From a virus, in IMG/VR virus record IMGVR_UViG_3300028840_001067, positions 1 to 38,839 of that record: a DNA stretch of 38,839 nt, one strand, 5' to 3'. How positions within the stretch are numbered: position 1 is the first letter of the stretch; each line of letters begins with the position of its first letter. A program made the position numbers and the translations under genes. Shown here one piece after another: positions 1 to 38,839 of the stretch. Below the pieces are notes generated by a model. The model did not search any database and had not been told where the DNA came from. It saw only the letters and a list, made by a program, of their open reading frames with translations.

Positions 1-144
1 CAATCAATTCCATACTTAATCTTCCCATTTGTTTTTTAAGGTTAACGTCTCACCTTCAGTTAGTGGTTTAAAATCACCCTGCATCCACGTACAACTCAAC
101 TGGCCCATTGTATACCTAGTGTCGTTAGACCATAGTACAAACCC
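1..144. repeat. Terminal overlap copy 1: identical to 38696-38839 (circular closure or terminal redundancy)
   Basis: Read directly: caatcaattccatacttaatc...catagtacaaaccc occurs at both window ends, 144/144 identical. It spans a gene junction. Confidence 0.95.
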
Positions 145-273
145 ATAACCAGCTTCCTTAAAAAGGACTATAACATTTTCATCAGAGCTTACTGCTACCA
201 GAGGGTAGCCTACAGTCTTAGTATCTTGTTTATTAATGTATTGTTTTGCATTATGTGTGGTTATGATTGTCAT
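16..273 (-). CDS. Hypothetical protein (85 aa from ATG 273; track ORF extends to 303)
   Basis: ATG at 273-271 follows the exonuclease stop by 1 nt (TGAtATG). Same strand and tight packing with neighbours. Its 3' end is repeated at 38711-38839. Confidence 0.6.
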   Translation of the reverse strand: MTIITTHNAKQYINKQDTKTVGYPLVAVSSDENVIVLFKEAGYGFVLWSNDTRYTMGQLSCTWMQGDFKPLTEGETLTLKNKWED

Positions 274-274
274 A

Positions 275-1249
275 TCAGTCTTCACCCCATTTAAATCTGA
301 CATCTTGATACCTGCGTAAGAACAGTAGGTTAGCTGTCTCTACTAACATCTCCTGCCATGTGAGGTGGGTAGTACCGTCCTCTGACATAACACCATCTGG
401 GTACTTACTCTTATATTCCTTGGCTACAAACTTAGCCATGTCATACTCAGTGATGTATTGCTCGATAGCTTTGGTAGCTGTCTTAATACCGTAGCCGCGC
501 TTACCTTTAGTACCTGATAGACCCTTGATGTTGTCTATCCTGTCACCCATTAACATCTGAATGTATAAGTTACGGCACGCCTGTAAGGGAGTGACATACT
601 CTACACCTTTTTTAATGCTACCTAGTCCTAATTGATAGCCGGATATAGTACGTAAGTCCTTATCACCTGAAGCCACGATAACACTACCTTCGTTATCTCT
701 AGCTGCCTGTGCTACGGAGTCATCAGCTTCCATACCTTGACACACCTTAGCTCTGAACCTATCTATCATGAATTGTCTGCACTCATCGTAATAGACTGGC
801 TTCACCATCTCCTTGCGGTTACCCTTGTAAGCTTGGATAGTGGCATCTTCATTACGCCACAAGGTAGAACCCTTAGTTAAGTACCAAGACTGAGGAGAGT
901 TACGGGTAGCATTCTTAATGAGTAGTCGCTTCTGCTTCAGTATCATCTCGCACTTATCGAAATCCTCTATCCAATCTAGATAGTCAAGGTTTACTACCTG
1001 CGCTGCTAGGTGTGGGTGTTTTTTACACCACTTGTTGTATTCTGCCTTACCCTTGCCATGGAATAAAAGTTTACCTCCCTCGCCGTAGGCTATAGGTTCA
1101 TGATGTTCTACAGCAAAGCCTGCTGCATACACAAACATATCCGCATCTACTAGAGTGCGGCACTCCCTCCAAGGGAGGGCGTCACGTGGGGGTACATCAG
1201 ATAGAGGTTGCTCTAAATCATCCATGTAAGGGAGTGGGTTTACTAGCAT
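275..1249 (-). CDS. 5'-3' exonuclease / flap endonuclease (FEN, PIN-like plus H3TH)
   Basis: 324 aa. Acidic motifs GMEADDSVAQAA and SGDKDL are typical of Pol I-type 5' nucleases, followed by an H3TH-like DNIKGLSGTKGKRGYGIKTATKAI. AAGGAG lies 6 nt upstream of the ATG. Confidence 0.85.
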   Translation of the reverse strand: MLVNPLPYMDDLEQPLSDVPPRDALPWRECRTLVDADMFVYAAGFAVEHHEPIAYGEGGKLLFHGKGKAEYNKWCKKHPHLAAQVVNLDYLDWIEDFDKCEMILKQKRLLIKNATRNSPQSWYLTKGSTLWRNEDATIQAYKGNRKEMVKPVYYDECRQFMIDRFRAKVCQGMEADDSVAQAARDNEGSVIVASGDKDLRTISGYQLGLGSIKKGVEYVTPLQACRNLYIQMLMGDRIDNIKGLSGTKGKRGYGIKTATKAIEQYITEYDMAKFVAKEYKSKYPDGVMSEDGTTHLTWQEMLVETANLLFLRRYQDVRFKWGED

Positions 1250-1252
1250 ACT

Positions 1253-1405
1253 CTACTCCTTGGGAAGTATTTCCCACTTACCATCGCTGTTAACAGCATG
1301 GTGTGTATCACTGAGTGATTTCTTTTCTATGAATGCCTTAGCTTTGTCTTCACTGAAGAAGTACTTCGGCTTACCGTCTTGTCCTAATGATTTATCTTTA
1401 GACAT
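1253..1405 (-). CDS. Small hypothetical protein, 50 aa (below ORF-track cutoff)
   Basis: Own translation: MSKDKSLGQDGKPKYFFSEDKAKAFIEKKSLSDTHHAVNSDGKWEILPKE. GAGGGGG lies 6 nt upstream of ATG 1405. The ORF fills an otherwise empty 148-nt gap, and its last codons form the SD of the next gene. Confidence 0.5.
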   Translation of the reverse strand: MSKDKSLGQDGKPKYFFSEDKAKAFIEKKSLSDTHHAVNSDGKWEILPKE

Positions 1406-1814
1406 CGGCTACCCCCTCTTGTAGTACATAGTAGTACTTAGATTTTACATTACACTTACCAGACTTTTGCATTCGTTGTACTACCGTCTGCACTACGTTA
1501 GGTGGTAGTGATGTTAGCTCTACTAGTTCATCTGTGCTAGCCATACCGCGCTCTCTAATGAAGCGCTCTATCTGGTCAGCACGACTTGTGTACGCATGCT
1601 CAGGCTTATGTAGGCTATATTCCCCACAGCCTATACGGTATAGAGCTAGGTTGTGTTGCTGGTTGTGATATACATTCTGAAGTACAGCGCGTGCTACTTC
1701 TATCTCCACATCTAACACTCTAGCTATTAGCCCCGATGTAAATATCACGTCTGGATTACTACGCATAAATGCCAGTAGCGTAGGTACTCTGTTTACGTTA
1801 TATGTCTTACCCAT
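1398..1814 (-). CDS. Hypothetical protein with two winged-helix/HTH-like segments (possible DNA-binding regulator)
   Basis: 138 aa. The helix-turn-helix-like stretches are ...GLIARVLDVEIEVARAVLQNV... and ...STDELVELTSLPPNVVQTVVQRMQKSGK.... Function is inferred only. Confidence 0.6.
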   Translation of the reverse strand: MGKTYNVNRVPTLLAFMRSNPDVIFTSGLIARVLDVEIEVARAVLQNVYHNQQHNLALYRIGCGEYSLHKPEHAYTSRADQIERFIRERGMASTDELVELTSLPPNVVQTVVQRMQKSGKCNVKSKYYYVLQEGVADV

Positions 1815-1815
1815 G

Positions 1816-2013
1816 TTATTCTCCTACTGATTTTAATGCTGCTTCTGGATAAATCTGAACACTACCAATTTCAGTGTTTGACTCAACGCTGTACCCGCGA
1901 GGTGTCAGTGTAGTGCTATAGTAACCAACAACTTTACCTGTCCATGATGAGCCTTTAATCTTTGTAACTTCATCGCCCAACCCCCACGTTGGGTTTTCAA
2001 ATACAACACCCAT
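1816..2013 (-). CDS. dfrB: Type II (R67/DfrB-family) dihydrofolate reductase homologue
   Basis: 65 aa from ATG 2013, with AAGGAG 6 nt upstream (track start 2028 overlaps that SD). [50 protein letters not shown] aligns without gaps to the R67 core [50 protein letters not shown]. About 30/55 residues are identical by eye, including the active-site VQIY. Confidence 0.85.
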
Positions 2014-2083
2014 GCTATTCTCCTTCATCTATCTCTGAACGCCTGACTGTAACCTTTAGGTTGTAGGCATCGTGTTTGTCTCC

Positions 2084-2110
2084 AATAAAAGAACCCCTCA
2101 CAAGGAGGGG
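2084..2110 (-). terminator. Rho-independent terminator (minus strand)
   Basis: The minus strand reads CCCCTC-cttgt-GAGGGG followed by TTCTTTTATT. It starts immediately after the TAG at 2111-2113. Confidence 0.7.
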
Positions 2111-2269
2111 CTACCAAGGTATATCGTCATCGAAGGGGAAGTCCTCATCAGTAACTTCCGGTATCGGTGTACGTATAGTTAGGTCCAGCTTAACTGGTTC
2201 CCATGGTGGAATGTCAGCGGTGCTGGTATCACTCGTCTGCTGCGTCAGAGTAGATTGTTTCGATTCCAT
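2111..2269 (-). CDS. Alternative-frame ORF (52 aa) encoding an SSB-type C-terminal tip; either a separate small protein or the true recoded/frameshifted C-terminus of the SSB-like gene
   Basis: Own translation: MESKQSTLTQQTSDTSTADIPPWEPVKLDLTIRTPIPEVTDEDFPFDDDIPW*. It is in the +1 frame relative to 2229..2942, is open from 2308, and ends 1 nt before the terminator stem. Confidence 0.4.
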   Translation of the reverse strand: MESKQSTLTQQTSDTSTADIPPWEPVKLDLTIRTPIPEVTDEDFPFDDDIPW

Positions 2270-2942
2270 CTTTAACGTAGTTATCTCCCTGTTCGAGAAA
2301 TCGGGCAGTCAGATAATCTAGATACATTAAGTAAATATCCATCTTCTCTGAAGTAGGTGCCTCTAACTTCATCGTGTCAGTCTTGGCTGGTAACTTGATA
2401 GCTTCCTTCTCTAGCATAGCGCCTAGCACTTTGATAGCTTGCTCACGTGCAAAGCCTAGCCCTGCTCGTAAGTCTTTCTCTGCCCAGTTTGTTTCTCCCT
2501 TGGCTGGTGCTTTGGCCCCAGAGCTACCCTTGCTAGGATATGAGTTACCGCCTTTAGTGCTGCCACCCCCATTACCACGAGAGTTGCCGCTGTCAGTAGA
2601 GCGAGAGCTACGAGATCCACGGGAGTTTCCAGCGTCATCATCACCACGACTGTTACCACGGCTACCGTTACGACTACTGCGGTTAGCGCCGCGTGTCTTA
2701 GGTTCTACTAAGTCAGTGATTTCTAGAGAGTCCAGCACCATATTTAGGAACTTTCCATTTTCCTCAGCATCAAAGGTTATAGTACTGCCTTCCCCAAACT
2801 TAGGGGCTTCACTTCCCATACCGAATAAGTCCGTACTATTCTCATTAGTATCTTCCACCTTAACACGATAGAAAGTACCGCCATTACGTGTAGGAGTTGA
2901 TAGAATCTCTAGTACTTTTCCTTCTACAAAAAATGTAGTCAT
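2229..2942 (-). CDS. Single-stranded DNA-binding-like protein (OB-like N-terminus, G/S/R/N-rich linker, helical C-domain)
   Basis: 237 aa, adjacent to the DNA polymerase. N-terminal beta-rich segment MTTFFVEGKVLEILSTPTRNGGTFYRVKVED. Low-complexity GNSRG repeats. Acidic end ...YSDAADE. An SSB tip is encoded just downstream in another frame. Confidence 0.6.
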   Translation of the reverse strand: MTTFFVEGKVLEILSTPTRNGGTFYRVKVEDTNENSTDLFGMGSEAPKFGEGSTITFDAEENGKFLNMVLDSLEITDLVEPKTRGANRSSRNGSRGNSRGDDDAGNSRGSRSSRSTDSGNSRGNGGGSTKGGNSYPSKGSSGAKAPAKGETNWAEKDLRAGLGFAREQAIKVLGAMLEKEAIKLPAKTDTMKLEAPTSEKMDIYLMYLDYLTARFLEQGDNYVKDGIETIYSDAADE

Positions 2943-2943
2943 A

Positions 2944-4941
2944 TTATTTCTCCATTAATGATGAATAATCAACACCTTCCATTCGGATAGGTGGTATTGC
3001 TGTTACTACAATCTCACCCCCATCTATGTCTACAACTTCTGCATCATATTGTGATGGTTGGAAATGTAAGTCACCCCCTCCCCAGTAGTCACCAGCTTGG
3101 TAGCCTACACCGAGAGGTACATTGAACTGTAAGTCATACACTGTGTCTAAGAATTCGTACACCCACCAAAGGAATGTCCACTTACTTATCTCGTATAGTT
3201 CTTCCAGTTCGTCTTCAGGACTCTCCGCTATCACTGAGTCATGCACAGTGTTAACTAAGAAAGTCTGCATTTCTTTACGCTTGATTATGTGCCATGTAGC
3301 AACGAGTGCTATAGGTATAATCTCTGCTGTTGCTAAGTTCTGTACGGGGTAGTTACAGATAGATGGGAAATCTTGACAGTACCCGCTATTAGAGACAGAA
3401 CAATTAGGATAATAGAATGTTATCCCTGTTGCGTGTGTTATCTCCTTGGCACGTAACACCTTAGCCTGCCACTGCTGCTGTGCTTTGGTGATGTCTGCAT
3501 ACTTCTCACGGAAGGCTGCGTAATATGCCATCTGTGAATCAGTACCATACTGCCCGCCATACAGAGGCTTAAACGTGTCAGCCTTAGCTAGTGTACGCCA
3601 GTCACCTCCCTTGGGTGCTGTCTTCTTCTGTGCTGCTACCTCATCCACAGTACAGTTATTGAGAACCGACGCAGTAAACGAATGCACATCGACACCGTCG
3701 ACGATGTCTTGGCATATTCGTACGTCTTGTCCAACGAAACCCGCAACTCTGAATTCGATTTGCGCACCGTCCATTTCAACAACCTTCCACCCCTTATTAC
3801 GTGCCGAGTATAAAGGCTTGTATTTCCTTGGGCTGTTTTGAAGCTGTATACTCTTGGCCTTCGGGTATCCTTTAAACTTGATTTTGATACCACTAGAAGA
3901 CAAGCGGTGTGTAACTGTTTGTGCTTGGTTGAACTGCGCGTAGAATAAACAATCCTCCTTCTCTGTAACTACTCCATAGAAGTAGTCTAGATTTTTAGTT
4001 AAGTCAGCATTCAGTTGAGCGAAAGTTTTCTTTAGTTGTAAGAACTTAGCTTGCTTCTTGTTCTTAGGTGTAAAGGAAAGTATCTCCTCCCCTGTTGGAC
4101 GGTGTTCTACTCCCTTCTTCTTTAGAGGTTTGAACTTGAGTACATCGTAGATAAACTCTTGCATCTGAGGGACAGACCTAGGGTTACGTCCGTCTATCAT
4201 TAGCATTAGTTCAGCTTCTACATCCGCCATATTCCTAGATGCCTGCTCATACTCCTTAACGACCTTCTCTTTATCTAGGTGTACACCACGTAGTTCTATA
4301 TCAGCTAACACTGGTGACAGTAAGCACCTGTTATAGAAGAGATGTAGTACATCACGCTCTACCATCTTATCCCGTAAGACTTTCCAAAGATTACGTGTCT
4401 GAAATATGTCAGACTTATTACGCTTCTCTAACAGAGAGCGAGGGATGTCACGTGGGCTAACACCACACCTCATTAGCTTATCTACTAGTGGGTCTTTAGT
4501 TACACCTAAGTGTTCCTTAGATAGTGTACCTAGTGCAAGTGCTCCCTTCTTACCAGCCTTTAAGTTACCAGTCAGTACATACTCAGCTAACATAGTGTCT
4601 GCTAGTAGGATACATGATGGGTCAAGGCCAGCACGGATAAGCCATTTGATATCGAACTTACCATTATGTGCCACAACAAAGTCAGCTTCATACATCTCTT
4701 GTATCAACTCAGCCATGTCGTGTATGCCGCCATAGATAAACTTCTCATCACCTCTACCACCATGACCTCGCACCCATGCAGCAGATACTAAATCATTCTG
4801 CTCCCATGTAGCGTCAGGGCTACGTTCATCACCGTTGGTGTCTGTCTCTAAGTCGAGTACTAAGTAGTTATCTGATAAGTAGATGTTAGGGTCTAGGTTA
4901 AGAAGGAAGTCAGGTAAGTAATCATAGTAATCCTTGCTCAT
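2944..4941 (-). CDS. Family A (T7-like) DNA polymerase with 3'-5' exonuclease domain
   Basis: 665 aa. Exo motifs LVLDLETD and VAHNGKFDIKWL. Pol motif A VVEMDGAQIEFRVAG, motif B RTLAKADTFKPLYGG, motif C VNTVHDSVIAE. Confidence 0.92.
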   Translation of the reverse strand: MSKDYYDYLPDFLLNLDPNIYLSDNYLVLDLETDTNGDERSPDATWEQNDLVSAAWVRGHGGRGDEKFIYGGIHDMAELIQEMYEADFVVAHNGKFDIKWLIRAGLDPSCILLADTMLAEYVLTGNLKAGKKGALALGTLSKEHLGVTKDPLVDKLMRCGVSPRDIPRSLLEKRNKSDIFQTRNLWKVLRDKMVERDVLHLFYNRCLLSPVLADIELRGVHLDKEKVVKEYEQASRNMADVEAELMLMIDGRNPRSVPQMQEFIYDVLKFKPLKKKGVEHRPTGEEILSFTPKNKKQAKFLQLKKTFAQLNADLTKNLDYFYGVVTEKEDCLFYAQFNQAQTVTHRLSSSGIKIKFKGYPKAKSIQLQNSPRKYKPLYSARNKGWKVVEMDGAQIEFRVAGFVGQDVRICQDIVDGVDVHSFTASVLNNCTVDEVAAQKKTAPKGGDWRTLAKADTFKPLYGGQYGTDSQMAYYAAFREKYADITKAQQQWQAKVLRAKEITHATGITFYYPNCSVSNSGYCQDFPSICNYPVQNLATAEIIPIALVATWHIIKRKEMQTFLVNTVHDSVIAESPEDELEELYEISKWTFLWWVYEFLDTVYDLQFNVPLGVGYQAGDYWGGGDLHFQPSQYDAEVVDIDGGEIVVTAIPPIRMEGVDYSSLMEK

Positions 4942-5164
4942 GTAAGCCCTCTACTGAGTCTGTTAATGTCACTAGACGTAATCTCCCACGTTTCCGGTCT
5001 TCATCTGAAGTTACACATAACCTATGAGCTAGGCATACAGCTAATGTGACCGTGCTGAGTACAATAACTTCATCACCATATATTAAGCGGTCACAATAAG
5101 GACAGCACGGTGTGCTATACGCGGCGGGTGTGTCGCTCTTTACGATATATTCCTTAGCCATCAT
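4922..5164 (-). CDS. Cys-rich hypothetical protein
   Basis: 80 aa with CCPYC...C..H..C. AAGGAG lies upstream of ATGATG. It overlaps the polymerase start by 20 nt. Confidence 0.55.
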   Translation of the reverse strand: MMAKEYIVKSDTPAAYSTPCCPYCDRLIYGDEVIVLSTVTLAVCLAHRLCVTSDEDRKRGRLRLVTLTDSVEGLHEQGLL

Positions 5165-5291
5165 CTTTCTCCTTCGGTGGTAAATCGTACACTATAAATC
5201 TATTTGGGTCAGCTTCGTACAGCTTCTTCCAGAATGGGTCCTGAAGCATACGTTCTAGTTGCTCAGGGTGTACACGTATTTTATTATCCAT
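5154..5291 (-). CDS. Small hypothetical protein, 45 aa (below ORF-track cutoff)
   Basis: Own translation: MDNKIRVHPEQLERMLQDPFWKKLYEADPNRFIVYDLPPKEKDDG. AGGAG lies 7 nt upstream of ATG 5291. The ORF starts 2 nt after the helicase stop and fills the 129-nt gap. Confidence 0.55.
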   Translation of the reverse strand: MDNKIRVHPEQLERMLQDPFWKKLYEADPNRFIVYDLPPKEKDDG

Positions 5292-5293
5292 AT

Positions 5294-6523
5294 TTAATCT
5301 CCTGAATCTACACATGATTTAAATGGATTGATGAAAGCATACACACCATCATGTATACCACTGGCCTTGTTCTTACACACATTAAGATACAGTTGTCCAT
5401 GCTCTTTCATCTGCTCAGTACCCCCGACACCTATCATCACATCTGCTTGTGCTGCCACCTCACGGCGGGAACCAAACACATCTGATTGTTCAAGCTTAAC
5501 CTTAGCATCTATGGCCTTGCCTTTCATATCAGTAGATGCTGCTTGTGTTAGGGATACACCCACCACCTTAGTACGCTTGTATAACATACGTAGTTGATAC
5601 ATCACTTCCGCTTGGGCGTCATCGAATGCCCCCTTGCGTGGCGCTGGTGCTAGGTTACGGGCTTGGTCACATATAACTATGTCAGGTTTAAAGTGTTCTA
5701 TTAAACGCTCAACATCTGTTACAGATCCAGGACTTAACTCTTTGAATATTATGTTGTTATACCCCTCTTCCTTGGCCTGCTCAGTCCAGTACTCATCATC
5801 CCCTCTCACTATCTCAAGTGTCTGACCTACGAAGTTACATACGATACGCAGTACCATTCTATCTGCGGGGTCCTCATTACCTATGTAGAGTACAGTCTTA
5901 TCAGCATAGCCGTAGTCACCTGCTATCTGTATAGCAACCGCAGATTTACCACGGTTAACACCACCGAACACAACAACGTGGTCGCCCGCCATCATGTTAA
6001 ACACAATGTCACCTAGTAGATTAGGTAGGATAGATAGGCTGTCCCCTTCATCTAATGTACGTGTTAGCTCTGATACAGTGGCCCCTTGATATACATCGAA
6101 TAAGTCATCCTTAGTCTCTTCTGATTGAATGCCTAGTTCATGTACTTCTTTGTACTCCACTGCTATGGTTGCTGCCTTAGCACTATCGCCGCCAGCTAGA
6201 GCGGCAGTCATGTCTGCACCGAGGCGCTTGAGTCTCTGCTCTGTTAGGTAGGTGATTAAGTTAGAGGGGCTGGCCTCTGGTAGGTTCTCGATAACAACAC
6301 TTAACTTCTCGTAGGACAAGGGTTTACGATTCTGGATAGTACCTAGTAGTAGCTTGATGTCTACACTAGTGGCCTTGCTCTCTGCTTTGTAATAGTTACC
6401 GATGTGTTTGAACAGTTCCATTCCATTAGGTGAAAGGTCGGTGGTAGCTTCCAGCTTAACTACCACCTCGTATGCCTCACGGCTAGCGATACATGCAGCT
6501 ACAATAGCTGGTTCACTTTCCAT
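5294..6523 (-). CDS. Replicative DNA helicase (T7 gp4 C-terminal / DnaB-like RecA-fold)
   Basis: About 409 aa. Walker A is FGGVNRGKSAVAIQ, Walker B-like is PDIVICDQ. ATG 6523 overlaps the primase stop (TGATG). Confidence 0.78.
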   Translation of the reverse strand: MESEPAIVAACIASREAYEVVVKLEATTDLSPNGMELFKHIGNYYKAESKATSVDIKLLLGTIQNRKPLSYEKLSVVIENLPEASPSNLITYLTEQRLKRLGADMTAALAGGDSAKAATIAVEYKEVHELGIQSEETKDDLFDVYQGATVSELTRTLDEGDSLSILPNLLGDIVFNMMAGDHVVVFGGVNRGKSAVAIQIAGDYGYADKTVLYIGNEDPADRMVLRIVCNFVGQTLEIVRGDDEYWTEQAKEEGYNNIIFKELSPGSVTDVERLIEHFKPDIVICDQARNLAPAPRKGAFDDAQAEVMYQLRMLYKRTKVVGVSLTQAASTDMKGKAIDAKVKLEQSDVFGSRREVAAQADVMIGVGGTEQMKEHGQLYLNVCKNKASGIHDGVYAFINPFKSCVDSGD

Positions 6524-7389
6524 CAATCAATCCTTAGCTGCCTCTTGATAGTGACAACGAGTTTATCCATATCAGCATCACTCATATCTTTTGGGTCCTC
6601 ATCATACAGAGGTACGAATGTGATAGAGTGAAAGTATAGGCCATAAGTGTAGGCCATCTTTGCTGCCTTAGCTGTAGCATCAGCATCTAGCACTAAACAT
6701 AGTCTCCGCTTACCAGCTCTCACTAGTTCCATTAACGTAGATTCTTGTATGCTTGTACCTGATAGAGCACAGCTAGGTAGATATTCATTACAACGTAAAG
6801 CAGAGGGGAAGTCTTCGAACACTGCGACATACTCCTCGAACTGTGCCTTGTGTGGTGTCATCATACACGTGAGACGGTAGTCACTAGGTAATGTATTGTA
6901 ATGAGCTTTAGCTTTTGGTCCCCTTAGATTACGACTGTTAAGTACAAGGTCATCATACCTCCGTGCAAGATAGCCCTCGTGTCTACCCGTCATAGCTTTG
7001 ATAGGGAAGAGTACACACTCTGTAGTCTCTGACCACATCACACCATTAATCATCAACATCTCTTCATCCATCCACCAGAAATAAGCTAGTAACCATTTGA
7101 GCACATCATTAGGTAATGGCTCTGCATTCAGCGCATTAACATGGCACTTAGGTTTGCGTAGTTTACTAGTGGTAGGACGGTAGCCCATCTGTCCGACTCT
7201 GCCGGATAAGCTGCACTTAGCACGGTAGCATTTATATGTCAGACCTTCAGGACTACACCAGATTAGAAGGGAGCGTTCACTTGTGCCACCACCGTTACAG
7301 ACTGGGCATACTAAGTGTTCGCTCCTATCTCCAATTGCTAAGTCAGTTGATAAGTCTAGGATGTTCTGGTCATAGTCGTTAGACCTCAC
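6523..7389 (-). CDS. DNA primase (zinc ribbon plus TOPRIM)
   Basis: 288 aa. Zinc motif CPVCNGGG...YKCYRAKC. TOPRIM-like E (VAVFEDFPSA) and DxD (LVLDADATAKA). GTG start overlaps the upstream stop (GTGA). Confidence 0.75.
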   Translation of the reverse strand: MRSNDYDQNILDLSTDLAIGDRSEHLVCPVCNGGGTSERSLLIWCSPEGLTYKCYRAKCSLSGRVGQMGYRPTTSKLRKPKCHVNALNAEPLPNDVLKWLLAYFWWMDEEMLMINGVMWSETTECVLFPIKAMTGRHEGYLARRYDDLVLNSRNLRGPKAKAHYNTLPSDYRLTCMMTPHKAQFEEYVAVFEDFPSALRCNEYLPSCALSGTSIQESTLMELVRAGKRRLCLVLDADATAKAAKMAYTYGLYFHSITFVPLYDEDPKDMSDADMDKLVVTIKRQLRID

Positions 7390-7661
7390 ATTACACCCAG
7401 TTCTTTACACATCTGCTTAGCCTGTGCTTCTGTAAACTCTAGAAGCTGACGCTTGTTCACCAACACAGAGGTGTGTGGTTTGCCCAGTGTGATACGACCG
7501 CCATCATATAGTGCATAGCGTACAACACGCTGGTTTAATTCCTTATTGAATGCGATGTGAGCACGCTCATCGAATGCTTGGATACGCTTGAGTGCGTACT
7601 CGATAGGGTAGAATGGTTTGTTGTCAGTATGTGTTTTGTTTTTACGATTGGTCTTACGCAT
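7386..7661 (-). CDS. Hypothetical protein (basic N-terminus)
   Basis: 91 aa, co-oriented, with its stop overlapping the primase start. Confidence 0.6.
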   Translation of the reverse strand: MRKTNRKNKTHTDNKPFYPIEYALKRIQAFDERAHIAFNKELNQRVVRYALYDGGRITLGKPHTSVLVNKRQLLEFTEAQAKQMCKELGVM

Positions 7662-7687
7662 AATAAGATTCCTTCTAGTTTTAGTGG

Positions 7688-8443
7688 TTAACGTAGGTCT
7701 ATCCCTGTCAGTTCAAAGAATACTTCAGCATCATAGTTAGGTAAGGCTTTCACCTTAGCCTTATCCCTATTGGATGCCTTAGCATAACTATCCAGCCAGC
7801 TCTGTTTATAGTCATCACCTAAATTAAAGTAAAAGAAATTAGGGATGTCGGATGCTTCCCATACGCTGCGTAGGCAGGGTTTATTAAACACCTGAATAAT
7901 CTCATCCCGCTGTGTATTCAAGTAGCCACTGCTCCCGTTAGTACTATTCCAGTCTCCGGAGTTATAGTCTCCGGAGTTATGGCGGCCGGAGTTACGGTTT
8001 CCGGAGTTATAGTCTCCGGAGTTATGGCGGCCGGAGTTATAGTCTCCGGAGTTACGGTCTCCGGAGTTAGAGTGTCCGGAGTTACGGTTTCCGGAGTTAG
8101 AGTGGCCGGAGTTAGAGTGTCCGGAGTTATAGCGGCCGGAGACTAGAGCCTTCACTTCGTCATCAGTTAAAAAGCGTATGATGCGTAGACGGTTGGTACA
8201 CCCTTTGTGTTGGTGTGGTTGCTCAAACTCAACGTCACCTAATACCTCCACCTCGGCATATAGGTTCTCTGTGATATCCTTTTTTACTGGGTAGTACTGT
8301 AAAGTTAAGACTAGCTCTTTGCAGAAGTGGAAGCCTCGTTTACATAGAATAGGTAATTCCTTTAATTCGTAGGTCTTACCCTCTTCAAATTTAAAACCAC
8401 GGCACGTCCCGTCTTTGTTCAAGGCTTTATAATAAGTAGTCAT
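7688..8443 (-). CDS. Early protein with N-terminal YKA..DG.CRGF...GFHFC domain and a central (NSGxx)12-14 pentapeptide-like repeat
   Basis: 251 aa. MTTYYKALNKDGTCRGFKFEEGKTYE...CKRGFHFC resembles a widespread phage/bacterial domain that I recall as DUF7666 (from memory, unverified). It is followed by NSGHS NSGHS NSGNR NSGHS NSGDR NSGDY NSGRH .... Confidence 0.75.
   Translation of the reverse strand: MTTYYKALNKDGTCRGFKFEEGKTYELKELPILCKRGFHFCKELVLTLQYYPVKKDITENLYAEVEVLGDVEFEQPHQHKGCTNRLRIIRFLTDDEVKALVSGRYNSGHSNSGHSNSGNRNSGHSNSGDRNSGDYNSGRHNSGDYNSGNRNSGRHNSGDYNSGDWNSTNGSSGYLNTQRDEIIQVFNKPCLRSVWEASDIPNFFYFNLGDDYKQSWLDSYAKASNRDKAKVKALPNYDAEVFFELTGIDLR
7950..8150. repeat. 15-bp tandem repeat (about 13 units, core CCGGAGTT) inside the CDS
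   Basis: CCGGAGTT recurs at 7956, 7971, 7986 ... 8121 with exact 15-nt period, and a last degenerate unit (CCGGAGAC) lies at 8136. It encodes the NSGxx repeats on the minus strand. Confidence 0.9.
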
Positions 8444-8456
8444 ATTGTGTTCCTTC

Positions 8457-8675
8457 TTAATGTGTGGTCGGTTTGATTAAAGTTAAGTGAGAGTTAGGGC
8501 TGCGTCTGTGATAAGGCTCACCGTTAGGTAGGTATCTAATAGTTACTAGAGGTTCACCGTCGTGGCCGAATAATAAACACTCACATAGGTGTGTCATTTT
8601 CACCTCTAACCTAGCGCGATACATACCATCCTGTGTCCAGAAGACAGAGCCAATAGGTTCATCATGTAAGTTCAT
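8457..8675 (-). CDS. Hypothetical protein (72 aa from ATG 8675)
   Basis: ATGA start/stop overlap with the upstream gene. GAAGGGGA lies upstream. The track ORF extends to 8705. Confidence 0.6.
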   Translation of the reverse strand: MNLHDEPIGSVFWTQDGMYRARLEVKMTHLCECLLFGHDGEPLVTIRYLPNGEPYHRRSPNSHLTLIKPTTH

Positions 8676-8977
8676 AGTGTCCCCTTCTTCAAACAGCGAA
8701 GCCATAAATTAAATGAATACCCAATTGTTTCCTCGTGGTACATCAAGTCCTGATGTCTAAAGGGAGTACAACAAGTGGCGTTAGGGTGTGGTATGTCTAG
8801 GAAGTATGCCCAATGGCTACCATGACCCGCTTGTAGCTTGGTTATGTACCCACAGTGGGGGCATAGGTACGACTGGCCTACCATTACAATCTCTACTATC
8901 CTACCAACCTCCTGATAGGGTGCTACTCTTACTTGATTACCTACATGATAGAGTAGCGGGACTAGTTTCTTTCCCAT
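8672..8977 (-). CDS. Hypothetical protein (CxxC-containing)
   Basis: 101 aa with CPHCGY...ATCC, co-oriented and tightly packed. Confidence 0.6.
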   Translation of the reverse strand: MGKKLVPLLYHVGNQVRVAPYQEVGRIVEIVMVGQSYLCPHCGYITKLQAGHGSHWAYFLDIPHPNATCCTPFRHQDLMYHEETIGYSFNLWLRCLKKGTL

Positions 8978-8986
8978 ACTAGGTCC

Positions 8987-9190
8987 TTAGTGCAATATAT
9001 GTGCACCTGAATGGTCAGCGAAATGGAAGTCAGATATAGCTATACGTCTTACTGTTTGATTATCCACAGTATCTAAGGTGAAGTAGCTTGCTTCTTCTTC
9101 CAGTGAAGTTTGGTATACACGTAGCTTATCGGGTGCTACATTCCCTATGTGTATACTCAGTAGTAACATAGCGTCACACGCCCAATCCAT
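8987..9190 (-). CDS. Hypothetical protein
   Basis: 67 aa, co-oriented, abutting the neighbouring genes. Confidence 0.5.
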   Translation of the reverse strand: MDWACDAMLLLSIHIGNVAPDKLRVYQTSLEEEASYFTLDTVDNQTVRRIAISDFHFADHSGAHILH

Positions 9191-9384
9191 TAGTCCCTTC
9201 CATTTCTGTATTGTGATACGTAGTAGTGGATGTAGTTTGGCTTATTAAAGTCAGCATTTAAATCCTGCTTCTCCTCATAAGCTGTATGATAATCTCGATG
9301 AGTAGAGATACACACTAACTCCTCATCCTCTAACCCCCGCTGTATACATTTAATTACGTAGTAGTACTTAGGCATAGATAGCAT
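9190..9384 (-). CDS. Hypothetical protein
   Basis: 64 aa (or 61 aa from ATG 9375), co-oriented. Confidence 0.5.
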   Translation of the reverse strand: MLSMPKYYYVIKCIQRGLEDEELVCISTHRDYHTAYEEKQDLNADFNKPNYIHYYVSQYRNGRD

Positions 9385-9559
9385 CCCATATTACTTCAAT
9401 TAAACTTGCTGCCTCCTGACTCTCTAAGTCAGAGCGACGCATTTGATATGTACACTCACCGTTGTGTGAGTACACCATGTAACTACCTTCAGTTGTCTCA
9501 TGTAACACTTCGATTACATCTGTCACTCGATTGAAGAAACTCACAACTACCACTCCCAT
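9368..9559 (-). CDS. Hypothetical acidic protein
   Basis: 63 aa, co-oriented, overlapping both neighbours by a few codons. Confidence 0.5.
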   Translation of the reverse strand: MGVVVVSFFNRVTDVIEVLHETTEGSYMVYSHNGECTYQMRRSDLESQEAASLIEVIWDAIYA

Positions 9560-10128
9560 ATTTTCTTTGATAGGTCAACATCCAGTACATCAGGCTGCCA
9601 CTCTTTCTTAGGTGCATCATAAGATTTACCTATACCCCATGAATCGTTTTGATTCATAGCATGTTCATCTTTTGTTTGTGTACAATTAGATTGAACATCT
9701 AATTTAATGAACAACGCTTTGGTGAAGGTTGTGCGATGAGTACCGTCATCATCTACAATGTACTTTACACCGTTAAATGTAGCCCTAACGTAATAGTTAG
9801 TACCTACTGCGAAGTCCCCGACCTTACTATCTACACACTCAAGCATATCCCCCTCCTTGCAAGCAGTTAGAATATCGTGTAGATGCCCTTGTTGTTGTGT
9901 ATTAACTTGTACAGGTTTGAACTTGACGAGTAGTGTAGAGATAGGATAATAAGTTCGCGCACAACCCAGTTCATTTATAATGCATAGTTCACCAGCCGGA
10001 CTTTTTTCTATTTGATAAGATTTACCCACAGTAATATGCCACGCATCACTGTAAGTACATTCCACTACATCCCCTACCTGTAGTCCTTGTGCTTCAAGAC
10101 TGCCGTCTGAAAATTCAAATTCTTTCAT
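9547..10128 (-). CDS. Hypothetical protein with an internal tandem domain duplication
   Basis: 193 aa. GDVVECTYSDAWHITVGKSYQIE...KFKPV is echoed by GDMLECVDSKVGDFAVGTNYYVR...IKLDV. Confidence 0.65.
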   Translation of the reverse strand: MKEFEFSDGSLEAQGLQVGDVVECTYSDAWHITVGKSYQIEKSPAGELCIINELGCARTYYPISTLLVKFKPVQVNTQQQGHLHDILTACKEGDMLECVDSKVGDFAVGTNYYVRATFNGVKYIVDDDGTHRTTFTKALFIKLDVQSNCTQTKDEHAMNQNDSWGIGKSYDAPKKEWQPDVLDVDLSKKIWEW

Positions 10129-10352
10129 TGTTTAAGTTCCTTAAGTTTATTTGCACCCTTAGCTAAAGAGATGCCGTTAATAGCGAACAGACGTATGCCC
10201 TCCCAATATTCTGGGTGGTTCATTGCCTTCTCTTCACCTATTTCAATAGCAACTTTCAATCGTGCTGCTATTTCATTACGACCTAATGCTTCTAGCTGTG
10301 GAATTAAATCTCTTATTAATGCTTCACGCATTATTTCACTTGCTGCATTCAT
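10125..10352 (-). CDS. Hypothetical protein
   Basis: 75 aa, helical, with an ATGA-type overlap with the downstream gene. Confidence 0.6.
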   Translation of the reverse strand: MNAASEIMREALIRDLIPQLEALGRNEIAARLKVAIEIGEEKAMNHPEYWEGIRLFAINGISLAKGANKLKELKQ

Positions 10353-10364
10353 ACTTTACCTCTA

Positions 10365-10787
10365 CTAATCAAAAATGTAATTTTCATTAACGAAATCAAG
10401 TGTGTTAGGCACAAGCATTTCACCATATCTACCTTCCATTATAAGGTCTTTGTTTTTCAAAAATAATTTACACATACCCAAAGCTATTGACACATATCTA
10501 ACTCTTTTCTCTGTTCTATAAACCAAACTATCAATAGCTTCATCTTTTGATTTTTTAATGGTACGGCTATTTGTTTTTGATACTTTAACTACACCTATCT
10601 TATTATTCTTTAAAAGTGTAACTGGGTTTTTATTCCTGTCGTTATCAATAATTATTTTTGCATAATCATATCTATCATCACGTACGCAAAAATAGTAATG
10701 CTCTGTTTGGTGTATAGATACGAACTTAATAAAATTAACTATAACGCCTTCCTCAGATACACTTAATACTGCTTTATAAAATTTCAC
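10365..10787 (-). CDS. Hypothetical protein in a markedly AT-rich segment (possible moron)
   Basis: 140 aa, K/N/I/Y-rich. By eye the DNA here is much more AT-rich than the flanks. Confidence 0.6.
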   Translation of the reverse strand: MKFYKAVLSVSEEGVIVNFIKFVSIHQTEHYYFCVRDDRYDYAKIIIDNDRNKNPVTLLKNNKIGVVKVSKTNSRTIKKSKDEAIDSLVYRTEKRVRYVSIALGMCKLFLKNKDLIMEGRYGEMLVPNTLDFVNENYIFD

Positions 10788-10790
10788 ACT

Positions 10791-11063
10791 TTACCCCTTG
10801 TTATACCCATGATAAGTCTCAAGCCATTCTTCAATGTCTTGCATACTCATTGTGTCGAAAACCTCACCGCATATGACAAGTAAGTCATGTGCGTCAGATT
10901 GTGTTATACCTTGTCCGTTAAGCAGTGAATGTAATCCATCAAGTGCACCCTTAGCTGCATGTGGGTAGTACCGCTTAGTAGCAGCAGCTTGCTGATGTTT
11001 AGTTAACTGCTCTGATATTTCAGCTAGGTATTTGAATAGTTCTGTTACTGTTATTGTTGTCAT
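10791..11063 (-). CDS. Hypothetical protein (90 aa from ATG 11063)
   Basis: MTTITVTELFKYL... starts 4 nt after the upstream stop (11068). The longer track ORF (to 11129) would overlap the upstream gene by 62 nt. Confidence 0.6.
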   Translation of the reverse strand: MTTITVTELFKYLAEISEQLTKHQQAAATKRYYPHAAKGALDGLHSLLNGQGITQSDAHDLLVICGEVFDTMSMQDIEEWLETYHGYNKG

Positions 11064-11067
11064 ATGT

Positions 11068-11292
11068 TCACCACTTATTATTAAAGCGCATAGCTTTACG
11101 ATAAGAACGCGCATACAATAACCTATCACGATTATTATAAAGATAATCTAGTTGCTGCGTGTCAATACGCATGGCCTCTAGTTTTAATTGGATATGCTGC
11201 TCATATTTATATGAGGGTAGCTTGTGTCTGTATTGTAAGTACATCTGTAATGACAGTGTCACACCCAGTGTAATAAATAATAGGATAGCCAT
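11068..11292 (-). CDS. Small membrane protein (one N-terminal TM segment)
   Basis: 74 aa. MAILLFITLGVTLSLQMYL is hydrophobic and the remainder is basic. AAGGA lies 7 nt upstream of the ATG. Confidence 0.6.
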   Translation of the reverse strand: MAILLFITLGVTLSLQMYLQYRHKLPSYKYEQHIQLKLEAMRIDTQQLDYLYNNRDRLLYARSYRKAMRFNNKW

Positions 11293-11302
11293 AACTTAAT
11301 CC

Positions 11303-11425
11303 TTAAAATGTAGGCAGGCTACGCACTAAATAAGCAAGTAGCTCACCGATAACATAACTAGTAACAGCCACACCAACTAGCATAGCTATTACATGTACAA
11401 GTATACGTTTAAGCATCGAAATCAT
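11303..11425 (-). CDS. Small hydrophobic protein, 40 aa (below ORF-track cutoff)
   Basis: Own translation: MISMLKRILVHVIAMLVGVAVTSYVIGELLAYLVRSLPTF. One TM helix. Its stop lies within the SD region of the next gene. Confidence 0.4.
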   Translation of the reverse strand: MISMLKRILVHVIAMLVGVAVTSYVIGELLAYLVRSLPTF

Positions 11426-11506
11426 CAGCAATAGCTACCTCGATACGTTCAAGTGTTCGTAGTCTTTGTGTCCGTTATAGCTCATTGTCTTGTCCTCAGT
11501 TAATTA

Positions 11507-11740
11507 CTATTCTTTGAAATCTCTAAGAGCAGTTTGTACATCCCGCAATTCAGATGCGCTCCCAGCTTCTACTATATCCCCAGCTAGGTTACGTATGAAG
11601 TAGCGATAAAACCCGTATGTACGAGGTTCCTTGTAAAACACATGACCTTTGGGGAGTATTACACATTGGCCGCCGCCTGAACGTAAGCCGTTTATAGTAG
11701 TGACTGTGAAACCGTATATCTGTTTCGTTTTGAATTCCAT
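11507..11740 (-). CDS. Hypothetical early protein
   Basis: 77 aa, near the 5' end of the minus-strand arm. Confidence 0.6.
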   Translation of the reverse strand: MEFKTKQIYGFTVTTINGLRSGGGQCVILPKGHVFYKEPRTYGFYRYFIRNLAGDIVEAGSASELRDVQTALRDFKE

Positions 11741-11877
11741 AATGTAATCCCTTAGTTAATTACCTTCATGACTACCTCTCAAGTGTAAGAGGTAGCTAGT
11801 AGATAACTAGTCTACAAAATAAGACTTGCTGATTGTCTTGTTAGTGCCTCATCATTAAACACCTTAATAAAAGATGC

Positions 11878-12006
11878 TTAATGATATACAGTATTCCCAG
11901 TTATTACGTGGTCAACCCGCTGTATTCGGTCCCGCTTTTCCCTCATGGCTTCTAACCTATCCCGACTGAGGAGAGCGTTCTTGCTCTTTGCCGTTGATTC
12001 AATCAT
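11878..12006 (-). CDS. Small basic protein, 42 aa; candidate first gene of the early arm (below ORF-track cutoff)
   Basis: Own translation: MIESTAKSKNALLSRDRLEAMREKRDRIQRVDHVITGNTVYH. A perfect AGGAGG lies 7 nt upstream of ATG 12006. Confidence 0.5.
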   Translation of the reverse strand: MIESTAKSKNALLSRDRLEAMREKRDRIQRVDHVITGNTVYH

Positions 12007-12124
12007 AGGCGGACCTCCTAGGATTTAGCAAGCTTTAACACATCGGACCACTGGATAATATTTTAAAAACAATTACTTAGTATAAAAAAAAAAAAACCCA
12101 AACCAGCGGTTTACTCCAAGTGGT

Positions 12125-12130
12125 ATTATA
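12125..12130 (-). promoter_or_regulatory. Candidate -10 element of the early (minus-strand) promoter
   Basis: The minus strand reads a perfect TATAAT preceded by a T-rich tract. There is no good -35 at 16-18 nt. Confidence 0.25.
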
Positions 12131-12274
12131 ACCCCCTAGGTATTAAAAAAACCCACAAGATAAACAAAAATCAAAAACTCAGCCTTTAGCCTAGCCAACG
12201 CTTTAGATAGTAACTGAATCTGTTGATAGTGTGTTCTCTGACACAGTTCTGACATTTATTGACACGGAATTGAC

Positions 12275-12304
12275 TTGACAAGATTCATAATCACCAACTA
12301 GTAT
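12275..12304 (+). promoter_or_regulatory. Sigma70-like promoter reading into hairpin array 1 and terS
   Basis: TTGACA (12275-12280), 18-nt spacer, TAGTAT (12299-12304). It lies within a cluster of TTGAC boxes. Confidence 0.35.
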
Positions 12305-12338
12305 TAGTAGTGGGAAGGGGGAAGAAGGGGGATGGGCA

Positions 12339-12644
12339 GTAGGCAGCAGCCTACATCTAGATGCCCTCTACTCCAATAGAGGGCTATATATTAAAACTTC
12401 TTACGGGAAGTTTAGCTATACTACCTCCTTAAAAGGTAGTATTAAGGATAGTATAGAATCTCTCTTAAAAAGAGATTCATATAGTATAAGTAATATAGAA
12501 GTTCTTATCAGGAGAACTTCTTATATAGTAGCTGTTCTCTAACCCTACCCGAGAACAGCATATAGTAGTAGATACTCTCTTACCTTATCATCGAGAGTAT
12601 CTTATATAATAAATTCTTTAGGGAAAGAATTTATATAGTATAAG
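12339..12644 (+). repeat. Hairpin array 1: nine different stem-loops separated by ATATAGTA-type linkers
   Basis: Perfect inverted repeats at 12339-54, 12363-84, 12394-413, 12418-42, 12456-78, 12497-521, 12531-59, 12570-602 and 12609-34. There is no ORF. Confidence 0.9.
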
Positions 12645-12788
12645 GACTTAAAAATTTATGAAGAACTGTACATTCTATGAACTTTGCATTCGAATTAAAT
12701 GCAATGGGCATAAGCTAAACAGCATGCTAAAAGCTGCTGGTAACTCCGTTCTCTTCGAGACGTGAGTTTATTTGCATAGAAGAAGGTA

Positions 12789-12806
12789 CTTAAATAATTA
12801 TTTAAG
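12789..12806. promoter_or_regulatory. 18-bp perfect palindrome upstream of terS (operator-like)
   Basis: CTTAAATAATTATTTAAG is exactly self-complementary and lies about 110 nt upstream of the terS start. Confidence 0.4.
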
Positions 12807-12917
12807 ACTTCTAAATCAATCATATATAATGCCTATGGCATTCTCTTCTATTCTTATCTATACTCTACTGTATGTTTATACAATTCTATTAATTCTTATC
12901 ATGTATTAGGTGACTCT

Positions 12918-13415
12918 GTGACTAACATTAATCATTGGAATAAAGGTGGTAGACCTACTAAGTACAAGAGTGAGTATATAGAACAGGGCTATAAGTTAGC
13001 TGTTCTTGGTGCTACTATTCCACAAATAGCCGATTTCTTTGAAGTATCTCACGAGACTATCTATGAGTGGATGAGAAAGCATCCCAAGTTTTCTGACGCC
13101 ATAAATAAAGGTAGAACTCAGATGGATATGGAAGTAGCTGAAAGACTCCTACATAAAGCTCAAGGGTACTCTCATAAAGAGACTAAAGTATTCTACGATA
13201 GTAAGACAGGGCAGATAGTTGAGCATGAGGTAGATAAACATTACGCTCCTGATACCACGGCGGCTATCTTCTGGTTGAAGAATAGACAGCCTGAGCTTTG
13301 GAGAGATAAGCAGGAAGTAGAGAGTAAGAATTTACATGCTGTAGTGAATCCAGAGGACGCTAAGTGGACCATTGAGTTTATCAATGCTGAGGACAAGGAA
13401 GAGAAGGATGACTAA
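12918..13415 (+). CDS. terS: Terminase small subunit
   Basis: 165 aa, GTG start. GGRPTKYKSEY...IPQIADFFEVSHETIYEWMRKHPKFSDAINKG is an HTH, and the ...AAIFWLKNRQPELWRDK motif is typical of HTH-type small terminases. It is the first gene of the late arm. Confidence 0.8.
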   Translation: MTNINHWNKGGRPTKYKSEYIEQGYKLAVLGATIPQIADFFEVSHETIYEWMRKHPKFSDAINKGRTQMDMEVAERLLHKAQGYSHKETKVFYDSKTGQIVEHEVDKHYAPDTTAAIFWLKNRQPELWRDKQEVESKNLHAVVNPEDAKWTIEFINAEDKEEKDD

Positions 13416-13581
13416 ACCATTACCTAAAGAAGAGTTACTAGATTTCTTACGTGATGCTCAGCAGAGTTTAAACGAGCTAGATGAGGCTTACTTTGCTTAC
13501 ATGACTTGTGGTACTTCAGTTATCACAGTAGATGCAACAGGTAAGGTGAGAGTCTCAGAGATACGTATCAGAGATACGTAA
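13408..13581 (+). CDS. Hypothetical protein (57 aa from ATG 13408)
   Basis: MTKPLPKEELLDFL.... The ATG lies inside the last terS codons with AAGGAAGAG upstream. The track start 13372 would overlap terS by 44 nt. Confidence 0.5.
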   Translation: MTKPLPKEELLDFLRDAQQSLNELDEAYFAYMTCGTSVITVDATGKVRVSEIRIRDT

Positions 13582-13598
13582 GAGTATGGAGAAATAAT

Positions 13599-13832
13599 AT
13601 GAAGATTAAGAAAGTGGAGTATAGAGTGCAGCCCGTAGAGTACCACCGTTATGATGGTGGTGTAGGTTTACGTTACCAGCCTCAGCATAGAGCTGTAGTG
13701 TTAGGGGTCCCTATGCGATGGAAGAACTTCGATGTGAGTCTTACAGGTGTTAAAGGCACCGTGTGGTTTAATCATGAGCACAGAGCTGAACAGTATATTG
13801 GTGTTGTAGCAGATAGGGAGAGACGGAAGTGA
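13599..13832 (+). CDS. Hypothetical protein
   Basis: 77 aa, with GGAG 7 nt upstream of the ATG. Confidence 0.6.
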   Translation: MKIKKVEYRVQPVEYHRYDGGVGLRYQPQHRAVVLGVPMRWKNFDVSLTGVKGTVWFNHEHRAEQYIGVVADRERRK

Positions 13833-13915
13833 AAGAGCTAGAAAGGGTACGTGCCTCTGTTAAGAGAGTAATGAAGAAGCATAAGAAGACACTTGAGGAG
13901 TTTGCTAAGAGATGA
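13829..13915 (+). CDS. Very small basic ORF, 28 aa (below cutoff)
   Basis: GTG overlaps the upstream stop (GTGA). The sequence is VKELERVRASVKRVMKKHKKTLEEFAKR, and the stop overlaps the next ATG (ATGA). Confidence 0.3.
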   Translation: MKELERVRASVKRVMKKHKKTLEEFAKR

Positions 13916-14076
13916 AACTATTAAAAATATTACCTTATTATTTACTATGCAATGTGTATACGGTCCATATAACATCTACAGGGGATGAAGCCTATCACCC
14001 CATACTTAGTCTAAAAGCTTTATATACCGCATCTAAGGCGGGTGACGTTTTTTTAGTAGATGGTTTTCGTATATGA
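13912..14076 (+). CDS. Small hypothetical protein, 54 aa (below cutoff)
   Basis: Own translation: MKLLKILPYYLLCNVYTVHITSTGDEAYHPILSLKALYTASKAGDVFLVDGFRI. There are ATGA overlaps at both ends. Confidence 0.45.
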   Translation: MKLLKILPYYLLCNVYTVHITSTGDEAYHPILSLKALYTASKAGDVFLVDGFRI

Positions 14077-14444
14077 AACTACTCCTAGCTATTACCCTAT
14101 CTCTCTTAATCCTAACAGGGTGTTCTGCGTTAGCTCCTCTAGCTACATCAGCTATCACTGGTAGCGTTGCAAAGAAAGAGCCTCTCGTAGGAATAGATAC
14201 GGAAGTAGTTGCAGGGGATAAGACTCAAGGTGTAGATACGGGTACAGATACTAAGCTAGATGATGTGACATTGAGTGGTAATGCTCAGGTTCATACGAAC
14301 ACAACAGGCAAGGCCATTAACGCCACGGGAACAGACCATTTGGTCCTTAACGAAGGTGTACCCTTCTGGCAAGCTGGTGCGTTAGCTTTGTTATGTATCA
14401 TGGTAGGTTTATTCATGCCTCAGTTAGTGATTAGAAGGAAATGA
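14073..14444 (+). CDS. Lipoprotein with C-terminal transmembrane anchor; unimolecular-spanin (u-spanin) candidate
   Basis: 123 aa. Signal plus lipobox MKLLLAITLSLLILTG|C. T/G/V-rich middle region. C-terminal TM FWQAGALALLCIMVGLFMPQLVI followed by RRK. Confidence 0.7.
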   Translation: MKLLLAITLSLLILTGCSALAPLATSAITGSVAKKEPLVGIDTEVVAGDKTQGVDTGTDTKLDDVTLSGNAQVHTNTTGKAINATGTDHLVLNEGVPFWQAGALALLCIMVGLFMPQLVIRRK

Positions 14445-14445
14445 T

Positions 14446-15930
14446 ATGCCTAAGCTTAAAGTGAATAAGAAGCTTGAGAAGTTTCTCACTACACATAAAC
14501 AGATTAAAGTAGCTATCGGTGGGAGGGGCTCAGGTAAGTCTATCGGCTTTGGTGACATGCTCACTGTCAAGATGGACGCAGAGAAGGCGGACGTCTATTG
14601 TCTTCGTGAATTCCAAGACTCTATAGCAGACTCCGTACACAGGGTGTTTGAGGACAGTATTAAGGAACGTCTACAGCTTGAAGGCTGGACAGTACAGAGG
14701 GACGCTATCATAGCTCCTAATGGTGCTAGGACAGTGTACAAAGGTGCTGCACGTAACCCCAACAGTATACAGTCTGCACAAGGCTTTAAGTACTCTTGGT
14801 TTGAAGAAGCACACACAATCTCACAAGAGACACTAGATAAACTCCTCCCCACTATCCTACGTAATGTAGGCGCTGAGTGTTGGTTTAGTGCCAACCCACA
14901 GAGTCAAGCTGACCCATTTAGTAAACGTTTCATCAACCCTTATAAGAAGTGGTTGGATAGGGACGGGTATTACGAAGATGACATGCACCTCATTGTGGTG
15001 ATTAACTGGCGTGATAACCCTTGGTGGAACGATGCAGCTAATGCGTTACGTCTTCAGGATAAGAGGACACTTACACGTGCTAAGTATGACTGGATTTGGG
15101 AAGGGTATTTCAATGATGAAGTGGAGAACTCAATCATCAAGGCTGAGTGGTTCGATGCTGCTGTCAATGCCCATAAGATAGAGCGGTATAAAGATTTCTT
15201 TAAACCTCGTGGTGTTGTCATAGCTGCACATGACCCCAGCGACTCAGGTAACGATGATGCGGGTTTCGCCATTAGACAGGGGAGTGTTATCACTCAAGTA
15301 CGTGCTAAGGACTCAGGAGAGATAGACACTAAAGCTGAGTGGGCTATGAACCTCGCTATTGATGATAGAGCAGATTGGTTTGTTTGGGACGGTGATGGCA
15401 TGGGTACAGGTCTGAAGAGACAAGTACATGACCATCTAGCCGGAAAGCGTATTGACTATCACATGTTCAAGGGAAGCCTGTCTGGTAGTGGTCAGGATAA
15501 TGCAGATAAGATTTACGATAAGGTAGATAAGCAAGCAGGGCAAAAGCAATACAGCTACAAGGATACGTTTAAGAACAACCGTGCTCAGTATTACACTGAA
15601 CTAGCTAGACGTTTTTATAACACATACAGGCTAGTAGAGCATGGTGTTTATTGTGACGTTGAGGACTGCATCAGTATCGATAGTGACGGTGTAGATAGTC
15701 TCCCGTCTCTACGTAGTGAGCTCTGCCGTATACCGTCTAAGCATGGGAACGGTGGTCTCATCCAGATTATGAACAAGCAGGAAATGAAGAAGGAGGGTAT
15801 CAGCTCTCCTAACTTGGCTGATAGTGTTATGTACACTATGTGGAATCCACCAGCTAAAAGAAAGAACAATGCCCTAGGATTTATTCATCATCAGACACAG
15901 GCTAGTGATTATGACCCATTCGGATATTAA
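14446..15930 (+). CDS. terL: Terminase large subunit
   Basis: 494 aa. Walker A is AIGGRGSGKSIG, with acidic nuclease-domain motifs in the C-terminal half (AAHDPSDSGNDDAG). Size and position fit. Confidence 0.9.
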   Translation: MPKLKVNKKLEKFLTTHKQIKVAIGGRGSGKSIGFGDMLTVKMDAEKADVYCLREFQDSIADSVHRVFEDSIKERLQLEGWTVQRDAIIAPNGARTVYKGAARNPNSIQSAQGFKYSWFEEAHTISQETLDKLLPTILRNVGAECWFSANPQSQADPFSKRFINPYKKWLDRDGYYEDDMHLIVVINWRDNPWWNDAANALRLQDKRTLTRAKYDWIWEGYFNDEVENSIIKAEWFDAAVNAHKIERYKDFFKPRGVVIAAHDPSDSGNDDAGFAIRQGSVITQVRAKDSGEIDTKAEWAMNLAIDDRADWFVWDGDGMGTGLKRQVHDHLAGKRIDYHMFKGSLSGSGQDNADKIYDKVDKQAGQKQYSYKDTFKNNRAQYYTELARRFYNTYRLVEHGVYCDVEDCISIDSDGVDSLPSLRSELCRIPSKHGNGGLIQIMNKQEMKKEGISSPNLADSVMYTMWNPPAKRKNNALGFIHHQTQASDYDPFGY

Positions 15931-16381
15931 GGTAAGAGCAGCAGTGATGACAGACGTAGGCGCTATGTGTGTTCACTTAATGAACATGCATAAAACTACA
16001 TCATACAGCAGCACTAACATAGACGTACATAAGATGTCACAGAGCTTAATGAGCTTCATTGAGTTAGAAGGTGTGTGCGTCTTTGTTCTAGAGGTTAACG
16101 AAGACGTAGAAGGCTTTTTCATTGGTGTAGCTACTGAACAGTGGTGGGGGCATACACTACAGGCGTCAGACCTACTACTGTACATTGCACCAGCATTCCG
16201 TAATAATGGAAGCGCCCCCGCTTTGATTGATGCTTATAAAATATGGGCGCTAGCTATGGGGGTACAGAAAGACCAGATAAGACTTGGCATTACTACAGAT
16301 GTTAATGTTGAGAAGACGAGTAAGCTATATAACAACCTAGGGTTTGTTGATGGCGGTAAATTATTTAAGTTTGAGGGTTAA
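15911..16381 (+). CDS. GNAT-family N-acetyltransferase
   Basis: About 156 aa. The first strand IKVRAAVMTD, the acetyl-CoA motif A-like FRNNGSAPALI (R-x-x-G-x-A) and a C-terminal LYNNLGF are typical of GNATs. It overlaps the terL end by 20 nt. Confidence 0.7.
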   Translation: MTHSDIKVRAAVMTDVGAMCVHLMNMHKTTSYSSTNIDVHKMSQSLMSFIELEGVCVFVLEVNEDVEGFFIGVATEQWWGHTLQASDLLLYIAPAFRNNGSAPALIDAYKIWALAMGVQKDQIRLGITTDVNVEKTSKLYNNLGFVDGGKLFKFEG

Positions 16382-16384
16382 ATT

Positions 16385-16696
16385 ATGTGTGGTGGCGGCG
16401 GTATCGGTAAACTAGTGAAGAAAGTAGTAAAAGCACCTAGCCGGTTAGCAGGTAAGTTATTAGAAGGTGTTCTCGGGGGGCAGGTAGGCGGCAGTGTTAC
16501 TCCTCAAGCTCCTACACTACAACAGCAGCAAGCTACGGCTGAGCAGACAGTGAAAGATGCGGAAGGTAAAGCAAAAGCTTTAGCTCAAGAGGAAGACTTG
16601 AAGCGTAGAAAAGCCATTGCTAAAGGGGGACGTCAATCTACTATCTTGGCTGGAAGACAGGCAACCTCAGATAAGAAAACTACATTAGGTGGTTAA
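16385..16696 (+). CDS. Hypothetical (possibly virion-associated) G/A/Q/K-rich protein
   Basis: 103 aa. GAGGG lies 7 nt upstream. It sits immediately upstream of the portal gene. Confidence 0.6.
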   Translation: MCGGGGIGKLVKKVVKAPSRLAGKLLEGVLGGQVGGSVTPQAPTLQQQQATAEQTVKDAEGKAKALAQEEDLKRRKAIAKGGRQSTILAGRQATSDKKTTLGG

Positions 16697-16698
16697 TC

Positions 16699-18306
16699 AT
16701 GGCTGTATCAAAAGCAGAGAAACTAGTAAACCGTTATAACAAACTTAAAGCTGACCGTGGTAATTGGGACCGCCATTGGCGTGAAGTGGCTGAGCTTGTT
16801 TACCCTAGGCGCGATGACTTTGATGTCAAACGTGCAGACGGTGAAAAGAGAATGACTAAGGTGTTTGATAGTAGTGCTGTTCATGCAAATGAATTACTAG
16901 CCTCTGCTATGATAGCCTTGAATGTTAACCCCGCTACTACGTGGTTTAAGAGTAAGACTACTGGTATGGACGAGGAGGCGGCACGCTGGTTAGATAACGC
17001 GTCTAAGGTGATGCTAGAAGAAATCAACTCTGCTGACTCAGGTTTTTACACAGCGGCCTATGAGTACTTCATGGAATTCTGCGCTTTCGGTACTGCTGCT
17101 ATGTACGCAGAGGAGCCAGAGAGTTTAAATGGCGTTAGATTCCAAGCGCGTTCCCTCAGTGAGATAGTTGTAGCTGAAGGTGCTAAGGGTGTGATAGACA
17201 CTGTATTCCGTAAGTTTGAATATAGTGTTAATCAGATTATGGAGCGTTGGCCTAACAACACCAGCGAGGTGATACATAAGCATTTTGAGAAGGGCGAGGT
17301 GGATGCTAAATTCCCTATCGTTCATTGTATTAAGCCGCGTGAGGCGCGTGACCCTTCTAAGAAGAATACAGCTAACCTGCCTATAGAAAGTATTTATATT
17401 CTCAAAGAGGATAACTCAGTACTAGAGGAAGGTGGTTTTCATGAGAACCCCATCCCTGTAGGACGTTTTTATAAATCTCCTATGGAGACCTACGGGCGCT
17501 CTCCTGCTATGACGGCCCTGCCTGATATAAAACTCCTTAATGAAATTATGAAGGTGACTATTAAGGCGGCGCAAAAGAGTGTGGACCCTGCATTGTTAAT
17601 TCCATCAGAGAGCTTTGTACAGCCTCTCAGAACACAGCCATCAGGTATTAATGTATTTGATAGCTCTAATGGCTTAACAGCGCAGCAGGCTATAGGACAG
17701 CTACCTAGCTCTAACCCTAATATAGGGTTAGACATGGTGCAGTATCTCACAGATAAAGTACGTAGTATGTTCTTCGTTGACCAGCTACAGTTATCAGGTA
17801 GCCCGCAGATGACAGCTACGGAAGTTTTACAGCGGACAGAAGAGAAGACACGCCTTATGGCGCCTATCCTTGGTAGGGTGCAGACTGAATTCTTATACCC
17901 TATACTTGATAGAGTGTTTGGTATATTGTTCAGACAGGGCAAGTTCGGTACTCCGCCTCAAAGTTTACCAGCTTCTTTTGAGTTTGAATTCACTGGTGCA
18001 GTGGCTCAATCACAGAAGCAAGCAGAGGCAGGTGGTTTCTTACGAAGCGTAGAAACAATGTCACCACTACTACAGTTAAATCCTAATCTTCTTCTAGATA
18101 ACTTAAATGCCGATAAGTTACTTCGTGAGACGTTACAGACGTTTGGTGTCGGTATGGACAAGTTAAGCGATGAGGGTGAGAGGGATGCAGCTAGACAGCA
18201 GCAAGCTGAACAGCAGCAAGCGCAGGAGCAAATGCTGATGGCTGAGCAGGCTGTAAACATGGACAAGACTAACTCCGAAGCAGAGAGGAATAGAAATGCA
18301 AGCTAA
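16699..18306 (+). CDS. Portal (T7 gp8-like head-to-tail connector)
   Basis: 535 aa. The N-terminus ...LVNRYNKLKADRGNWDRHWREVAELVYPRRDDF is characteristic of podoviral head-tail connector proteins. Q/E-rich C-terminus. Position follows terL. Confidence 0.8.
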   Translation: MAVSKAEKLVNRYNKLKADRGNWDRHWREVAELVYPRRDDFDVKRADGEKRMTKVFDSSAVHANELLASAMIALNVNPATTWFKSKTTGMDEEAARWLDNASKVMLEEINSADSGFYTAAYEYFMEFCAFGTAAMYAEEPESLNGVRFQARSLSEIVVAEGAKGVIDTVFRKFEYSVNQIMERWPNNTSEVIHKHFEKGEVDAKFPIVHCIKPREARDPSKKNTANLPIESIYILKEDNSVLEEGGFHENPIPVGRFYKSPMETYGRSPAMTALPDIKLLNEIMKVTIKAAQKSVDPALLIPSESFVQPLRTQPSGINVFDSSNGLTAQQAIGQLPSSNPNIGLDMVQYLTDKVRSMFFVDQLQLSGSPQMTATEVLQRTEEKTRLMAPILGRVQTEFLYPILDRVFGILFRQGKFGTPPQSLPASFEFEFTGAVAQSQKQAEAGGFLRSVETMSPLLQLNPNLLLDNLNADKLLRETLQTFGVGMDKLSDEGERDAARQQQAEQQQAQEQMLMAEQAVNMDKTNSEAERNRNAS

Positions 18307-18511
18307 ATTAAAAGTGCAGTTACAGTGTGGTGAGTGTAATGGACAGATGCACTACCATGACAATGATAAGTATGTCCGTTGCAACACTATCAAATGTAAA
18401 GAGCGTCACATTAACTACTTAGCCCCTACAATTGAATTATCAAAGGAAAAGCTAAATGAGGCAGAAAAACCAGCTAAGCCAGCAAGAGCTAACAAAGCAA
18501 CTAAAGCGTGA
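18296..18511 (+). CDS. Small zinc-ribbon protein
   Basis: 71 aa with CGECNG...CNTIKC. GAGGA lies 6 nt upstream. Confidence 0.55.
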   Translation: MQAKLKVQLQCGECNGQMHYHDNDKYVRCNTIKCKERHINYLAPTIELSKEKLNEAEKPAKPARANKATKA

Positions 18512-18725
18512 TTATCAGCAAGTATTCAATACCCATGTAGGTAGAAGAGTACTTGAAGATATCATGAGTTACTGTCACCTATTAGAGCCTCTAGTAGGCT
18601 CCATAGACACAAATAGTATCATCATTAGAGAAGCACGAAGAGATGTAGCTATCACGATACTACAGAAGTTAAATTGGAACGAAAGAGATTTTCTAAACAC
18701 CGTAGAAGGAGACGATAATGTTTAA
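18456..18725 (+). CDS. Hypothetical head-module protein
   Basis: 89 aa. YQQVFNTHVGRRVLEDIMSYCH resembles a small conserved podovirus head-module family (recalled, unverified). The start is uncertain, given a 56-nt overlap with the upstream ORF. Confidence 0.5.
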   Translation: MRQKNQLSQQELTKQLKRDYQQVFNTHVGRRVLEDIMSYCHLLEPLVGSIDTNSIIIREARRDVAITILQKLNWNERDFLNTVEGDDNV

Positions 18726-19542
18726 ATTAAATCACAAGCTAATGGAAGAAGAGTTAGGTGCAGAAGGTACAGTAATTTCAGGCGGTGAAGCATCTGGTTC
18801 GTGGTATGACTCCTTTGCTGAAGATATACGTTCTAACCAGAATGTTACTAAGTTTAGCAGTGCTGAAGAGTTGGCTAAGAGTTATATCAACGCCCAGAGC
18901 CTGATAGGTCGTGATAAGATCCCAATGCCTGTTACAGATGAGGACTGGTCAAATACCTACGCTCGTCTAGGACGCCCCGAAGATGCAGCGGGGTATGAAT
19001 TCAACGTCCCTGAAGGCGTTCAGGTTAACGAGGAACGTCAAGGTGCATTCCGTGAATTGGCGTATCAGATTGGCCTATCGCAGAAACAAGCCGAAGCTTT
19101 AATGAACTTTGACTTTGAGTCACAGAACGCTGCTCTAGATGCTTACACTACTAGCCAACATCAAGCCACGGAAGAGGCTATTGGTTCATTACAGAAGGAA
19201 TGGGGTAATGCCTTTGAACAGAATGTCACTATCGCTAACCGTGCTTTATCTGAGTTTGCCTCTGAGTCTGATATAGAGTTTCTACAAGAAGCTGAAATTA
19301 ACGGGGTTAAGTTAGGCGACCACCCAGTACTCATTAAACTATTTAACAACGTAGGTAAAGGTATGATGGAGAGCGGTAAGCTAGAGGGTAAAGGCTCTGA
19401 CTTAGTGATGACACCTGATGAAGTGCAAGCTAAACAAGCACAGCTTATGGCGCACCCAGCTTACACTGACCGTAATCACCCAGAGCATAAAGTGATTAAT
19501 GGAGAAGTACAGAAACTGTTTAAACTTCAGTATCCTGACTAA
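18718..19542 (+). CDS. Scaffolding protein
   Basis: 274 aa, acidic and helical, between portal and capsid as in T7 gp9. GGAG lies upstream. Confidence 0.65.
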   Translation: MFKLNHKLMEEELGAEGTVISGGEASGSWYDSFAEDIRSNQNVTKFSSAEELAKSYINAQSLIGRDKIPMPVTDEDWSNTYARLGRPEDAAGYEFNVPEGVQVNEERQGAFRELAYQIGLSQKQAEALMNFDFESQNAALDAYTTSQHQATEEAIGSLQKEWGNAFEQNVTIANRALSEFASESDIEFLQEAEINGVKLGDHPVLIKLFNNVGKGMMESGKLEGKGSDLVMTPDEVQAKQAQLMAHPAYTDRNHPEHKVINGEVQKLFKLQYPD

Positions 19543-19558
19543 TCAGGATAGGAAGAGA

Positions 19559-19583
19559 AGAGCCCCTTAAGTGGGGCTTTTTA
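19559..19583 (+). terminator. Rho-independent terminator after the scaffold gene
   Basis: AGCCCC-ttaagt-GGGGCT followed by TTTTT. Confidence 0.75.
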
Positions 19584-19630
19584 CTGCATGCTGTACACGA
19601 GAATGTACAGGCTGATTTAAAGTTAATTTC

Positions 19631-19659
19631 TTGACAAGGTTCCTAAACAGAACTACATT
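19631..19659 (+). promoter_or_regulatory. Sigma70-like promoter reading into hairpin array 2
   Basis: TTGACA (19631-36), 17-nt spacer, TACATT (19654-59). Confidence 0.4.
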
Positions 19660-19669
19660 TTAAATAACA

Positions 19670-19987
19670 CTCTATAGAGGAACACACTAAGGGGGTGTGT
19701 GTTCCGATAGATATCCCTAGCAAGGGATATAGTAGTAGATATCCTCAGAAGAGGATATAAGTAATGTTCTCTCCCCAAAAGAGAACATAGTAAGTACAGT
19801 ATAGAATCTCTTTTTAAGAGAGATTCATATAGTAGTAGATACTCTCTTACCTTATCATCGAGAGTATCTTATATAATAAATTCTTTAGGGAAAGAATTTA
19901 TATAGTATAAGTAATATAGAAGTTCTCCTGATAAGAACTTCTATATAGTAGCTGTTCTCTAACCCTACCCGAGAACAGCATATAGTA
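19670..19987 (+). repeat. Hairpin array 2: nine stem-loops with ATAGTA-type linkers; five modules shared with array 1
   Basis: Inverted repeats at 19679-705, 19711-30, 19739-58, 19764-88, 19804-26, 19837-69, 19876-901, 19918-42 and 19951-79. 19826-19911 is identical to 12559-12644 (86 bp). Confidence 0.9.
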
Positions 19988-20023
19988 TACACGTATAAGA
20001 ATTGACATAGAATTGACGTACTC

Positions 20024-20052
20024 TTGACAGTACGTTAACACACGTGTAGTTT
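20024..20052 (+). promoter_or_regulatory. Sigma70-like promoter for the capsid operon (downstream of array 2)
   Basis: TTGACA (20024-29), 17-nt spacer, TAGTTT (20047-52). The -35 sits in the loop of hairpin 20016-20035. Confidence 0.35.
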
Positions 20053-20291
20053 CCTACCTTAGATGCTCAAGAAAAGTTTAACTTATAAAAAATATTTGAA
20101 TTATGATTACACTGCTGCTACTATTAATCATGACGTGCATATGTGTTGATATGCTCGTTTAAAACATATCAGATAACTCCTCAGGAGCCTGAACCTAACT
20201 TGACTGATAATCTAGTGTAGGGAACGGTTACCCGATAACCCCGAAGCTGGAACAAAGATAAACTACTTTTGTTTAACTAAGGGGACATTAA

Positions 20292-21158
20292 ATGTCTAAT
20301 CAAATTACTACTGCATTTGTTAATCAGTTTGGTGCAAACATCGACCTACTGTCACAGCAAATGGATTCTCGTTTCATGGGTAAAGTTCGTATGGAAAGCC
20401 AAAATAGTGAGTTTGGTTTCTACGAGCAAATAGGCCCTACTGCCGCTGTAGAGCGTACCTCACGTCACTCTGATACACCACGTGTTGACACTCCACACGC
20501 ACGCCGTGCTGTCACTCTTCGTACATTCGAATGGTCTGATTTAATCGACCACGCTGATAAAGTGAAGATGTTGATTGACCCAACTTCAAGCTATGCTAAA
20601 TCCGCCATGATGGCGATGAACCGTAGTCGCGATGATATCATCATAGAAGCTGCTCTTGGTTCTGCTAAGACTGGTAAGAATGGTGACACTCTTGTAGCTC
20701 TTCCTGCTTCTCAGAAGATTGCAGCAGCTGCGGGGGGTCTAACTTTAGATAAGCTACGCGAAGCAGCAGAAATACTAAACGCTAATGACGTTGATGAAAG
20801 TATCAACCGTTACATGGCTGTTACTTCTAAACAGTTAACTGACCTATTGAACATCACTCAGGTTACTGACGCTGACTTTAACACTGTTAAAGCTTTGGTA
20901 GAGGGTAAGGTCGACACATTCATGGGCTTTAAGTTCCTACGCTGTGAGCGTCTAACTACAGATGGTTCTGGTGACCGCCAAGTTATTGCATGGGCTGAAG
21001 ATGGTCTGTTGCTAGCTCAAGGTAACAACATGAACAAAACTCGTATCACTGAGCGTGATGACAAGTCTTACTCTGTGCAAGTGTTCCGTTCTGAAATGTT
21101 CGGTGCTACTCGTATGGAAGAAGAAAAAGTTGTTGAAATCGCTTGTGTTGAGTCTTAA
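20292..21158 (+). CDS. Major capsid protein
   Basis: 288 aa. AAGGGGA SD, a long structured leader, position after the scaffold gene, and a terminator two genes downstream. Confidence 0.75.
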   Translation: MSNQITTAFVNQFGANIDLLSQQMDSRFMGKVRMESQNSEFGFYEQIGPTAAVERTSRHSDTPRVDTPHARRAVTLRTFEWSDLIDHADKVKMLIDPTSSYAKSAMMAMNRSRDDIIIEAALGSAKTGKNGDTLVALPASQKIAAAAGGLTLDKLREAAEILNANDVDESINRYMAVTSKQLTDLLNITQVTDADFNTVKALVEGKVDTFMGFKFLRCERLTTDGSGDRQVIAWAEDGLLLAQGNNMNKTRITERDDKSYSVQVFRSEMFGATRMEEEKVVEIACVES

Positions 21159-21174
21159 TAGAGAGGAATAACGA

Positions 21175-21678
21175 ATGCCAGTTGTAAACCTAAAAGGCTC
21201 AAAAGCTATTACCAACCTAGATGCCGACCCAGTAGTGCAGCCAGAAGCAGGTGTTGCTGGTGGTGCTTTACGTGTGTGGGTAGAAACTGTAGAAGTTGGC
21301 GCGACTGACTCTGCTACATCTACTTACTTGATGGCGCGTCTACCCTCTAACGCTGTTATCTTGGGGGCTTCTAAACTTTATGGTGATGACCTAGCTTCGG
21401 CTGGTGCACCTACCTTAGATATTGGTATCTTCAACTTAGACGGTAAGTCTATCATCACTGATGATGACGACGCTCTAAACGATGGTATCGACGCAGCAAG
21501 TGCTATAGACGCTTATGTCGTTAAAGACAAAGCTAACTATGGTAAGAAGTTGTGGGAACATATCAACGGGCAAACTGAAGACCCTAAAGGTGAGTACGAT
21601 ATTAAAATCACCCTTAAGGATGCTGACGTAAACGTTGGTGGCACTCTAACTCTAGAGTTGTTCTACGCGCTAGACTAA
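21175..21678 (+). CDS. Hypothetical structural protein co-expressed with the capsid (decoration or minor capsid candidate)
   Basis: 167 aa. GAGAGGA SD. It lies between the capsid gene and a strong terminator. Confidence 0.65.
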   Translation: MPVVNLKGSKAITNLDADPVVQPEAGVAGGALRVWVETVEVGATDSATSTYLMARLPSNAVILGASKLYGDDLASAGAPTLDIGIFNLDGKSIITDDDDALNDGIDAASAIDAYVVKDKANYGKKLWEHINGQTEDPKGEYDIKITLKDADVNVGGTLTLELFYALD

Positions 21679-21696
21679 ACTGGCCGTAAAGCTAAT

Positions 21697-21719
21697 GGGG
21701 GCCTAGCGTCCCCTTTTTT
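21697..21719 (+). terminator. Rho-independent terminator after the capsid pair
   Basis: GGGGGC-ctagc-GTCCCC (one G.U pair) followed by TTTTTT. Confidence 0.75.
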
Positions 21720-21735
21720 CTAGGAGCACACCTAT

Positions 21736-22299
21736 ATGGCCTCAGAAGTAGATATATGTAACCTAGCTTTAAATAAGATAGGCCAAAATACAATCATCTC
21801 CTTAACAGAAGATTCTAAAGCTGCCCGTATATGTAACCTATTCTATGCAGACACTCGTGATAGTCTTCTAAGACAGCACCCATGGAATTTCGCAGTTAAA
21901 CGAGTGGAGCTGGCTAAACTCACTACAACACCTGTATTTGGTTTTGATAACGAATTCCAACTGCCCTCTGACTGTCTACGTGTCATGTACACAAACCTGA
22001 AGTTCCCGCAAGATAAATTCAGAATAGAAGGTAAGAAACTTTTAGCTGACTCCGATTCTATTAAGATTGAGTATATAAGCCGTGTTGAGGATACTACTCA
22101 GTTTGATGCATTGTTTGTTGATGCTTTGTGGATGTCTATAGCCTCTCGAATTGCATATAACATATCAGACAATAACACCCTAGTTAGTTTCTTAGATAAT
22201 AAAGTAAAAGAAGTGATAAGACATGCCAAGAGTATTGATGGCCAAGAGGGTATACCCTACCCAATAGACGCTGACGACTGGTTGAACTCGAGGTTATAA
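21736..22299 (+). CDS. Head-tail adaptor / tail tubular protein A (T7 gp11 position)
   Basis: 187 aa (T7 gp11 is 196 aa). The N-terminus ...VDICNLALNKIGQNTI is common in podoviral adaptor proteins. Gene order supports the call. Confidence 0.5.
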   Translation: MASEVDICNLALNKIGQNTIISLTEDSKAARICNLFYADTRDSLLRQHPWNFAVKRVELAKLTTTPVFGFDNEFQLPSDCLRVMYTNLKFPQDKFRIEGKKLLADSDSIKIEYISRVEDTTQFDALFVDALWMSIASRIAYNISDNNTLVSFLDNKVKEVIRHAKSIDGQEGIPYPIDADDWLNSRL

Positions 22300-22300
22300 G

Positions 22301-24295
22301 ATGCCTAAAGCTAGTTACATACAAACCAACTTCACAGCAGGGGAATTATCACCACGACTAGAAGGCCGTGTGGATATCTCTAAGTATGCTAACGGTGTAC
22401 AAACATTAACTAATATGCTCATCTACCCACATGGAGGAGCCACGCGTAGGGGTGGTAGTAAGTATATAGCTTCAGGTAAAACTGGCACAAAGAAGGTGAG
22501 ACTGGTGCCTTTCCAGTTTTCAGTAGAGCAAGCATATGTCATAGAGTTTGGTGACCAGTACTGTAGGTTCTACAGAGACCAAACACAGATTAGCATAGCT
22601 AAAGAGATAGCTACTAACTACCTAGAGGCTGAACTATTTGAGCTTCAATTTGTCCAATCAGCTGATGTACTTTTTATTGTTCACCCTAACCACCCACCAG
22701 CACGTTTATCTAGAACGGCGGTTGATACGTTCTCTATAGCTGATGAAACATTTGAATACCCCCCGTTCCTAGATGAGAATTTAACATCTACAACAATAAA
22801 CCCCAGTGCAACTACAGGTTCGATAACGCTTACAGCATCCTCCGCCTTGTTCGCCTCTACCGACGTGGGGCGTTTTGTACGTATAGACTCGGGTGGTAAT
22901 GATGGGTATGCAGAGATTACTGGTTTTACATCCAGTACTGTGGTTAATGCTACGGTAGTGAAAACACTCCCGACATCGTCGGCTGTTACTACATGGCGCT
23001 TAGGCGCTTTCTCTGATACAACTGGATACCCATCCAGTATTGCCTTCTTTGAACAGCGTTTAATGTACGCAGGTACAACGTCTGACCCACAAACACTATG
23101 GGGTAGTAAATCTAGTATCTATAACGATTTTGAGACAGGTTCCGATGATGACGATAGTGTCAAGTATACGATAGCCTCGGACCAAGTAAACGCTATACGA
23201 TGGTTAAGTTCTGGTAAGTCTCTTACCATCGGAACTGTAGGTGGTGAGTTTCTTCTCTCAGCCTCTAGTCGTGAAGAAGCCATTACACCTAGTAATATTA
23301 AGATTGTTAGACAGACAGAGTATGGTGGGGCTTACATCCTTCCTGTCAGGGCTAATGGTGTTGTCCTATTCGTACAACGGGCTGGCAAGAAGATAAGACA
23401 GTTTACATACCAGTTTGAGTCTGATACCTATGTAGCATCAGATTTAACCTTATTATCGGAGCATATAACTCGTAATGGTTTAGTAGAGATAGATTATCAA
23501 CGCACCCCTGATTCTATTGTATGGGGTGTTCGTAAAGATGGTACATTATTAGGTATGACCTACGAAAGGGACCAAGACGTTATAGGCTGGCACAAGCACG
23601 TTATGGGAGGTGTGTCTGACGCTAACGGGACACAGGCCCAAGTGGAGAGTGTGGCTGTTATACCCTCTGATGATAGAGATGAATTATGGTTGTCTGTTAA
23701 ACGTTACGTAGATGGCGCAGAAGTGAGACATGTAGAGGTATTACAGGAAGGTAGAAGTACATTCGCTCCTGTAGACGCAGATGATTTCTTCGTAGATAGT
23801 GGTATCCAATACGACGGAGTGTCTACTACAACTATATCAGGACTTGACCACCTAGAAGGGGAGACTGTCCAAGTACTGGGTGATGGGGCAGTACAAGCGG
23901 ATAAGGTTGTTAGTTCTGGTTCTATAACTCTCGATAGAGCGGTGGAGAAGGCATCTGTAGGTTTACAATATATCTCTGATTTGGAGACAATGCGAGTTGA
24001 GGCTGGTTCTGCTGATGGTACAGCACAAGGTAAAATTAAACGTATATCGGATGTCATATTCCGTTTCTATGAAACATTAGGGGCTATGTTCGGCCCCGCC
24101 CCCGATGACCTAGACATAATTAAGTTTAGAGAAACATCTGACCCTATGGACTCAGCCCCTCCTAGATTCTCAGGAGATAAAGAGCAAGCCTTTAATGGTG
24201 ATTATGACACTGAAGGCAGAGTCTTCCTAAGACAGAGTCAACCATTACCGATGACAGTACTAGCTATCATCACTCGATTGAGGACTAATAACTAA
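22301..24295 (+). CDS. Tail nozzle / tail tubular protein B (T7 gp12 position)
   Basis: 664 aa. The N-terminus ...YIQTNFTAGELSPRLEGRVDISKYANG is typical of podoviral nozzle proteins. Gene order supports the call. Confidence 0.55.
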   Translation: MPKASYIQTNFTAGELSPRLEGRVDISKYANGVQTLTNMLIYPHGGATRRGGSKYIASGKTGTKKVRLVPFQFSVEQAYVIEFGDQYCRFYRDQTQISIAKEIATNYLEAELFELQFVQSADVLFIVHPNHPPARLSRTAVDTFSIADETFEYPPFLDENLTSTTINPSATTGSITLTASSALFASTDVGRFVRIDSGGNDGYAEITGFTSSTVVNATVVKTLPTSSAVTTWRLGAFSDTTGYPSSIAFFEQRLMYAGTTSDPQTLWGSKSSIYNDFETGSDDDDSVKYTIASDQVNAIRWLSSGKSLTIGTVGGEFLLSASSREEAITPSNIKIVRQTEYGGAYILPVRANGVVLFVQRAGKKIRQFTYQFESDTYVASDLTLLSEHITRNGLVEIDYQRTPDSIVWGVRKDGTLLGMTYERDQDVIGWHKHVMGGVSDANGTQAQVESVAVIPSDDRDELWLSVKRYVDGAEVRHVEVLQEGRSTFAPVDADDFFVDSGIQYDGVSTTTISGLDHLEGETVQVLGDGAVQADKVVSSGSITLDRAVEKASVGLQYISDLETMRVEAGSADGTAQGKIKRISDVIFRFYETLGAMFGPAPDDLDIIKFRETSDPMDSAPPRFSGDKEQAFNGDYDTEGRVFLRQSQPLPMTVLAIITRLRTNN

Positions 24296-24714
24296 TGTGT
24301 ACAGGTTTAGAGGCACTAGCTTTTGGGACTACAGCATTGGGCACCGTACAACAGGTACGAGGCCAAGAGCAAGTAGCCGTGACACAGCAGAAGCAGCTAG
24401 TACGTGAGGCGCAACTCACACAGACGCAAGCGGCATTTAAAAAGGCAGCTATAAGAAAAGACGCCGAAAGACTAGCAGGTGCTCAGAGAGCCGCTATAGG
24501 TAAGAGTGGTGTCCAAGCCAGTGGTAGTGTTATGGACGTAATGAAGCAGTCAGCAGAAGACGCAGAGTTAGCTATATTAACAGCACAATACGGGGCTGAT
24601 TTAGCTAGCGAGGCTAGACAAGAAGAAGCGCAGGCAATTAATGAGAACTTAGCTAACCAGAAGACCTCAACACTGTTACAAGGTGTTGGGGGTATATTCG
24701 GCCAGTTATTATAA
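24295..24714 (+). CDS. Internal virion protein (T7 gp13/14 position)
   Basis: 139 aa, A/Q-rich and helical. TAATG overlap with the nozzle gene. Confidence 0.5.
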   Translation: MCTGLEALAFGTTALGTVQQVRGQEQVAVTQQKQLVREAQLTQTQAAFKKAAIRKDAERLAGAQRAAIGKSGVQASGSVMDVMKQSAEDAELAILTAQYGADLASEARQEEAQAINENLANQKTSTLLQGVGGIFGQLL

Positions 24715-24724
24715 GGAGCTTGAT

Positions 24725-26773
24725 ATGCCACGCATACCGCAGCAGAATTTTAGCGCACAACCTAATCTAGCAGGAACTACCTCACGTGACACAGTAGCAG
24801 AGGCTAAAGGACGAGGCACTATACAACAAGGACAAGCATTAACACAAGTTGGGGGAGCTCTATTTCAACTAGCAGCGGCTAAGAAACAAGCTGATGATAG
24901 TGCCTATGTTACGGAAGCATTTAACAAGATATCACGCACAGAGTCCGAGCTATTCAATGAAGTATCCACACAGGGCCTAGATATAGAATTAGAAACAGGC
25001 CAAGCAGATTTCAATGGGCGTATCAAAGAGGTGCTAGATAACGCTCCTAGTAAAGAGGCTCGTGAAACCTTACAAGCACAAGCTGATAATATGTACAGTA
25101 AAAAACTATTCCCAATGTACAGTAAGTATCAGGCTAAACAGAATATTAATAAGCGCGTTAACTCCTATAAGTCAGCACAAGACGACATCCTAAAAGATGT
25201 GGCCCTAGGTCGTACTTCTTTCGAGGAAGCTGCGGAGAGAAATGAGGCTGTATTAGAAGGGATGAGTAACACATTAGGTGGTGTTGTAGATGCGTCTCAA
25301 GAGCGCGTCAACTCTTTTAACAGCTTAACTACATCACATTTATCTGGCCGTATTAATCAGGGTGATTCTCAGTCTGTAATTAGTGAGGTTAAGTCTGGTA
25401 AGTGGGACAAGTATGCAGATGCTAAAACTCTAAGTCGTATAGTAGATGTTGCCCGTAGAGACATTATACAACGTGAGAACACTAACCGCGCTGCTTACCT
25501 ATCAGGGGCTAAAGATTATGTTAACTTCCTAAAGAGCGGTCAAGATGACACTGTACTACAACAGCAGTATAGCCCTGCTGAAGTTAGGAAGTTGGTTAAA
25601 GGTGAAGAGGGTAAACGGCTAGCTGATGACATTGAAGATGCTAGAGCCTTCGGTCAGGTGATGAATGACATCAAAGATGCCTCAGTAGAAGAGTTAAACA
25701 AGATAGTAGCTAAAGAGACTCCTAAATCAGCCGAGAGATTCACACGCGAAGCACAGCAAATAAATGTTGTGACCCGTGCTATACAACAAAGACAGAAAGC
25801 TATACAAGCAGACCCCGCTGGTTATGTAAATCAGAACACACGTTTAGGGCAGTTTGCTTTCGAAGAATTACAAGAGTCTATGGCTAGTGGTAATCCTGCG
25901 CTCATCAAAGAATCTGTTACTAAGTACAACGCTGTACAGAAAGCTAACCAGATTAACATGGGGGTACGCCCTGAGAGTGTGCAACTAATTCCTAAAGCTA
26001 TGGAGGCTATGTACGTCGAAAGACTAAACGATATGAGTGAGGGCGGTCAGCAGGCGGTAGAACAGATTAACTTCCTAAAAGAAACATATGGAGATGACTT
26101 CTCATTAGTACGTAACCAGTTAGTTAATTCTGGTGGATTAAAAAGTGGTATAACTATAGTGGCTGATATGGATACCGGAATGAACCAAGTACAACTCGCA
26201 GAGGCTATAGCTATCCCTAAGAAGGAATACAAAGGTATATTAGAAGATGAAGCGTTTAAAGAGATAGTACAAGATACCAAACTACAGCTACAAGAGTTTG
26301 CAACAACAACTAATGACCCTGTGTATTTTAATGAACACAGAGAAGCTATTGAGAGATTAGCTATGAAGCTGATGGTTGATGGCTTACAAGATGATGCTGG
26401 TGATGCTATCGATGTAGCCATGGATAAGGTTATTAATGATCGTTATGAACTTATAGATGAGTACAGAATACCTCGTAAATTTAATACTACAAATGTGCAG
26501 TTTGGTGTACAGAATACTTTACAACTATTAAAGTCTGGTGAGATGGATTTACTAATACCTGAGAGTGGTCAGATAGGAAACGAAGAAGACCGTAAGGCCG
26601 TATACCTAGATAAGCTAACGCCTTATGCACACACTCTACAAGATAACACAGGTATTGTATTCACTCATAAGAATGGCGATGCAATCCTTAAATCTAACGG
26701 TGAGCCTCTAATTATTAAGTTTGAGGAGTTAGAGAAAGAAACTCCTAACTTCTTCGAGAGGTTATTCTTATGA
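24725..26773 (+). CDS. Internal virion / ejection protein (T7 gp15 position)
   Basis: 682 aa from ATG 24725, with AAGGAG 6 nt upstream (track start 24683 is an alternative codon inside the previous gene). Mostly helical. Confidence 0.55.
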   Translation: MPRIPQQNFSAQPNLAGTTSRDTVAEAKGRGTIQQGQALTQVGGALFQLAAAKKQADDSAYVTEAFNKISRTESELFNEVSTQGLDIELETGQADFNGRIKEVLDNAPSKEARETLQAQADNMYSKKLFPMYSKYQAKQNINKRVNSYKSAQDDILKDVALGRTSFEEAAERNEAVLEGMSNTLGGVVDASQERVNSFNSLTTSHLSGRINQGDSQSVISEVKSGKWDKYADAKTLSRIVDVARRDIIQRENTNRAAYLSGAKDYVNFLKSGQDDTVLQQQYSPAEVRKLVKGEEGKRLADDIEDARAFGQVMNDIKDASVEELNKIVAKETPKSAERFTREAQQINVVTRAIQQRQKAIQADPAGYVNQNTRLGQFAFEELQESMASGNPALIKESVTKYNAVQKANQINMGVRPESVQLIPKAMEAMYVERLNDMSEGGQQAVEQINFLKETYGDDFSLVRNQLVNSGGLKSGITIVADMDTGMNQVQLAEAIAIPKKEYKGILEDEAFKEIVQDTKLQLQEFATTTNDPVYFNEHREAIERLAMKLMVDGLQDDAGDAIDVAMDKVINDRYELIDEYRIPRKFNTTNVQFGVQNTLQLLKSGEMDLLIPESGQIGNEEDRKAVYLDKLTPYAHTLQDNTGIVFTHKNGDAILKSNGEPLIIKFEELEKETPNFFERLFL

Positions 26774-28071
26774 CGAATGAAGTAAGAGTTAATACCTCTA
26801 TGACATTAGAGGACATGGGTACTGAGCTCACTACAGCTCTAGGGGCTGCTGCTGAGCAGTTCTGGCAAGAGAACCCTCTACAAGCTTTGATACGTTCTGA
26901 GGAACTATCTAGAGCAGAGGGGCAGCCACAGATAACACCATCAGGTATACGCTTCCCTGAGCCTAAAGAACGTCTAGACCAAAGTGACGCTATGAAGCAA
27001 GTACAAGATGCTGGTGTAGATTTAGAGATAGGTGAGAGAGGGATTACTAAAGAAGCTCTTGAAATACTCATCTCCCGTAAGAGAGAGGAGAACAAGCGTC
27101 AAGCATTAATTCAATCCGCCCCTTCCGGTTTCTGGTCAGGTGCTGCACAGTTCGGTACGGGTTTAGCGGTCTCACTAGCCGACCCTATTAACATAGCCTC
27201 TGCGTTTATCCCTGTAGTGGGTACAGCACGTTACACAAGTATGTTAGCTAAGGCAGGTAGTACTGTAGCAAGAGCTGGCGTAAGAGCTCGTGTAGGCGCT
27301 GCTAGTGGTGTTGTTGGTGCTATTGCTGTGGAGCCTTTAGTACTCCTCCCTATGATGCAAGAGCAAGCTGATTATGGTTTATACGATAGCTTCCTTAACA
27401 TCACCTTCGGTGGTGTGTTAGGTGGTGGCTTACACGCAGGGGCGGGAGCTATAGGGGATGTTATAGCTAAGGCCAGTCCTCAAGCTAAGAGTGATGTATT
27501 GAAAGCCGCCGTAGGCCAGATGATGGATGAAGGTCAAGTTGATGTGTCTAGAGTGGCACAAGAACACTCATCGTTTCGCCAAGCTTACAGAGACGCAGAA
27601 ATCCGTAAAGTTATCGATACGCCTGATGGCGAAGTGAACCCACGTGTTAAAGCGGAATTTGATAAAGCTCTAGATGAAGTGGTTAAAAGAGAGACATCTA
27701 AATTTGAAGCTATGAATGATGAAGTAGCACGTAAGGCATTGAAGGATATAGAGGAGGGTAGACCCACTAAAGCTATGATGGATGAAGCTATATCTATAGC
27801 CAGTAAACGTGTAGACGACTTCAAAGCAGAACCGCAGATACCACCTAAACTTAAAGATGTGGGTGTAAAAGAACCTTTACAGGTAGAAGAACTAACACCA
27901 CAAAATGCATTGACTGAGTTAGACACAGAGACTCAAGATATCTTCACTGCTCTAGAGGAGTCAGGGGAAGACCTCACAGGACTAAGAGAGTCTGTAAAGG
28001 AACTAGAAACAAAGCATACCCGTGACCTAGAAGGTATTAAAGCGGGCATTATGTGCGGGATAGGGCAGTAG
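26770..28071 (+). CDS. Internal virion / ejection protein with G/A-rich membrane-like segment
   Basis: 433 aa, ATGA overlap. Hydrophobic G/A-rich stretch ...GAASGVVGAIAVEPLVLLP...FGGVLGGGLHAGAGAIG. Confidence 0.55.
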   Translation: MTNEVRVNTSMTLEDMGTELTTALGAAAEQFWQENPLQALIRSEELSRAEGQPQITPSGIRFPEPKERLDQSDAMKQVQDAGVDLEIGERGITKEALEILISRKREENKRQALIQSAPSGFWSGAAQFGTGLAVSLADPINIASAFIPVVGTARYTSMLAKAGSTVARAGVRARVGAASGVVGAIAVEPLVLLPMMQEQADYGLYDSFLNITFGGVLGGGLHAGAGAIGDVIAKASPQAKSDVLKAAVGQMMDEGQVDVSRVAQEHSSFRQAYRDAEIRKVIDTPDGEVNPRVKAEFDKALDEVVKRETSKFEAMNDEVARKALKDIEEGRPTKAMMDEAISIASKRVDDFKAEPQIPPKLKDVGVKEPLQVEELTPQNALTELDTETQDIFTALEESGEDLTGLRESVKELETKHTRDLEGIKAGIMCGIGQ

Positions 28072-28072
28072 T

Positions 28073-30589
28073 ATGAGCATAAAAGATTGTAAGGCTAGAG
28101 TAGCCGCAGCTATGGAAGGTGCATCCGACGAGGAAGTAGTAGCAGCATTTAAAGAAGCTGCCCGCATTGTTGAGGATACTAAGGGAAAGGCCACTGAAGA
28201 GATAATTAAGGAACTAGATTCACTCTTAGAAGCTTCTGCACTTGAGAAGAAAATAGAAGTACGTAATAGAGCTTTAAATGAACTGGCCAAAGTAAATATG
28301 AAAAACTTTGTTGCTCAGTTTGATGATCCCACAGAGGGTTTTGAGGCCCTACTCGTAGGTGTTAATCGTGTTAAAGGGGGAAGCCGTAATTCTGTAGCAG
28401 CAACACAGGAAGCCCTAAAAGAGGCTTACCTAAGCTCGTATGTGAATGACCTAGATAACTTAGGTAGAGCTACGTTTGATGCATACACTTCTGGTGTCTT
28501 AGATGACGATATTGTTCGTGCACTATGGGATATAGATTTCCCTGAACGCTTACAGGGGATGAACCCCGAAGCTGTTAAGATAGCTAAGGTGATTAACAAA
28601 CACCATGAGCGCGTACGTACTGATGCTAACAAGGCAGGAGCCTTTATCAAGAAAGCCCCTAGCTATGTTACACGTCAAACTCATGACATGGATAAAATAC
28701 GTAACACACCTAAAACCGAGTGGATGGACGAAGTAGTATCTCTACTGGATTCACGTACCTTTGAGGGTGTAGATAACATAGACGATTTTATGTCTAGTGT
28801 TTATGACAACCTAAGCACAGGTATACATCATGGTAGTGGTAGTGTGGCCGGATTCAAAGGTCATGCAAACCTAGGTAAGAAAGTAAGTGCTGAACGTGTT
28901 TTGCATTTTAAGGATGCAGAAGCTTACCTAACGTATAGTTCTAAATATGGTAGAGGTGGACTATCAGATAACATCATGTCAGGTATGATGCTCTCCTCTC
29001 AGAACACGGCTCTCATGCAGAAGCTAGGTGTAAATGCCGAGATGAACCTAGAAGAAGTTATGACAGCCACTAGCAAGTCATTAAAGAAGAGTGACCAAAA
29101 GAAAGCTATAGCCTTTGAAGAGGCCCGTAGGGGTAAACTAGATAACTACTACAAAACAGTGAGTGGACAAACTAGTATCCCTGCTAACCAGCTAGGTGCT
29201 TTTACTGGGCAGGTAGTAAGAGGTTTAAACTCTCTAACAATGCTAGGGGGAGCTGTAATATCAGCCTTCCCTGATACTGTATATGCAGCCAGTGAATTAC
29301 GTTACCAAGGTATGAACTATTTTGAGTCCTATGCTAAAGCCCTCTCTAGTGCTGGTGGTGCGTTAGGTGATATGGCTAAATCTATTGTTAATAGACGCCT
29401 GTCACCCCTAACGCCTGAGAAGCGTAGGGTTATGGCTGAGTTAGCTATCAGTTTAGATAGTATGACGGGAGCCTTCCGCTCTCGTTTTGATGCGTCAGGC
29501 GACCCATTAAACAGTCGAGTGTCTGATGCTATGCGTACGTTCTTCCGTCTTAATGGTTTAACACTCTGGACTGACTCTATGAGAGGTGGAGCCATTATAG
29601 GTATGGCCCAACACTTAGGGGATTTATCGGGTTCTGCTTTCGGTAAACTGCCTAAAGGCATCAAAGATACGCTCAAGCTTTATGACATAGGCGAAGGTGA
29701 GTGGGGTTTAATATCTTCAGTAGGTACTAAGACATTTGAAGGTGTCGATGGTAAATTCATCACGCCTGAATCACTAGCTGACATTAAGGACGACGCTATC
29801 AAGGCCTACCTTAAAGCTAAGGGTGTTAAGGATACTAAATTCCAGATTCAAAAAACACGAGAAGATTTACAAAGAAATTTTAGAACCTACTACGTAGACC
29901 GTAGTCAGTTTGCTGTTATAGAGCCGGATGCTAAGACTAGGGCTATGATGCTCCGTGATACACAGGCGGGTACTGTGGCGGGTGAGTTTATGCGTTCTAT
30001 TACGCAGTTCAAGTCTTTCCCTTTTGCTTTAGTGCAGCGGGTATGGGGTAGGGAGATATTCGGCAGAGAGAGCAAGCGCAGCTCTGCATTAGCTTTAGCT
30101 GAAACAGTTGTAGCCTCTACACTCTTTGGTTACATCTCAATGAGTGCTAAGGACATATTAAAGAATAGAGAACCTAGAGACCCCACGAATATTAAGACGT
30201 GGACAGCAGCCTCACTACAGGGTGGAGGAGCTGGTATCTTTGGTGATTTCTTATTCGGTGAATTGAAGCAGAGACACGGGGGTGGTGTCGTAGCCACACT
30301 AGCAGGTCCTACAGCATCACAAGCCGATACAATATTTAACCTAGTAGGTAAGGTGAGAGAGGGAGACGAGACCTCTGTTACAGCGGCTTTTAACGTATTC
30401 TACAAGAACTACGCGGGGGTGGCTGCGTTGTACTTCCCCCCAGCAGCGCTATTAAATACAGCTTATGCTAAGGCTGCTATGGATAACCTCATCTATTACA
30501 ACGTAATGGAAGCCTTGGACAGAGGTTATAAGAAGAGAATGGAACAACGAATTAAACGAGAGAATGACCAAGAGTTATTATTTAAGTGA
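28073..30589 (+). CDS. Large internal virion / ejection protein (T7 gp16 position)
   Basis: 838 aa. C-terminal hydrophobic segments (ALALAETVVASTLFGYISMSA, GGGAGIFGDFLFG). I could not recognise a catalytic motif. Confidence 0.55.
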   Translation: MSIKDCKARVAAAMEGASDEEVVAAFKEAARIVEDTKGKATEEIIKELDSLLEASALEKKIEVRNRALNELAKVNMKNFVAQFDDPTEGFEALLVGVNRVKGGSRNSVAATQEALKEAYLSSYVNDLDNLGRATFDAYTSGVLDDDIVRALWDIDFPERLQGMNPEAVKIAKVINKHHERVRTDANKAGAFIKKAPSYVTRQTHDMDKIRNTPKTEWMDEVVSLLDSRTFEGVDNIDDFMSSVYDNLSTGIHHGSGSVAGFKGHANLGKKVSAERVLHFKDAEAYLTYSSKYGRGGLSDNIMSGMMLSSQNTALMQKLGVNAEMNLEEVMTATSKSLKKSDQKKAIAFEEARRGKLDNYYKTVSGQTSIPANQLGAFTGQVVRGLNSLTMLGGAVISAFPDTVYAASELRYQGMNYFESYAKALSSAGGALGDMAKSIVNRRLSPLTPEKRRVMAELAISLDSMTGAFRSRFDASGDPLNSRVSDAMRTFFRLNGLTLWTDSMRGGAIIGMAQHLGDLSGSAFGKLPKGIKDTLKLYDIGEGEWGLISSVGTKTFEGVDGKFITPESLADIKDDAIKAYLKAKGVKDTKFQIQKTREDLQRNFRTYYVDRSQFAVIEPDAKTRAMMLRDTQAGTVAGEFMRSITQFKSFPFALVQRVWGREIFGRESKRSSALALAETVVASTLFGYISMSAKDILKNREPRDPTNIKTWTAASLQGGGAGIFGDFLFGELKQRHGGGVVATLAGPTASQADTIFNLVGKVREGDETSVTAAFNVFYKNYAGVAALYFPPAALLNTAYAKAAMDNLIYYNVMEALDRGYKKRMEQRIKRENDQELLFK

Positions 30590-30598
30590 GGATAAGCA

Positions 30599-31837
30599 AT
30601 GACTGTTTCATCAGCAATAAGTAGAAGCGATTACGCAGGTAACGGCTCGACAACGGCCTTTGCTACAGGGTTTCGTTTTCTTCAGAATTCTGACCTAAGA
30701 GTAATACTAACAGTAGACGCCACGGGTGTAGAGACTGTCCAAGTGGAGACTACCAACTATACTGTTTCAGGTGCAGGACTTGACGCGGGTGGTACTGTCA
30801 CTATGTTAGTAGCCCCCGCTAGTGGTGAGACCCTAACTATCAAGCGTGACGTCCCGCTAACGCAGGGCACAGACTACGTAGAGAATGACGCCTTCCCCGC
30901 TGAGAGTCATGAGGCGGCTTTAGATAAACTCACAATGATTGTGCAGCAGCAGAAGGAAGAACTAAATAGAACATTACGTCTTAGCGAATCACAAATAGGT
31001 ACTGGTCTAACTGTACCCGTACCTGATACTGATAAATTCTTACAGTGGGATAGCGACGGTAACTTAAAGAATGTAGACATAAGTTTACAGGGGGCTCTAG
31101 CTGTATCTAGTTTCGCTCAGACGTACTTAGATGAACTAACGGCAGCAGCTACCCGTGCAGTGTTAGAGACAAAAGAAAGTTTTACTGATTTAGATGAAAC
31201 ACCGACCTCATTCTCTGGAGAGGCTAATAAGAGAGTTAAAGTAAATTCTGGTGAGACAGCTGTAGAGTTTGTGACTGATAGCTTCACAGAGCTAGAGGAC
31301 ACTCCAGCTAACCTTACGGGAAGTGCTTATAAAGTAGCTGCGGTTAACGCGAGTGAAACTGCTCTAGAGTTTGTAACCTCTCTGAGTACAGATAACTATG
31401 CGTACTTTAGAGACGAGAAGGCCACGGGCACGGCAGGCGGTACTAGCGGAACAGGAAGTAACACACGTACTTTAAATACTACTGTAGTTAATAATATATC
31501 AGGATGTAGTTTAAGCTTTAGTCGAGTGACCTTACCAGCAGGTACATACTACGTTAGAGCTGTAAGCCCTGCCTCTAAAGCTAGTAGACATAGGATTACG
31601 TTTTATAACACAAGTACCTCTACTACTGCTTTAATAGGCAGTTCACAATTCGCTGACGCGGGAAACTTTACAGTTACATCTAGTACTCTGAATGGCGTGC
31701 TAAACGTTACCGCTACACATGTGTTTGAGCTAAGACATTACATTCAAGCGGGCTCTGCTACTACGGGCCTTGGGTTGGCTACTAATGATTCTTTAGTTGA
31801 GGTTTATGCCGAATTAGAAATATGGAGATTAACATAA
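30599..31837 (+). CDS. Tail fibre protein
   Basis: 412 aa. The N-terminus ...RSDYAGNGSTTAFATGFRFLQNSDLRV is typical of podoviral fibre N-domains. Tandem ~33-aa repeats (..DTP....G.A.K...VN..ETA.EFVT). Beta-rich C-terminus. Confidence 0.7.
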   Translation: MTVSSAISRSDYAGNGSTTAFATGFRFLQNSDLRVILTVDATGVETVQVETTNYTVSGAGLDAGGTVTMLVAPASGETLTIKRDVPLTQGTDYVENDAFPAESHEAALDKLTMIVQQQKEELNRTLRLSESQIGTGLTVPVPDTDKFLQWDSDGNLKNVDISLQGALAVSSFAQTYLDELTAAATRAVLETKESFTDLDETPTSFSGEANKRVKVNSGETAVEFVTDSFTELEDTPANLTGSAYKVAAVNASETALEFVTSLSTDNYAYFRDEKATGTAGGTSGTGSNTRTLNTTVVNNISGCSLSFSRVTLPAGTYYVRAVSPASKASRHRITFYNTSTSTTALIGSSQFADAGNFTVTSSTLNGVLNVTATHVFELRHYIQAGSATTGLGLATNDSLVEVYAELEIWRLT

Positions 31838-32121
31838 TGCGTTATGCCAAGATTGAAAATAATGAAGTTGTGCAAGTTGACTGTAACCCTAGAGAGGGTT
31901 TTGTAGAGGTGGATGATTCTATTTGCTGTGGGATGCTGTTTGATGGGGAAGACTTTTCCATCCCTAAACCAGCCCTGCCTACCATACAGGAGCAGATAGA
32001 AGCCCTAGAAGCACAACAAACACCCCGCCTTTTAAGAGAGGCACTAGAGGGACAAGCGTATGCTTTAGGCAAACTGTCCGAGATAGAAGACGCTATTCAA
32101 CTACTGAGGATCCTGCAATGA
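31837..32121 (+). CDS. Small protein downstream of the fibre (possible fibre assembly / chaperone-like)
   Basis: 94 aa from ATG 31837 (TAATG overlap). MRYAKIENNEVVQV... and the QTPRLLREAL motif resemble small proteins often found next to fibre genes (recalled, unverified). Confidence 0.5.
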   Translation: MRYAKIENNEVVQVDCNPREGFVEVDDSICCGMLFDGEDFSIPKPALPTIQEQIEALEAQQTPRLLREALEGQAYALGKLSEIEDAIQLLRILQ

Positions 32122-32312
32122 CACCAGCTATTCTACCCTACTTATTGCGGTTATTAGAGAAACTAATACCTGAGGATGAGGCAGAGAAGATAGAGAGGTT
32201 ACAGACACCGCAGCTGGTACGACAAGCTATATTGGGAGATAAAGAAGCACTAAAGAAACTTGAACAACTGGAAGAAAGAGCTAAGGTGATAGAGGAATTC
32301 GATAAAGATTAA
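32118..32312 (+). CDS. Small helical protein sharing the QTPxLxRxA motif with the preceding ORF
   Basis: 64 aa, ATGA overlap. LQTPQLVRQAILGDKEAL compares with QQTPRLLREALEGQAYAL. Confidence 0.5.
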   Translation: MTPAILPYLLRLLEKLIPEDEAEKIERLQTPQLVRQAILGDKEALKKLEQLEERAKVIEEFDKD

Positions 32313-32321
32313 GGAACCGAA

Positions 32322-33113
32322 ATGAAACGTGAAACGCTGGTTAGGTTGTTTATTTTAGTAGTTATCGCAGGCTTGTTATTATTTGGACAGGAAGCACCGA
32401 TGATAAAGTTAGGACATCAATATAACACTAACTTCATTGTAGCTGAGGAAGATGTGAAGGAAGCCTTGAGGGAGTACATGCAGGAGAACCCTACACTGGT
32501 TAAAACGCTACGGGGTGCGCAGGACGCTAAGCTCGTAGCTTTCGTAGCACTAATAGCTGAGATTGAGACAGGCCCTTTTATAAATAAAAACATACGTACA
32601 ACTTACCAGCCCGAAGCAGGTAGTAGTGCTTGGGGTAAGTGGCAAATAACAATGGGACTACTAGAGAATGTGATAGAGGGGGGTCATGTAGATTTTACTG
32701 TCAAAGAAATGCGAGCTATAGAAAAGCTGTTAGAGCGTCAAGGTGTAGCTCTATTGGTAGGTGGTAGAGATAGGAAGCTGTATGAATTTACAGGTGAGTA
32801 TTATGCTATGGCTGATTATTGGGCTGAGTTGTATGGGTATGAATCAGTTGATGCTTTCTTAGATGATTTCGATTACGGTGGTACACTAGGCCTAGCAAAT
32901 GATAAAGAGTTTCTAGCTCTTTACACTTCGGTAGCTAAGAAGCTTTTAGCTTTAACTCTTAAACAGGCTGATGGTGATTTAGTTGAAGCGGCTGGTATTT
33001 GGTATGGCGGGTTAGGTAATAGGGGTCCTAAGATAGAGAAGTATAAAGAGAAATTTAGCAGATTACTAGAGGACAAATATAGTGGGTTCATTAACAAGAG
33101 CAAGGTACACTAA
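32322..33113 (+). CDS. Membrane-anchored lytic-transglycosylase-like protein (endolysin candidate)
   Basis: 263 aa. N-terminal TM LVRLFILVVIAGLLLFG. SLT-like motif series ALIAEIETG ... SAWGKWQIT ... AAGIWYGGLGN (compare ES ... GLMQI ... AYNAGxG). AAGGA SD. Confidence 0.45.
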   Translation: MKRETLVRLFILVVIAGLLLFGQEAPMIKLGHQYNTNFIVAEEDVKEALREYMQENPTLVKTLRGAQDAKLVAFVALIAEIETGPFINKNIRTTYQPEAGSSAWGKWQITMGLLENVIEGGHVDFTVKEMRAIEKLLERQGVALLVGGRDRKLYEFTGEYYAMADYWAELYGYESVDAFLDDFDYGGTLGLANDKEFLALYTSVAKKLLALTLKQADGDLVEAAGIWYGGLGNRGPKIEKYKEKFSRLLEDKYSGFINKSKVH

Positions 33114-34179
33114 AGACCAGTGGCATGAGGTAGTAGCTGGTGCTATCATCACACAGTTCACTCATGTCTTAGGAGCTAGCCGTGTTGTATTCACACAAGC
33201 GGCAGCCTCTACCACACCCGAGAGTCCATTCTCATCTACAGTCCCTATCATCAAAGAGACCAATCACATAGGTGACAGTGTTTACTTCTCTGACGTTCCA
33301 TTAGGCGAAAGTATATATTTCTATCCTATCCATGCTGATGTAGAATTGACAATAGCTAAGGACCGTTCAGCAACTTCTAAAAATCATGCATTATCTAAGG
33401 TGTTCCAACACACCTACCCTACCAACCTAGACCAAAGCCTACAGCACATAGACGGGGTAGAGTTAGATTACTTATACGGACGTAACTTACAGATAGATGC
33501 ATCAGACCCTGAGAGGGCTGTGTGGTCTTTCGGTGATGATGATATATCACCAAGGGCTGATTTAAAAACCTTTCCTACTGTATCCGGTAACTTCTACATA
33601 GCATCTTCTAACGCTCTTGATACATCTGTAGAGTTTACATGCAGTACTATAGATGCGTCAGGTAATAGGGTGGTTCTTACGGCCACCACGGACGCGACTA
33701 ACGGGCAGACGCCTGTACTCTTTGGGACAGGACTGGATATTAACTTTGTGTTTATGTCTGGCGATGACCAAGAGAATTTAGGTGAAGTGTACTTTACAAA
33801 TGATGGGAACTTTACAGCAGGTAGACCAGACACACCTAGCTCCGTACTGTGTCACGTACCAATAGGATACGGCTGTTCACCCCAAGCTATATTAAAAGTA
33901 CCTGCTGGTAAGAAGTGTGTATTCGAGAATGTTACTGTGGGTATATCTAGGGATAGTGGTGCTGGCGGCAGTGGTGTATTGCATTGTAATGTAAAGCAGG
34001 CAGGACGTAGTTATGTAGTTGCTGAGGAGTGGCACTTACAAACAGGACCACCCTCTCAGTTTGATGTACGTAACTTAGTGTTTGGACCAGAGAGTGAGCT
34101 GTACTTTTCTCTGTTTAGTGTGTCAGATACTAATACGAACGTATCAGTGAAAGTGTTGTTTTACTATGTCGATGTATAA
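33082..34179 (+). CDS. Beta-rich hypothetical protein, last gene of the late arm (possible receptor-binding or virion accessory protein)
   Basis: 365 aa. GTG start with GAGGA 8 nt upstream. T/S/G/V-rich. Followed by a terminator hairpin. Confidence 0.6.
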   Translation: MGSLTRARYTKDQWHEVVAGAIITQFTHVLGASRVVFTQAAASTTPESPFSSTVPIIKETNHIGDSVYFSDVPLGESIYFYPIHADVELTIAKDRSATSKNHALSKVFQHTYPTNLDQSLQHIDGVELDYLYGRNLQIDASDPERAVWSFGDDDISPRADLKTFPTVSGNFYIASSNALDTSVEFTCSTIDASGNRVVLTATTDATNGQTPVLFGTGLDINFVFMSGDDQENLGEVYFTNDGNFTAGRPDTPSSVLCHVPIGYGCSPQAILKVPAGKKCVFENVTVGISRDSGAGGSGVLHCNVKQAGRSYVVAEEWHLQTGPPSQFDVRNLVFGPESELYFSLFSVSDTNTNVSVKVLFYYVDV

Positions 34180-34184
34180 AGAGG

Positions 34185-34206
34185 GGAGGCGTAAAGCCTC
34201 CTTATT
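34185..34206. terminator. Hairpin terminator between the convergent arms
   Basis: GGAGGC-gtaaa-GCCTCC followed by TTATT. It lies between the stops at 34179 (+) and 34205 (-). Confidence 0.6.
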
Positions 34207-34402
34207 AGAACTCTTCTTTAGGTACATACTTAACATTGATATTGTTCCCGTCTATCTCTACGAGAGAAGAAGCAGGTACATCTAATGTGCAGTTGTTACC
34301 CACACGTCCATACATCTCTTGGCACTTCATGTGGAATGTCACCCTATCCATGTTTACACAACCAGATAGAAGTAGTGTTGCTGTTATGATTAGTACTCTC
34401 AT
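34205..34402 (-). CDS. Small lipoprotein (Llp-like superinfection-exclusion or o-spanin-like candidate)
   Basis: 65 aa. Signal plus lipobox MRVLIITATLLLSG|C. The mature part has two more Cys residues. Confidence 0.7.
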   Translation of the reverse strand: MRVLIITATLLLSGCVNMDRVTFHMKCQEMYGRVGNNCTLDVPASSLVEIDGNNINVKYVPKEEF

Positions 34403-34410
34403 CTCTTACC

Positions 34411-34749
34411 CTACCATGTCTTGATAATGTCTCTGAAGTTATCCAAGTCACTCACGCTACTGACGTCCTTGAAGTCAGTTTTAGTTGACGTAGATAGAGC
34501 ATCAGCCAATGTTCTAATGTAAGTCCCCTGCTCACCTGAAGGTGAGGGACCAGTGATGTTTTTAAATATATAGTTCCTGATTACAGCGCTATGCAAATCT
34601 TTTCTTGCTTTGTTTAAATCAGATGCACTGAAACTTTCGTCCCAAGCCTCCCCGCTGTAGTCAAAGGACACAATGGAGTTACCAAGCTTAGCACCTAGTA
34701 GCAGGCCCTTCTGACCTACCATAGTTCCCATGAAAAATTCTACTTGCAT
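34411..34749 (-). CDS. Hypothetical protein (112 aa from ATG 34749)
   Basis: GAGGTGG lies 6 nt upstream of the ATG. The track start 34764 is a TTG overlapping the upstream stop. Confidence 0.6.
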   Translation of the reverse strand: MQVEFFMGTMVGQKGLLLGAKLGNSIVSFDYSGEAWDESFSASDLNKARKDLHSAVIRNYIFKNITGPSPSGEQGTYIRTLADALSTSTKTDFKDVSSVSDLDNFRDIIKTW

Positions 34750-34760
34750 ATTAATCCACC

Positions 34761-35963
34761 TCAATCCAATGTATAAACTTTAGGACGTATGTTCACATGC
34801 GTGCCGCTAACAGCATTAGCTAACATGTCCTTAACTTCTTCCACTGTTATACGTTCTCTACCCTTCTCCCCGTAGGTTTTAGAGCGGAGTACACACGTAA
34901 GGAAAGAGGAGCTAAGGAAACCAGCGTCATGTGCCCATGCATCACTAGGTGCTAGGTTGTTAAAGCACTCCACTATAACACCCCCTAATTCCTTATGAGC
35001 AAACGCATGATGTAAGTGGCCTATATCGACATACTTATACTGCGCTTCACCGAAGTCCTGTCTAAACTTAGTAGCCATAACTTCAACAAGTCTCTTAGGC
35101 TGACACTTATCAGAGTGATGGGACATAACAAAGGTATTACCCATACGGTAGGCTGTATAAACGCAAGTATTATCGAGTATGGTTAGACGTGGTTCTTTCT
35201 CATAGAGATTTTGTAGTAGTTCCACCATCCAGAAATCGTTAGCCCTGCTATGATTCCCTTGGTTGATGATGACATCCACATACTTAAACTTAGATAAAGC
35301 ATACTCTACGATAGAGCGCATGATACGAGTATAGATATGTACCATCTTACGGTAGCGTGTATCTATATCTAGGTCATGCCCAGACATAGCCGTCTTGCCT
35401 ACTACATTCTCATAGTGAGTAAAGTCACCCATGTCCTGAATAACACACCGCTCGTACTTACCTACTGCCACTCTATCCATAAGCGCGTGAAGGGCCTTAC
35501 ATAACTCTGCCTCTGCTATCTTCAAGTCGAAGTTGTGGCCTGTCTCTTTACTGTAAGCAAGCATACCTATGTGAGCGTCACCGATATTAAACCAAGGAAC
35601 TATGTCTGTATTAGCACCTTTAATCTGAGGACTGGTGGTAGGTTTAATTTTAGGTAGCTCCTCCATCATAGCATCGATAGCTATCTGCATTAACTTGAGA
35701 CGCTGCTCAGCGCTGAAGCTGCGCTTAACCCATCGTAGTTTTTTATCTCCTACATCATCCTCTAGTGTGGATGTACCACTAAGTGAGCCAGCACTCTTTC
35801 GAATACGGGCTAGTGTCATATGAATATTACGCTCACTAATACCTAATAGCTCACCAGTTTTAGCTGCACTCTGTCCATTATCTAAATGTGCTTGTAAGAT
35901 CTCCCTTTGTCTATCGGTCGTACAAGCCTCCATAAACAAGGGGTCGTTATAATCTATCTTCAC
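34761..35963 (-). CDS. HTH (sigma-70 region 4 / LuxR-like) fused to a calcineurin-like metallophosphoesterase
   Basis: 400 aa, GTG start with GGAG 6 nt upstream. N-terminal HTH TDRQREILQAHLDNGQSAAKTGELLGISERNIHMTLARIRKS. Phosphoesterase motifs GDAHIG, QDMGDFTH, NQGNHS, SHHSD and GHLHH occur in canonical order. Confidence 0.7.
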   Translation of the reverse strand: MKIDYNDPLFMEACTTDRQREILQAHLDNGQSAAKTGELLGISERNIHMTLARIRKSAGSLSGTSTLEDDVGDKKLRWVKRSFSAEQRLKLMQIAIDAMMEELPKIKPTTSPQIKGANTDIVPWFNIGDAHIGMLAYSKETGHNFDLKIAEAELCKALHALMDRVAVGKYERCVIQDMGDFTHYENVVGKTAMSGHDLDIDTRYRKMVHIYTRIMRSIVEYALSKFKYVDVIINQGNHSRANDFWMVELLQNLYEKEPRLTILDNTCVYTAYRMGNTFVMSHHSDKCQPKRLVEVMATKFRQDFGEAQYKYVDIGHLHHAFAHKELGGVIVECFNNLAPSDAWAHDAGFLSSSFLTCVLRSKTYGEKGRERITVEEVKDMLANAVSGTHVNIRPKVYTLD

Positions 35964-35997
35964 GGGGTACTCCTTAAGTGATTTAAAGTGTATTATT

Positions 35998-37080
35998 CTA
36001 CTCGTTAATATGCAGGCTGACTTCCCTAGCTATATCAGCTAAGTACTTACCTAGTGTGTCGTTCTCTACAACTACAGTTTTAACACCATCAACGTTAACA
36101 TAGTCGCGGCTGTCACCTTCAAAAGTGCAGCCGTCTCTCCTGATATGAACAATCAGTATATTTTTAATACCTACTTTATCAGCTAGTGGTTGTATTTCAT
36201 CAGGGAAACCGCCATCACTGAAGAACACCAACCCTTCAGGTAGGGCATACGCTGCTAGTTTACCAAATGTATTATCACCAAAAGTCGGCTTAATGACATT
36301 CTCTGATACATGGATAAGGGCGTCACGCTTGGATAGGCATATATCTCCCAGTGTGTACATAGGGAGGTCTTTAACCCAGACACACGCAGACTCTTCGTAT
36401 GTCTTGTCATCACACTTATCATCATAATGCTTTAAGAAATCCTCTACTGCTATCCCGAGAAAATCAGCAGTGAGTTTAATCAAAGATGTTTTCATTGACG
36501 CATGTGTGCCATTGAAGTATTCACAGCAAAACGATGTAGCTAAGTCTTTACCTGAACGAGCGGGCCCATTGAATATTACAACTTTATTAGGTGTATCTTT
36601 TTTAGGTAGGCCCACAGCAGGTCCCTCCTCTAAATCTAACTCTATTTGTTTAGGTCCACCTACATACACCACCTCTATATGAGGGTAGTGCTCTCGGATG
36701 TAATCACATACGTCAGCATCATCATCAACCCATTTAACTACCTCGTCGTAATGTGTGTCTATCCACGCATATTTGAATTCAACAGGGTGACGGCAGTCGT
36801 TTGTATCGCGTTCTATGATGGCGTGCGGTTGATAAAGACACATGTCTACTAGCCAGTGTCTAGTCCCAAACTGTGAACTAGTTAATATAAATACCTCCGC
36901 CAATGCCTCCTCTATATCTTCTTCATAGTATTCACATGTGGGCAGCTTCCCCCCATCCCTGTTAACAGCTACCTGCCACTTCAACCAGCTCTCTGTTTTA
37001 GATTTATCTTCAGGTATAAGATGGTCAGCACAGCTAGAATCTCGTAGTGTTCCATCTAAATCGTATACAATAATTTTCAT
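35998..37080 (-). CDS. Fusion of a HAD-superfamily phosphatase with a P-loop deoxynucleoside-monophosphate-kinase-like domain
   Basis: About 360 aa from ATG 37080 (ATGA overlap with the upstream ORF; the 26 extra track residues overlap it). HAD motifs IVYDLDGTLRD, FILTSS and WVDDDAD. The C-terminal half has VVIFNGPARSGKD and an overall layout like T4 gp1. Confidence 0.6.
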   Translation of the reverse strand: MKIIVYDLDGTLRDSSCADHLIPEDKSKTESWLKWQVAVNRDGGKLPTCEYYEEDIEEALAEVFILTSSQFGTRHWLVDMCLYQPHAIIERDTNDCRHPVEFKYAWIDTHYDEVVKWVDDDADVCDYIREHYPHIEVVYVGGPKQIELDLEEGPAVGLPKKDTPNKVVIFNGPARSGKDLATSFCCEYFNGTHASMKTSLIKLTADFLGIAVEDFLKHYDDKCDDKTYEESACVWVKDLPMYTLGDICLSKRDALIHVSENVIKPTFGDNTFGKLAAYALPEGLVFFSDGGFPDEIQPLADKVGIKNILIVHIRRDGCTFEGDSRDYVNVDGVKTVVVENDTLGKYLADIAREVSLHINE

Positions 37081-37313
37081 TTGAATATCGCCTTTAATAT
37101 TAAATGCATAGCGCTGTACTCTAGCCAACGCTCGTGTCCCTGCTCTACATATATACACGTAGTCATATGACTACTTAGCTCAAACTGCACCTTAGTAAAC
37201 CTCGTGGGCACTGGGTAGTACGTACTGTAGTCAGTTAGAGTCACGTGTTCTGGCACGCCATCTACATGACGCCACTTGTGTGTCCCGTCCTTAAAGATGA
37301 AGAGTCTATCCAT
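37077..37313 (-). CDS. Hypothetical protein
   Basis: 78 aa. AGGAAG lies upstream. Its stop overlaps the next ATG. Confidence 0.55.
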   Translation of the reverse strand: MDRLFIFKDGTHKWRHVDGVPEHVTLTDYSTYYPVPTRFTKVQFELSSHMTTCIYVEQGHERWLEYSAMHLILKAIFK

Positions 37314-37325
37314 TTCTTGTACTTC

Positions 37326-37649
37326 CTATTTACATACCACCACAATACCACTGCTCAGTTCTATCTCTGTCCCTGATTCAGTGCACTTCTCAGCGAAGAT
37401 TTCAAGGATATACTTAGCAGTGTCTACACCGCCATATGTATAACCTATGCGCTGCCCCCTAGTCAGGCCCTCTGAGTAGGCCTGCGTTAAAGCCTCATCG
37501 TAATCACCTTGAGGTATACATATAGGGTTGCGGGGGTCATATGTTTCAGCATCAACATCTGCTACCACCATAAGCGCGGCTACAGCTAATGCTATAATGC
37601 ACCCTGTTTTAATTATCACTTTGTCCATACTTCTTCTCCAAGTGTTCAT
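37326..37649 (-). CDS. Secreted or membrane-anchored small protein
   Basis: 107 aa (100 aa from the internal ATG 37628). Hydrophobic signal/anchor CIIALAVAALMVVADVDA. Confidence 0.55.
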   Translation of the reverse strand: MNTWRRSMDKVIIKTGCIIALAVAALMVVADVDAETYDPRNPICIPQGDYDEALTQAYSEGLTRGQRIGYTYGGVDTAKYILEIFAEKCTESGTEIELSSGIVVVCK

Positions 37650-38190
37650 TGAATATTGCTACACGCTCAGCAGGGTTCTTTCCTTGCTTGAGGTTTAAAG
37701 TAGCAAGTGTTTCATTTTGTTTAGTAGCTTTAAGCTTACCAAATTCAATACGTTCTCTCTCCTTTGGTACGGCGTCCAACGTACATCCTAACTTCTGACT
37801 AAGGGTTACATCAGCGTGACATGTCTTACATAGCTCCCTGATATCCTCGAAGGTTACAAATAGCATACGTTCTTGCCACTCAAGAAACTCTTCGTAGTTA
37901 TCAAAGCCTACACCACCATGTATGTGGTCCACCTCTAACCAACTAGGTGGATACCACTGCTTACACATCTCACATTCCCTAAGCCTCTTAGTGCGCACTG
38001 TTAGTGCACAGCCTATAGGTAGGTGTAAGGCACTTGCTGCTACAGGTGTGGATGTTTCTCGCTGAGCTACATACCTGTGCTTAATGGGGTGCCTACTCCA
38101 TATCCTACGTATCTGCCCTCGCAGCCAGTTGAGATATTGCTTCTCCCCTTTCCATAAGTCAGGTACGTCTTTCCACGGTTTACCTACCAT
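37609..38190 (-). CDS. HNH endonuclease
   Basis: 193 aa. CEMC...EVDHIHGG...N...LCKTCH forms a CxxC/CxxCH zinc-plus-HNH motif. GGAGGG SD. Confidence 0.7.
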   Translation of the reverse strand: MVGKPWKDVPDLWKGEKQYLNWLRGQIRRIWSRHPIKHRYVAQRETSTPVAASALHLPIGCALTVRTKRLRECEMCKQWYPPSWLEVDHIHGGVGFDNYEEFLEWQERMLFVTFEDIRELCKTCHADVTLSQKLGCTLDAVPKERERIEFGKLKATKQNETLATLNLKQGKNPAERVAIFNEHLEKKYGQSDN

Positions 38191-38723
38191 ACTTTCCCTC
38201 CATCCTCTTGTCTAGCTTTACGCTGGTGGTCAGGACGTATAAGGTTATACTCCATCTTCTCTATGATGATGCGTTGAATAGGGAACCCTCTATCCTCTGC
38301 TGCTTCATAGGCCATCACAACTAAGCGTTGTAATTGATAAGCACTCACTTCATTACCACGATGTAGCCACACATCACCAAGTAACATAAACATCGAAGCT
38401 AGACGCTCACTCATTAGCTGTTGGTATTTGTAATGAGTCTCTAACTTATCAGGCCATTCAGCTCCTAAGATACTTAGTGTATCCAGTCCACGTATCACTA
38501 CATCCGCCAGCTCAGTAGCTATCATTGGGTATTGCGGTAGCTTATCGTCCATCAATCCCCTACGTAATCCAGTAGTAGCTTCTCCTAACTCCTCACCGAG
38601 TAGGATGACATCTTGTGCAAATGTGCGGGGCTTATCTCTCCACCCCATGTACAAGTTCTGTTGTGCTACTGTCGGTTGTAAGTCCTTTAAGAAAGCAATC
38701 AATTCCATACTTAATCTTCCCAT
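38184..38723 (-). CDS. mazG: MazG-like nucleoside triphosphate pyrophosphohydrolase
   Basis: 179 aa (174 aa from ATG 38708). LLGEELGEATTGLRRG...ATELADVVIRGL matches the MazG EExxE...E..D helix pattern. The start lies in the terminal overlap. Confidence 0.7.
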   Translation of the reverse strand: MGRLSMELIAFLKDLQPTVAQQNLYMGWRDKPRTFAQDVILLGEELGEATTGLRRGLMDDKLPQYPMIATELADVVIRGLDTLSILGAEWPDKLETHYKYQQLMSERLASMFMLLGDVWLHRGNEVSAYQLQRLVVMAYEAAEDRGFPIQRIIIEKMEYNLIRPDHQRKARQEDGGKVW

Positions 38724-38839
38724 TTGTTTTTTAAGGTTAACGTCTCACCTTCAGTTAGTGGTTTAAAATCACCCTGCATCCACGTACAACTCAACTGGCC
38801 CATTGTATACCTAGTGTCGTTAGACCATAGTACAAACCC
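38696..38839. repeat. Terminal overlap copy 2: identical to 1-144
   Basis: Same 144 bases as the window start. Confidence 0.95.

Follow-up and report, generated by a model that had tools for sequence, protein, structure and literature searches.

The closest described relatives of the protein considered here are dihydrofolate reductases (DHFRs) of the DfrB family, above all R67 DHFR (DfrB1; PDB 1VIE, 2RK1). In DfrB1, W38 lies at the dimer-dimer interface and is required for tetramerisation, W45 can be substituted without effect, and an N-terminal tail of ~20 residues is needed for good expression (PMC9835603). The homologues of DfrB1 fall into clusters that differ in the beta-4 pore motif, which follows a nonpolar/polar/nonpolar/aromatic pattern: the sequence VQIY is exclusive to cluster I, cluster II uses other pore motifs (e.g., LHIF and LHIY), and the non-catalytic clusters III-V are without the cluster-I pore motifs (PMC12486381). 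No residue is more highly conserved than K32, a positive pore potential is a published predictor of activity, and 114 of the 123 predicted tetramer-formers gave trimethoprim resistance in vivo (PMC12486381). The DfrB enzymes are slow, and it has been suspected that their principal function is a binding function that is still undiscovered (PMC12486381, PMC11662351).

DfrB homologues have also been described from phages. DfrB2-like ORFs were found on four freshwater viral contigs (PMC7265639, 2020), and homologues from a Pseudomonas phage and a Vibrio phage were characterised (PMC9835603, 2023). The Vibrio phage protein, DfrB-H4, conferred trimethoprim resistance with an MIC of at least 600 ug/ml, whether as the full-length protein or as its isolated SH3 segment (PMC9835603). 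Both dfr and thyA are enriched in lytic phages, where 1,953 of 1,961 dfr genes were of the FolA/DfrA type and eight were dfrB (PMC12466917, 2025). Analysis of 20 viral homologues for linkage to the thymidylate synthases ThyA and ThyX revealed that all four cluster-II cases were linked to ThyA, that ThyA was present in 3 of 10 genomes with cluster-I homologues, and that the non-catalytic cluster-V homologues sit in phages with ThyX (PMC12486381, 2025). Our own tblastn searches identified DfrB homologues in 25 GenBank phage records, corresponding to ~18 distinct phages of Rhizobium, Sinorhizobium, Vibrio, Pseudomonas, Ochrobactrum and Aeromonas hosts. The label "dihydrofolate reductase" or "R67 dihydrofolate reductase" is already attached to many of these homologues, and the family has an entry in PHROGs (phrog_31682). 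The existence, activity and ThyA-independent occurrence of phage DfrB were all published between 2020 and 2025, and the novelty that the original prediction attached to a DfrB-type enzyme on a phage was overstated in view of these GenBank and PHROGs entries and of the four studies cited above (PMC7265639, PMC9835603, PMC12466917, PMC12486381).

The DNA analyzed in this study, hereafter the window, is the whole stretch of 38,839 nucleotides, in which a small ORF (dfrB) had been predicted from sequence alone to encode a phage DHFR of the R67/DfrB type. The coordinates given for this ORF were exact; its strand, which had been left unstated, is minus, with the ATG at 2013 and a TAA stop at 1818-1816 as read from the sequence (Table 1). 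The proposed check against the Pfam family of R67 DHFR (PF06442, DHFR_2) returned a score of 76.6 bits, compared to a gathering cut-off of 25 bits, with an E-value of 1.4e-21 over profile positions 20-77 of 78, while Pfam revealed no FolA/DfrA-type similarity for the dfrB product. A phmmer search of all PDB chains found R67 DHFR entries only, at E-values of ~1e-17 to 1e-18, the best of them being 1vie (E = 5e-18, gapless over 58 residues). Together with the key residues, the predicted fold and the phage genome described below, the Pfam result bears out the identification of a phage-borne R67/DfrB-type DHFR homologue. Over the Pfam and NCBIfam searches the profile E-values ranged from 1e-21 to 1e-23. 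The NCBIfam model NF000331 (trim_DfrB), by which NCBI names clinical DfrB resistance proteins in genome annotation, scored the phage protein at 81.1 bits, which is under its cut-off of 137.

In a pairwise alignment with DfrB1, 32 of 57 residues (56.1%) were identical without gaps, close to the earlier estimate by eye of about 30 of 55. K32, W38, S65 and V66-Q67-I68-Y69 of DfrB1 are all kept in the phage protein, where the equivalent residues are K18, W24, S51 and V52-Q53-I54-Y55, and an alignment of 59 homologues showed K32, W38, S65 and VQIY to be invariant. The phage protein contains the VQIY pore motif and the lysine (K18) that are typical of cluster I, and W24 provides the tryptophan of the dimer-dimer interface. 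Of the segments previously named as shared with DfrB1, VQIY, W38 and LTP-GY-VES are identical in the two proteins, whereas YY is WY in DfrB1 (W45 to Y). This W45Y change and H62E are the usual states among environmental homologues; R29E, R31T and K33I also distinguish the phage protein from DfrB1. At 65 aa, compared to 78 aa for DfrB1, it is without most of the disordered N-terminal tail and consists of the SH3-like DfrB core and only ~8 residues N-terminal to it. While R67 DHFR is found on an integron cassette/plasmid, the gene studied here is carried by a lytic marine phage of 43% G+C. Judged from its sequence, the phage protein is a DfrB-family homologue of the VQIY "cluster I" type and not a clinical DfrB allele.

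The fold predicted for the phage protein agrees with this assignment. The AlphaFold2 monomer, which was built on the homologue alignment, had a pLDDT of 87.8 and is an SH3-like, five-stranded beta-barrel that superimposes on R67 DHFR. When the predicted monomer was compared with the PDB by Foldseek, ranks 1-7 were all R67 DHFR, with TM-scores of 0.94-0.96 on the target and rmsd values of 0.6-1.2 A; the generic chromo, Tudor and KOW-like barrels that followed had E-values five orders of magnitude worse. We infer from these likenesses that the protein would form a DfrB1-like homotetramer with one central pore.

In the viral structure library BFVD, the top match of the predicted monomer was NVP1030O_25 of Vibrio phage 1.030.O (A0A2I7QNH6), which, to go by the description in PMC9835603, is very probably DfrB-H4. 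The SH3 core of NVP1030O_25 is 77.8% identical to the phage protein, and the two have in common the TK-x-KGSSW pattern at the pore mouth, E62 and VQIY. They differ in architecture and setting: NVP1030O_25 is a multi-domain protein of 218 aa that is encoded by an unrelated myovirus amid tail/baseplate genes, 1.9 kb from a DNA methylase, whereas the protein studied here is a bare domain encoded in the replication module of a podovirus. The cluster-I and cluster-II viral homologues of PMC12486381 are DfrB domains of Caudoviricetes, predicted or shown to be tetrameric DHFRs, and those of cluster I mostly occur without ThyA, as here. The cluster-II homologues of the same study, in contrast to the VQIY protein of this phage without ThyA, are all linked to ThyA and have other pore motifs.

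The start codon of dfrB follows a strong Shine-Dalgarno sequence (Table 1). An alternative in-frame ATG at 2026-2028 would give a product of 70 aa; it lies immediately 5' of the AAGGAG and is without a good Shine-Dalgarno sequence of its own. Gene prediction on each of nine independent public contigs settled on the 65-aa form, whose start also corresponds to the first residue of the closest homologue (P0001). The hairpin upstream of dfrB, identified by a consensus scan, has a stem of eight pairs, five of them GC, and the tail CTTTTATT; it lies directly after the upstream 52-aa ORF and ~80 nt before dfrB. The consensus scan found no sigma-70-like promoter between this hairpin and dfrB. We also considered a repeated promoter-like motif, CATATAGTA, as an upstream signal of dfrB and rejected it, as this motif is present only in two intergenic switch regions.

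Table 1. Positions in the window of dfrB and of the features next to it.
Feature	Coordinates	Strand	Basis and remarks
dfrB-like CDS, 65 aa	1816..2013, stop codon included	minus	ORF call, Pfam, PDB match, AlphaFold2 model
Shine-Dalgarno sequence AAGGAG	2020..2025	minus	6 nt upstream of the dfrB ATG; sequence read directly
Terminator-like G+C-rich hairpin followed by a T-run	2092..2112	minus	Consensus scan; pattern match only
Downstream ORF, 138 aa (context only)	1398..1814	minus	Sequence/translation
Upstream ORF, 52 aa (context)	2111..2269	minus	Translation; SSB-type acidic tail DFPFDDDIPW at its end

The window represents a complete genome of 38,695 bp, as its two ends are identical over 144 nt (positions 1-144 and 38696-38839) and another contig (L022) reads across the junction. 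The 144-nt repeat is more likely an assembly overlap of a circular or permuted sequence. We considered that it might instead mark true genome ends, comparable to the 138-nt repeats of VpV262, and rejected this as the preferred reading because the repeat lies inside the replication gene block, overlaps an ORF at 16-303, and is read through by another contig. The genome has an A+T content of 57% and encodes a family-A DNA polymerase, a DnaB-like helicase, a primase, a 5'-3' exonuclease and a second exonuclease, in addition to a dNMP-kinase-like protein, a MazG-like pyrophosphatase and an HNH endonuclease. Its structural block is that of a podovirus, with small and large terminase subunits, portal, capsid and tail proteins. 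Profile searches of the ORFs detected no integrase, repressor or other lysogeny families in the genome. Among cultured phages, this phage is closest to the lytic Vibrio phage VpV262 (Zobellviridae, Vipivirus): the gene order is the same, and the encoded proteins are similar in amino acid sequence (PolA, 80% identity; helicase, 69%; primase, 66%; exonuclease, 67%). A search of IMG/VR for closer relatives with PolA as anchor returned only VpV262. The phage is a small, lytic marine podovirus and a relative of VpV262.

Searches of VpV262 by tblastn and, on six-frame translations, with a profile HMM detected no DfrB, even at E-values up to 10. The dfrB gene lies between polA and the exonuclease gene, in a slot that holds the 52-aa ORF, dfrB, the 138-aa ORF and a 50-aa ORF. 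The equivalent slot of VpV262, from polymerase/ORF22 to the exonuclease, contains ten other small ORFs and no DfrB, from which we conclude that dfrB occupies a variable accessory slot inside the replication module. Neither the GenBank phage matches nor the literature searched contained a DfrB carrier among Zobellviridae or VpV262-like phages, and the present case is the first DfrB in a VpV262-like (Zobellviridae) phage among those sources. For the VpV262-like lineage of lytic marine podoviruses, it documents with good support a DfrB-fold gene that is both conserved and accessory. The gene is pared down to 65 aa, its most minimal form, and the complete genome around it contains neither a thymidylate synthase nor FolA. 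The example is also informative on why nature keeps a slow DfrB enzyme, because selection by trimethoprim is implausible here.

The wider distribution of the family indicates mobility among phages. In IMG/VR, 21 contigs carry close relatives of dfrB and have virtually no other genes in common with the phage studied here, which argues that the gene moves between unrelated phages. Searching 1.84 billion cluster representatives exhaustively yielded 1,551 clusters at E-values up to 1e-3 and 987 at E-values up to 1e-10, many of them multi-domain. The nearest sequences overall are viral or metagenomic, with 77-90% identity, and the closest cellular relatives are found in Alphaproteobacteria, Actinobacteria and an Acidobacteriia MAG, not in Vibrio. 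The dfrB gene has a G+C content of 41.9%, matching the 42.9% of the genome, and was therefore not acquired recently from the high-G+C bacteria that also harbor relatives. The original prediction had also seen in the phage gene a clue to the origin of DfrB; nothing found here supports a role for it in the origin of the clinical genes, which have been traced to Burkholderiales (PMC11662351).

Within its own lineage dfrB is conserved. Six other contigs of this phage, assembled from different samples (ENA, JGI and SRA), carry the gene without a single nucleotide difference. Compared with the homologue on contig L001 (90% amino acid identity), it differs by 24 synonymous and 8 non-synonymous changes (dN/dS 0.059), and it is under strong purifying selection.

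The claim that the phage has no recognizable ThyA or ThyX holds over the complete genome. Pfam families of ThyA, ThyX and FolA matched none of the ORFs of at least 60 aa in the 38.7-kb genome. Searches of the genome by tblastn with E. coli ThyA, T. maritima ThyX and E. coli FolA and with the ThyA domain of viral contig L021 found nothing below E = 1, and for FolA nothing at E-values up to 10. Regular expressions for catalytic signature motifs, run in six frames, found none inside a real ORF. No phage module of DHFR and thymidylate synthase, whether of the frd-td type or as a DfrB-ThyA pair or fusion, is present in the genome. Vibrio phages 1.030.O and F89 g1, the latter of which also has a stand-alone DfrB of 65 aa, are likewise without ThyA, ThyX and FolA by tblastn. 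A genome without thymidylate synthase is the common configuration in this DfrB subgroup.

Given these results, we favor the interpretation that the phage protein works as a homotetrameric DHFR, adding to the activity of host FolA while dTMP is made by host ThyA during infection, with a probability of about 0.66 for this interpretation as a whole. By analogy with the characterised family members, the protein is very likely an active tetrameric DHFR; that it supplements host FolA for dTMP synthesis has somewhat better than even odds. By homology, four 65-residue SH3-like protomers would assemble as a dimer of dimers round one central pore, which would be lined by the V52-Q53-I54-Y55 strands and have K18 at its mouth. 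NADPH and dihydrofolate (DHF) would be held head to head in this pore for the hydride transfer that yields tetrahydrofolate (THF), and a pore of such architecture would not be expected to bind trimethoprim. The phage, which has its own replisome, dNMP-kinase-like protein and MazG-like pyrophosphatase, would draw on host ThyA for de novo dTMP. This reliance on host ThyA is suggested because the phage is lytic, has a genome of 57% A+T and encodes no thymidylate synthase. Each turnover of ThyA oxidises methylene-THF to DHF and, to our knowledge, ThyA is the sole cellular reaction that yields DHF in quantity. A DHFR supplied from the phage replication module could add its DHF reduction to that of host FolA, and the thymidylate cycle would be kept running during phage DNA synthesis. 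Host FolA is present in low amounts, and a DfrB that is slow but well expressed could thus make a substantial contribution. In comparison with the Frd and Td enzymes of T4, the reaction and the presumed purpose (dTMP for phage DNA) are alike and the folds unrelated, and T4 has a partner thymidylate synthase, Td, whereas the phage studied here has no phage thymidylate synthase. A tie between DfrB and the folate cycle is seen on viral contig L021, where a DfrB domain of the VQIY type is fused in frame to a full ThyA, and this fusion supports a folate-cycle role for the VQIY subtype. The ThyA linkage of every cluster-II viral homologue (PMC12486381) likewise connects phage DfrB with the dTMP cycle. 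We infer that dfrB is an accessory metabolic gene and not resistance cargo.

Some features of the protein and its setting are less easily accommodated. The net charge of the phage protein is -2, compared to 0 for the DfrB1 core, and a glutamate replaces R29; both count against the enzymatic assignment when set against the published positive-pore predictor (PMC12486381). The protein is also without the N-terminal tail on which good expression of DfrB1 depends (PMC9835603). For the proposed metabolic role, the lack of a thymidylate synthase in the genome and of a recurrent family of dfrB neighbors are unfavorable, as are the slowness of the DfrB enzymes and the binding function suspected for the family (PMC12486381, PMC11662351). 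Under normal conditions, two lytic phages deprived of their FolA-type dfrA had the same burst size as before (PMC12466917).

The first alternative is that the domain is mainly a non-catalytic binding module for a ligand, a nucleic acid or a host protein, and that DHF reduction is incidental. Such a module would fit a genome without a ThyA, ThyX or FolA partner. It would also fit the neighborhoods of dfrB, since ORF clustering of the window and 23 other DfrB phage loci/genomes found only one recurrent neighbor, a MazG-like pyrophosphatase, in 4 of 24. Many viral homologues are domains within longer proteins of unknown function, the next structural neighbors after R67 DHFR are binding domains of the chromo, Tudor and KOW types, and it has been proposed that catalysis is promiscuous relative to the undiscovered binding function, with the cluster-V phage homologues being non-catalytic (PMC12486381). 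Conversely, the invariance of the cluster-I pore residues VQIY, K32 and W38 in 59 homologues is hard to explain without selection on the pore, the non-catalytic clusters III-V do not have these motifs (PMC12486381), and the fusion on contig L021 joins a domain of just this VQIY type to ThyA. On balance, we consider a mainly non-catalytic role rather unlikely.

A related proposal retains the VQIY tetramer and assigns it another task: in small lytic phages without thymidylate synthase, it would serve the still-unknown "principal" function of the family and not the thymidylate cycle. That function might be to bind or reduce another pterin or nicotinamide ligand, or to confer independence from a host FolA that is shut down or limiting. 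We regard this proposal as unlikely. It covers the phage studied here, Vibrio phages 1.030.O and F89 g1 and most of the cluster-I viral cases. If it were true, no natural system would be cleaner than these minimal phage genes for finding out what purpose DfrB really serves.

The possibility that dfrB is antibiotic-resistance cargo, i.e., a trimethoprim determinant spread by phage under antifolate selection, appears very improbable. It draws on the 56% identity to clinical DfrB1, on the high-level trimethoprim resistance that relatives at such distance confer on E. coli (PMC12486381, PMC9835603), and on the finding that a phage dfrA aids phage reproduction under trimethoprim (PMC12466917). Against it, the absence of detected lysogeny genes means no route to stable host conversion, the NCBIfam score of 81 bits compares with a clinical cut-off of 137 bits, and no integron or transposon features were found near dfrB. 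Phage-like composition and divergence under purifying selection in phage lineages are unlike a recent capture, and DfrB did not evolve in response to trimethoprim, which is a synthetic drug (PMC12486381, PMC11662351). Once cloned in E. coli, the gene would probably be protective against trimethoprim. In viromes screened by homology it will be flagged as "DfrB," which calls for caution in surveillance; the other side of that caution is that the protein scores below the curated clinical cut-off and is encoded by a phage without a detected means of lysogenic transfer.

That dfrB is a chance ORF or a decaying remnant without a functional product, as might be suggested by its short length of 65 aa, its position after a terminator-like hairpin with no recognizable promoter of its own and its absence from the nearest cultured relative, is effectively refuted by the profile E-values of 1e-21 to 1e-23, the strong Shine-Dalgarno sequence, the dN/dS of 0.059, the confidently predicted full-length fold and the retention of the ORF on nine contigs from several samples.

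The ATG of the downstream 138-aa ORF lies 1 nt past the dfrB stop, and its Shine-Dalgarno sequence, GGAG, falls within the last dfrB codons, an arrangement by which the 138-aa ORF is probably translationally coupled to dfrB. Its product had no match in Pfam, PHROG or NCBIfam. The 138-aa ORF is not beside dfrB in 23 other phage loci and is missing from VpV262; it adjoins dfrB in every one of contigs L022-L027. The upstream 52-aa ORF has a short match to a region of VpV262 that is annotated as "similar to SSB C-terminus."

The closest viral homologue of dfrB (90% identity) was found in the region 3446-4844 of IMGVR_UViG_3300028844_004210 (L001), a distantly related phage, where it is flanked by homologues of the 193-aa early ORF and the small terminase subunit of the window. 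Because this location differs from that of dfrB in the window, dfrB has changed position even within the wider phage group that includes both phages.

We also noticed that the 71-kb viral contig IMGVR_UViG_3300020045_001617 (L021) contained an ORF at 9995-10993 (+) in which a DfrB SH3 domain of the VQIY type (i.e., cluster-I-like) is joined in frame to a full-length ThyA, whose sequence is 56.6% identical to that of E. coli ThyA over 267 aa. The single DfrB-TS fusion described in the survey of DfrB clusters has the motif LHIY of cluster II and originates from a single-cell bacterial genome (PMC12486381), which is in contrast to the VQIY motif and the viral origin of the L021 ORF. Given these differences, the L021 ORF looks, from its sequence, like a second DfrB-TS fusion and a viral one. 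Other domain arrangements were found by the exhaustive protein search. In the 157-aa P0122, two DfrB-like SH3 domains occur naturally in tandem; the N-terminal one carries GSVQVWP, whereas its divergent partner has GQVHVEP. This arrangement is reminiscent of the engineered tandem constructs of R67 DHFR. The 119-aa P0121 consists of a DfrB core (77% identical) and a C-terminal extension in which charged residues are abundant.

Positions 1-144 and 38696-38839 of the window are exact duplicates of 144 nt. Given that this duplication lies among the replication genes and shares sequence with the ORF at 16-303, the true genome ends are a less likely explanation for it than overlap in the assembly of a genome that is circular or permuted. 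The terminal repeats of VpV262, the nearest cultured relative, are 138 nt long and are found at a different genomic position.

Repeats and other features of the window
Feature	Position	Strand	Context
Direct-repeat region	12440-12680		Intergenic, at change of transcription direction
Direct-repeat region	19715-20000		Intergenic, at change of transcription direction
15-nt tandem repeat, ~17 copies	7906-8160		Inside ORF 7688-8443 (-)
52-aa ORF	2111-2269	-	C-terminus DFPFDDDIPW, SSB-type acidic tail
386-aa protein	35998-37158	-	N-terminal polynucleotide-kinase-like (phrog_415), C-terminal dNMP-kinase-like (phrog_139)

The two direct-repeat regions share a common set of repeats (32-99 nt, 78-100% identity), and each has a short hairpin and a CATATAGTA motif that is absent elsewhere in the window genome. 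Both regions resemble arrays of promoter or terminator elements of the phage. The tandem repeat encodes the pentapeptide-repeat section of a DUF7666 protein, which has 251 aa in the window vs. 216 aa in L022, a contig of the same phage from another sample. As this difference equals seven repeat units, the repeat copy number varies among strains.

In the replication module, the 52-aa ORF, which public gene callers did not predict, is in a different frame from a 237-aa RGNS-rich ORF whose end it overlaps. In VpV262, a separate small gene is annotated as 'similar to SSB C-terminus'. The DNA polymerase gene of L022 (6774-9070) was called in two parts of 538 and 108 aa separated by ~350 nt, while the window, L023, L024, and L026, all of the same phage, have an uninterrupted polymerase ORF of 665 aa. 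The split could represent a frameshift, indel or insertion variant. The fusion of phrog_415 and phrog_139 in the nucleotide-salvage part of the window genome is unusual.

Follow-up and report, generated by a model that had tools for sequence, protein, structure and literature searches.

Bacterial SSB recruits partner proteins via its C-terminal tip, and this tip is a hub for many host genome-maintenance proteins. To our knowledge, well-supported +1 programmed frameshifts on bacterial ribosomes are few, with prfB and some phage structural genes as cases, and +1 sites that lie inside a gene are notoriously hard to recognise. In prfB (RF2) the slippery codon lies beside a stop codon, in CUU_UGA with an upstream Shine-Dalgarno sequence, as it does in CCC_UGA of the tsh genes of the Listeria phages PSA, A118 and A500; phage PSA is an example of the use of +1 shifts by phages (PMC5009743). 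It is established that bacterial ribosomes are prone to shift +1 at UUU_Ynn, and sites of the UUU_Y type include the error site of E. coli argI, that of the proposed YopN-TyeA hybrid of Yersinia, and the PA-X cassette of influenza A, UCC_UUU_CGU (PMC5009743). Inference of such a site from sequence can fail, because the YopN-TyeA hybrid product was still present after a silent UUU-to-UUC change (PMC3789692). A search for published frameshifting in Vibrio phage VpV262, in Zobellviridae or in phage SSB found none; Hardies et al. 2003, which describes the VpV262 genome, and Schwartz & Curran 1997 were outside this search.

The window studied here is the whole 38,839-nucleotide stretch of IMG/VR record IMGVR_UViG_3300028840_001067, and the phage that carries it is a marine phage. 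Directly downstream of a PolA DNA polymerase gene (2944..4941) lies an SSB-like gene (Table 1), whose 237-aa product ends in ...YSDAADE at TGA 2231-2229. The +1 frame of this gene is open from 2308 to the TAG at 2113-2111 and reads LPDFSNREITTLKMESKQSTLTQQTSDTSTADIPPWEPVKLDLTIRTPIPEVTDEDFPFDDDIPW; it ends in an SSB-type tip, DFPFDDDIPW (2143-2114), has a second tip-like motif, DIPPW (2215-2201), upstream of it, and contains an ATG at 2269 from which a 52-aa ORF is listed (2111..2269). The tip peptide has the sequence DEDFPFDDDIPW. The two reading frames with their stops, the tip, the second motif and the 52-aa ORF had been given in a preliminary description, and every coordinate was confirmed on re-examination. 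Where the two frames overlap, helix 2 ends and the acidic tail follows in the zero frame (EQGDNYVKDGIETIYSDAADE), and the +1 frame reads as a Ser/Thr/Lys/Gln-rich linker (SNREITTLKMESKQSTLTQQTS). The preliminary description was also correct in placing a terminator after the +1-frame TAG rather than after the SSB stop: a terminator-like hairpin, AGCCCCTC-CTTGT-GAGGGGTT followed by CTTTTATT, lies directly 3' of this TAG, its sequence is identical 3' of the tip ORF in three related loci (L005, L008 and L015), and no hairpin of this kind was found between the SSB stop and the TAG. Its fold energy of -15.7 kcal/mol is unremarkable (z-score -1.0). The transcription unit is closed by the hairpin past the +1 ORF rather than at the zero-frame stop. 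A much looser tip pattern, searched in six frames over the entire window, matched only this ORF end and one unrelated position, and with so few matches chance composition does not account for the motif. The window holds no tRNA genes able to modulate decoding.

Table 1 Features of the SSB-like gene and its +1 frame in the window.
Feature	Coordinates	Strand	Basis or remark
Zero-frame SSB-like ORF	2229..2942	-	ORF list, AlphaFold2 model, Foldseek, homologues
Proposed +1 shift cassette CGA_UUU_CUC, Arg214-Phe215-Leu216	2295..2303	-	Comparative codon conservation
Overlap read in both frames	2232..2294	-	+1 frame stop-free in 15/15 loci
+1-frame extension past the zero-frame stop, DTSTADIPPWEPVKLDLTIRTPIPEVTDEDFPFDDDIPW	2114..2231	-	Translation, selection, remote homologues
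TAG stop of the +1 frame	2111..2113	-	Terminates the predicted trans-frame product of 276 aa (215 + 61)
Intrinsic-terminator-like hairpin and T run	2092..2112	-	Sequence, fold energy

The AlphaFold2 model of the 237-aa protein consists of an N-terminal OB-like beta-barrel (aa 3-77, pLDDT around 80), a disordered linker rich in Arg, Gly, Ser and Asn (aa 85-150, pLDDT below 50), and a helical hairpin (helices 153-178 and 197-236) that precedes the acidic end. In Foldseek the model came closest to OB folds, namely those of Rim1, bacterial SSB and RPA, but the E-values were weak (about 1e-3) and the target-normalised TM-scores ranged over 0.5-0.7. With a putative OB fold at the N-terminus, then a long linker of low complexity and an acidic Ile-Pro-aromatic end, the predicted architecture resembles that of bacterial SSB and its tip ...DFDDDIPF. 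The phage gene differs in its extra helical hairpin, in a tip of the D-F-D-D-D-I-P-F type that is present in the +1 frame only and needs a change of frame, and in the outcome of Pfam, PHROGs, NCBIfam and PDB-sequence searches, which assigned no family, bacterial SSB (PF00436) included, to the SSB-like protein, its extensions or the predicted 276-aa product. The acidic tail of phage T7 gp2.5 was also considered for comparison; the SSB-like gene is the neighbour of the DNA polymerase gene, and the replication module is T7-like.

Homology searches with the SSB-like protein retrieved 12 close and 430 remote homologues. The close homologues all end at the same place (225-237 aa; in-frame fusion in 0/12), and the identical 237-aa protein occurs on three contigs of different source. 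In remote homologues (P0030, P0036, P0040, P0065, P0102, P0115, P0121 and P0139) a DFDDDIPF-type tip is in frame, as a tip is in the Vibrio phages 1.209.O and 1.015.O, and the tip can thus be assigned to the SSB-like protein family. The Zobellviridae 1.209.O and 1.015.O, together with P0036, P0065 and other metagenomic relatives, are members of the same family by profile comparison (E-values down to about 1e-20). The in-frame homologues share with the window the domain order and one or two terminal tip motifs, whereas their tip is in the zero frame and the homologous position reads TAT GTT rather than TTT CTY; their linker begins a few residues past the homologous Arg-Phe position. From the in-frame tips of these remote relatives it follows that the ancestor of the clade to which the window belongs underwent a frameshift mutation.

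This clade comprises 15 loci: the window, two Vibrio phages that are in culture (VpV262 and 1.077.O) and a dozen metagenomic contigs (among them L005, L007, L008, L009, L011-L015, L017 and L020). The same +1 arrangement with an SSB-type tip is found in all 15, down to 31% protein identity, and the offset is shared by the Sanger-era sequence of VpV262 and by the Nahant phage 1.077.O. The alignment of orthologues that the preliminary description had proposed puts the tip in the +1 frame in these 15 loci and in frame in remote homologues. Searches of viral contigs with the single SSB-like protein or with the extension alignment gave no match, and a search with the clade alignment returned only duplicates of loci already obtained in other ways (VpV262 and the P0006 contig); alignments of the broader family were too divergent to yield search patterns. 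As judged from codon comparison, the +1 ORF is under purifying selection, with dN/dS of 0.06-0.39 and synonymous sites often saturated, and with indels of whole codons from right after the zero-frame stop; the extension itself is kept in L008, L009 and L015 with dN/dS of 0.06-0.23 and whole-codon indels only. Among relatives, folded domains are gained or lost inside the extension and the terminal tip is kept. Sequence comparison thus shows the extension to be genuinely coding; it is always contiguous with the SSB ORF, lacks a start signal of its own and co-occurs with UUU_C. The +1 frame is moreover free of stops over the 11-30 codons before the zero-frame stop in 15/15 loci; under synonymous-codon shuffling the probability of an open frame is 0.06-0.78 per locus, which sums to a log10 of -8.7, or -5.7 when the site codons are fixed, sums that overstate significance since the loci are related and perhaps amount to 6-7 effectively independent lineages. 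In the overlap synonymous divergence (pS) is lowered to 0.49, compared with 0.61-0.71 elsewhere.

The position at which the frame could change is suggested by a short conserved cassette. UUU_C lies at 2300-2297, 22 codons upstream of the zero-frame stop; TTT followed by C is found in every locus with the +1 arrangement (15/15), and on inspection of the sequences this is the sole +1 re-pairing-competent site common to all overlaps. TTC is the preferred Phe codon in the clade genomes, where TTT makes up 12-47% of Phe codons, and the invariance of TTT against this bias has a summed log10 P of -8.8, inflated by kinship among the loci; the window has a TTT share of 47%, and the TTT signal there is comparative only. 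The rare codon CGA precedes UUU_C in 9 of 11 Arg codons, ACT GCC CGA TTT CTT is the strongest run of rare-codon synonymous conservation, and pS at the cassette falls to 0.28, against the same 0.61-0.71. Other unusually conserved codon columns are Gly-186 (GGC, 11/11) and Phe-187 (TTT, 7/10). Two loci bear on the site. In P0015 the Leu after Phe is replaced by Arg, and the prediction held: the site reads TTT_CGT and the open +1 frame ends in a tip. L021, which groups with 1.077.O and L020 (41-46% identity) and is nested in the clade, serves as a natural negative control, as it reads TTC_TTC_CTG, its +1 frame is closed, and its tip ORF is in the -1 frame.

The only features flanking the UUU are the conserved rare CGA at the E-site position and CUU, CUC or CGU in the A site. 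No Shine-Dalgarno-like sequence was found upstream of UUU_C, and no credible conserved RNA structure was found around or downstream of it (RNAalifold consensus -1.4 kcal/mol). As no stimulator was found, the efficiency of the shift is probably low. An SD-like sequence, CAAGGAGA, is present 6-13 nt downstream of UUU_C, with the rare GGA used in 6/10; it was discarded as a start signal, being 15 nt from ATG 2269, and as a prfB-type stimulator, being downstream of the site. AAA_G (window and L005) and GGG_G (L008 and L009) were rejected as +1 slip sites because they are not conserved, and transcriptional slippage because no homopolymer of more than 3-4 nt lies at or near the site.

We propose, with a probability of roughly 0.6, that the gene is decoded with programmed +1 ribosomal frameshifting, most probably at UUU_C, to give a 237-aa tip-less and a 276-aa tip-bearing isoform. 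Standard decoding would yield the 237-aa protein with its OB fold, linker, helical hairpin and acidic tail, and no tip. A fraction of ribosomes would shift +1 within CGA_UUU_CUC: the P-site tRNA-Phe, first paired with UUU (2300-2298), would re-pair on UUC (2299-2297) and decoding would resume with UCG (2296-2294). The shifted ribosomes would then read the Ser/Thr/Lys/Gln-rich linker past the zero-frame stop, and their product would end in ...DIPPW...DFPFDDDIPW, i.e. with a tip of the bacterial SSB type. Since Phe215 lies in the middle of the predicted helix 197-236, a shift at this residue would truncate the helix. We infer both ribosomal slippage as the mechanism and UUU_C as its exact site from the comparative pattern.

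Such a shift would resemble those at known UUU_Y sites, as a P-site tRNA-Phe on UUU would re-pair with a UUC or UUU that overlaps it, without the need for a heptameric tandem site, and the outcome would be a C-terminally different or extended product; the L020 cassette UUC_UUU_CGU is close to UCC_UUU_CGU of influenza PA-X. Unlike these precedents, the proposed site lies within a replication gene of a phage and has been kept clade-wide, and the YopN-TyeA case differs in that the site proposed there was not confirmed by mutagenesis (PMC3789692). With prfB and the tsh genes the locus would share +1 recoding and a longer protein from two overlapping ORFs; however, those sites need a Shine-Dalgarno sequence or a pseudoknot, whereas the stop context of the phage SSB is variable and non-slippery, and its likely site is internal. 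As with tau and gamma of dnaX, there would be two replisome isoforms with a common N-terminal body and a differing C-terminal partner-binding module (PMC5009743). The dnaX shift is -1 and uses A_AAA_AAG together with a Shine-Dalgarno sequence and a stem-loop, the shifted product in E. coli is the shorter one, and the proteins are unrelated, so that this likeness is an analogy only.

A shift of +1 (or -2), or hopping, at the zero-frame stop itself (GAG_UGA_U, 2234-2228) is the strongest competing explanation and a rather unlikely one. It would also give 276 aa (237 + 39), with the helical hairpin and acidic tail retained and a junction of ...IYSDAADE followed by D/TSTADIPPWEPVK. It would account well for a zero-frame protein that is conserved to its very end, as helix 2 would be kept intact, and for the conserved +1 sequence DIPPWEP, which begins about 5 codons past the stop; the last sense codon is always GAN (Asp or Glu), and acidic C-terminal residues reduce termination efficiency in E. 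coli. However, family members without recoding end in acidic residues too, and the stop (TGA, TAA or TAG), the base after it (T, G or A) and the last codon (GAG, GAC or GAA) all vary. Re-pairing by +1 or -2 is impossible for tRNA-Glu and tRNA-Asp alike, neither a Shine-Dalgarno-like element nor a conserved structure is present, and a hop from GAG to a GAR further on would miss out the conserved DIPPW. A shift here also leaves the openness of the +1 frame ahead of the stop and the invariant TTT_C unexplained. The preliminary description had raised +1 recoding into two isoforms with GAG-TGA-T as an example of the site; comparison supports the recoding, and it is the site that did not stand.

Somewhat less likely again is that the +1 ORF encodes a separate small protein, translated from ATG 2269 (52 aa) or by reinitiation, as a free mimic of the SSB tip that would compete for or recruit host SSB partners. 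VpV262 and others carry an additional, separate 85-aa mini-SSB with a tip, and the tip ORF of L021, about 100 nt past the SSB stop and in a different frame, has a GTG as its possible start; L021 illustrates that an ORF of its own can carry the tip module. The extension of 1.077.O is annotated as its own gene in GenBank. The ATG proposed in the preliminary description, however, has an equivalent in three loci only (window, L005 and L008), and the GGAG of the window is not at a working distance from it, 15 nt upstream. Across the 15-locus clade no ATG, GTG or TTG with a Shine-Dalgarno sequence is conserved ahead of the +1 ORF, and neither L015, whose +1 frame offers TTG codons only, nor L007, with no start codon at all before the conserved block, has a start with such a sequence ahead of that block. 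Unlike an untranslated spacer, the stretch from the stop to the conserved block stays open with whole-codon indels, the offset is +1 in 15/15 loci, and in remote homologues the tip is an in-frame part of this same protein. Gene callers place differing starts on the +1 ORF or call no gene. Their choice of start is arbitrary, and public records mis-annotate the gene, the VpV262 extension (AY095314.2, roughly 11624-11909) being un-annotated and that of 1.077.O a separate hypothetical protein.

That the +1 ORF is what is left of an in-frame tail of the ancestor, no longer translated and in decay, as the in-frame tips of remote relatives might suggest, is highly improbable given strong purifying selection with dN/dS far below 1 and saturated synonymous sites, a frame that stays open in all loci down to 31% identity, and a terminal tip that persists while folded domains come and go. 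A one-base assembly or sequencing error in 2232-2308 that split a single in-frame ORF, first considered from the appearance of this one window, is refuted by the comparative data, with the identical protein on three contigs, a common end in all 12 close homologues and the same offset in 14 other independently sequenced relatives, two of them cultured phages.

The overall picture, which we hold to be slightly better than an even proposition, is that a marine Zobellviridae-like clade makes two forms of SSB by an internal +1 shift at UUU_C and places the tip, in many relatives together with a small beta-barrel, on the minority form only, with the efficiency of the shift setting the number of tips. 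The mixture of tip-less and tip-bearing subunits may thereby determine how many partner-binding tips each SSB assembly displays to host or phage replication and repair proteins. If true, no programmed frameshift would have been described in an SSB gene before, and the case would be among very few conserved, stop-independent +1 shifts by bacterial ribosomes; a clade-wide, stop-independent UUU_C for which nature supplies a loss-of-site control would make a clean model of the internal +1 class. It points to translational recoding, in place of a separate gene, as a means by which a phage can dose the SSB C-terminal tip.

At ~39 kb, the window covers almost all of a podophage genome; among cultured phages, Vibrio phage VpV262, of the family Zobellviridae, is the closest to it. 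Re-reading the ORFs confirmed all the coordinates that the preliminary description had assigned to the two frames of the SSB-like gene. No terminator-like hairpin follows the zero-frame stop in the window, and a six-frame scan with a loose tip pattern matched the end of the +1 ORF and one unrelated ORF end, leaving the +1 extension with the phage's only tip motif. The antisense ORF has similar counterparts in VpV262 and L009 (155 aa) but is unlikely to be a gene; repetitive codon composition most likely accounts for it. The R67-type (type II) dihydrofolate reductase gene is also present in locus L015, and DNA similar to it is found in parts of Vibrio phages F89 g1 and 1.030.O and of Sinorhizobium phage phiM9.

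Coordinates of features in the window and in related phage loci (L-numbers)
Locus	Feature	Coordinates	Strand	Remarks
Window	PolA-type DNA polymerase gene	2944..4941		665 aa; directly upstream of SSB-like gene
Window	SSB-like zero-frame ORF	2229..2942	-	237 aa; C-terminus ...IETIYSDAADE; stop TGA 2231-2229
Window	Open +1 frame	2308 to TAG 2113-2111	-	C-terminus ...TSTADIPPWEPVKLDLTIRTPIPEVTDEDFPFDDDIPW
Window	Proposed cassette CGA_UUU_CUC	2303-2301, 2300-2298, 2297-2295	-	decoding would resume at UCG 2296-2294
Window	Rare GGA segment	2292..2285	-	four codons past proposed shift site
Window	Terminator-like hairpin with T run	2112..2092	-	directly 3' of +1-frame TAG
Window	R67-type dihydrofolate reductase ORF	1816..2028	-	70 aa; PF06442, E = 1.4e-21
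Window	Antisense ORF	2374..2871	+	165 aa; opposite Arg/Gly/Ser-rich linker
VpV262 (L001)	Mini-SSB gene (phrog_18154)	3261..3518		85 aa
VpV262 (L001)	Long-form extension	3554..3838		includes the conserved block of ~60 aa before the tip
L009 (L002)	Cys/His-rich ORF (CxxC...HHEDY...CAACH)	3330..3728		132 aa
L012	PolA DNA polymerase gene	1..2404		called as 469 + 144 + 195 aa
L021	Tip ORF	1872..2387		-1 frame relative to SSB-like gene, ~100 nt past its stop; ends ...ECWFDDDIPF; possible GTG start at 2031

The SSB-like protein found no family match in Pfam, PHROG, NCBIfam or PDB sequences, and is not a formal member of the Pfam SSB family. In an AlphaFold2 model built with a 12-sequence alignment, aa 3-77 form a beta-barrel at the N-terminus (pLDDT ~80), aa 85-150, rich in Arg, Gly, Ser and Asn, are disordered, and helices 153-178 and 197-236 pair as a hairpin; Foldseek placed the OB folds of Rim1, bacterial SSBs and RPA nearest to the barrel, weakly, with E-values of ~1e-3. 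A profile search returned 430 remote homologues with acidic tails, several of which have an in-frame tip of the canonical SSB kind (...EEFDDQIPF, ...DFDDDIPF, ...DFDDNMPF, ...DDIPW), some as two tandem motifs, and in two annotated Zobellviridae the in-frame end is ...DDDIPFE (1.209.O) or ...DDDIPFEQ (1.015.O). It is therefore fair to call the protein SSB-like in function, and the tip is native to the family. In a sizeable subgroup of homologues (P0017, P0023, P0026, P0027, P0049, P0078, P0103 and others), ...DDDIP is followed by E, Q or S in place of the aromatic residue; like the ends of 1.209.O and 1.015.O, these may represent tip variants or another oddity of the C-terminus.

All 12 close database homologues (44-100% identity) end at one and the same alignment column, with lengths of 225-237 aa. 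DNA was retrieved for VpV262, Vibrio phage 1.077.O, L005, L007, L008, L009, L011, L012, L013, L014, L015, L017, L020 and L021. On alignment, the tip-coding frame is conserved: in 15 loci (the window plus 14 relatives) +1 reading passes the zero-frame stop without interruption and finishes with an SSB tip, L021 being the sole exception, and the tip lies in frame only in the remote homologues. Past the stop, pairwise comparisons give dN/dS values of 0.06-0.39, often with saturation at synonymous sites, and extensions differ in length by whole codons only, even next to the stop. The loci compared share no ATG, GTG or TTG at a fixed position in the +1 ORF, nor does any start codon there have a Shine-Dalgarno sequence at working distance, which explains why gene callers placed scattered starts or called no gene. 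The L015 +1 frame offers only two TTG codons without Shine-Dalgarno, L007 has nothing start-like ahead of its conserved block, and in public records the VpV262 extension is left un-annotated and that of 1.077.O is entered as a hypothetical gene in its own right. When the long extension was used as query, its homologues were just seven gene-call fragments of 82-119 aa, with no free-standing family among them. Judged from the sequences, the +1 ORF is a coding region that ribosomes very probably enter from upstream.

The independent 52-aa protein from ATG 2269 that had been suggested is unlikely, as this ATG occurs in three loci only and its GGAG, 15 nt upstream, is too distant. An independent tip protein is nevertheless kept alive at a low level by L021, where the tip module can stand alone. 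This locus clusters with 1.077.O and L020 (41-46% identity); its site reads TTC_TTC_CTG and its +1 frame is closed, as predicted from +1 frameshifting at UUU_C, and its tip ORF has the look of a module that secondarily became a gene of its own. The same prediction held for the homologue P0015, with Arg for Leu after the Phe: TTC_TTT_CGT, and a +1 frame open to ...CPFDDDIPF.

The comparison supports the recoding raised in the preliminary description, but not its example site, GAG-TGA-T. A shift at the zero-frame stop itself would also give 276 aa, the same length as a shift at UUU_C. The stop context varies (last codon GAG, GAC or GAA; stop TGA, TAA or TAG; next base T, G or A), and tRNA-Glu and tRNA-Asp cannot re-pair in the shifted frame. 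For UUU_C, TTT with C as the next base is present at 11-30 codons before the stop in every locus with the +1 arrangement (next codon CTT in 12, CTC in two, CGT in one), and from there to the stop the +1 frame lacks stops throughout. TTC is the preferred Phe codon of these genomes, TTT making up 12-47%. The string ACT GCC CGA TTT CTT is the gene's strongest synonymous-conservation cluster using rare codons (observed versus expected: CGA, 9/11 and 1.4; TTT, 12/13 and 3.3; CTT, 11/12 and 1.7), some other codon columns also being unusually conserved, and synonymous divergence is 0.28 at the site versus 0.61-0.71 upstream and 0.49 in the overlap. Summed log10 probabilities are -8.8 for TTT at the site (14 of the loci) and, under synonymous-codon shuffling, -8.7 for the open +1 frame (-5.7 with site codons fixed; P = 0.06-0.78 per locus), values that overstate significance because the loci are related; with ~6-7 effectively independent lineages, the signal remains clear.

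UUU_Ynn is documented as especially +1-prone on bacterial ribosomes, and the influenza PA-X cassette is UCC_UUU_CGU (PMC5009743); the textbook UUU site of YopN-TyeA was not upheld by mutagenesis (PMC3789692). The stimulator search found no Shine-Dalgarno-like sequence upstream of the site and no conserved structure, and shift efficiency may therefore be low. Past the site, 6/10 loci (1.4 expected) encode Gly by the rare GGA, which creates a Shine-Dalgarno-like CAAGGAGA or CAGGGAGA; its distance from ATG 2269 is too great, and a prfB-type stimulator would have to lie on the other side of the site. Phe215 lies inside the predicted helix 197-236, and in the in-frame relatives homology ends and a linker starts within a few residues of its position.

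Extensions take a short form, ~35-39 codons past the stop (window, L008, L009, L015), or long forms of ~95-107 codons, in which a small domain is inserted ahead of the tip. The window and L005 (73% identity) have identical zero-frame ends yet a short and a long extension, respectively, and the extension is therefore modular. The assembly indel first considered is thus ruled out by the same-position stops, the +1 arrangement shared by 15 loci and this modularity. The conserved block of VpV262, L005, L007 and L011-L014 was modelled (m295bff1d1520) as a small five-stranded beta-barrel (pLDDT 64) with only weak SH3/KOW/Tudor-like resemblance and no significant PDB match on structure comparison (best E = 0.046). 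The inserts come in at least three unrelated-looking versions (VpV262, 1.077.O/L020 and L017 types). A separate mini-SSB gene, whose product ends in DFDDDIPF or a close variant, lies directly 3' of the +1 tip ORF in VpV262, L011, L013 and L014, which therefore encode two tip-bearing products; it is absent from the window, with its single tip motif. Among relatives, L009 alone has the Cys/His-rich ORF, HNH-like by eye, inserted right after the tip ORF. The split PolA gene of L012, with PF00476 on both outer parts, suggests interruption by an inserted element or intein-like sequence.

In the literature searched, which did not take in the VpV262 genome paper, no description of recoding was found for VpV262, Zobellviridae or any phage SSB gene. 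The mechanism class and site type are already known; a +1 shift gating an SSB tip and conserved over a phage clade, as proposed here, appears new. In bacteria, many proteins of replication and repair dock on the C-terminal tip of SSB. We propose that a slip on UUU would yield a tip-bearing trans-frame product of 215 + 61 = 276 aa. This and the tip-less 237-aa isoform would have the helical hairpin in common, plausibly an oligomerisation element, so that recoding would determine how many tips an SSB assembly carries, in a logic analogous to that of dnaX tau/gamma.

Follow-up and report, generated by a model that had tools for sequence, protein, structure and literature searches.

The DNA analysed here, a stretch of 38,839 nucleotides from an uncultured podovirus that we call the window, carries two paralogous arrays of nine perfect hairpins each. 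Both arrays start 35–65 nt downstream of a near-consensus sigma70-type promoter and are oriented as the late genes, array 1 with the terS operon and array 2 with the capsid gene. They are direct copies 7.4 kb apart, and they evolve as a hairpin minisatellite whose units are duplicated and reordered. As to function, we tentatively propose that each array specifies a promoter-driven, multi-hairpin non-coding RNA or leader that would display single-stranded AGUA linkers and be remodelled by template switching and recombination, a reading that we consider possible if still short of probable.

Two promoter-associated hairpin arrays

A sequence-only reading of the window had described array 1 as nine consecutive perfect inverted repeats at 12339–12644, and we recovered all nine in place. 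The array and its surroundings contain the following features.

11772–11795, no strand assigned: solitary hairpin of like style, CTACCTCT, 8 nt, AGAGGTAG, then CTAGTAGATA, in the same intergenic region as array 1
12239–12280, plus strand: five TGAC(A) repeats at roughly 10–11 bp spacing, ending in the near-palindromic CTTGACAAG
12275–12304, plus strand: P1, predicted sigma70-type promoter (TTGACA, 18 nt, TAGTAT), the same sequence in all strain contigs
12312–12336, plus strand: G-rich tract GGGAAGGGGGAAGAAGGGGGATGGG, with two AAGGGGG (SD-like) copies
12339–12442, plus strand: A1–A4, the unique, promoter-proximal units of array 1
12339–12354, plus strand: hairpin A1, stem 6 bp, loop 4 nt
12363–12384, plus strand: hairpin A2, stem 8 bp, loop 6 nt
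12394–12413, plus strand: hairpin A3, stem 7 bp, loop 6 nt
12418–12442, plus strand: hairpin A4, stem 9 bp, loop 7 nt
12456–12640, plus strand: U5–U9, the array 1 units shared with array 2, with ATATAGTA-type linkers
12456–12478, plus strand: hairpin U5, stem 8 bp, loop 7 nt
12497–12521, plus strand: hairpin U6, stem 9 bp, loop 7 nt
12531–12559, plus strand: hairpin U7, stem 9 bp, loop 11 nt
12570–12602, plus strand: hairpin U8, stem 10 bp, loop 13 nt
12609–12634, plus strand: hairpin U9, stem 11 bp, loop 4 nt
12633–12640, plus strand: last linker of array 1

The second array, absent from the earlier reading, lies at 19671–19990 between the scaffold and capsid genes.

19561–19582, plus strand: canonical intrinsic terminator 3' of the scaffold gene (AGCCCC, TTAAGT, GGGGCT, then TTTT)
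19631–19659, plus strand: P2, predicted sigma70-type promoter (TTGACA, 17-nt spacer, TACATT)
19671–19788, plus strand: B1–B4, the unique block of array 2
19679–19705, extendable to 19671–19711, plus strand: hairpin B1
19711–19730, plus strand: hairpin B2
19739–19758, plus strand: hairpin B3
19764–19788, plus strand: hairpin B4
19804–19990, plus strand: shared block of array 2, ending in the final ATATAGTA linker
19804–19826, plus strand: U5, loop inverted
19837–19869, plus strand: U8
19876–19901, plus strand: U9
19914–19946, plus strand: U6, loop inverted
19951–19979, plus strand: U7
20002–20052, plus strand: three TTGAC(A/G) repeats, at 20002, 20013 and 20024
20024–20052, plus strand: candidate capsid-proximal promoter (17-nt spacer, TAGTTT), by consensus only and below the scan threshold
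20165–20291, plus strand: conserved capsid 5'-UTR, aligned with L084, L085 and L088

Such clustering of hairpins is far beyond chance. Stems of at least 8 bp occur in seven of the nine array 1 hairpins, against 0.24 expected and a maximum of 3 in 1000 dinucleotide shuffles, and in nine hairpins of array 2, against about 0.2 expected; 16 of the 25 such hairpins in the window fall within 1.6% of its length. The RNA fold z-score of array 1 is −4.9 on the plus strand and −6.9 on the minus strand. Perfect palindromes necessarily fold alike on either strand, and folding therefore carries no RNA-strand signal. As had been claimed, no ORF of at least 30 aa crosses array 1, and none lies within or between units. 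A coding role was rejected, the 35-aa ORF at 12658–12765 being out of frame in contig L376 (10-nt insertion). The solitary hairpin at 11772–11795 may belong to the same system, judging by its likeness.

The five units common to both arrays run in the order 5-6-7-8-9 in array 1 and 5-8-9-6-7 in array 2, and in three of the five an exact loop inversion separates the two copies. Across both arrays, stems measure 6–13 bp, loops 4–13 nt and the AT-rich linkers 4–18 nt, and units are spaced irregularly, at 24–41 bp, out of helical phase. The stems had been called unrelated; most of them instead resemble diverged copies of one ..TTCTCT/AGAGAA.. palindrome. There are 13 different stems, all of them perfect and wholly free of G-U pairs and mismatches, and their divergence is far above that among strains.

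The strand-specific part of the arrays is the linkers only. The consensus proposed for them, ATATAGTA, is exact in only four array 1 linkers, and the core that truly recurs is (T)AGTA; the first four array 1 linkers (ATCTAGAT, TATATATTA, AGCT and TAAGGATAGTATA) match the consensus poorly. This core has a marked orientation: AGTA occurs 17 times and TACT never, GTA 17 times and TAC twice, TAG 14 times and CTA once. In the predicted fold of the plus-strand RNA many AGUA copies are unpaired, especially in array 2. By contrast, the CU-rich 5' arms that had been pointed out are real (45 of 52 loop-proximal 5'-arm bases are pyrimidines) and hold on both strands; since the palindromes are perfect, CU-rich 5' arms and GA-rich 3' arms are not strand-specific.

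The proposed promoter upstream of array 1 (TTGACA at 12275–12280, an 18-nt spacer and TAGTAT at 12299–12304) scores 10/12 in our scan, and its transcription start would lie at about 12311. P2 also scores 10/12 and is the only plus-strand site to do so across the scanned late region of 20 kb (15000–34900). The two promoters have CTTGACAAGRTTC in common, and CTTGACAAG, which contains the P1 −35 hexamer, has exact copies only at 12274 and 19630. Between P1 and array 1, GGGAAGGGGGAAGAAGGGGGATGGG is the sole canonical G-quadruplex motif in the window (regular-expression search, both strands). Array 1 lies 270–580 bp upstream of terS (12918–13415), whose assignment holds up (phrog_309, E=2e-51), within a 1.2-kb divergent region adjoining early/replication genes. 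To describe it as a packaging-operon leader is plausible but leaves part of the picture out: a second array precedes the capsid gene, and in both places additional promoter-like sites separate the array from the gene (12802–12830 for terS, 20024–20052 for the capsid gene).

Nor are the hairpins ordinary terminators, as the sequence-only reading had recognised. The units are AT-rich and lack U-runs, whereas the phage's real terminators, at 19561–19582 and 21697–21719, combine GC-rich stems with T-runs. Intrinsic terminators were rejected: even under lenient scan settings only A2 (plus strand) and U6 (in its minus-strand image) qualify, and none of the array 2 units does. We found no terminator 3' of either array.

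Variation among strains and relatives

We compared near-identical contigs from about nine other assemblies, which form a single species-level lineage. Array 1 differs among strains by loop inversions only, the U6 and U9 loops being flipped in some strains, and A1–A4 do not vary across six strain contigs. In array 2 the differences are one loop inversion (U5, in the opposite orientation in L369), a few linker changes and what is probably the duplication of a four-unit block in one strain. No stem varies; the four small variants of array 2 all fall in linkers, which evidently tolerate SNPs. For U5, U6 and U9, each loop orientation is present in otherwise identical contigs of independent assemblies. 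The loop states are unlikely to be an assembly artefact: their flanking sequences have no second copy within k=141, and assemblies from ENA, JGI and Logan all contain the arrays. The junction in L368/L375 is a possible artefact; that contig may otherwise be a deletion between array 1 and array 2.

Loop orientation varies in three of the three units whose paralogous copies are oppositely oriented, versus none of the 10 other units. Because the variation is limited to units whose paralogues differ, it favours gene conversion between the arrays and points to such conversion on top of older loop inversions; recurrent de novo flipping as the sole source of strain differences was set aside on the same pattern. 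In chloroplasts, small inversions likewise consist of an exact loop inversion between perfect inverted repeats. Template switching can make perfect stems and invert loops (PMC8794818), and the small hairpin-loop inversions and template-switch mutations described there resemble ours in that the loop is inverted exactly, with stems and flanks intact. Template-switch inversion describes how mutations arise and is not an element with a function; in the phage it appears to have acted on arrayed paralogous hairpins, with its products then recombined between arrays.

No array turned up beyond the lineage. In relatives at 66–82% capsid identity, the scaffold gene and the capsid 5'-UTR are separated by about 170–400 bp that hold no array. 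Homology with them starts at 20165, and 19583 to about 20160 is therefore lineage-specific, so that the terminator, P2 and array 2 together look like an inserted transcription unit. Among relatives at 78–82% TerL or capsid identity, no array was found in the compared stretches; some of these contigs end less than 1.2 kb upstream of terL and leave the site upstream of terS uncovered. Searches with terS and with a 140-aa early protein returned only the same phage or proteins of at most 55% identity, and blastn against GenBank phages gave no homologue of array 1 or array 2. Pattern scans of viral contigs for three spaced copies of (A)TATAGTA yielded, among the matches listed, the same phage as the sole true one, the others being TA-rich low-complexity DNA. 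L065 and L073 were rejected as instances of the same architecture on account of their iteron-like repeats, and L270 on account of its identical AACTATAGT palindromes.

The sequence-only reading knew of no described element with such a layout, and this view stands: Rfam has no match at the gathering threshold over the whole window, and no described family fits. The single weak match was to CbSR1 (E=0.35, far below its gathering score). No tRNAs were found. We found no candidate for an array-binding protein, and comparison of the early proteins nearby with Pfam and PHROGs gave nothing informative.

Comparison with known repeat and hairpin systems

The earlier suggestion that the arrays are recombination modules like PeSLs, the promoter-early stem-loop cassettes of T4-like phages, holds for their dynamics: in both cases short, promoter-associated stem-loop modules are repeated in a phage genome and shuffled by recombination (PMC4122927 and PMC2839356 for PeSLs), and here unit order, loop states and block copy number differ between loci and strains. 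It does not hold for unit structure. A PeSL unit comprises a stem-loop, a full −35/N17/−10 promoter, an SD and the start of a gene that is often an ORFan (PMC4122927), and such units are dispersed between small genes. The arrays, by contrast, have one promoter each, followed by head-to-tail units that carry no −35, SD or ORF of their own. We detected no plus-strand promoter-like site inside array 1; array 2 has only a 9/12 site at 19986–20013, most of which lies beyond the last hairpin. Units of 24–41 bp are too short for a full promoter, and the positions 17 nt upstream of each TATAGT fall in hairpin arms unlike TTGACA. Tandem complete promoters or PeSLs were rejected on these grounds.

Like the arrays, BIMEs are extragenic, and they are transcribed but untranslated, with copy numbers that vary between strains. 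PMC2817692 and PMC3333891 describe the REP/BIME elements (bacterial interspersed mosaic elements) of enterobacteria as extragenic clusters of regularly spaced palindromes with short linkers, a further likeness. REP elements have a conserved, GC-rich, imperfect palindrome in hundreds of copies and alternating orientation, linked to RAYT/TnpA-like Y1 transposases, whereas the phage has two arrays and perhaps one solitary copy, with palindromes that are perfect, AT-rich and all different. A conserved alternating unit is not what we see, given the 13 stems and the uniform linker orientation, and the ORFs scanned with PHROGs or Pfam include no RAYT or IS200-IS605-type Y1 transposase.

TIGR-Tas systems (Faure et al. 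2025, PMC12045711) offer another likeness. Their arrays too are phage-borne, with units of about 36 nt, and in their stem-loop variant the stems are 'variable but consistently palindromic'; their arrays are transcribed and are processed in the linkers (PMC12045711). A true TIGR array in a saltern phage even adjoins the major head gene (L542:15370–15750, repeats AGCGAGCCA/AGACAACCA). TIGR units, however, contain two 8–12-nt spacers with box C/D motifs, built from alternating edge and loop repeats or a large loop, and come with an adjoining Nop-domain Tas gene (TasA, TasH or TasR) and an end terminator. The phage arrays show no box C/D pattern and no terminator. Instead of dual 8–12-nt repeats with spacers of about 9 nt and a 36-nt period they have one recurrent element, the linker, and no second conserved repeat; the 4–13-nt loops, which vary in sequence as well as length, are too small for two 8–12-nt spacers, and by eye they contain no conserved UG...CCA-type motif. 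Nor did we detect a Tas gene: tblastn of SpTasH (a query verified by a PDB match, E=1e-212) against the window gave a best E of 2.2, and a Pfam search of 20 proteins, early or of unknown function, showed no Nop domain. On either side of the arrays the genes are small early ORFs, terS, scaffold and capsid. We rejected this assignment on the anatomy of the arrays and for want of a detectable Tas protein.

The earlier image of a reversed CRISPR, in which palindromes vary and linkers are constant, is apt but descriptive only: in place of constant repeats of 25–36 nt the constant part measures 4–9 nt, the variable parts are self-complementary, and no cas gene was found. ToxI and pseudo-ToxI share with the arrays a promoter-driven series of tandem units of about 36 nt in non-coding RNA, and phage pseudo-ToxI, which can grow through slippage or recombination, serves to decoy an endoribonuclease of the host (PMC3475682). 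In ToxI, however, the units repeat each other almost exactly in direct orientation, form pseudoknots once cleaved at a defined site, and are followed by a terminator and an endoribonuclease toxin gene, whereas those of the arrays are simple hairpins that share the linker alone; we found no direct repeats, no toxin gene and no Rfam match, either at the gathering threshold over the whole window or at E≤1 around array 1. The sponge RNAs CsrB and RsmZ, roughly 300–400 nt long, have many hairpins with a repeated GGA that lies mostly in loops, and their helices are free in sequence. The arrays resemble them in presenting one short motif repeatedly among many hairpins of free helix sequence, but differ in that it is the linkers that carry the motif, the loops being free of constraint.

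Possible functions of the arrays

According to the RNA reading that we tentatively favour, host RNA polymerase would transcribe the arrays from P1 and P2 into a long untranslated RNA, which would form a string of independent, sequence-arbitrary hairpins with short (U)AGUA linkers between them. This RNA could bind, as a multivalent platform or as a decoy, some protein or nuclease that reads the linker, or the linker together with the adjacent helix; alternatively, processing could convert it into hairpin RNAs of ~35–40 nt. The logic would be akin to that of CsrB/RsmZ or of ToxI/pseudo-ToxI. Stem and loop sequences would be free and unit number and order tolerated, and pairing and linker orientation would be what matters. 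Template switching during replication would account for loop inversions and mismatch-free stems, and homologous exchange through shared units and linkers for homogenisation, shuffling and copy-number change. In all of this, the activity of the promoters, the ends of the transcripts and their processing are predictions from sequence.

Several observations are consistent with such an RNA: loops are unconstrained while stems are kept across strains, P1 and P2 are placed directly ahead of the arrays, the linkers are strand-biased, the structure is non-random, the units are neither terminators nor complete promoters, and array 2 has the look of an accessory cassette. Precedents exist in the decoy RNA of phage pseudo-ToxI (PMC3475682) and in the perfect stems and inverted loops made by template switching (PMC8794818). 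Other observations argue against it. Helices without a single G-U pair or mismatch are commoner among palindromes maintained as DNA than among RNA helices under selection; with no terminator after the arrays, a discrete non-coding RNA is not evident; and the poor fit of the first four array 1 linkers, the linker SNPs and the lack of a candidate binding protein all weigh on the same side. A version in which the leader stabilises mRNA or blocks RNase E scanning is weakened by work in E. coli, where orthogonal stem-loops proved poor barriers to RNase E scanning and were easily bypassed (PMC9943677).

The perfect palindromes could instead serve DNA replication. The arrays would then be transcription-activated origins akin to the T7 primary origin or ColE1, in which a strong promoter and a G-rich tract open the DNA or form an R-loop, and hairpins on the displaced plus strand leave single-stranded (T)AGTA sites for priming or primosome assembly by the phage primase/helicase. 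The setting suits this idea. The phage has a replication module of the T7 supergroup (primase, helicase, DNA polymerase, exonuclease), and among its ORFs we recognised no phage RNA polymerase or initiator protein. The T7 primary origin consists of promoters, a hairpin and an AT-rich stretch (described in PMC11707656), and T7 and ColE1 origins share with the arrays a strong promoter or promoters upstream of an AT-rich hairpin stretch. Array 1 also has a G-rich tract that could favour an R-loop, and the phage replisome is T7-like. The tract, the sole G-cluster motif, is on the non-template strand, and the loop inversions show that the hairpins form on single-stranded DNA during replication. Primase recognition triplets are GTC in T7 and GTT in T4, and the GTA of the strand-specific linkers, as a putative site for this phage's primase, has the same form. 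Array 1 also sits at the minimum of cumulative GC skew, which is uninformative because the coding strand changes at the same place. Known origins contain one hairpin or a few, far fewer than nine, and array 2 fits poorly: it is a lineage-specific insertion in the structural module, between scaffold and capsid, an odd site for an origin; it has no G-rich tract, and close relatives do without it. We regard an origin role as unlikely on balance, though a serious rival to the RNA reading, as is the functionless minisatellite considered next.

It is comparably improbable, in our view, that the arrays have no function at all and are a selfish hairpin minisatellite, amplified by slippage, kept perfectly palindromic by template switching and seeded at a second site by ectopic recombination, with their adjacency to promoters incidental. 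Much of the comparative evidence is what such an element would produce: presence in one lineage and absence from relatives at the homologous capsid site, variable copy number, unit order and loop orientation among near-identical strains, linkers that accept SNPs, and neither a partner protein nor a known RNA family. Perfect stems with loop inversions are themselves selection-free products of template switching (PMC8794818). Compact lytic phage genomes, however, rarely keep about 650 bp of useless DNA, and two direct copies 7.4 kb apart invite lethal deletions, of which L368/L375 may be one. Incidental adjacency also sits badly with two arrays directly behind near-consensus promoters that share CTTGACAAG, and the 17:0 strand bias of AGTA and the regular 24–41-bp unit spacing suggest constraint. 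A further point against this reading is the perfection of 13 different stems whose divergence far exceeds that among strains.

More speculatively, the RNA reading could be extended to a new class of phage array, a hairpin cassette RNA or its ssDNA counterpart, in which perfect hairpins would present or protect (U)AGUA linkers and so titrate or misdirect a host nuclease, an RNA-binding protein or a structure-sensing defence, with fast remodelling by loop inversion, block duplication and exchange between the two copies. We think this distinctly unlikely as it stands.

Of the other functions suggested in the sequence-only reading, put-like antitermination, sigma-dependent pausing and decoy hairpins find neither support nor contradiction in our computations. 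A transcriptional timing device, as a whole, strikes us as very unlikely. In such a device, modules of a nascent hairpin and a −10-like TATAGT would pause or attenuate host RNA polymerase and gate the late genes, possibly until a phage factor acts, in the manner of lambda PR'/Q or put. By appearance the promoters are constitutive and strong, yet the genes behind them are late ones and the phage has no RNA polymerase of its own; a hairpin stands immediately upstream of each TATAGT, and TATAGT preserves both key bases of a −10 hexamer, the second (A) and the sixth (T). Sigma70-dependent pauses, however, are documented mainly in the first tens of transcript nucleotides, and the arrays extend to about +330, beyond the usual pause zone; the linkers also lack the Y-G step of the elemental pause consensus. 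HK022 put consists of two specific stem-loops, of about 65–70 nt and close behind a promoter, that render RNA polymerase terminator-resistant, whereas the arrays are nine simple hairpins that match no curated model, and no Q, N or put homologue was found. A core device should persist in relatives, from which array 2 is absent; additional promoter-like sites lie between the arrays and the terS and capsid genes, and variation in unit number between strains fits a timer poorly.

Least credible is a TerS-binding (pac) region or other DNA–protein assembly site with a multimeric protein on the (T)AGTA linkers: the TerL is of the Terminase_3/PBSX type, which is associated with headful packaging from a pac site near terS, and array 1 lies close upstream of terS and has nine units in the present window, but the second array precedes the capsid gene, the spacing is out of helical phase, in known pac sites no part is played by palindromes set between the binding sites, and unit number differs among strains.

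Whichever of these readings applies, palindromes have a potential cost, as they can trigger defences of the Lamassu/DdmABC type (PMC11707656), and a phage that maintains at least 18 of them presumably draws some benefit from doing so. If the arrays act as origins, they would bear on how a T7-supergroup phage without its own RNA polymerase starts replication. If, as we tentatively favour, they act as RNA, they would add a new structural type beside CRISPR mini-arrays, pseudo-ToxI and TIGR arrays, one in which the helices are free and a short linker is constant. The strain set is an unusually clean record of short-palindrome evolution, with loop inversion, gene conversion and block duplication on a background almost free of mutation, and it bears both on template-switch mutagenesis and on the breaks and mis-joins of metagenomic assembly at such sites.

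Two arrays of perfect hairpins in a podovirus genome

The window, which assembles as a circle of about 38.8 kb, covers essentially all of the genome of an uncultured podovirus. Its early and replication block encodes a primase, a helicase, a DNA polymerase (74.5% nucleotide identity to that of Vibrio phage VpV262), an exonuclease, an SbcD/Mre11-like nuclease and an HNH protein, and its capsid is nearest to those of HTVC010P-type pelagiphages (about 55% amino-acid identity). No phage RNA polymerase was found in the genome; therefore, transcription must depend on the host enzyme.

Features around the two arrays
~11740 leftwards, through the window ends, to 34411, minus strand: early and replication block
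terS to 34179, plus strand: late block (terS, terL, portal, scaffold, capsid and tail genes)
12239-12280: TGAC(A) repeat cluster, roughly helical spacing, left flank of array 1
12275-12304, plus strand: promoter candidate P1, TTGACA (12275-12280), 18 nt, TAGTAT (12299-12304), consensus score 10/12
12312-12336, plus strand: G-rich tract GGGAAGGGGGAAGAAGGGGGATGGG, between P1 and array 1
12339-12634: array 1, hairpins A1-A4 and U5-U9
12918-13415, plus strand: terS (phrog_309, E=2e-51)
19542, plus strand: end of scaffold gene
19561-19582: canonical terminator upstream of P2
19631-19636, plus strand: TTGACA of promoter candidate P2, then 17 nt and TACATT, 10/12; array 2 starts about 40 nt after TTGACA
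19679-19979: array 2, hairpins B1-B4 and U5-U9
20002-20029: TGAC(A) repeat cluster, roughly helical spacing, right flank of array 2
20292, plus strand: start of capsid gene
21697-21719: canonical terminator after the capsid operon

Array 1 consists of nine consecutive perfect inverted repeats (stems 6-11 bp, loops 4-13 nt), much as the sequence-only reading had described them at 12339-12644. In seven of them the stem reaches 8 bp or more; when the same 306-bp stretch was shuffled 1000 times with dinucleotides preserved, the mean was 0.24 such hairpins and the maximum 3. No ORF of at least 30 aa crosses the array, as that reading had also held. It had seen a single array, however, and missed a second set of nine perfect hairpins in the 750-bp gap between scaffold and capsid genes, where all nine stems reach 8 bp (expected 0.19, shuffle maximum 2). 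The clustering is non-random: 16 of the window's 25 hairpins with stems of at least 8 bp fall in the two arrays, which take up 1.6% of its length. The proposed RNA folding check on both strands returned a string of hairpins for array 1 (z=-4.9 on the plus strand, -6.9 on the minus strand), and array 2 gave z=-9.8 and -7.7, respectively. The window contains 11 exact copies of ATATAGTA (4.3 expected), of which four lie within array 1 and five more cluster at 19727-19987, inside the scaffold-capsid gap.

The P1 hexamers picked out by the sequence-only reading hold up as sequence, and P2 is the only plus-strand sigma70-like site scoring 10/12 in 15000-34900. P1 and P2 have in common a near-palindromic CTTGACAAGRTTC, and the exact 9-mer CTTGACAAG is found in the window at these two sites only; promoter scans found no complete plus-strand promoter within either array. 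From the two canonical terminators it follows that the host polymerase terminates at ordinary GC-rich stems with T-runs. Hairpins of the arrays, with AT-rich stems followed by ATATAGTA, are unlike this type, in agreement with the earlier view that they are not ordinary terminators; a lenient scan passed A2 and the minus-strand image of U6 only.

The CU-rich 5' and GA-rich 3' arms noted earlier are real, with 45 of 52 loop-proximal 5'-arm bases being pyrimidines and the 3' arms purine-rich, but they do not mark a strand. Because the palindromes are perfect, this bias is the same on both strands, and both fold equally well. Rather, orientation resides in the linkers alone, which are strand-specific: across 18 linkers, AGTA occurs 17 times and its reverse complement TACT 0 times, GTA 17 and TAC 2 times, and TAG 14 and CTA 1 times. 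Both arrays are co-directional with their promoters and with the late genes.

The tract GGGAAGGGGGAAGAAGGGGGATGGG is the sole canonical G-quadruplex motif in the window (both strands scanned). It lies directly 3' of the inferred P1 transcript start and includes two copies of AAGGGGG, resembling the capsid SD (20279); the B1 loop of array 2, TAAGGGGGT (19688-19696), has the same heptamer. The 5' arm and loop of A4 (12418-12442) contain ACCTCCTTA, identical to the 16S rRNA 3' end (anti-SD) and present once in the window (about 0.3 expected), a match that may be chance. Directly after array 1 lies a 35-aa Cys-rich ORF (12658-12765, plus strand); the strain contig L376 carries two SNPs and a 10-nt insertion there, called as 43 aa, and since the frame is altered, the ORF is probably not a conserved gene.

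Several observations concern the early side. The SbcD/Mre11-like 'DNA repair exonuclease' (34761-35963, minus strand; phrog_704, E=9e-95) is noteworthy in a genome with at least 18 perfect palindromes; enzymes of this class cleave DNA hairpins. Between early genes of 74 and 140 aa lies a hypervariable slot (10791-11129, minus strand), occupied by a 107/112-aa ORF in the window and in L374, by a 308-aa D12-class DNA methyltransferase in L375 and L378, and by a 90-aa ORF in L376 and L379 (L numbers denote strain contigs). The repeats CTCCGGAG-TTATAGT/TTACGGT-CTCCGGAG (7954-8081, minus strand) appear in palindrome scans but do not belong to the hairpin arrays; they are coding repeats inside an ORF (7688-8443) for a DUF7666 and pentapeptide-repeat protein. 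A 42-aa ORF (11878-12006, minus strand), with a strong SD, AGGAGG, 7 nt 5' of its ATG, is probably the first minus-strand early gene. A single promoter-like site was found close by on the minus strand (12031-12002), but it would place the transcript start within this ORF, which makes it a poor candidate for the true early promoter. A run of 13 A residues (12076-12089) differs by 2-3 A among strains, and the 100 bp to its right (12100-12200) are SNP-dense in contig L381, where L380 and L381 terminate; this region might lie at a physical end of the genome, be a terminal repeat, or reflect a mere homopolymer problem.

Shared units, loop inversions and probable exchange

The promoter-proximal hairpins A1-A4 and B1-B4 are private to their arrays and unrelated to each other, whereas U5-U9 are common to both, with identical stems and linkers. 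Their order is U5-U6-U7-U8-U9 in array 1 and U5-U8-U9-U6-U7 in array 2, and the array 2 U5 and U6 loops are exact reverse complements of their array 1 counterparts. We collected strain contigs by looking for identical capsid proteins and identical 77-aa early proteins, from about nine samples (ENA, JGI, Logan). Across six contigs, the sole differences from the window in 12339-12644 are complete inversions of the U6 (12506-12512) and U9 (12620-12623) loops; the flanks carry ordinary SNPs.

Loop states in array 1 (+ and - give loop orientation)
Window: U5+ U6+ U9+
L376: U5+ U6+ U9-
L374: U5+ U6- U9-
L378 and L375: U5+ U6-

The array 2 U5 loop is U5+ in contig L369 and U5- in all others. Four more small variants (19872, 19908, a T inserted at 19942, and 19991) lie in linkers or just past the last linker, with none in stems. 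Two contigs of sample 3300018080 (L382 and L370) combine to B1-4, U5-, U8, U9, U6-, U7, U8, U9, U6-, U7, which implies a four-unit block duplication; one SNP separates the two U8-U9 copies. The arrays tolerate changes of loop orientation, unit order and unit number. Many strain contigs terminate inside an array, and one of 9260 bp (L368, identical to L375; ena:ERZ27256796:k141_2126547) runs from the left flank of array 1 through A1-A4, U5+, U6- and U7 straight into the capsid flank of array 2, and terS-scaffold (about 7.4 kb) is absent. This junction is either a 7.4-kb inter-array recombination deletion (a defective genome) or an assembly chimera, which could arise through an 87-bp segment common to the arrays.

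Only U5, U6 and U9 differ in loop orientation among contigs; these are the shared units that can be found oppositely oriented across the arrays (three of three). The other ten, namely U7 and U8, which have equal orientation in both arrays, and the single-array units A1-A4 and B1-B4, vary in no contig, and each 'new' loop state in one array is the state present in the other. The simplest account would be a history in two layers. A few older loop inversions would have come from replication template switching, which inverts loops and keeps or creates perfect stems (PMC8794818). Thereafter, gene conversion of short patches, or recombination, would have been frequent, either from one array to the other or among co-infecting strains, and such exchange would explain why U5-U9 are identical between arrays and A1-4 and B1-4 unrelated.

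Relatives and known families

Three relatives with 82%, 80% and 66% capsid identity (L084, L085, L088) pass from scaffold to a conserved capsid 5'-UTR, corresponding to window 20165-20291, without any array. Array 2 is lineage-specific and cassette-like, and this comparison therefore points to the terminator, P2 and array 2 as one insertion specific to the window phage's lineage. The conserved ~120 nt 5' of the capsid start (window 20165-20291, plus strand; L084:1290-1418; L085:2900-3000) read GCCTGAACCT..TCTAGTGTAGGGA..AAAGCT..TTTTGTTTAAC in phages at 66-82% capsid identity, and may act in translation of the capsid mRNA or form a structured 5'-UTR.

In relatives whose TerL identity is 78% or lower, the stretches covered showed no hairpin clusters; at some of these loci the contig stops less than 1.2 kb upstream of terL, placing the terS-upstream site outside coverage. 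Searches of IMG/VR and JGI metagenomes with terS and an early protein recovered only the window phage and, beyond it, proteins of no more than 55% identity. Of the comparisons that the sequence-only reading had proposed, blastn with either array found no match in GenBank phages, and IMG/VR pattern scans gave mostly TA-rich DNA among the matches listed. Among about 460 loci examined, arrays of non-identical, GC-containing perfect hairpins occur in the window phage only.

Among the families tested, the arrays belong to none described, as first supposed, and Rfam gave no match to them. The suggested kinship with PeSLs stands for shuffling, their sole common trait; PeSLs require a full promoter, SD and ORF start per unit, and our arrays have none of the three (PMC4122927). 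BIME/REP clusters have a similar layout of palindromes and linkers, but, unlike our arrays, they repeat a single conserved, imperfect palindrome whose orientation alternates, and they use a RAYT transposase. Type III antitoxin arrays and phage pseudo-ToxI resemble them in unit size (~36 nt), promoter drive and slippage expansion, but are near-identical pseudoknot repeats (PMC3475682). The most recent look-alike is the TIGR-Tas stem-loop variant, whose stems are 'variable but consistently palindromic' (PMC12045711). Our arrays differ: only one element recurs, the loops cannot accommodate two spacers, and there is no terminator. A tblastn search of the window detected no TasH homologue (best E 2.2), and Pfam found no Nop domain among 20 window proteins. 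On array anatomy and these negative searches, we rejected a TIGR-Tas identity. We rate the arrays within the broad kind of clustered intergenic palindromes or phage non-coding arrays.

As a control, we used a real TIGR array in the saltern siphovirus Salicola phage CGphi29 (NC_020844; L542), where AGCGAGCCA and AGACAACCA alternate with 9-nt spacers (L542:15370-15750) and tasH lies 5' of the array (L542:14395-15324; PDB TasH match, E=1e-212). This locus (14395-15750) sits directly 3' of the major head gene and has about ten units, then a terminator. Its tasH is annotated as 'hypothetical protein' (SLPG_00018), and a small CDS (15290-15490) is annotated in the array region.

Possible functions

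Whatever the arrays do, we infer it, and we tentatively favour a role at the RNA level while giving it less than even chances. The arrays lie directly behind the two best predicted plus-strand promoters, co-oriented with them, and resemble an inserted transcription unit, an 'RNA moron'. The design is that expected of a multivalent RNA, in which arbitrary helices would space a short oriented single-stranded motif and diversified stems would limit recombinational collapse. The version in which the arrays would block RNase E scanning loses weight, because simple stem-loops are easily bypassed, unlike a G-quadruplex, which protects (PMC9943677).

A transcription-activated replication origin, with coherent mechanistic precedent in T7 and ColE1, agrees with the G-rich tract, with a replisome of T7 type and with linkers rich in GTA on the displaced strand, but fits array 2 poorly, and we consider it unlikely. 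We give the same low standing to a functionless minisatellite maintained by template switching and recombination, which stays a rival because the comparative data on arrays come from one species only. Lamassu/DdmABC defences can be set off by palindromes in T7-like vibriophages (PMC11707656), so a genome that retains at least 18 of them potentially pays a price, a mild argument for some benefit. A pausing or attenuation timer seems improbable, and an assembly site for terS or another protein highly improbable. The arrays are a real, statistically striking and unusually dynamic feature of, so far, one uncultured phage lineage.

Follow-up and report, generated by a model that had tools for sequence, protein, structure and literature searches.

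The window, by which we mean the whole stretch of 38,839 nucleotides analyzed here, holds the circularly closed 38.7-kb genome of an uncultured podovirus, whose nearest cultured relatives are the Pelagibacter HTVC010P-type phages (capsid identity, 55%), HTVC010P being a distant relative. GenBank phages gave zero nucleotide matches to either array region described below or to positions 19000 to 22000, and a close prophage was not found in the genome collection searched. The genome is compact apart from two noncoding arrays of about 9 to 10 perfect Watson-Crick hairpins each (about 18 to 19 in the window), which lie at the heads of the two late transcription units of the phage. Array 1 precedes terS, from which it is separated by 270 nt, and is located inside a divergent control region, at the minimum of the cumulative GC skew; array 2 precedes the capsid gene. 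Each array starts 10 to 35 nt 3' of a promoter-like site of the form TTGACA-N17/18-TAnnnT, and the exact pattern TTGACA-N16-18-TAnnnT occurs just three times in the intergenic + strand (at 12275, 19631, and 20024), always flanking an array. Promoters and terminator were called from consensus matches only. The features are as follows.

12239-12304, + strand: five phased TGAC(A) boxes and the sigma-70-type promoter-like site TTGACA-18-TAGTAT (12275-12304), directly 5' of array 1; consensus match only.
12312-12336, + strand: G-run tract GGGAAGGGGGAAGAAGGGGGATGGG, read from the sequence, with four G-runs, where the array 1 transcript is predicted to start.
12339-12442: private hairpins of array 1, namely GTAGGC-AGCA-GCCTAC (12339-12354), Q2 (12363-12384), Q3 (12394-12413), and Q4 (12418-12442).
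12456-12478: module A of array 1, stem GAATCTCT, loop CTTAAAA, in the same orientation in all array 1 contigs.
12479-12640, + strand: linkers of array 1, exact ATATAGTA at 12479, 12523, 12560, and 12633 and the variant ATATAATA at 12604.
12497-12521: module B of array 1, stem AGAAGTTCT, loop TATCAGG (CCTGATA in L208, L231/L370, and L202).
12531-12559: module C of array 1, stem GCTGTTCTC, 11-nt loop TAACCCTACCC; flipped form never seen.
12570-12602: module D of array 1, stem AGATACTCTC, 13-nt loop; flipped form never seen.
12609-12634: module E of array 1, stem ATAAATTCTT(T), loop (T)AGGG(A) (TCCCTA in L208, L228, and L209).
12658-12765, + strand: small ORF of 35 aa directly 3' of array 1, its N terminus conserved with a 69-aa ORF of the relative L365.
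19561-19585, + strand: intrinsic-terminator-like hairpin AGCCCC-TTAAGT-GGGGCT followed by a T-run, 3' of the scaffold/protease gene, read from the sequence; kept in relatives with compensatory changes.
19631-19659, + strand: promoter-like site TTGACA-17-TACATT directly 5' of array 2, a consensus match conserved in L317 and L320.
19679-19788: private hairpins of array 2, namely P1 (19679-19705), P2 (19711-19730), P3 (19739-19758), and P4 (19764-19788).
19727-19987, + strand: linkers of array 2, exact ATATAGTA at 19727, 19827, 19900, 19943, and 19980 and variants at 19785 and 19871.
19804-19826: module A' of array 2, stem as in A, loop TTTTAAG (CTTAAAA in L203).
19837-19869: module D of array 2.
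19876-19901: module E of array 2, lying like D within the 86-nt block 19826-19911.
19914-19946: module B' of array 2, 13-bp stem ATATAGAAGTTCT, loop CCTGATA, the exact reverse complement of 12493-12521.
19951-19979: module C of array 2, identical to C of array 1 with both linkers included.
20003-20052, + strand: three phased TTGAC boxes and the promoter-like site TTGACA-17-TAGTTT (20024-20052), between array 2 and the capsid leader.
20185-20291, + strand: conserved 5' leader of the capsid gene, outside the arrays, which serves as an internal contrast.

The two arrays are paralogous and are built of the same kind of unit, an AT-rich ATATAGTA-like linker that always reads on the + strand, a short perfect Watson-Crick palindromic stem, and a free loop. 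Stems measure 6 to 13 bp (8 to 13 in all but one) and loops 4 to 13 nt; the window contains 12 different stems, whose copies are confined to the two loci, and 9 of the 11 exact copies of ATATAGTA in the 38.8-kb window are inside the arrays, all on the + strand. The stems have a common polarity, with 5'-pyrimidine/3'-purine at 44 of 48 positions, which points to the descent of the cassettes from one ancestral unit through tandem duplication. The duplication followed by divergence put forward in the original prediction fits this polarity as well as the stem families that it had pointed out and that we also find (ATATCC- in P2/P3, GTTCTC in P4/C).

As previously described from the sequence, array 2 consists of four private hairpins followed by five modules in common with array 1, and the order A-B-C-D-E of array 1 versus A'-D-E-B'-C of array 2 can be read directly. 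The breakpoints had been placed exactly at the ATATAGTA linkers, and identity between the arrays indeed ends at or within 4 nt of them. The D-E block is identical at 86 of 86 positions (12559-12644 and 19826-19911), and so is C with both its linkers (12522-12567 and 19942-19987, 46/46). In A and B the stems are unchanged and the loops are exact reverse complements (CTTAAAA/TTTTAAG and TATCAGG/CCTGATA), with inverted matches of 23/23 and 29/29 nt, respectively; the same relation holds for the two orientations of the E loop, TAGGGA and TCCCTA.

Hairpins are far denser here than in the background, where perfect hairpins occur at 0.32 per kb (2.36 Mb of fetched loci). Array 2 reaches 8 perfect hairpins (stem of at least 8 bp) per 400 nt and array 1 relatives have at most 6, whereas unrelated loci have at most 4, save one REP-like tandem repeat, which has 6. 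For the RNA of the + strand, the fold z-scores are -8.7 and -6.3, and for the DNA of the - strand -11.2; both strands fold equally well, and G-U pairs make up 3 to 4% of the pairs in the predicted folds of the arrays compared with 13.5% in random windows. All hairpins are perfect (about 18 in the window and more in relatives), with no decaying copies visible.

These hairpin arrays rearrange in nature. Our comparison set included at least eight independent assemblies more than 99% identical, representing a handful of haplotypes at the contig level and obtained from JGI, ENA (k141), and Logan. The order of array 2 is reproduced in L201, L203, L207, and L200 and that of array 1 in L208, L228, L369, and L370; since both orders recur in independent assemblies, they are not the artifact of a single one, which answers the concern originally raised about a collapsed or chimeric repeat. 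The polymorphism of loop orientation that the original prediction had proposed to look for in related contigs is also present: the loops of A, B, and E are found in both orientations with otherwise identical flanks (L208 and L203 each match the window over at least 700 nt of flank). For array 1, the window has the state B+E+, L208 has B-E-, L228 has B+E-, and L231/L370 have B-; for array 2, L203 is A+, and the window, L201, L207, and L200 are all A-. With either orientation of the B loop, the bulged T is located on the 3' side, and this, together with the untouched flanks, indicates that loop reversal is bounded by the perfect stem. Module content varies as well, since L209 carries an extra A inserted between two linkers; its C-to-A junction has just 8 nt in common with known contexts and therefore cannot have been made by a k-mer chimera. 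Hybrid junctions in L202 and L199 could be chimeras. Given that genomes more than 99% identical differ in the A, B, and E loops and, once, in module content, both shuffling and loop inversion appear to be still active. Outside the arrays, a cluster of SNPs in L200 (16432-16444) was considered as an inversion in a coding region and discarded, as it is a divergent patch and not a reverse complement.

Template switching during replication is known to create perfect stems, to fix their pairing, and to invert loops (Monttinen & Loytynoja 2022, PMC8794818), and inverted repeats are known to undergo homogenization of their arms and inversion of their spacers (PMC8604942). We think it likely that the loops were inverted inside their perfect stems by a putative template switch across the inverted repeat; the same process would also copy one arm onto the other, so that stems stay perfect and changes are two-sided. 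Every polymorphic loop state in one array is the fixed state of the other, and consequently gene conversion between the arrays could explain the polymorphism as well as repeated flipping in place does. According to this alternative, a serious one that we rate a little short of even, A, B, and E were each flipped once long ago (giving A+B+E- in array 1 and A-B-E+ in array 2), and the present variants are short conversion tracts. The identity of the D-E block between the arrays of the window fits recent conversion, and inter-array exchange is evident from the module order and the hybrid junctions of L202 and L199. However, the B- copies of contig ERZ27256783 differ by a T indel adjoining the stem on its 3' side (L201 versus L208) and the A+ module of L203 retains flanks of the array 2 type, so that conversion tracts would need to end no farther than 9 to about 20 nt from the loop; moreover, at least three true inversions are needed anyway. 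Thus, the earlier attribution of flipping to inversion or template switching is supported by the confinement of the reversal to the perfect stem, but the polymorphism could be explained equally well by conversion.

The relatives L317 and L320 (capsid identity, 92%) and L318 (89%) likewise have arrays at both of these sites, composed of other modules, and L317 also has one module common to both its arrays. All stem differences among the window, L317, L318, and L320 are two-sided, affecting both arms, as in GTTCTCT/AGAGAAC versus GCTCTCT/AGAGAGC, GCTGTTCTC versus TGTTGTTCTC, and GAATCTCT versus TAAATCCT. The stems of A, B, and C are identical to those of L318 at 54 of 54 positions, compared with 82% identity of the capsid gene and 85% of the leader (P of about 1e-4), although this conservation could instead reflect a recent lateral transfer of the A-B-C block. 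Linkers vary more than stems, L317 and L320 having linkers of the AGTATAG/ACAGTA type. The proposal that selection acts on stem plus linker rather than on the loop is therefore borne out mainly for the stem, which is retained while loops vary. Arrays are absent from the relatives L316/L365 (capsid identity, 91%), L321 (87%), L322 (83%), and L002 to L006, which makes them dispensable for this type of phage, and the spacers vary widely among relatives in content and in length (195 to 1080 nt). The terS relatives (up to 55% identity) have no arrays, as expected from the mosaic nature of terS. When viral contigs were scanned for modules C and D with free loops, matches occurred in this phage only, while 22 of the 25 matches to these patterns in metagenome contigs were chance palindromes; a scan of viral contigs for triple ATATAGTA-N15-45 returned at least 118 matches, of which those inspected were TA-rich low-complexity tracts or chance matches, with no heterogeneous hairpin array.

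Taken together, we consider the arrays to be hairpin cassettes of the BIME/PeSL kind, diversified by template switching and linker recombination and probably having a structure-only role in the leaders of late genes, a reading that, from the sequence evidence, we hold with a probability of about 0.5. Cassettes would move, duplicate, and pass between arrays by recombination at 8 to 12 nt of linker homology. Being located 3' of a promoter-like site and 5' of the terS operon or the capsid gene, the arrays are predicted to form the 5' portion of late transcripts. There, the cassettes would act by structure alone, as stable hairpins separated by AU-rich, -10-like (TATAGT) linkers, and a run of them may protect or process the 5' end of late mRNA, slow RNA polymerase, or do both. 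Function would then not depend on which sequence the loops have or on the order and number of the modules. Several observations weigh against a role in an RNA leader: the promoters are consensus matches only, relatives without arrays exist, the stem identity with L318 could be due to lateral transfer rather than constraint, and the scarcity of G-U pairs together with the equal folding of both strands is the signature of DNA palindromes, which a role in DNA or mutational maintenance fits at least as well.

One alternative is that the arrays work at the level of DNA, forming hairpins on single-stranded or negatively supercoiled DNA, which we regard as unlikely. In one variant, the arrays are a promoter-coupled unwinding element or R-loop replication origin whose displaced nontemplate strand is kept open by the G-run tract and the hairpins; in another, they are a packaging or ejection signal adjoining terS. 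In T4, oriF and oriG each pair a promoter with an unwinding element downstream of it; SPP1 possesses two origins, and the injection-stop region of T5 is palindrome rich. The strictly Watson-Crick stems would suit such a role, as would the position of array 1 in the divergent control region at the skew minimum, directly 3' of a promoter-like site and the four-G-run tract and close to terS, and loop inversions imply that hairpins are exposed in replication. On the other hand, GC skew tracks gene orientation and so does not locate an origin, stems differ from module to module and no initiator iterons are present, an R-loop would face competition from RNA hairpins formed by the transcript, a long distance separates array 2 from terS, and close relatives have no array at either site.

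About equally unlikely, in our judgment, is the possibility that the arrays are a functionless by-product, in which palindromes are made and kept perfect by template switching and then multiply through tandem duplication and ectopic recombination, the two spacers being tolerant and fast changing. Template switching alone can yield perfect stems, two-sided changes, and loop inversions (PMC8794818), the arrays are limited to one subclade with fast turnover and strongly varying spacers, and no protein or RNA family is linked to them (a search against Rfam gave zero matches at the gathering threshold and, when relaxed, only chance-level ones with E values of 0.2 to 1, and a tRNA search found none). 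Against it speak the perfection of every hairpin, the identity of the stems with L318 over a background that is 82 to 85% identical, the recurrence of arrays with different modules at the same two promoter-proximal sites, and the compactness of the phage genome elsewhere. Since template switching can keep stems perfect without selection (PMC8794818), perfect stems are no proof of function or of folding in vivo. The original interpretation as a whole is partly supported.

It is rather doubtful that the arrays represent a dedicated, previously undescribed class of phage element, working only as extruded DNA or RNA hairpins near late promoters and having loop flip-flop and shuffling as an intrinsic, high-rate property. 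Such an element might serve as an R-loop origin stabilized by hairpins, time the polymerase, or act as decoy for a structure-sensing host factor.

Mobile palindromic elements or recombination sites (such as REP/BIME, MITEs, or integron attC), moved by an HUH or tyrosine enzyme that cuts the conserved linker, are very improbable. The breakpoints at conserved 8-nt linkers and the extra A between two linkers in L209 would be expected of them, and the linker contains GTAG, a motif that is also contained in the REP head. Nevertheless, the ORFs searched with Pfam and PHROGs include no transposase, RAYT, integrase, or tyrosine recombinase, matches being to replication, exonuclease, HNH endonuclease, and structural proteins; the stems are heterogeneous instead of one family and are present at two loci only; inversions end inside the stem without including the linkers; and the triple-linker scan gave TA-rich low-complexity tracts only. 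Least probable of all is an assembly or library artifact (repeats collapsed or joined into chimeras, or fold-back chimeras formed where there are palindromes), for although many contigs terminate inside arrays (L199, L205, L209, L210, and L369 to L371) and the hybrid paths of L199/L204 and L202 through repeats of 86 to 98 nt could be chimeras, both canonical orders recur across the three assembly sources, fold-back errors are rare per read and would not reach the consensus, and a flipped loop makes new flank-arm-loop k-mers that have no reverse-complement counterpart among the k-mers of the unflipped allele whenever k is larger than the perfect palindrome, from which we reason that a de Bruijn graph cannot invent a flip. 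Most contig ends inside arrays are explained by inter-array repeats at the k of the assemblers, and we did not use them as a sign of within-sample heterogeneity.

Each ingredient of the preferred reading, hairpin cassettes diversified by template switching and linker recombination, has precedents taken singly, in loop inversion by template switching and in mosaic palindromic clusters (BIME, PeSL). The REP/BIME/REPIN elements of enterobacteria and pseudomonads (BIME, bacterial interspersed mosaic elements) are clustered palindromic units with conserved linker motifs in transcribed intergenic DNA, mosaic, mRNA stabilizing, and hotspots of rearrangement; REPs are one sequence family with hundreds of dispersed copies in alternating orientation, mobilized by RAYT. 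The phage arrays resemble them in their short palindromes joined by conserved linkers and in their mosaic, variable composition, but they have different stems, linkers in one direction, and two loci, and no RAYT (TnpA-REP, HUH Y1) was detected in the ORFs searched. Late mRNAs of T7-type phages contain 5' and intercistronic hairpins, namely the RNase III R sites and the stem-loop of the gene 10 leader, and such hairpins, when located in leaders of highly expressed late genes, affect mRNA processing and stability. The likeness lies in the location between scaffold and capsid genes near a terminator and a strong promoter, which here are predicted sites; a T7 R site, however, is a single irregular helix of defined sequence measuring about 20 bp or more, whereas we find 9 to 10 perfect stems of 6 to 13 bp with interchangeable loops. 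In parvovirus terminal hairpins and poxvirus telomeres, flip/flop is the obligatory outcome of hairpin-primed replication or telomere resolution, and two reverse-complement orientations of the unpaired part likewise coexist, as a replication by-product, in the virus population, but the hairpins studied here are internal, small, and numerous.

The PeSL (promoter-early stem-loop) of T4-type phages are small, repeated regulatory cassettes with a stem-loop in hyperplastic regions, with modular shuffling and deletion or mini-circle products, each PeSL comprising a full sigma-70 promoter and a terminator stem-loop and flanking genes (PMC2839356, PMC4122927). Cassette shuffling between copies is found in both systems, and the L202 junction, possibly a chimera, is as expected from such exchange. 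In contrast to PeSL, the modules have no -35/-10 pair on the + strand, the linker being a -10-like hexamer only; they are followed by ATATAGTA without a U-tract and succeed one another head to tail, without intervening genes. For the same reason they do not resemble intrinsic terminators (GC-rich hairpin plus U-tract), which the hairpin at 19561-19585 does. Small inversions of hairpin loops are known in chloroplast DNA, and the published inversions are scattered over rRNA, miRNA, yeast genes, and plastomes (PMC8794818, PMC8604942). The arrays share with this class exact reverse-complement loops of unchanged length bounded by perfect inverted repeats, arms homogenized to perfect Watson-Crick pairing, and two-sided stem changes, and they differ in being linker separated and shuffling and in the simultaneous polymorphism of three hairpins within a single small locus, seen among viral genomes that are nearly identical. 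CRISPR arrays similarly alternate short palindromic and nonpalindromic segments in noncoding DNA, but in our case palindromes vary, linkers are constant, and neither cas genes nor identical repeats are present; a comparison with type III antitoxin or CRISPR-like repeats was rejected on the same grounds, the repeated part being the 8-nt linker while the hairpins all differ. Integron attC sites (55 to 140 nt, with R''/L''-L'/R' cores, extrahelical bases, and IntI) are equally unlike these cassettes, which are perfect palindromes of 20 to 33 nt, and no tyrosine recombinase was found in the searched ORFs. The combination of about 19 perfect hairpins in two linker-punctuated arrays, with inter-array exchange and three loops in both orientations, has not been described before.

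If the flips are recurrent, the locus offers a direct measure of the frequency with which short inverted repeats fold and cause mis-templating as a virus replicates, and, were the arrays a dedicated element, nature would have supplied a reporter with which hairpin extrusion and template switching could be followed in vivo in a virus population. If the arrays are functional, pairing would be the sole target of selection, leaving sequence, order, and loop free to vary, and they may constitute a new control of late gene expression or replication in the abundant HTVC010P-like podoviruses of marine and saline environments. If they are functionless, template switching can build and maintain much perfect structure without selection, which calls for caution in RNA structure prediction in viral genomes.

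Three further candidates were considered by eye and rejected: anticodon-loop mimicry fits A+ only, a CsrA-type GGA sponge is at odds with GGA being present in few loops and lost upon flipping, and the half-site spacing expected of a dimeric operator varies from 4 to 13 nt. Among the private hairpins, Q2 alone has a weak T-rich tail, Q4 contains an anti-Shine-Dalgarno 9-mer, and the P1 loop contains a 9-mer of the capsid ribosome-binding site; both 9-mers were noticed post hoc and are compatible with chance. Finally, the distant prophage L341 carries independent REP-like hairpin repeats 5' of its capsid gene.

The two non-coding hairpin arrays, array 1 ahead of terS and array 2 ahead of the major capsid gene, are paralogous and share the five hairpin modules A to E. 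The coordinates, stems, and loops of the original prediction were all correct on checking, and the module breakpoints do fall at the linkers. Array 2 (19679 to 19979) consists of nine perfect hairpins, namely, the private P1 to P4 followed by A', D, E, B', and C, and array 1 (12339 to 12634) also has nine: a 6-bp GTAGGC hairpin, the private Q2 to Q4, and A, B, C, D, and E. Between the arrays, the D-E block is identical at 86/86 positions and module C with both of its linkers at 46/46, while A and A' (23/23) and B and B' (29/29) are exact inverted copies; with palindromes this perfect, inversion leaves no trace other than a loop in reverse complement. The genome contains 11 exact ATATAGTA copies, of which nine are linkers of the arrays, all nine on the plus strand. 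Array 2 has 8 hairpins (stem of at least 8 bp) in 400 nt, against a background of 0.32 per kb in 2.36 Mb of other fetched DNA, and the fold z-scores are -8.7 and -6.3 (RNA) and -11.2 (minus-strand DNA). Two matches noted post hoc may be due to chance: ACCTCCTTA in the Q4 hairpin (12423 to 12431) matches the 16S rRNA 3' end (anti-Shine-Dalgarno), and ACTAAGGGG in the P1 loop (19686 to 19694) repeats the capsid ribosome-binding site (20276 to 20284).

The exact 144-nt terminal overlap (1 to 144 = 38696 to 38839) shows the genome to be complete at 38,695 bp, with circular closure or terminal redundancy; its GC content is 42.9%. It has two divergent arms, of which the minus arm carries replication genes and the plus arm packaging and structural genes.

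Genes and promoter-proximal features of the window
2944-4941, minus arm, PolA
5294-6526, minus arm, DnaB-like helicase
minus arm, primase, exonucleases, HNH endonuclease
12239-12281, five TGAC(A) boxes (~10-12 bp phasing) by the array 1 promoter
12275-12304, +, promoter-like site (consensus match), 35 nt before array 1
12918-13415, plus arm, terS
plus arm, terL, portal, tail genes
18718-19542, plus arm, scaffold/protease-like gene
19631-19659, +, promoter-like site (consensus match), 20 nt before array 2
20003-20029, three TGAC(A) boxes (~10-12 bp phasing) by the capsid promoter
20024-20052, +, promoter-like site (consensus match), between array 2 and the capsid leader
20292-21158, plus arm, major capsid gene

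The three promoter-like sites are the only exact TTGACA-N16-18-TAnnnT sites on the plus strand of intergenic DNA in the genome, and upstream of the second (19631 to 19659) lies a canonical terminator hairpin that is conserved among relatives. Going by these consensus matches, the arrays would form the 5' part of late transcripts. The TGAC(A) boxes may be overlapping -35 elements or regulator binding sites. Directly 3' of the predicted array 1 transcription start, on the non-template strand, lies GGGAAGGGGGAAGAAGGGGGATGGG (12312 to 12336), a G-quadruplex-type motif with four G-runs. Directly 3' of array 1 is a small open reading frame (12658 to 12765; 35 amino acids, MKNCTFYELCIRIKCNGHKLNSMLKAAG...), the N terminus of which is conserved with a 69-amino-acid frame of a relative (L365, 2696 to 2905); it shows paired SNPs at 12668/12670 (CT to YA), and a 10-nt indel at 12741 (L228) alters its C terminus.

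Surveying metagenomic contigs, as suggested with the original prediction, revealed polymorphism of both loop orientation and module content in nature. Near-identical copies of the phage (99.0 to 100% identity) occur in JGI samples 3300017963, 3300017971, 3300017991, and 3300018080, ENA assemblies ERZ27256773, ERZ27256783, ERZ27256796, and ERZ27256798, and Logan run SRR6963591. The array 2 order P1-P4-A-D-E-B-C recurs in L201, L203, L207, and L200, and the array 1 order Q2-Q4-A-B-C-D-E in L208, L228, L369, and L370, so that the distinct orders of both arrays are found across JGI, ENA, and Logan contigs and are not an assembly artefact.

Loop orientation in near-identical copies (A: + CTTAAAA, - TTTTAAG; B: + TATCAGG, - CCTGATA; E: + TAGGGA, - TCCCTA)
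array 1, window: B+ E+
array 1, L208: B- E-
array 1, L228: B+ E-
array 1, L231/L370: B-
array 1, L369: B+
array 1, L210: E+
array 2, window, L201, L207, L200: A-
array 2, L203: A+

Over the 719 nt upstream of terS, L208 departs from the window solely at the two flipped loops; over the 704 nt that precede the capsid gene, L203 departs from it solely at the A loop. Whichever way its loop points, B has the bulged T on its 3' side, and the inverted segment thus ends within the perfect 9-bp stem. No flipped C (11-nt loop) or D (13-nt loop) was seen among the near-identical contigs. By our reasoning, a de Bruijn assembler cannot invent such flips, since the flank-arm-loop k-mers of a flipped loop are not reverse complements of any k-mer of the other allele. 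L209 has the order A-B-C-A-D-E, and its C-to-A junction, situated at a contig end, must exist in reads because just 8 nt are in common with any known context; L369, from the same sample, has C-D. In L202/L367 (ERZ27256796 k141_2126547), the left-arm genes and Q2-Q4-A-B-C are joined straight to the capsid promoter, and L199/L204/L211 (Ga0180433_10024297) read (B)-C-D-E-B-C-capsid (L199/L204), with C-D-E-B-C repeated. As the arrays are direct repeats 7.3 kb apart, the L202 and L199/L204 junctions are those expected of inter-array recombination, by which the intervening 7.3 kb (terS through the scaffold gene) would be lost, but they may instead stem from chimeric paths through the 86-98-nt repeats. 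Strains also differ elsewhere: at 10365 to 11000 (L202/L367 and L370 compared), a D12-class DNA methyltransferase gene replaces the small open reading frames of the window in some, and the 3' end of the scaffold gene (19461 to 19513 versus L200/L201) carries a divergent 50-nt patch in some.

The original prediction attributed loop flipping to hairpin- or cruciform-mediated inversion or to template switching; the latter is a described process which inverts loops and fixes pairing (PMC8794818; PMC8604942). Template switching across the inverted repeat, inverting loops and keeping stems perfect, has good support as the probable origin of the flips, probably alongside linker-homology recombination or conversion between and within arrays; the polymorphism present today could, however, be explained by inter-array conversion. 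For A, B, and E alike, the alternative state of the variable array is the fixed state of the other array, so three true inversions would suffice if ancestral arrays A+B+E- and A-B-E+ later exchanged short conversion tracts. Against this, two B- copies on one ERZ27256783 contig (of which L201 and L208 are parts) differ by a stem-adjacent T indel, and the array 2 flanks are kept around A+ in L203. Flipping and conversion both involve hairpin stems or linkers as substrate.

Array position is conserved in part of the relatives, and stems are conserved or compensated.

Arrays in relatives
L318/L319, capsid 89% protein, 82% nt: A*-B*-C ahead of the capsid promoter
L317, L320, capsid 92%: diverged arrays at both sites
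L316/L365, capsid 91%: few hairpins; both spacers contain TAAGAT(A/T) direct repeats
L321, capsid 87%: 1080-nt spacer without array
L322, capsid 83%: 195-nt spacer without array
L002-L006, capsid 66-82%: capsid gene not preceded by an array
L341 (Inquilinaceae MAG prophage), capsid 52%: capsid gene preceded by REP-like tandem hairpins

Stems A, B, and C of L318 are identical to those of the window at 54/54 positions (P of no change in 54 nt, ~1e-4 at local divergence), with different loops (CTCTAAA, CACGATA) and linkers. L317 and L320 have the hairpins TAAATCCT-CTTAAAA-AGGATTTA, GTTCTCT-CTTAA-AGAGAAC, and TGTTGTTCTC-TACAxCACAC-GAGAACAACA, joined by AGTATAG / ACAGTA-type linkers; GTTCTCT/AGAGAAC in L317 corresponds to GCTCTCT/AGAGAGC in L320. 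The pre-terS array of L317 shares the GTTCTCT module with its other array and contains GGAATAAC-ACCCCCAA-GTTATTCC, the loop of which approximates the reverse complement of the P1 loop. Stem differences between homologous modules are two-sided in all cases, and no one-sided G-T intermediates were seen between them. By this distribution, the arrays are a positional feature of a subclade, with fast turnover, and this phage type can do without them. The two control regions of a given phage appear to carry the same short-repeat type. In L316 (3851 to 4515) and L365 (2346 to 3000; ERR2843957), whose terS is 85% identical, plus-strand TAAGAT(A/T) repeats replace the hairpin arrays. L341 (JBQLZQ010000041.1, 1390 to 1780) has three tandem units of ~150 nt with GTCCCGCA-CTTGA-TGCGGGAC and GCCCCGGA-TCAAG-TCCGGGGC, the loops being reverse complements of one another.

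Only 3-4% of pairs in the predicted array folds are G-U, versus 13.5% for windows drawn at random from this genome, and folding is equally strong on the two strands (-104.8 versus -100.3 kcal/mol for array 1; -113.1 versus -111.1 kcal/mol for array 2). Among the four bases nearest the loop in the 5' arms, 44/48 positions are pyrimidines (p = 1.5e-9), a polarity which inversion cannot alter and which points to common descent of the cassettes. In contrast, across ten relatives the capsid leader (~20185 to 20291) has G-U pairs as well as one-sided changes, the pattern to be expected of a selected RNA helix. This leader (GATAAC boxes, CCTGAACCT, TCTAGTGTAGGGAACGG...CCGATAACCCCGAAGCTGGA) is kept in relatives down to 66% capsid identity, its predicted helix has some compensatory changes, and it has no Rfam match; it may be a cis-regulatory RNA.

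The array locus does not show the features that define REP/BIME elements, PeSLs, intrinsic terminators, RNase III sites, attC sites, and CRISPR arrays, and none of the Rfam families fits it. In recombination behavior, it resembles BIME or PeSL mosaics, the closest phage precedent being the PeSL-mediated shuffling, with mini-circles, of T4-type phages (PMC2839356, PMC4122927), and its loop inversions resemble known template-switch events. The mutational mechanism is a known one; what is unusual, and open to direct testing, is the array architecture together with the polymorphism of flips in several hairpins across independent metagenomes. As to function, we tentatively favor structure-only leader cassettes, which might stabilize or process mRNA 5' ends or, alternatively, make RNA polymerase pause at units of a hairpin and a -10-like TATAGT, given the promoter-proximal site before terS and the capsid gene, the single orientation of the linkers, the tolerance of changes in loop, order, and number, and the hairpin repeats that L341 independently has at this site. 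The DNA-palindrome signatures and the close relatives without arrays speak against this reading and leave two rivals, a role at the DNA level and the lack of any function, each of them unlikely.

In its capsid protein, the phage is 55% identical to Pelagibacter phage HTVC010P; at the DNA level, there was no match among GenBank phages, and no close prophage was found. The window's terL (494 amino acids) has no intein, whereas the large terminase of close relatives (L317, 1496 to 3910; L365, from 4469) carries one (804 amino acids, Intein_splicing plus Terminase_3). The linker pattern also caught another phage group (L083, L128, L149, L154, L172, and L101, unrelated viral contigs), in which TA-rich low-complexity tracts of the (TATATAGTA)n type immediately follow a conserved gene and a TTGACA promoter. 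Finally, the open reading frame at 7688 to 8443 (minus strand) encodes a DUF7666 protein, the pentapeptide-repeat domain of which is specified by ~17 copies of a 15-nt tandem repeat (7906 to 8160).
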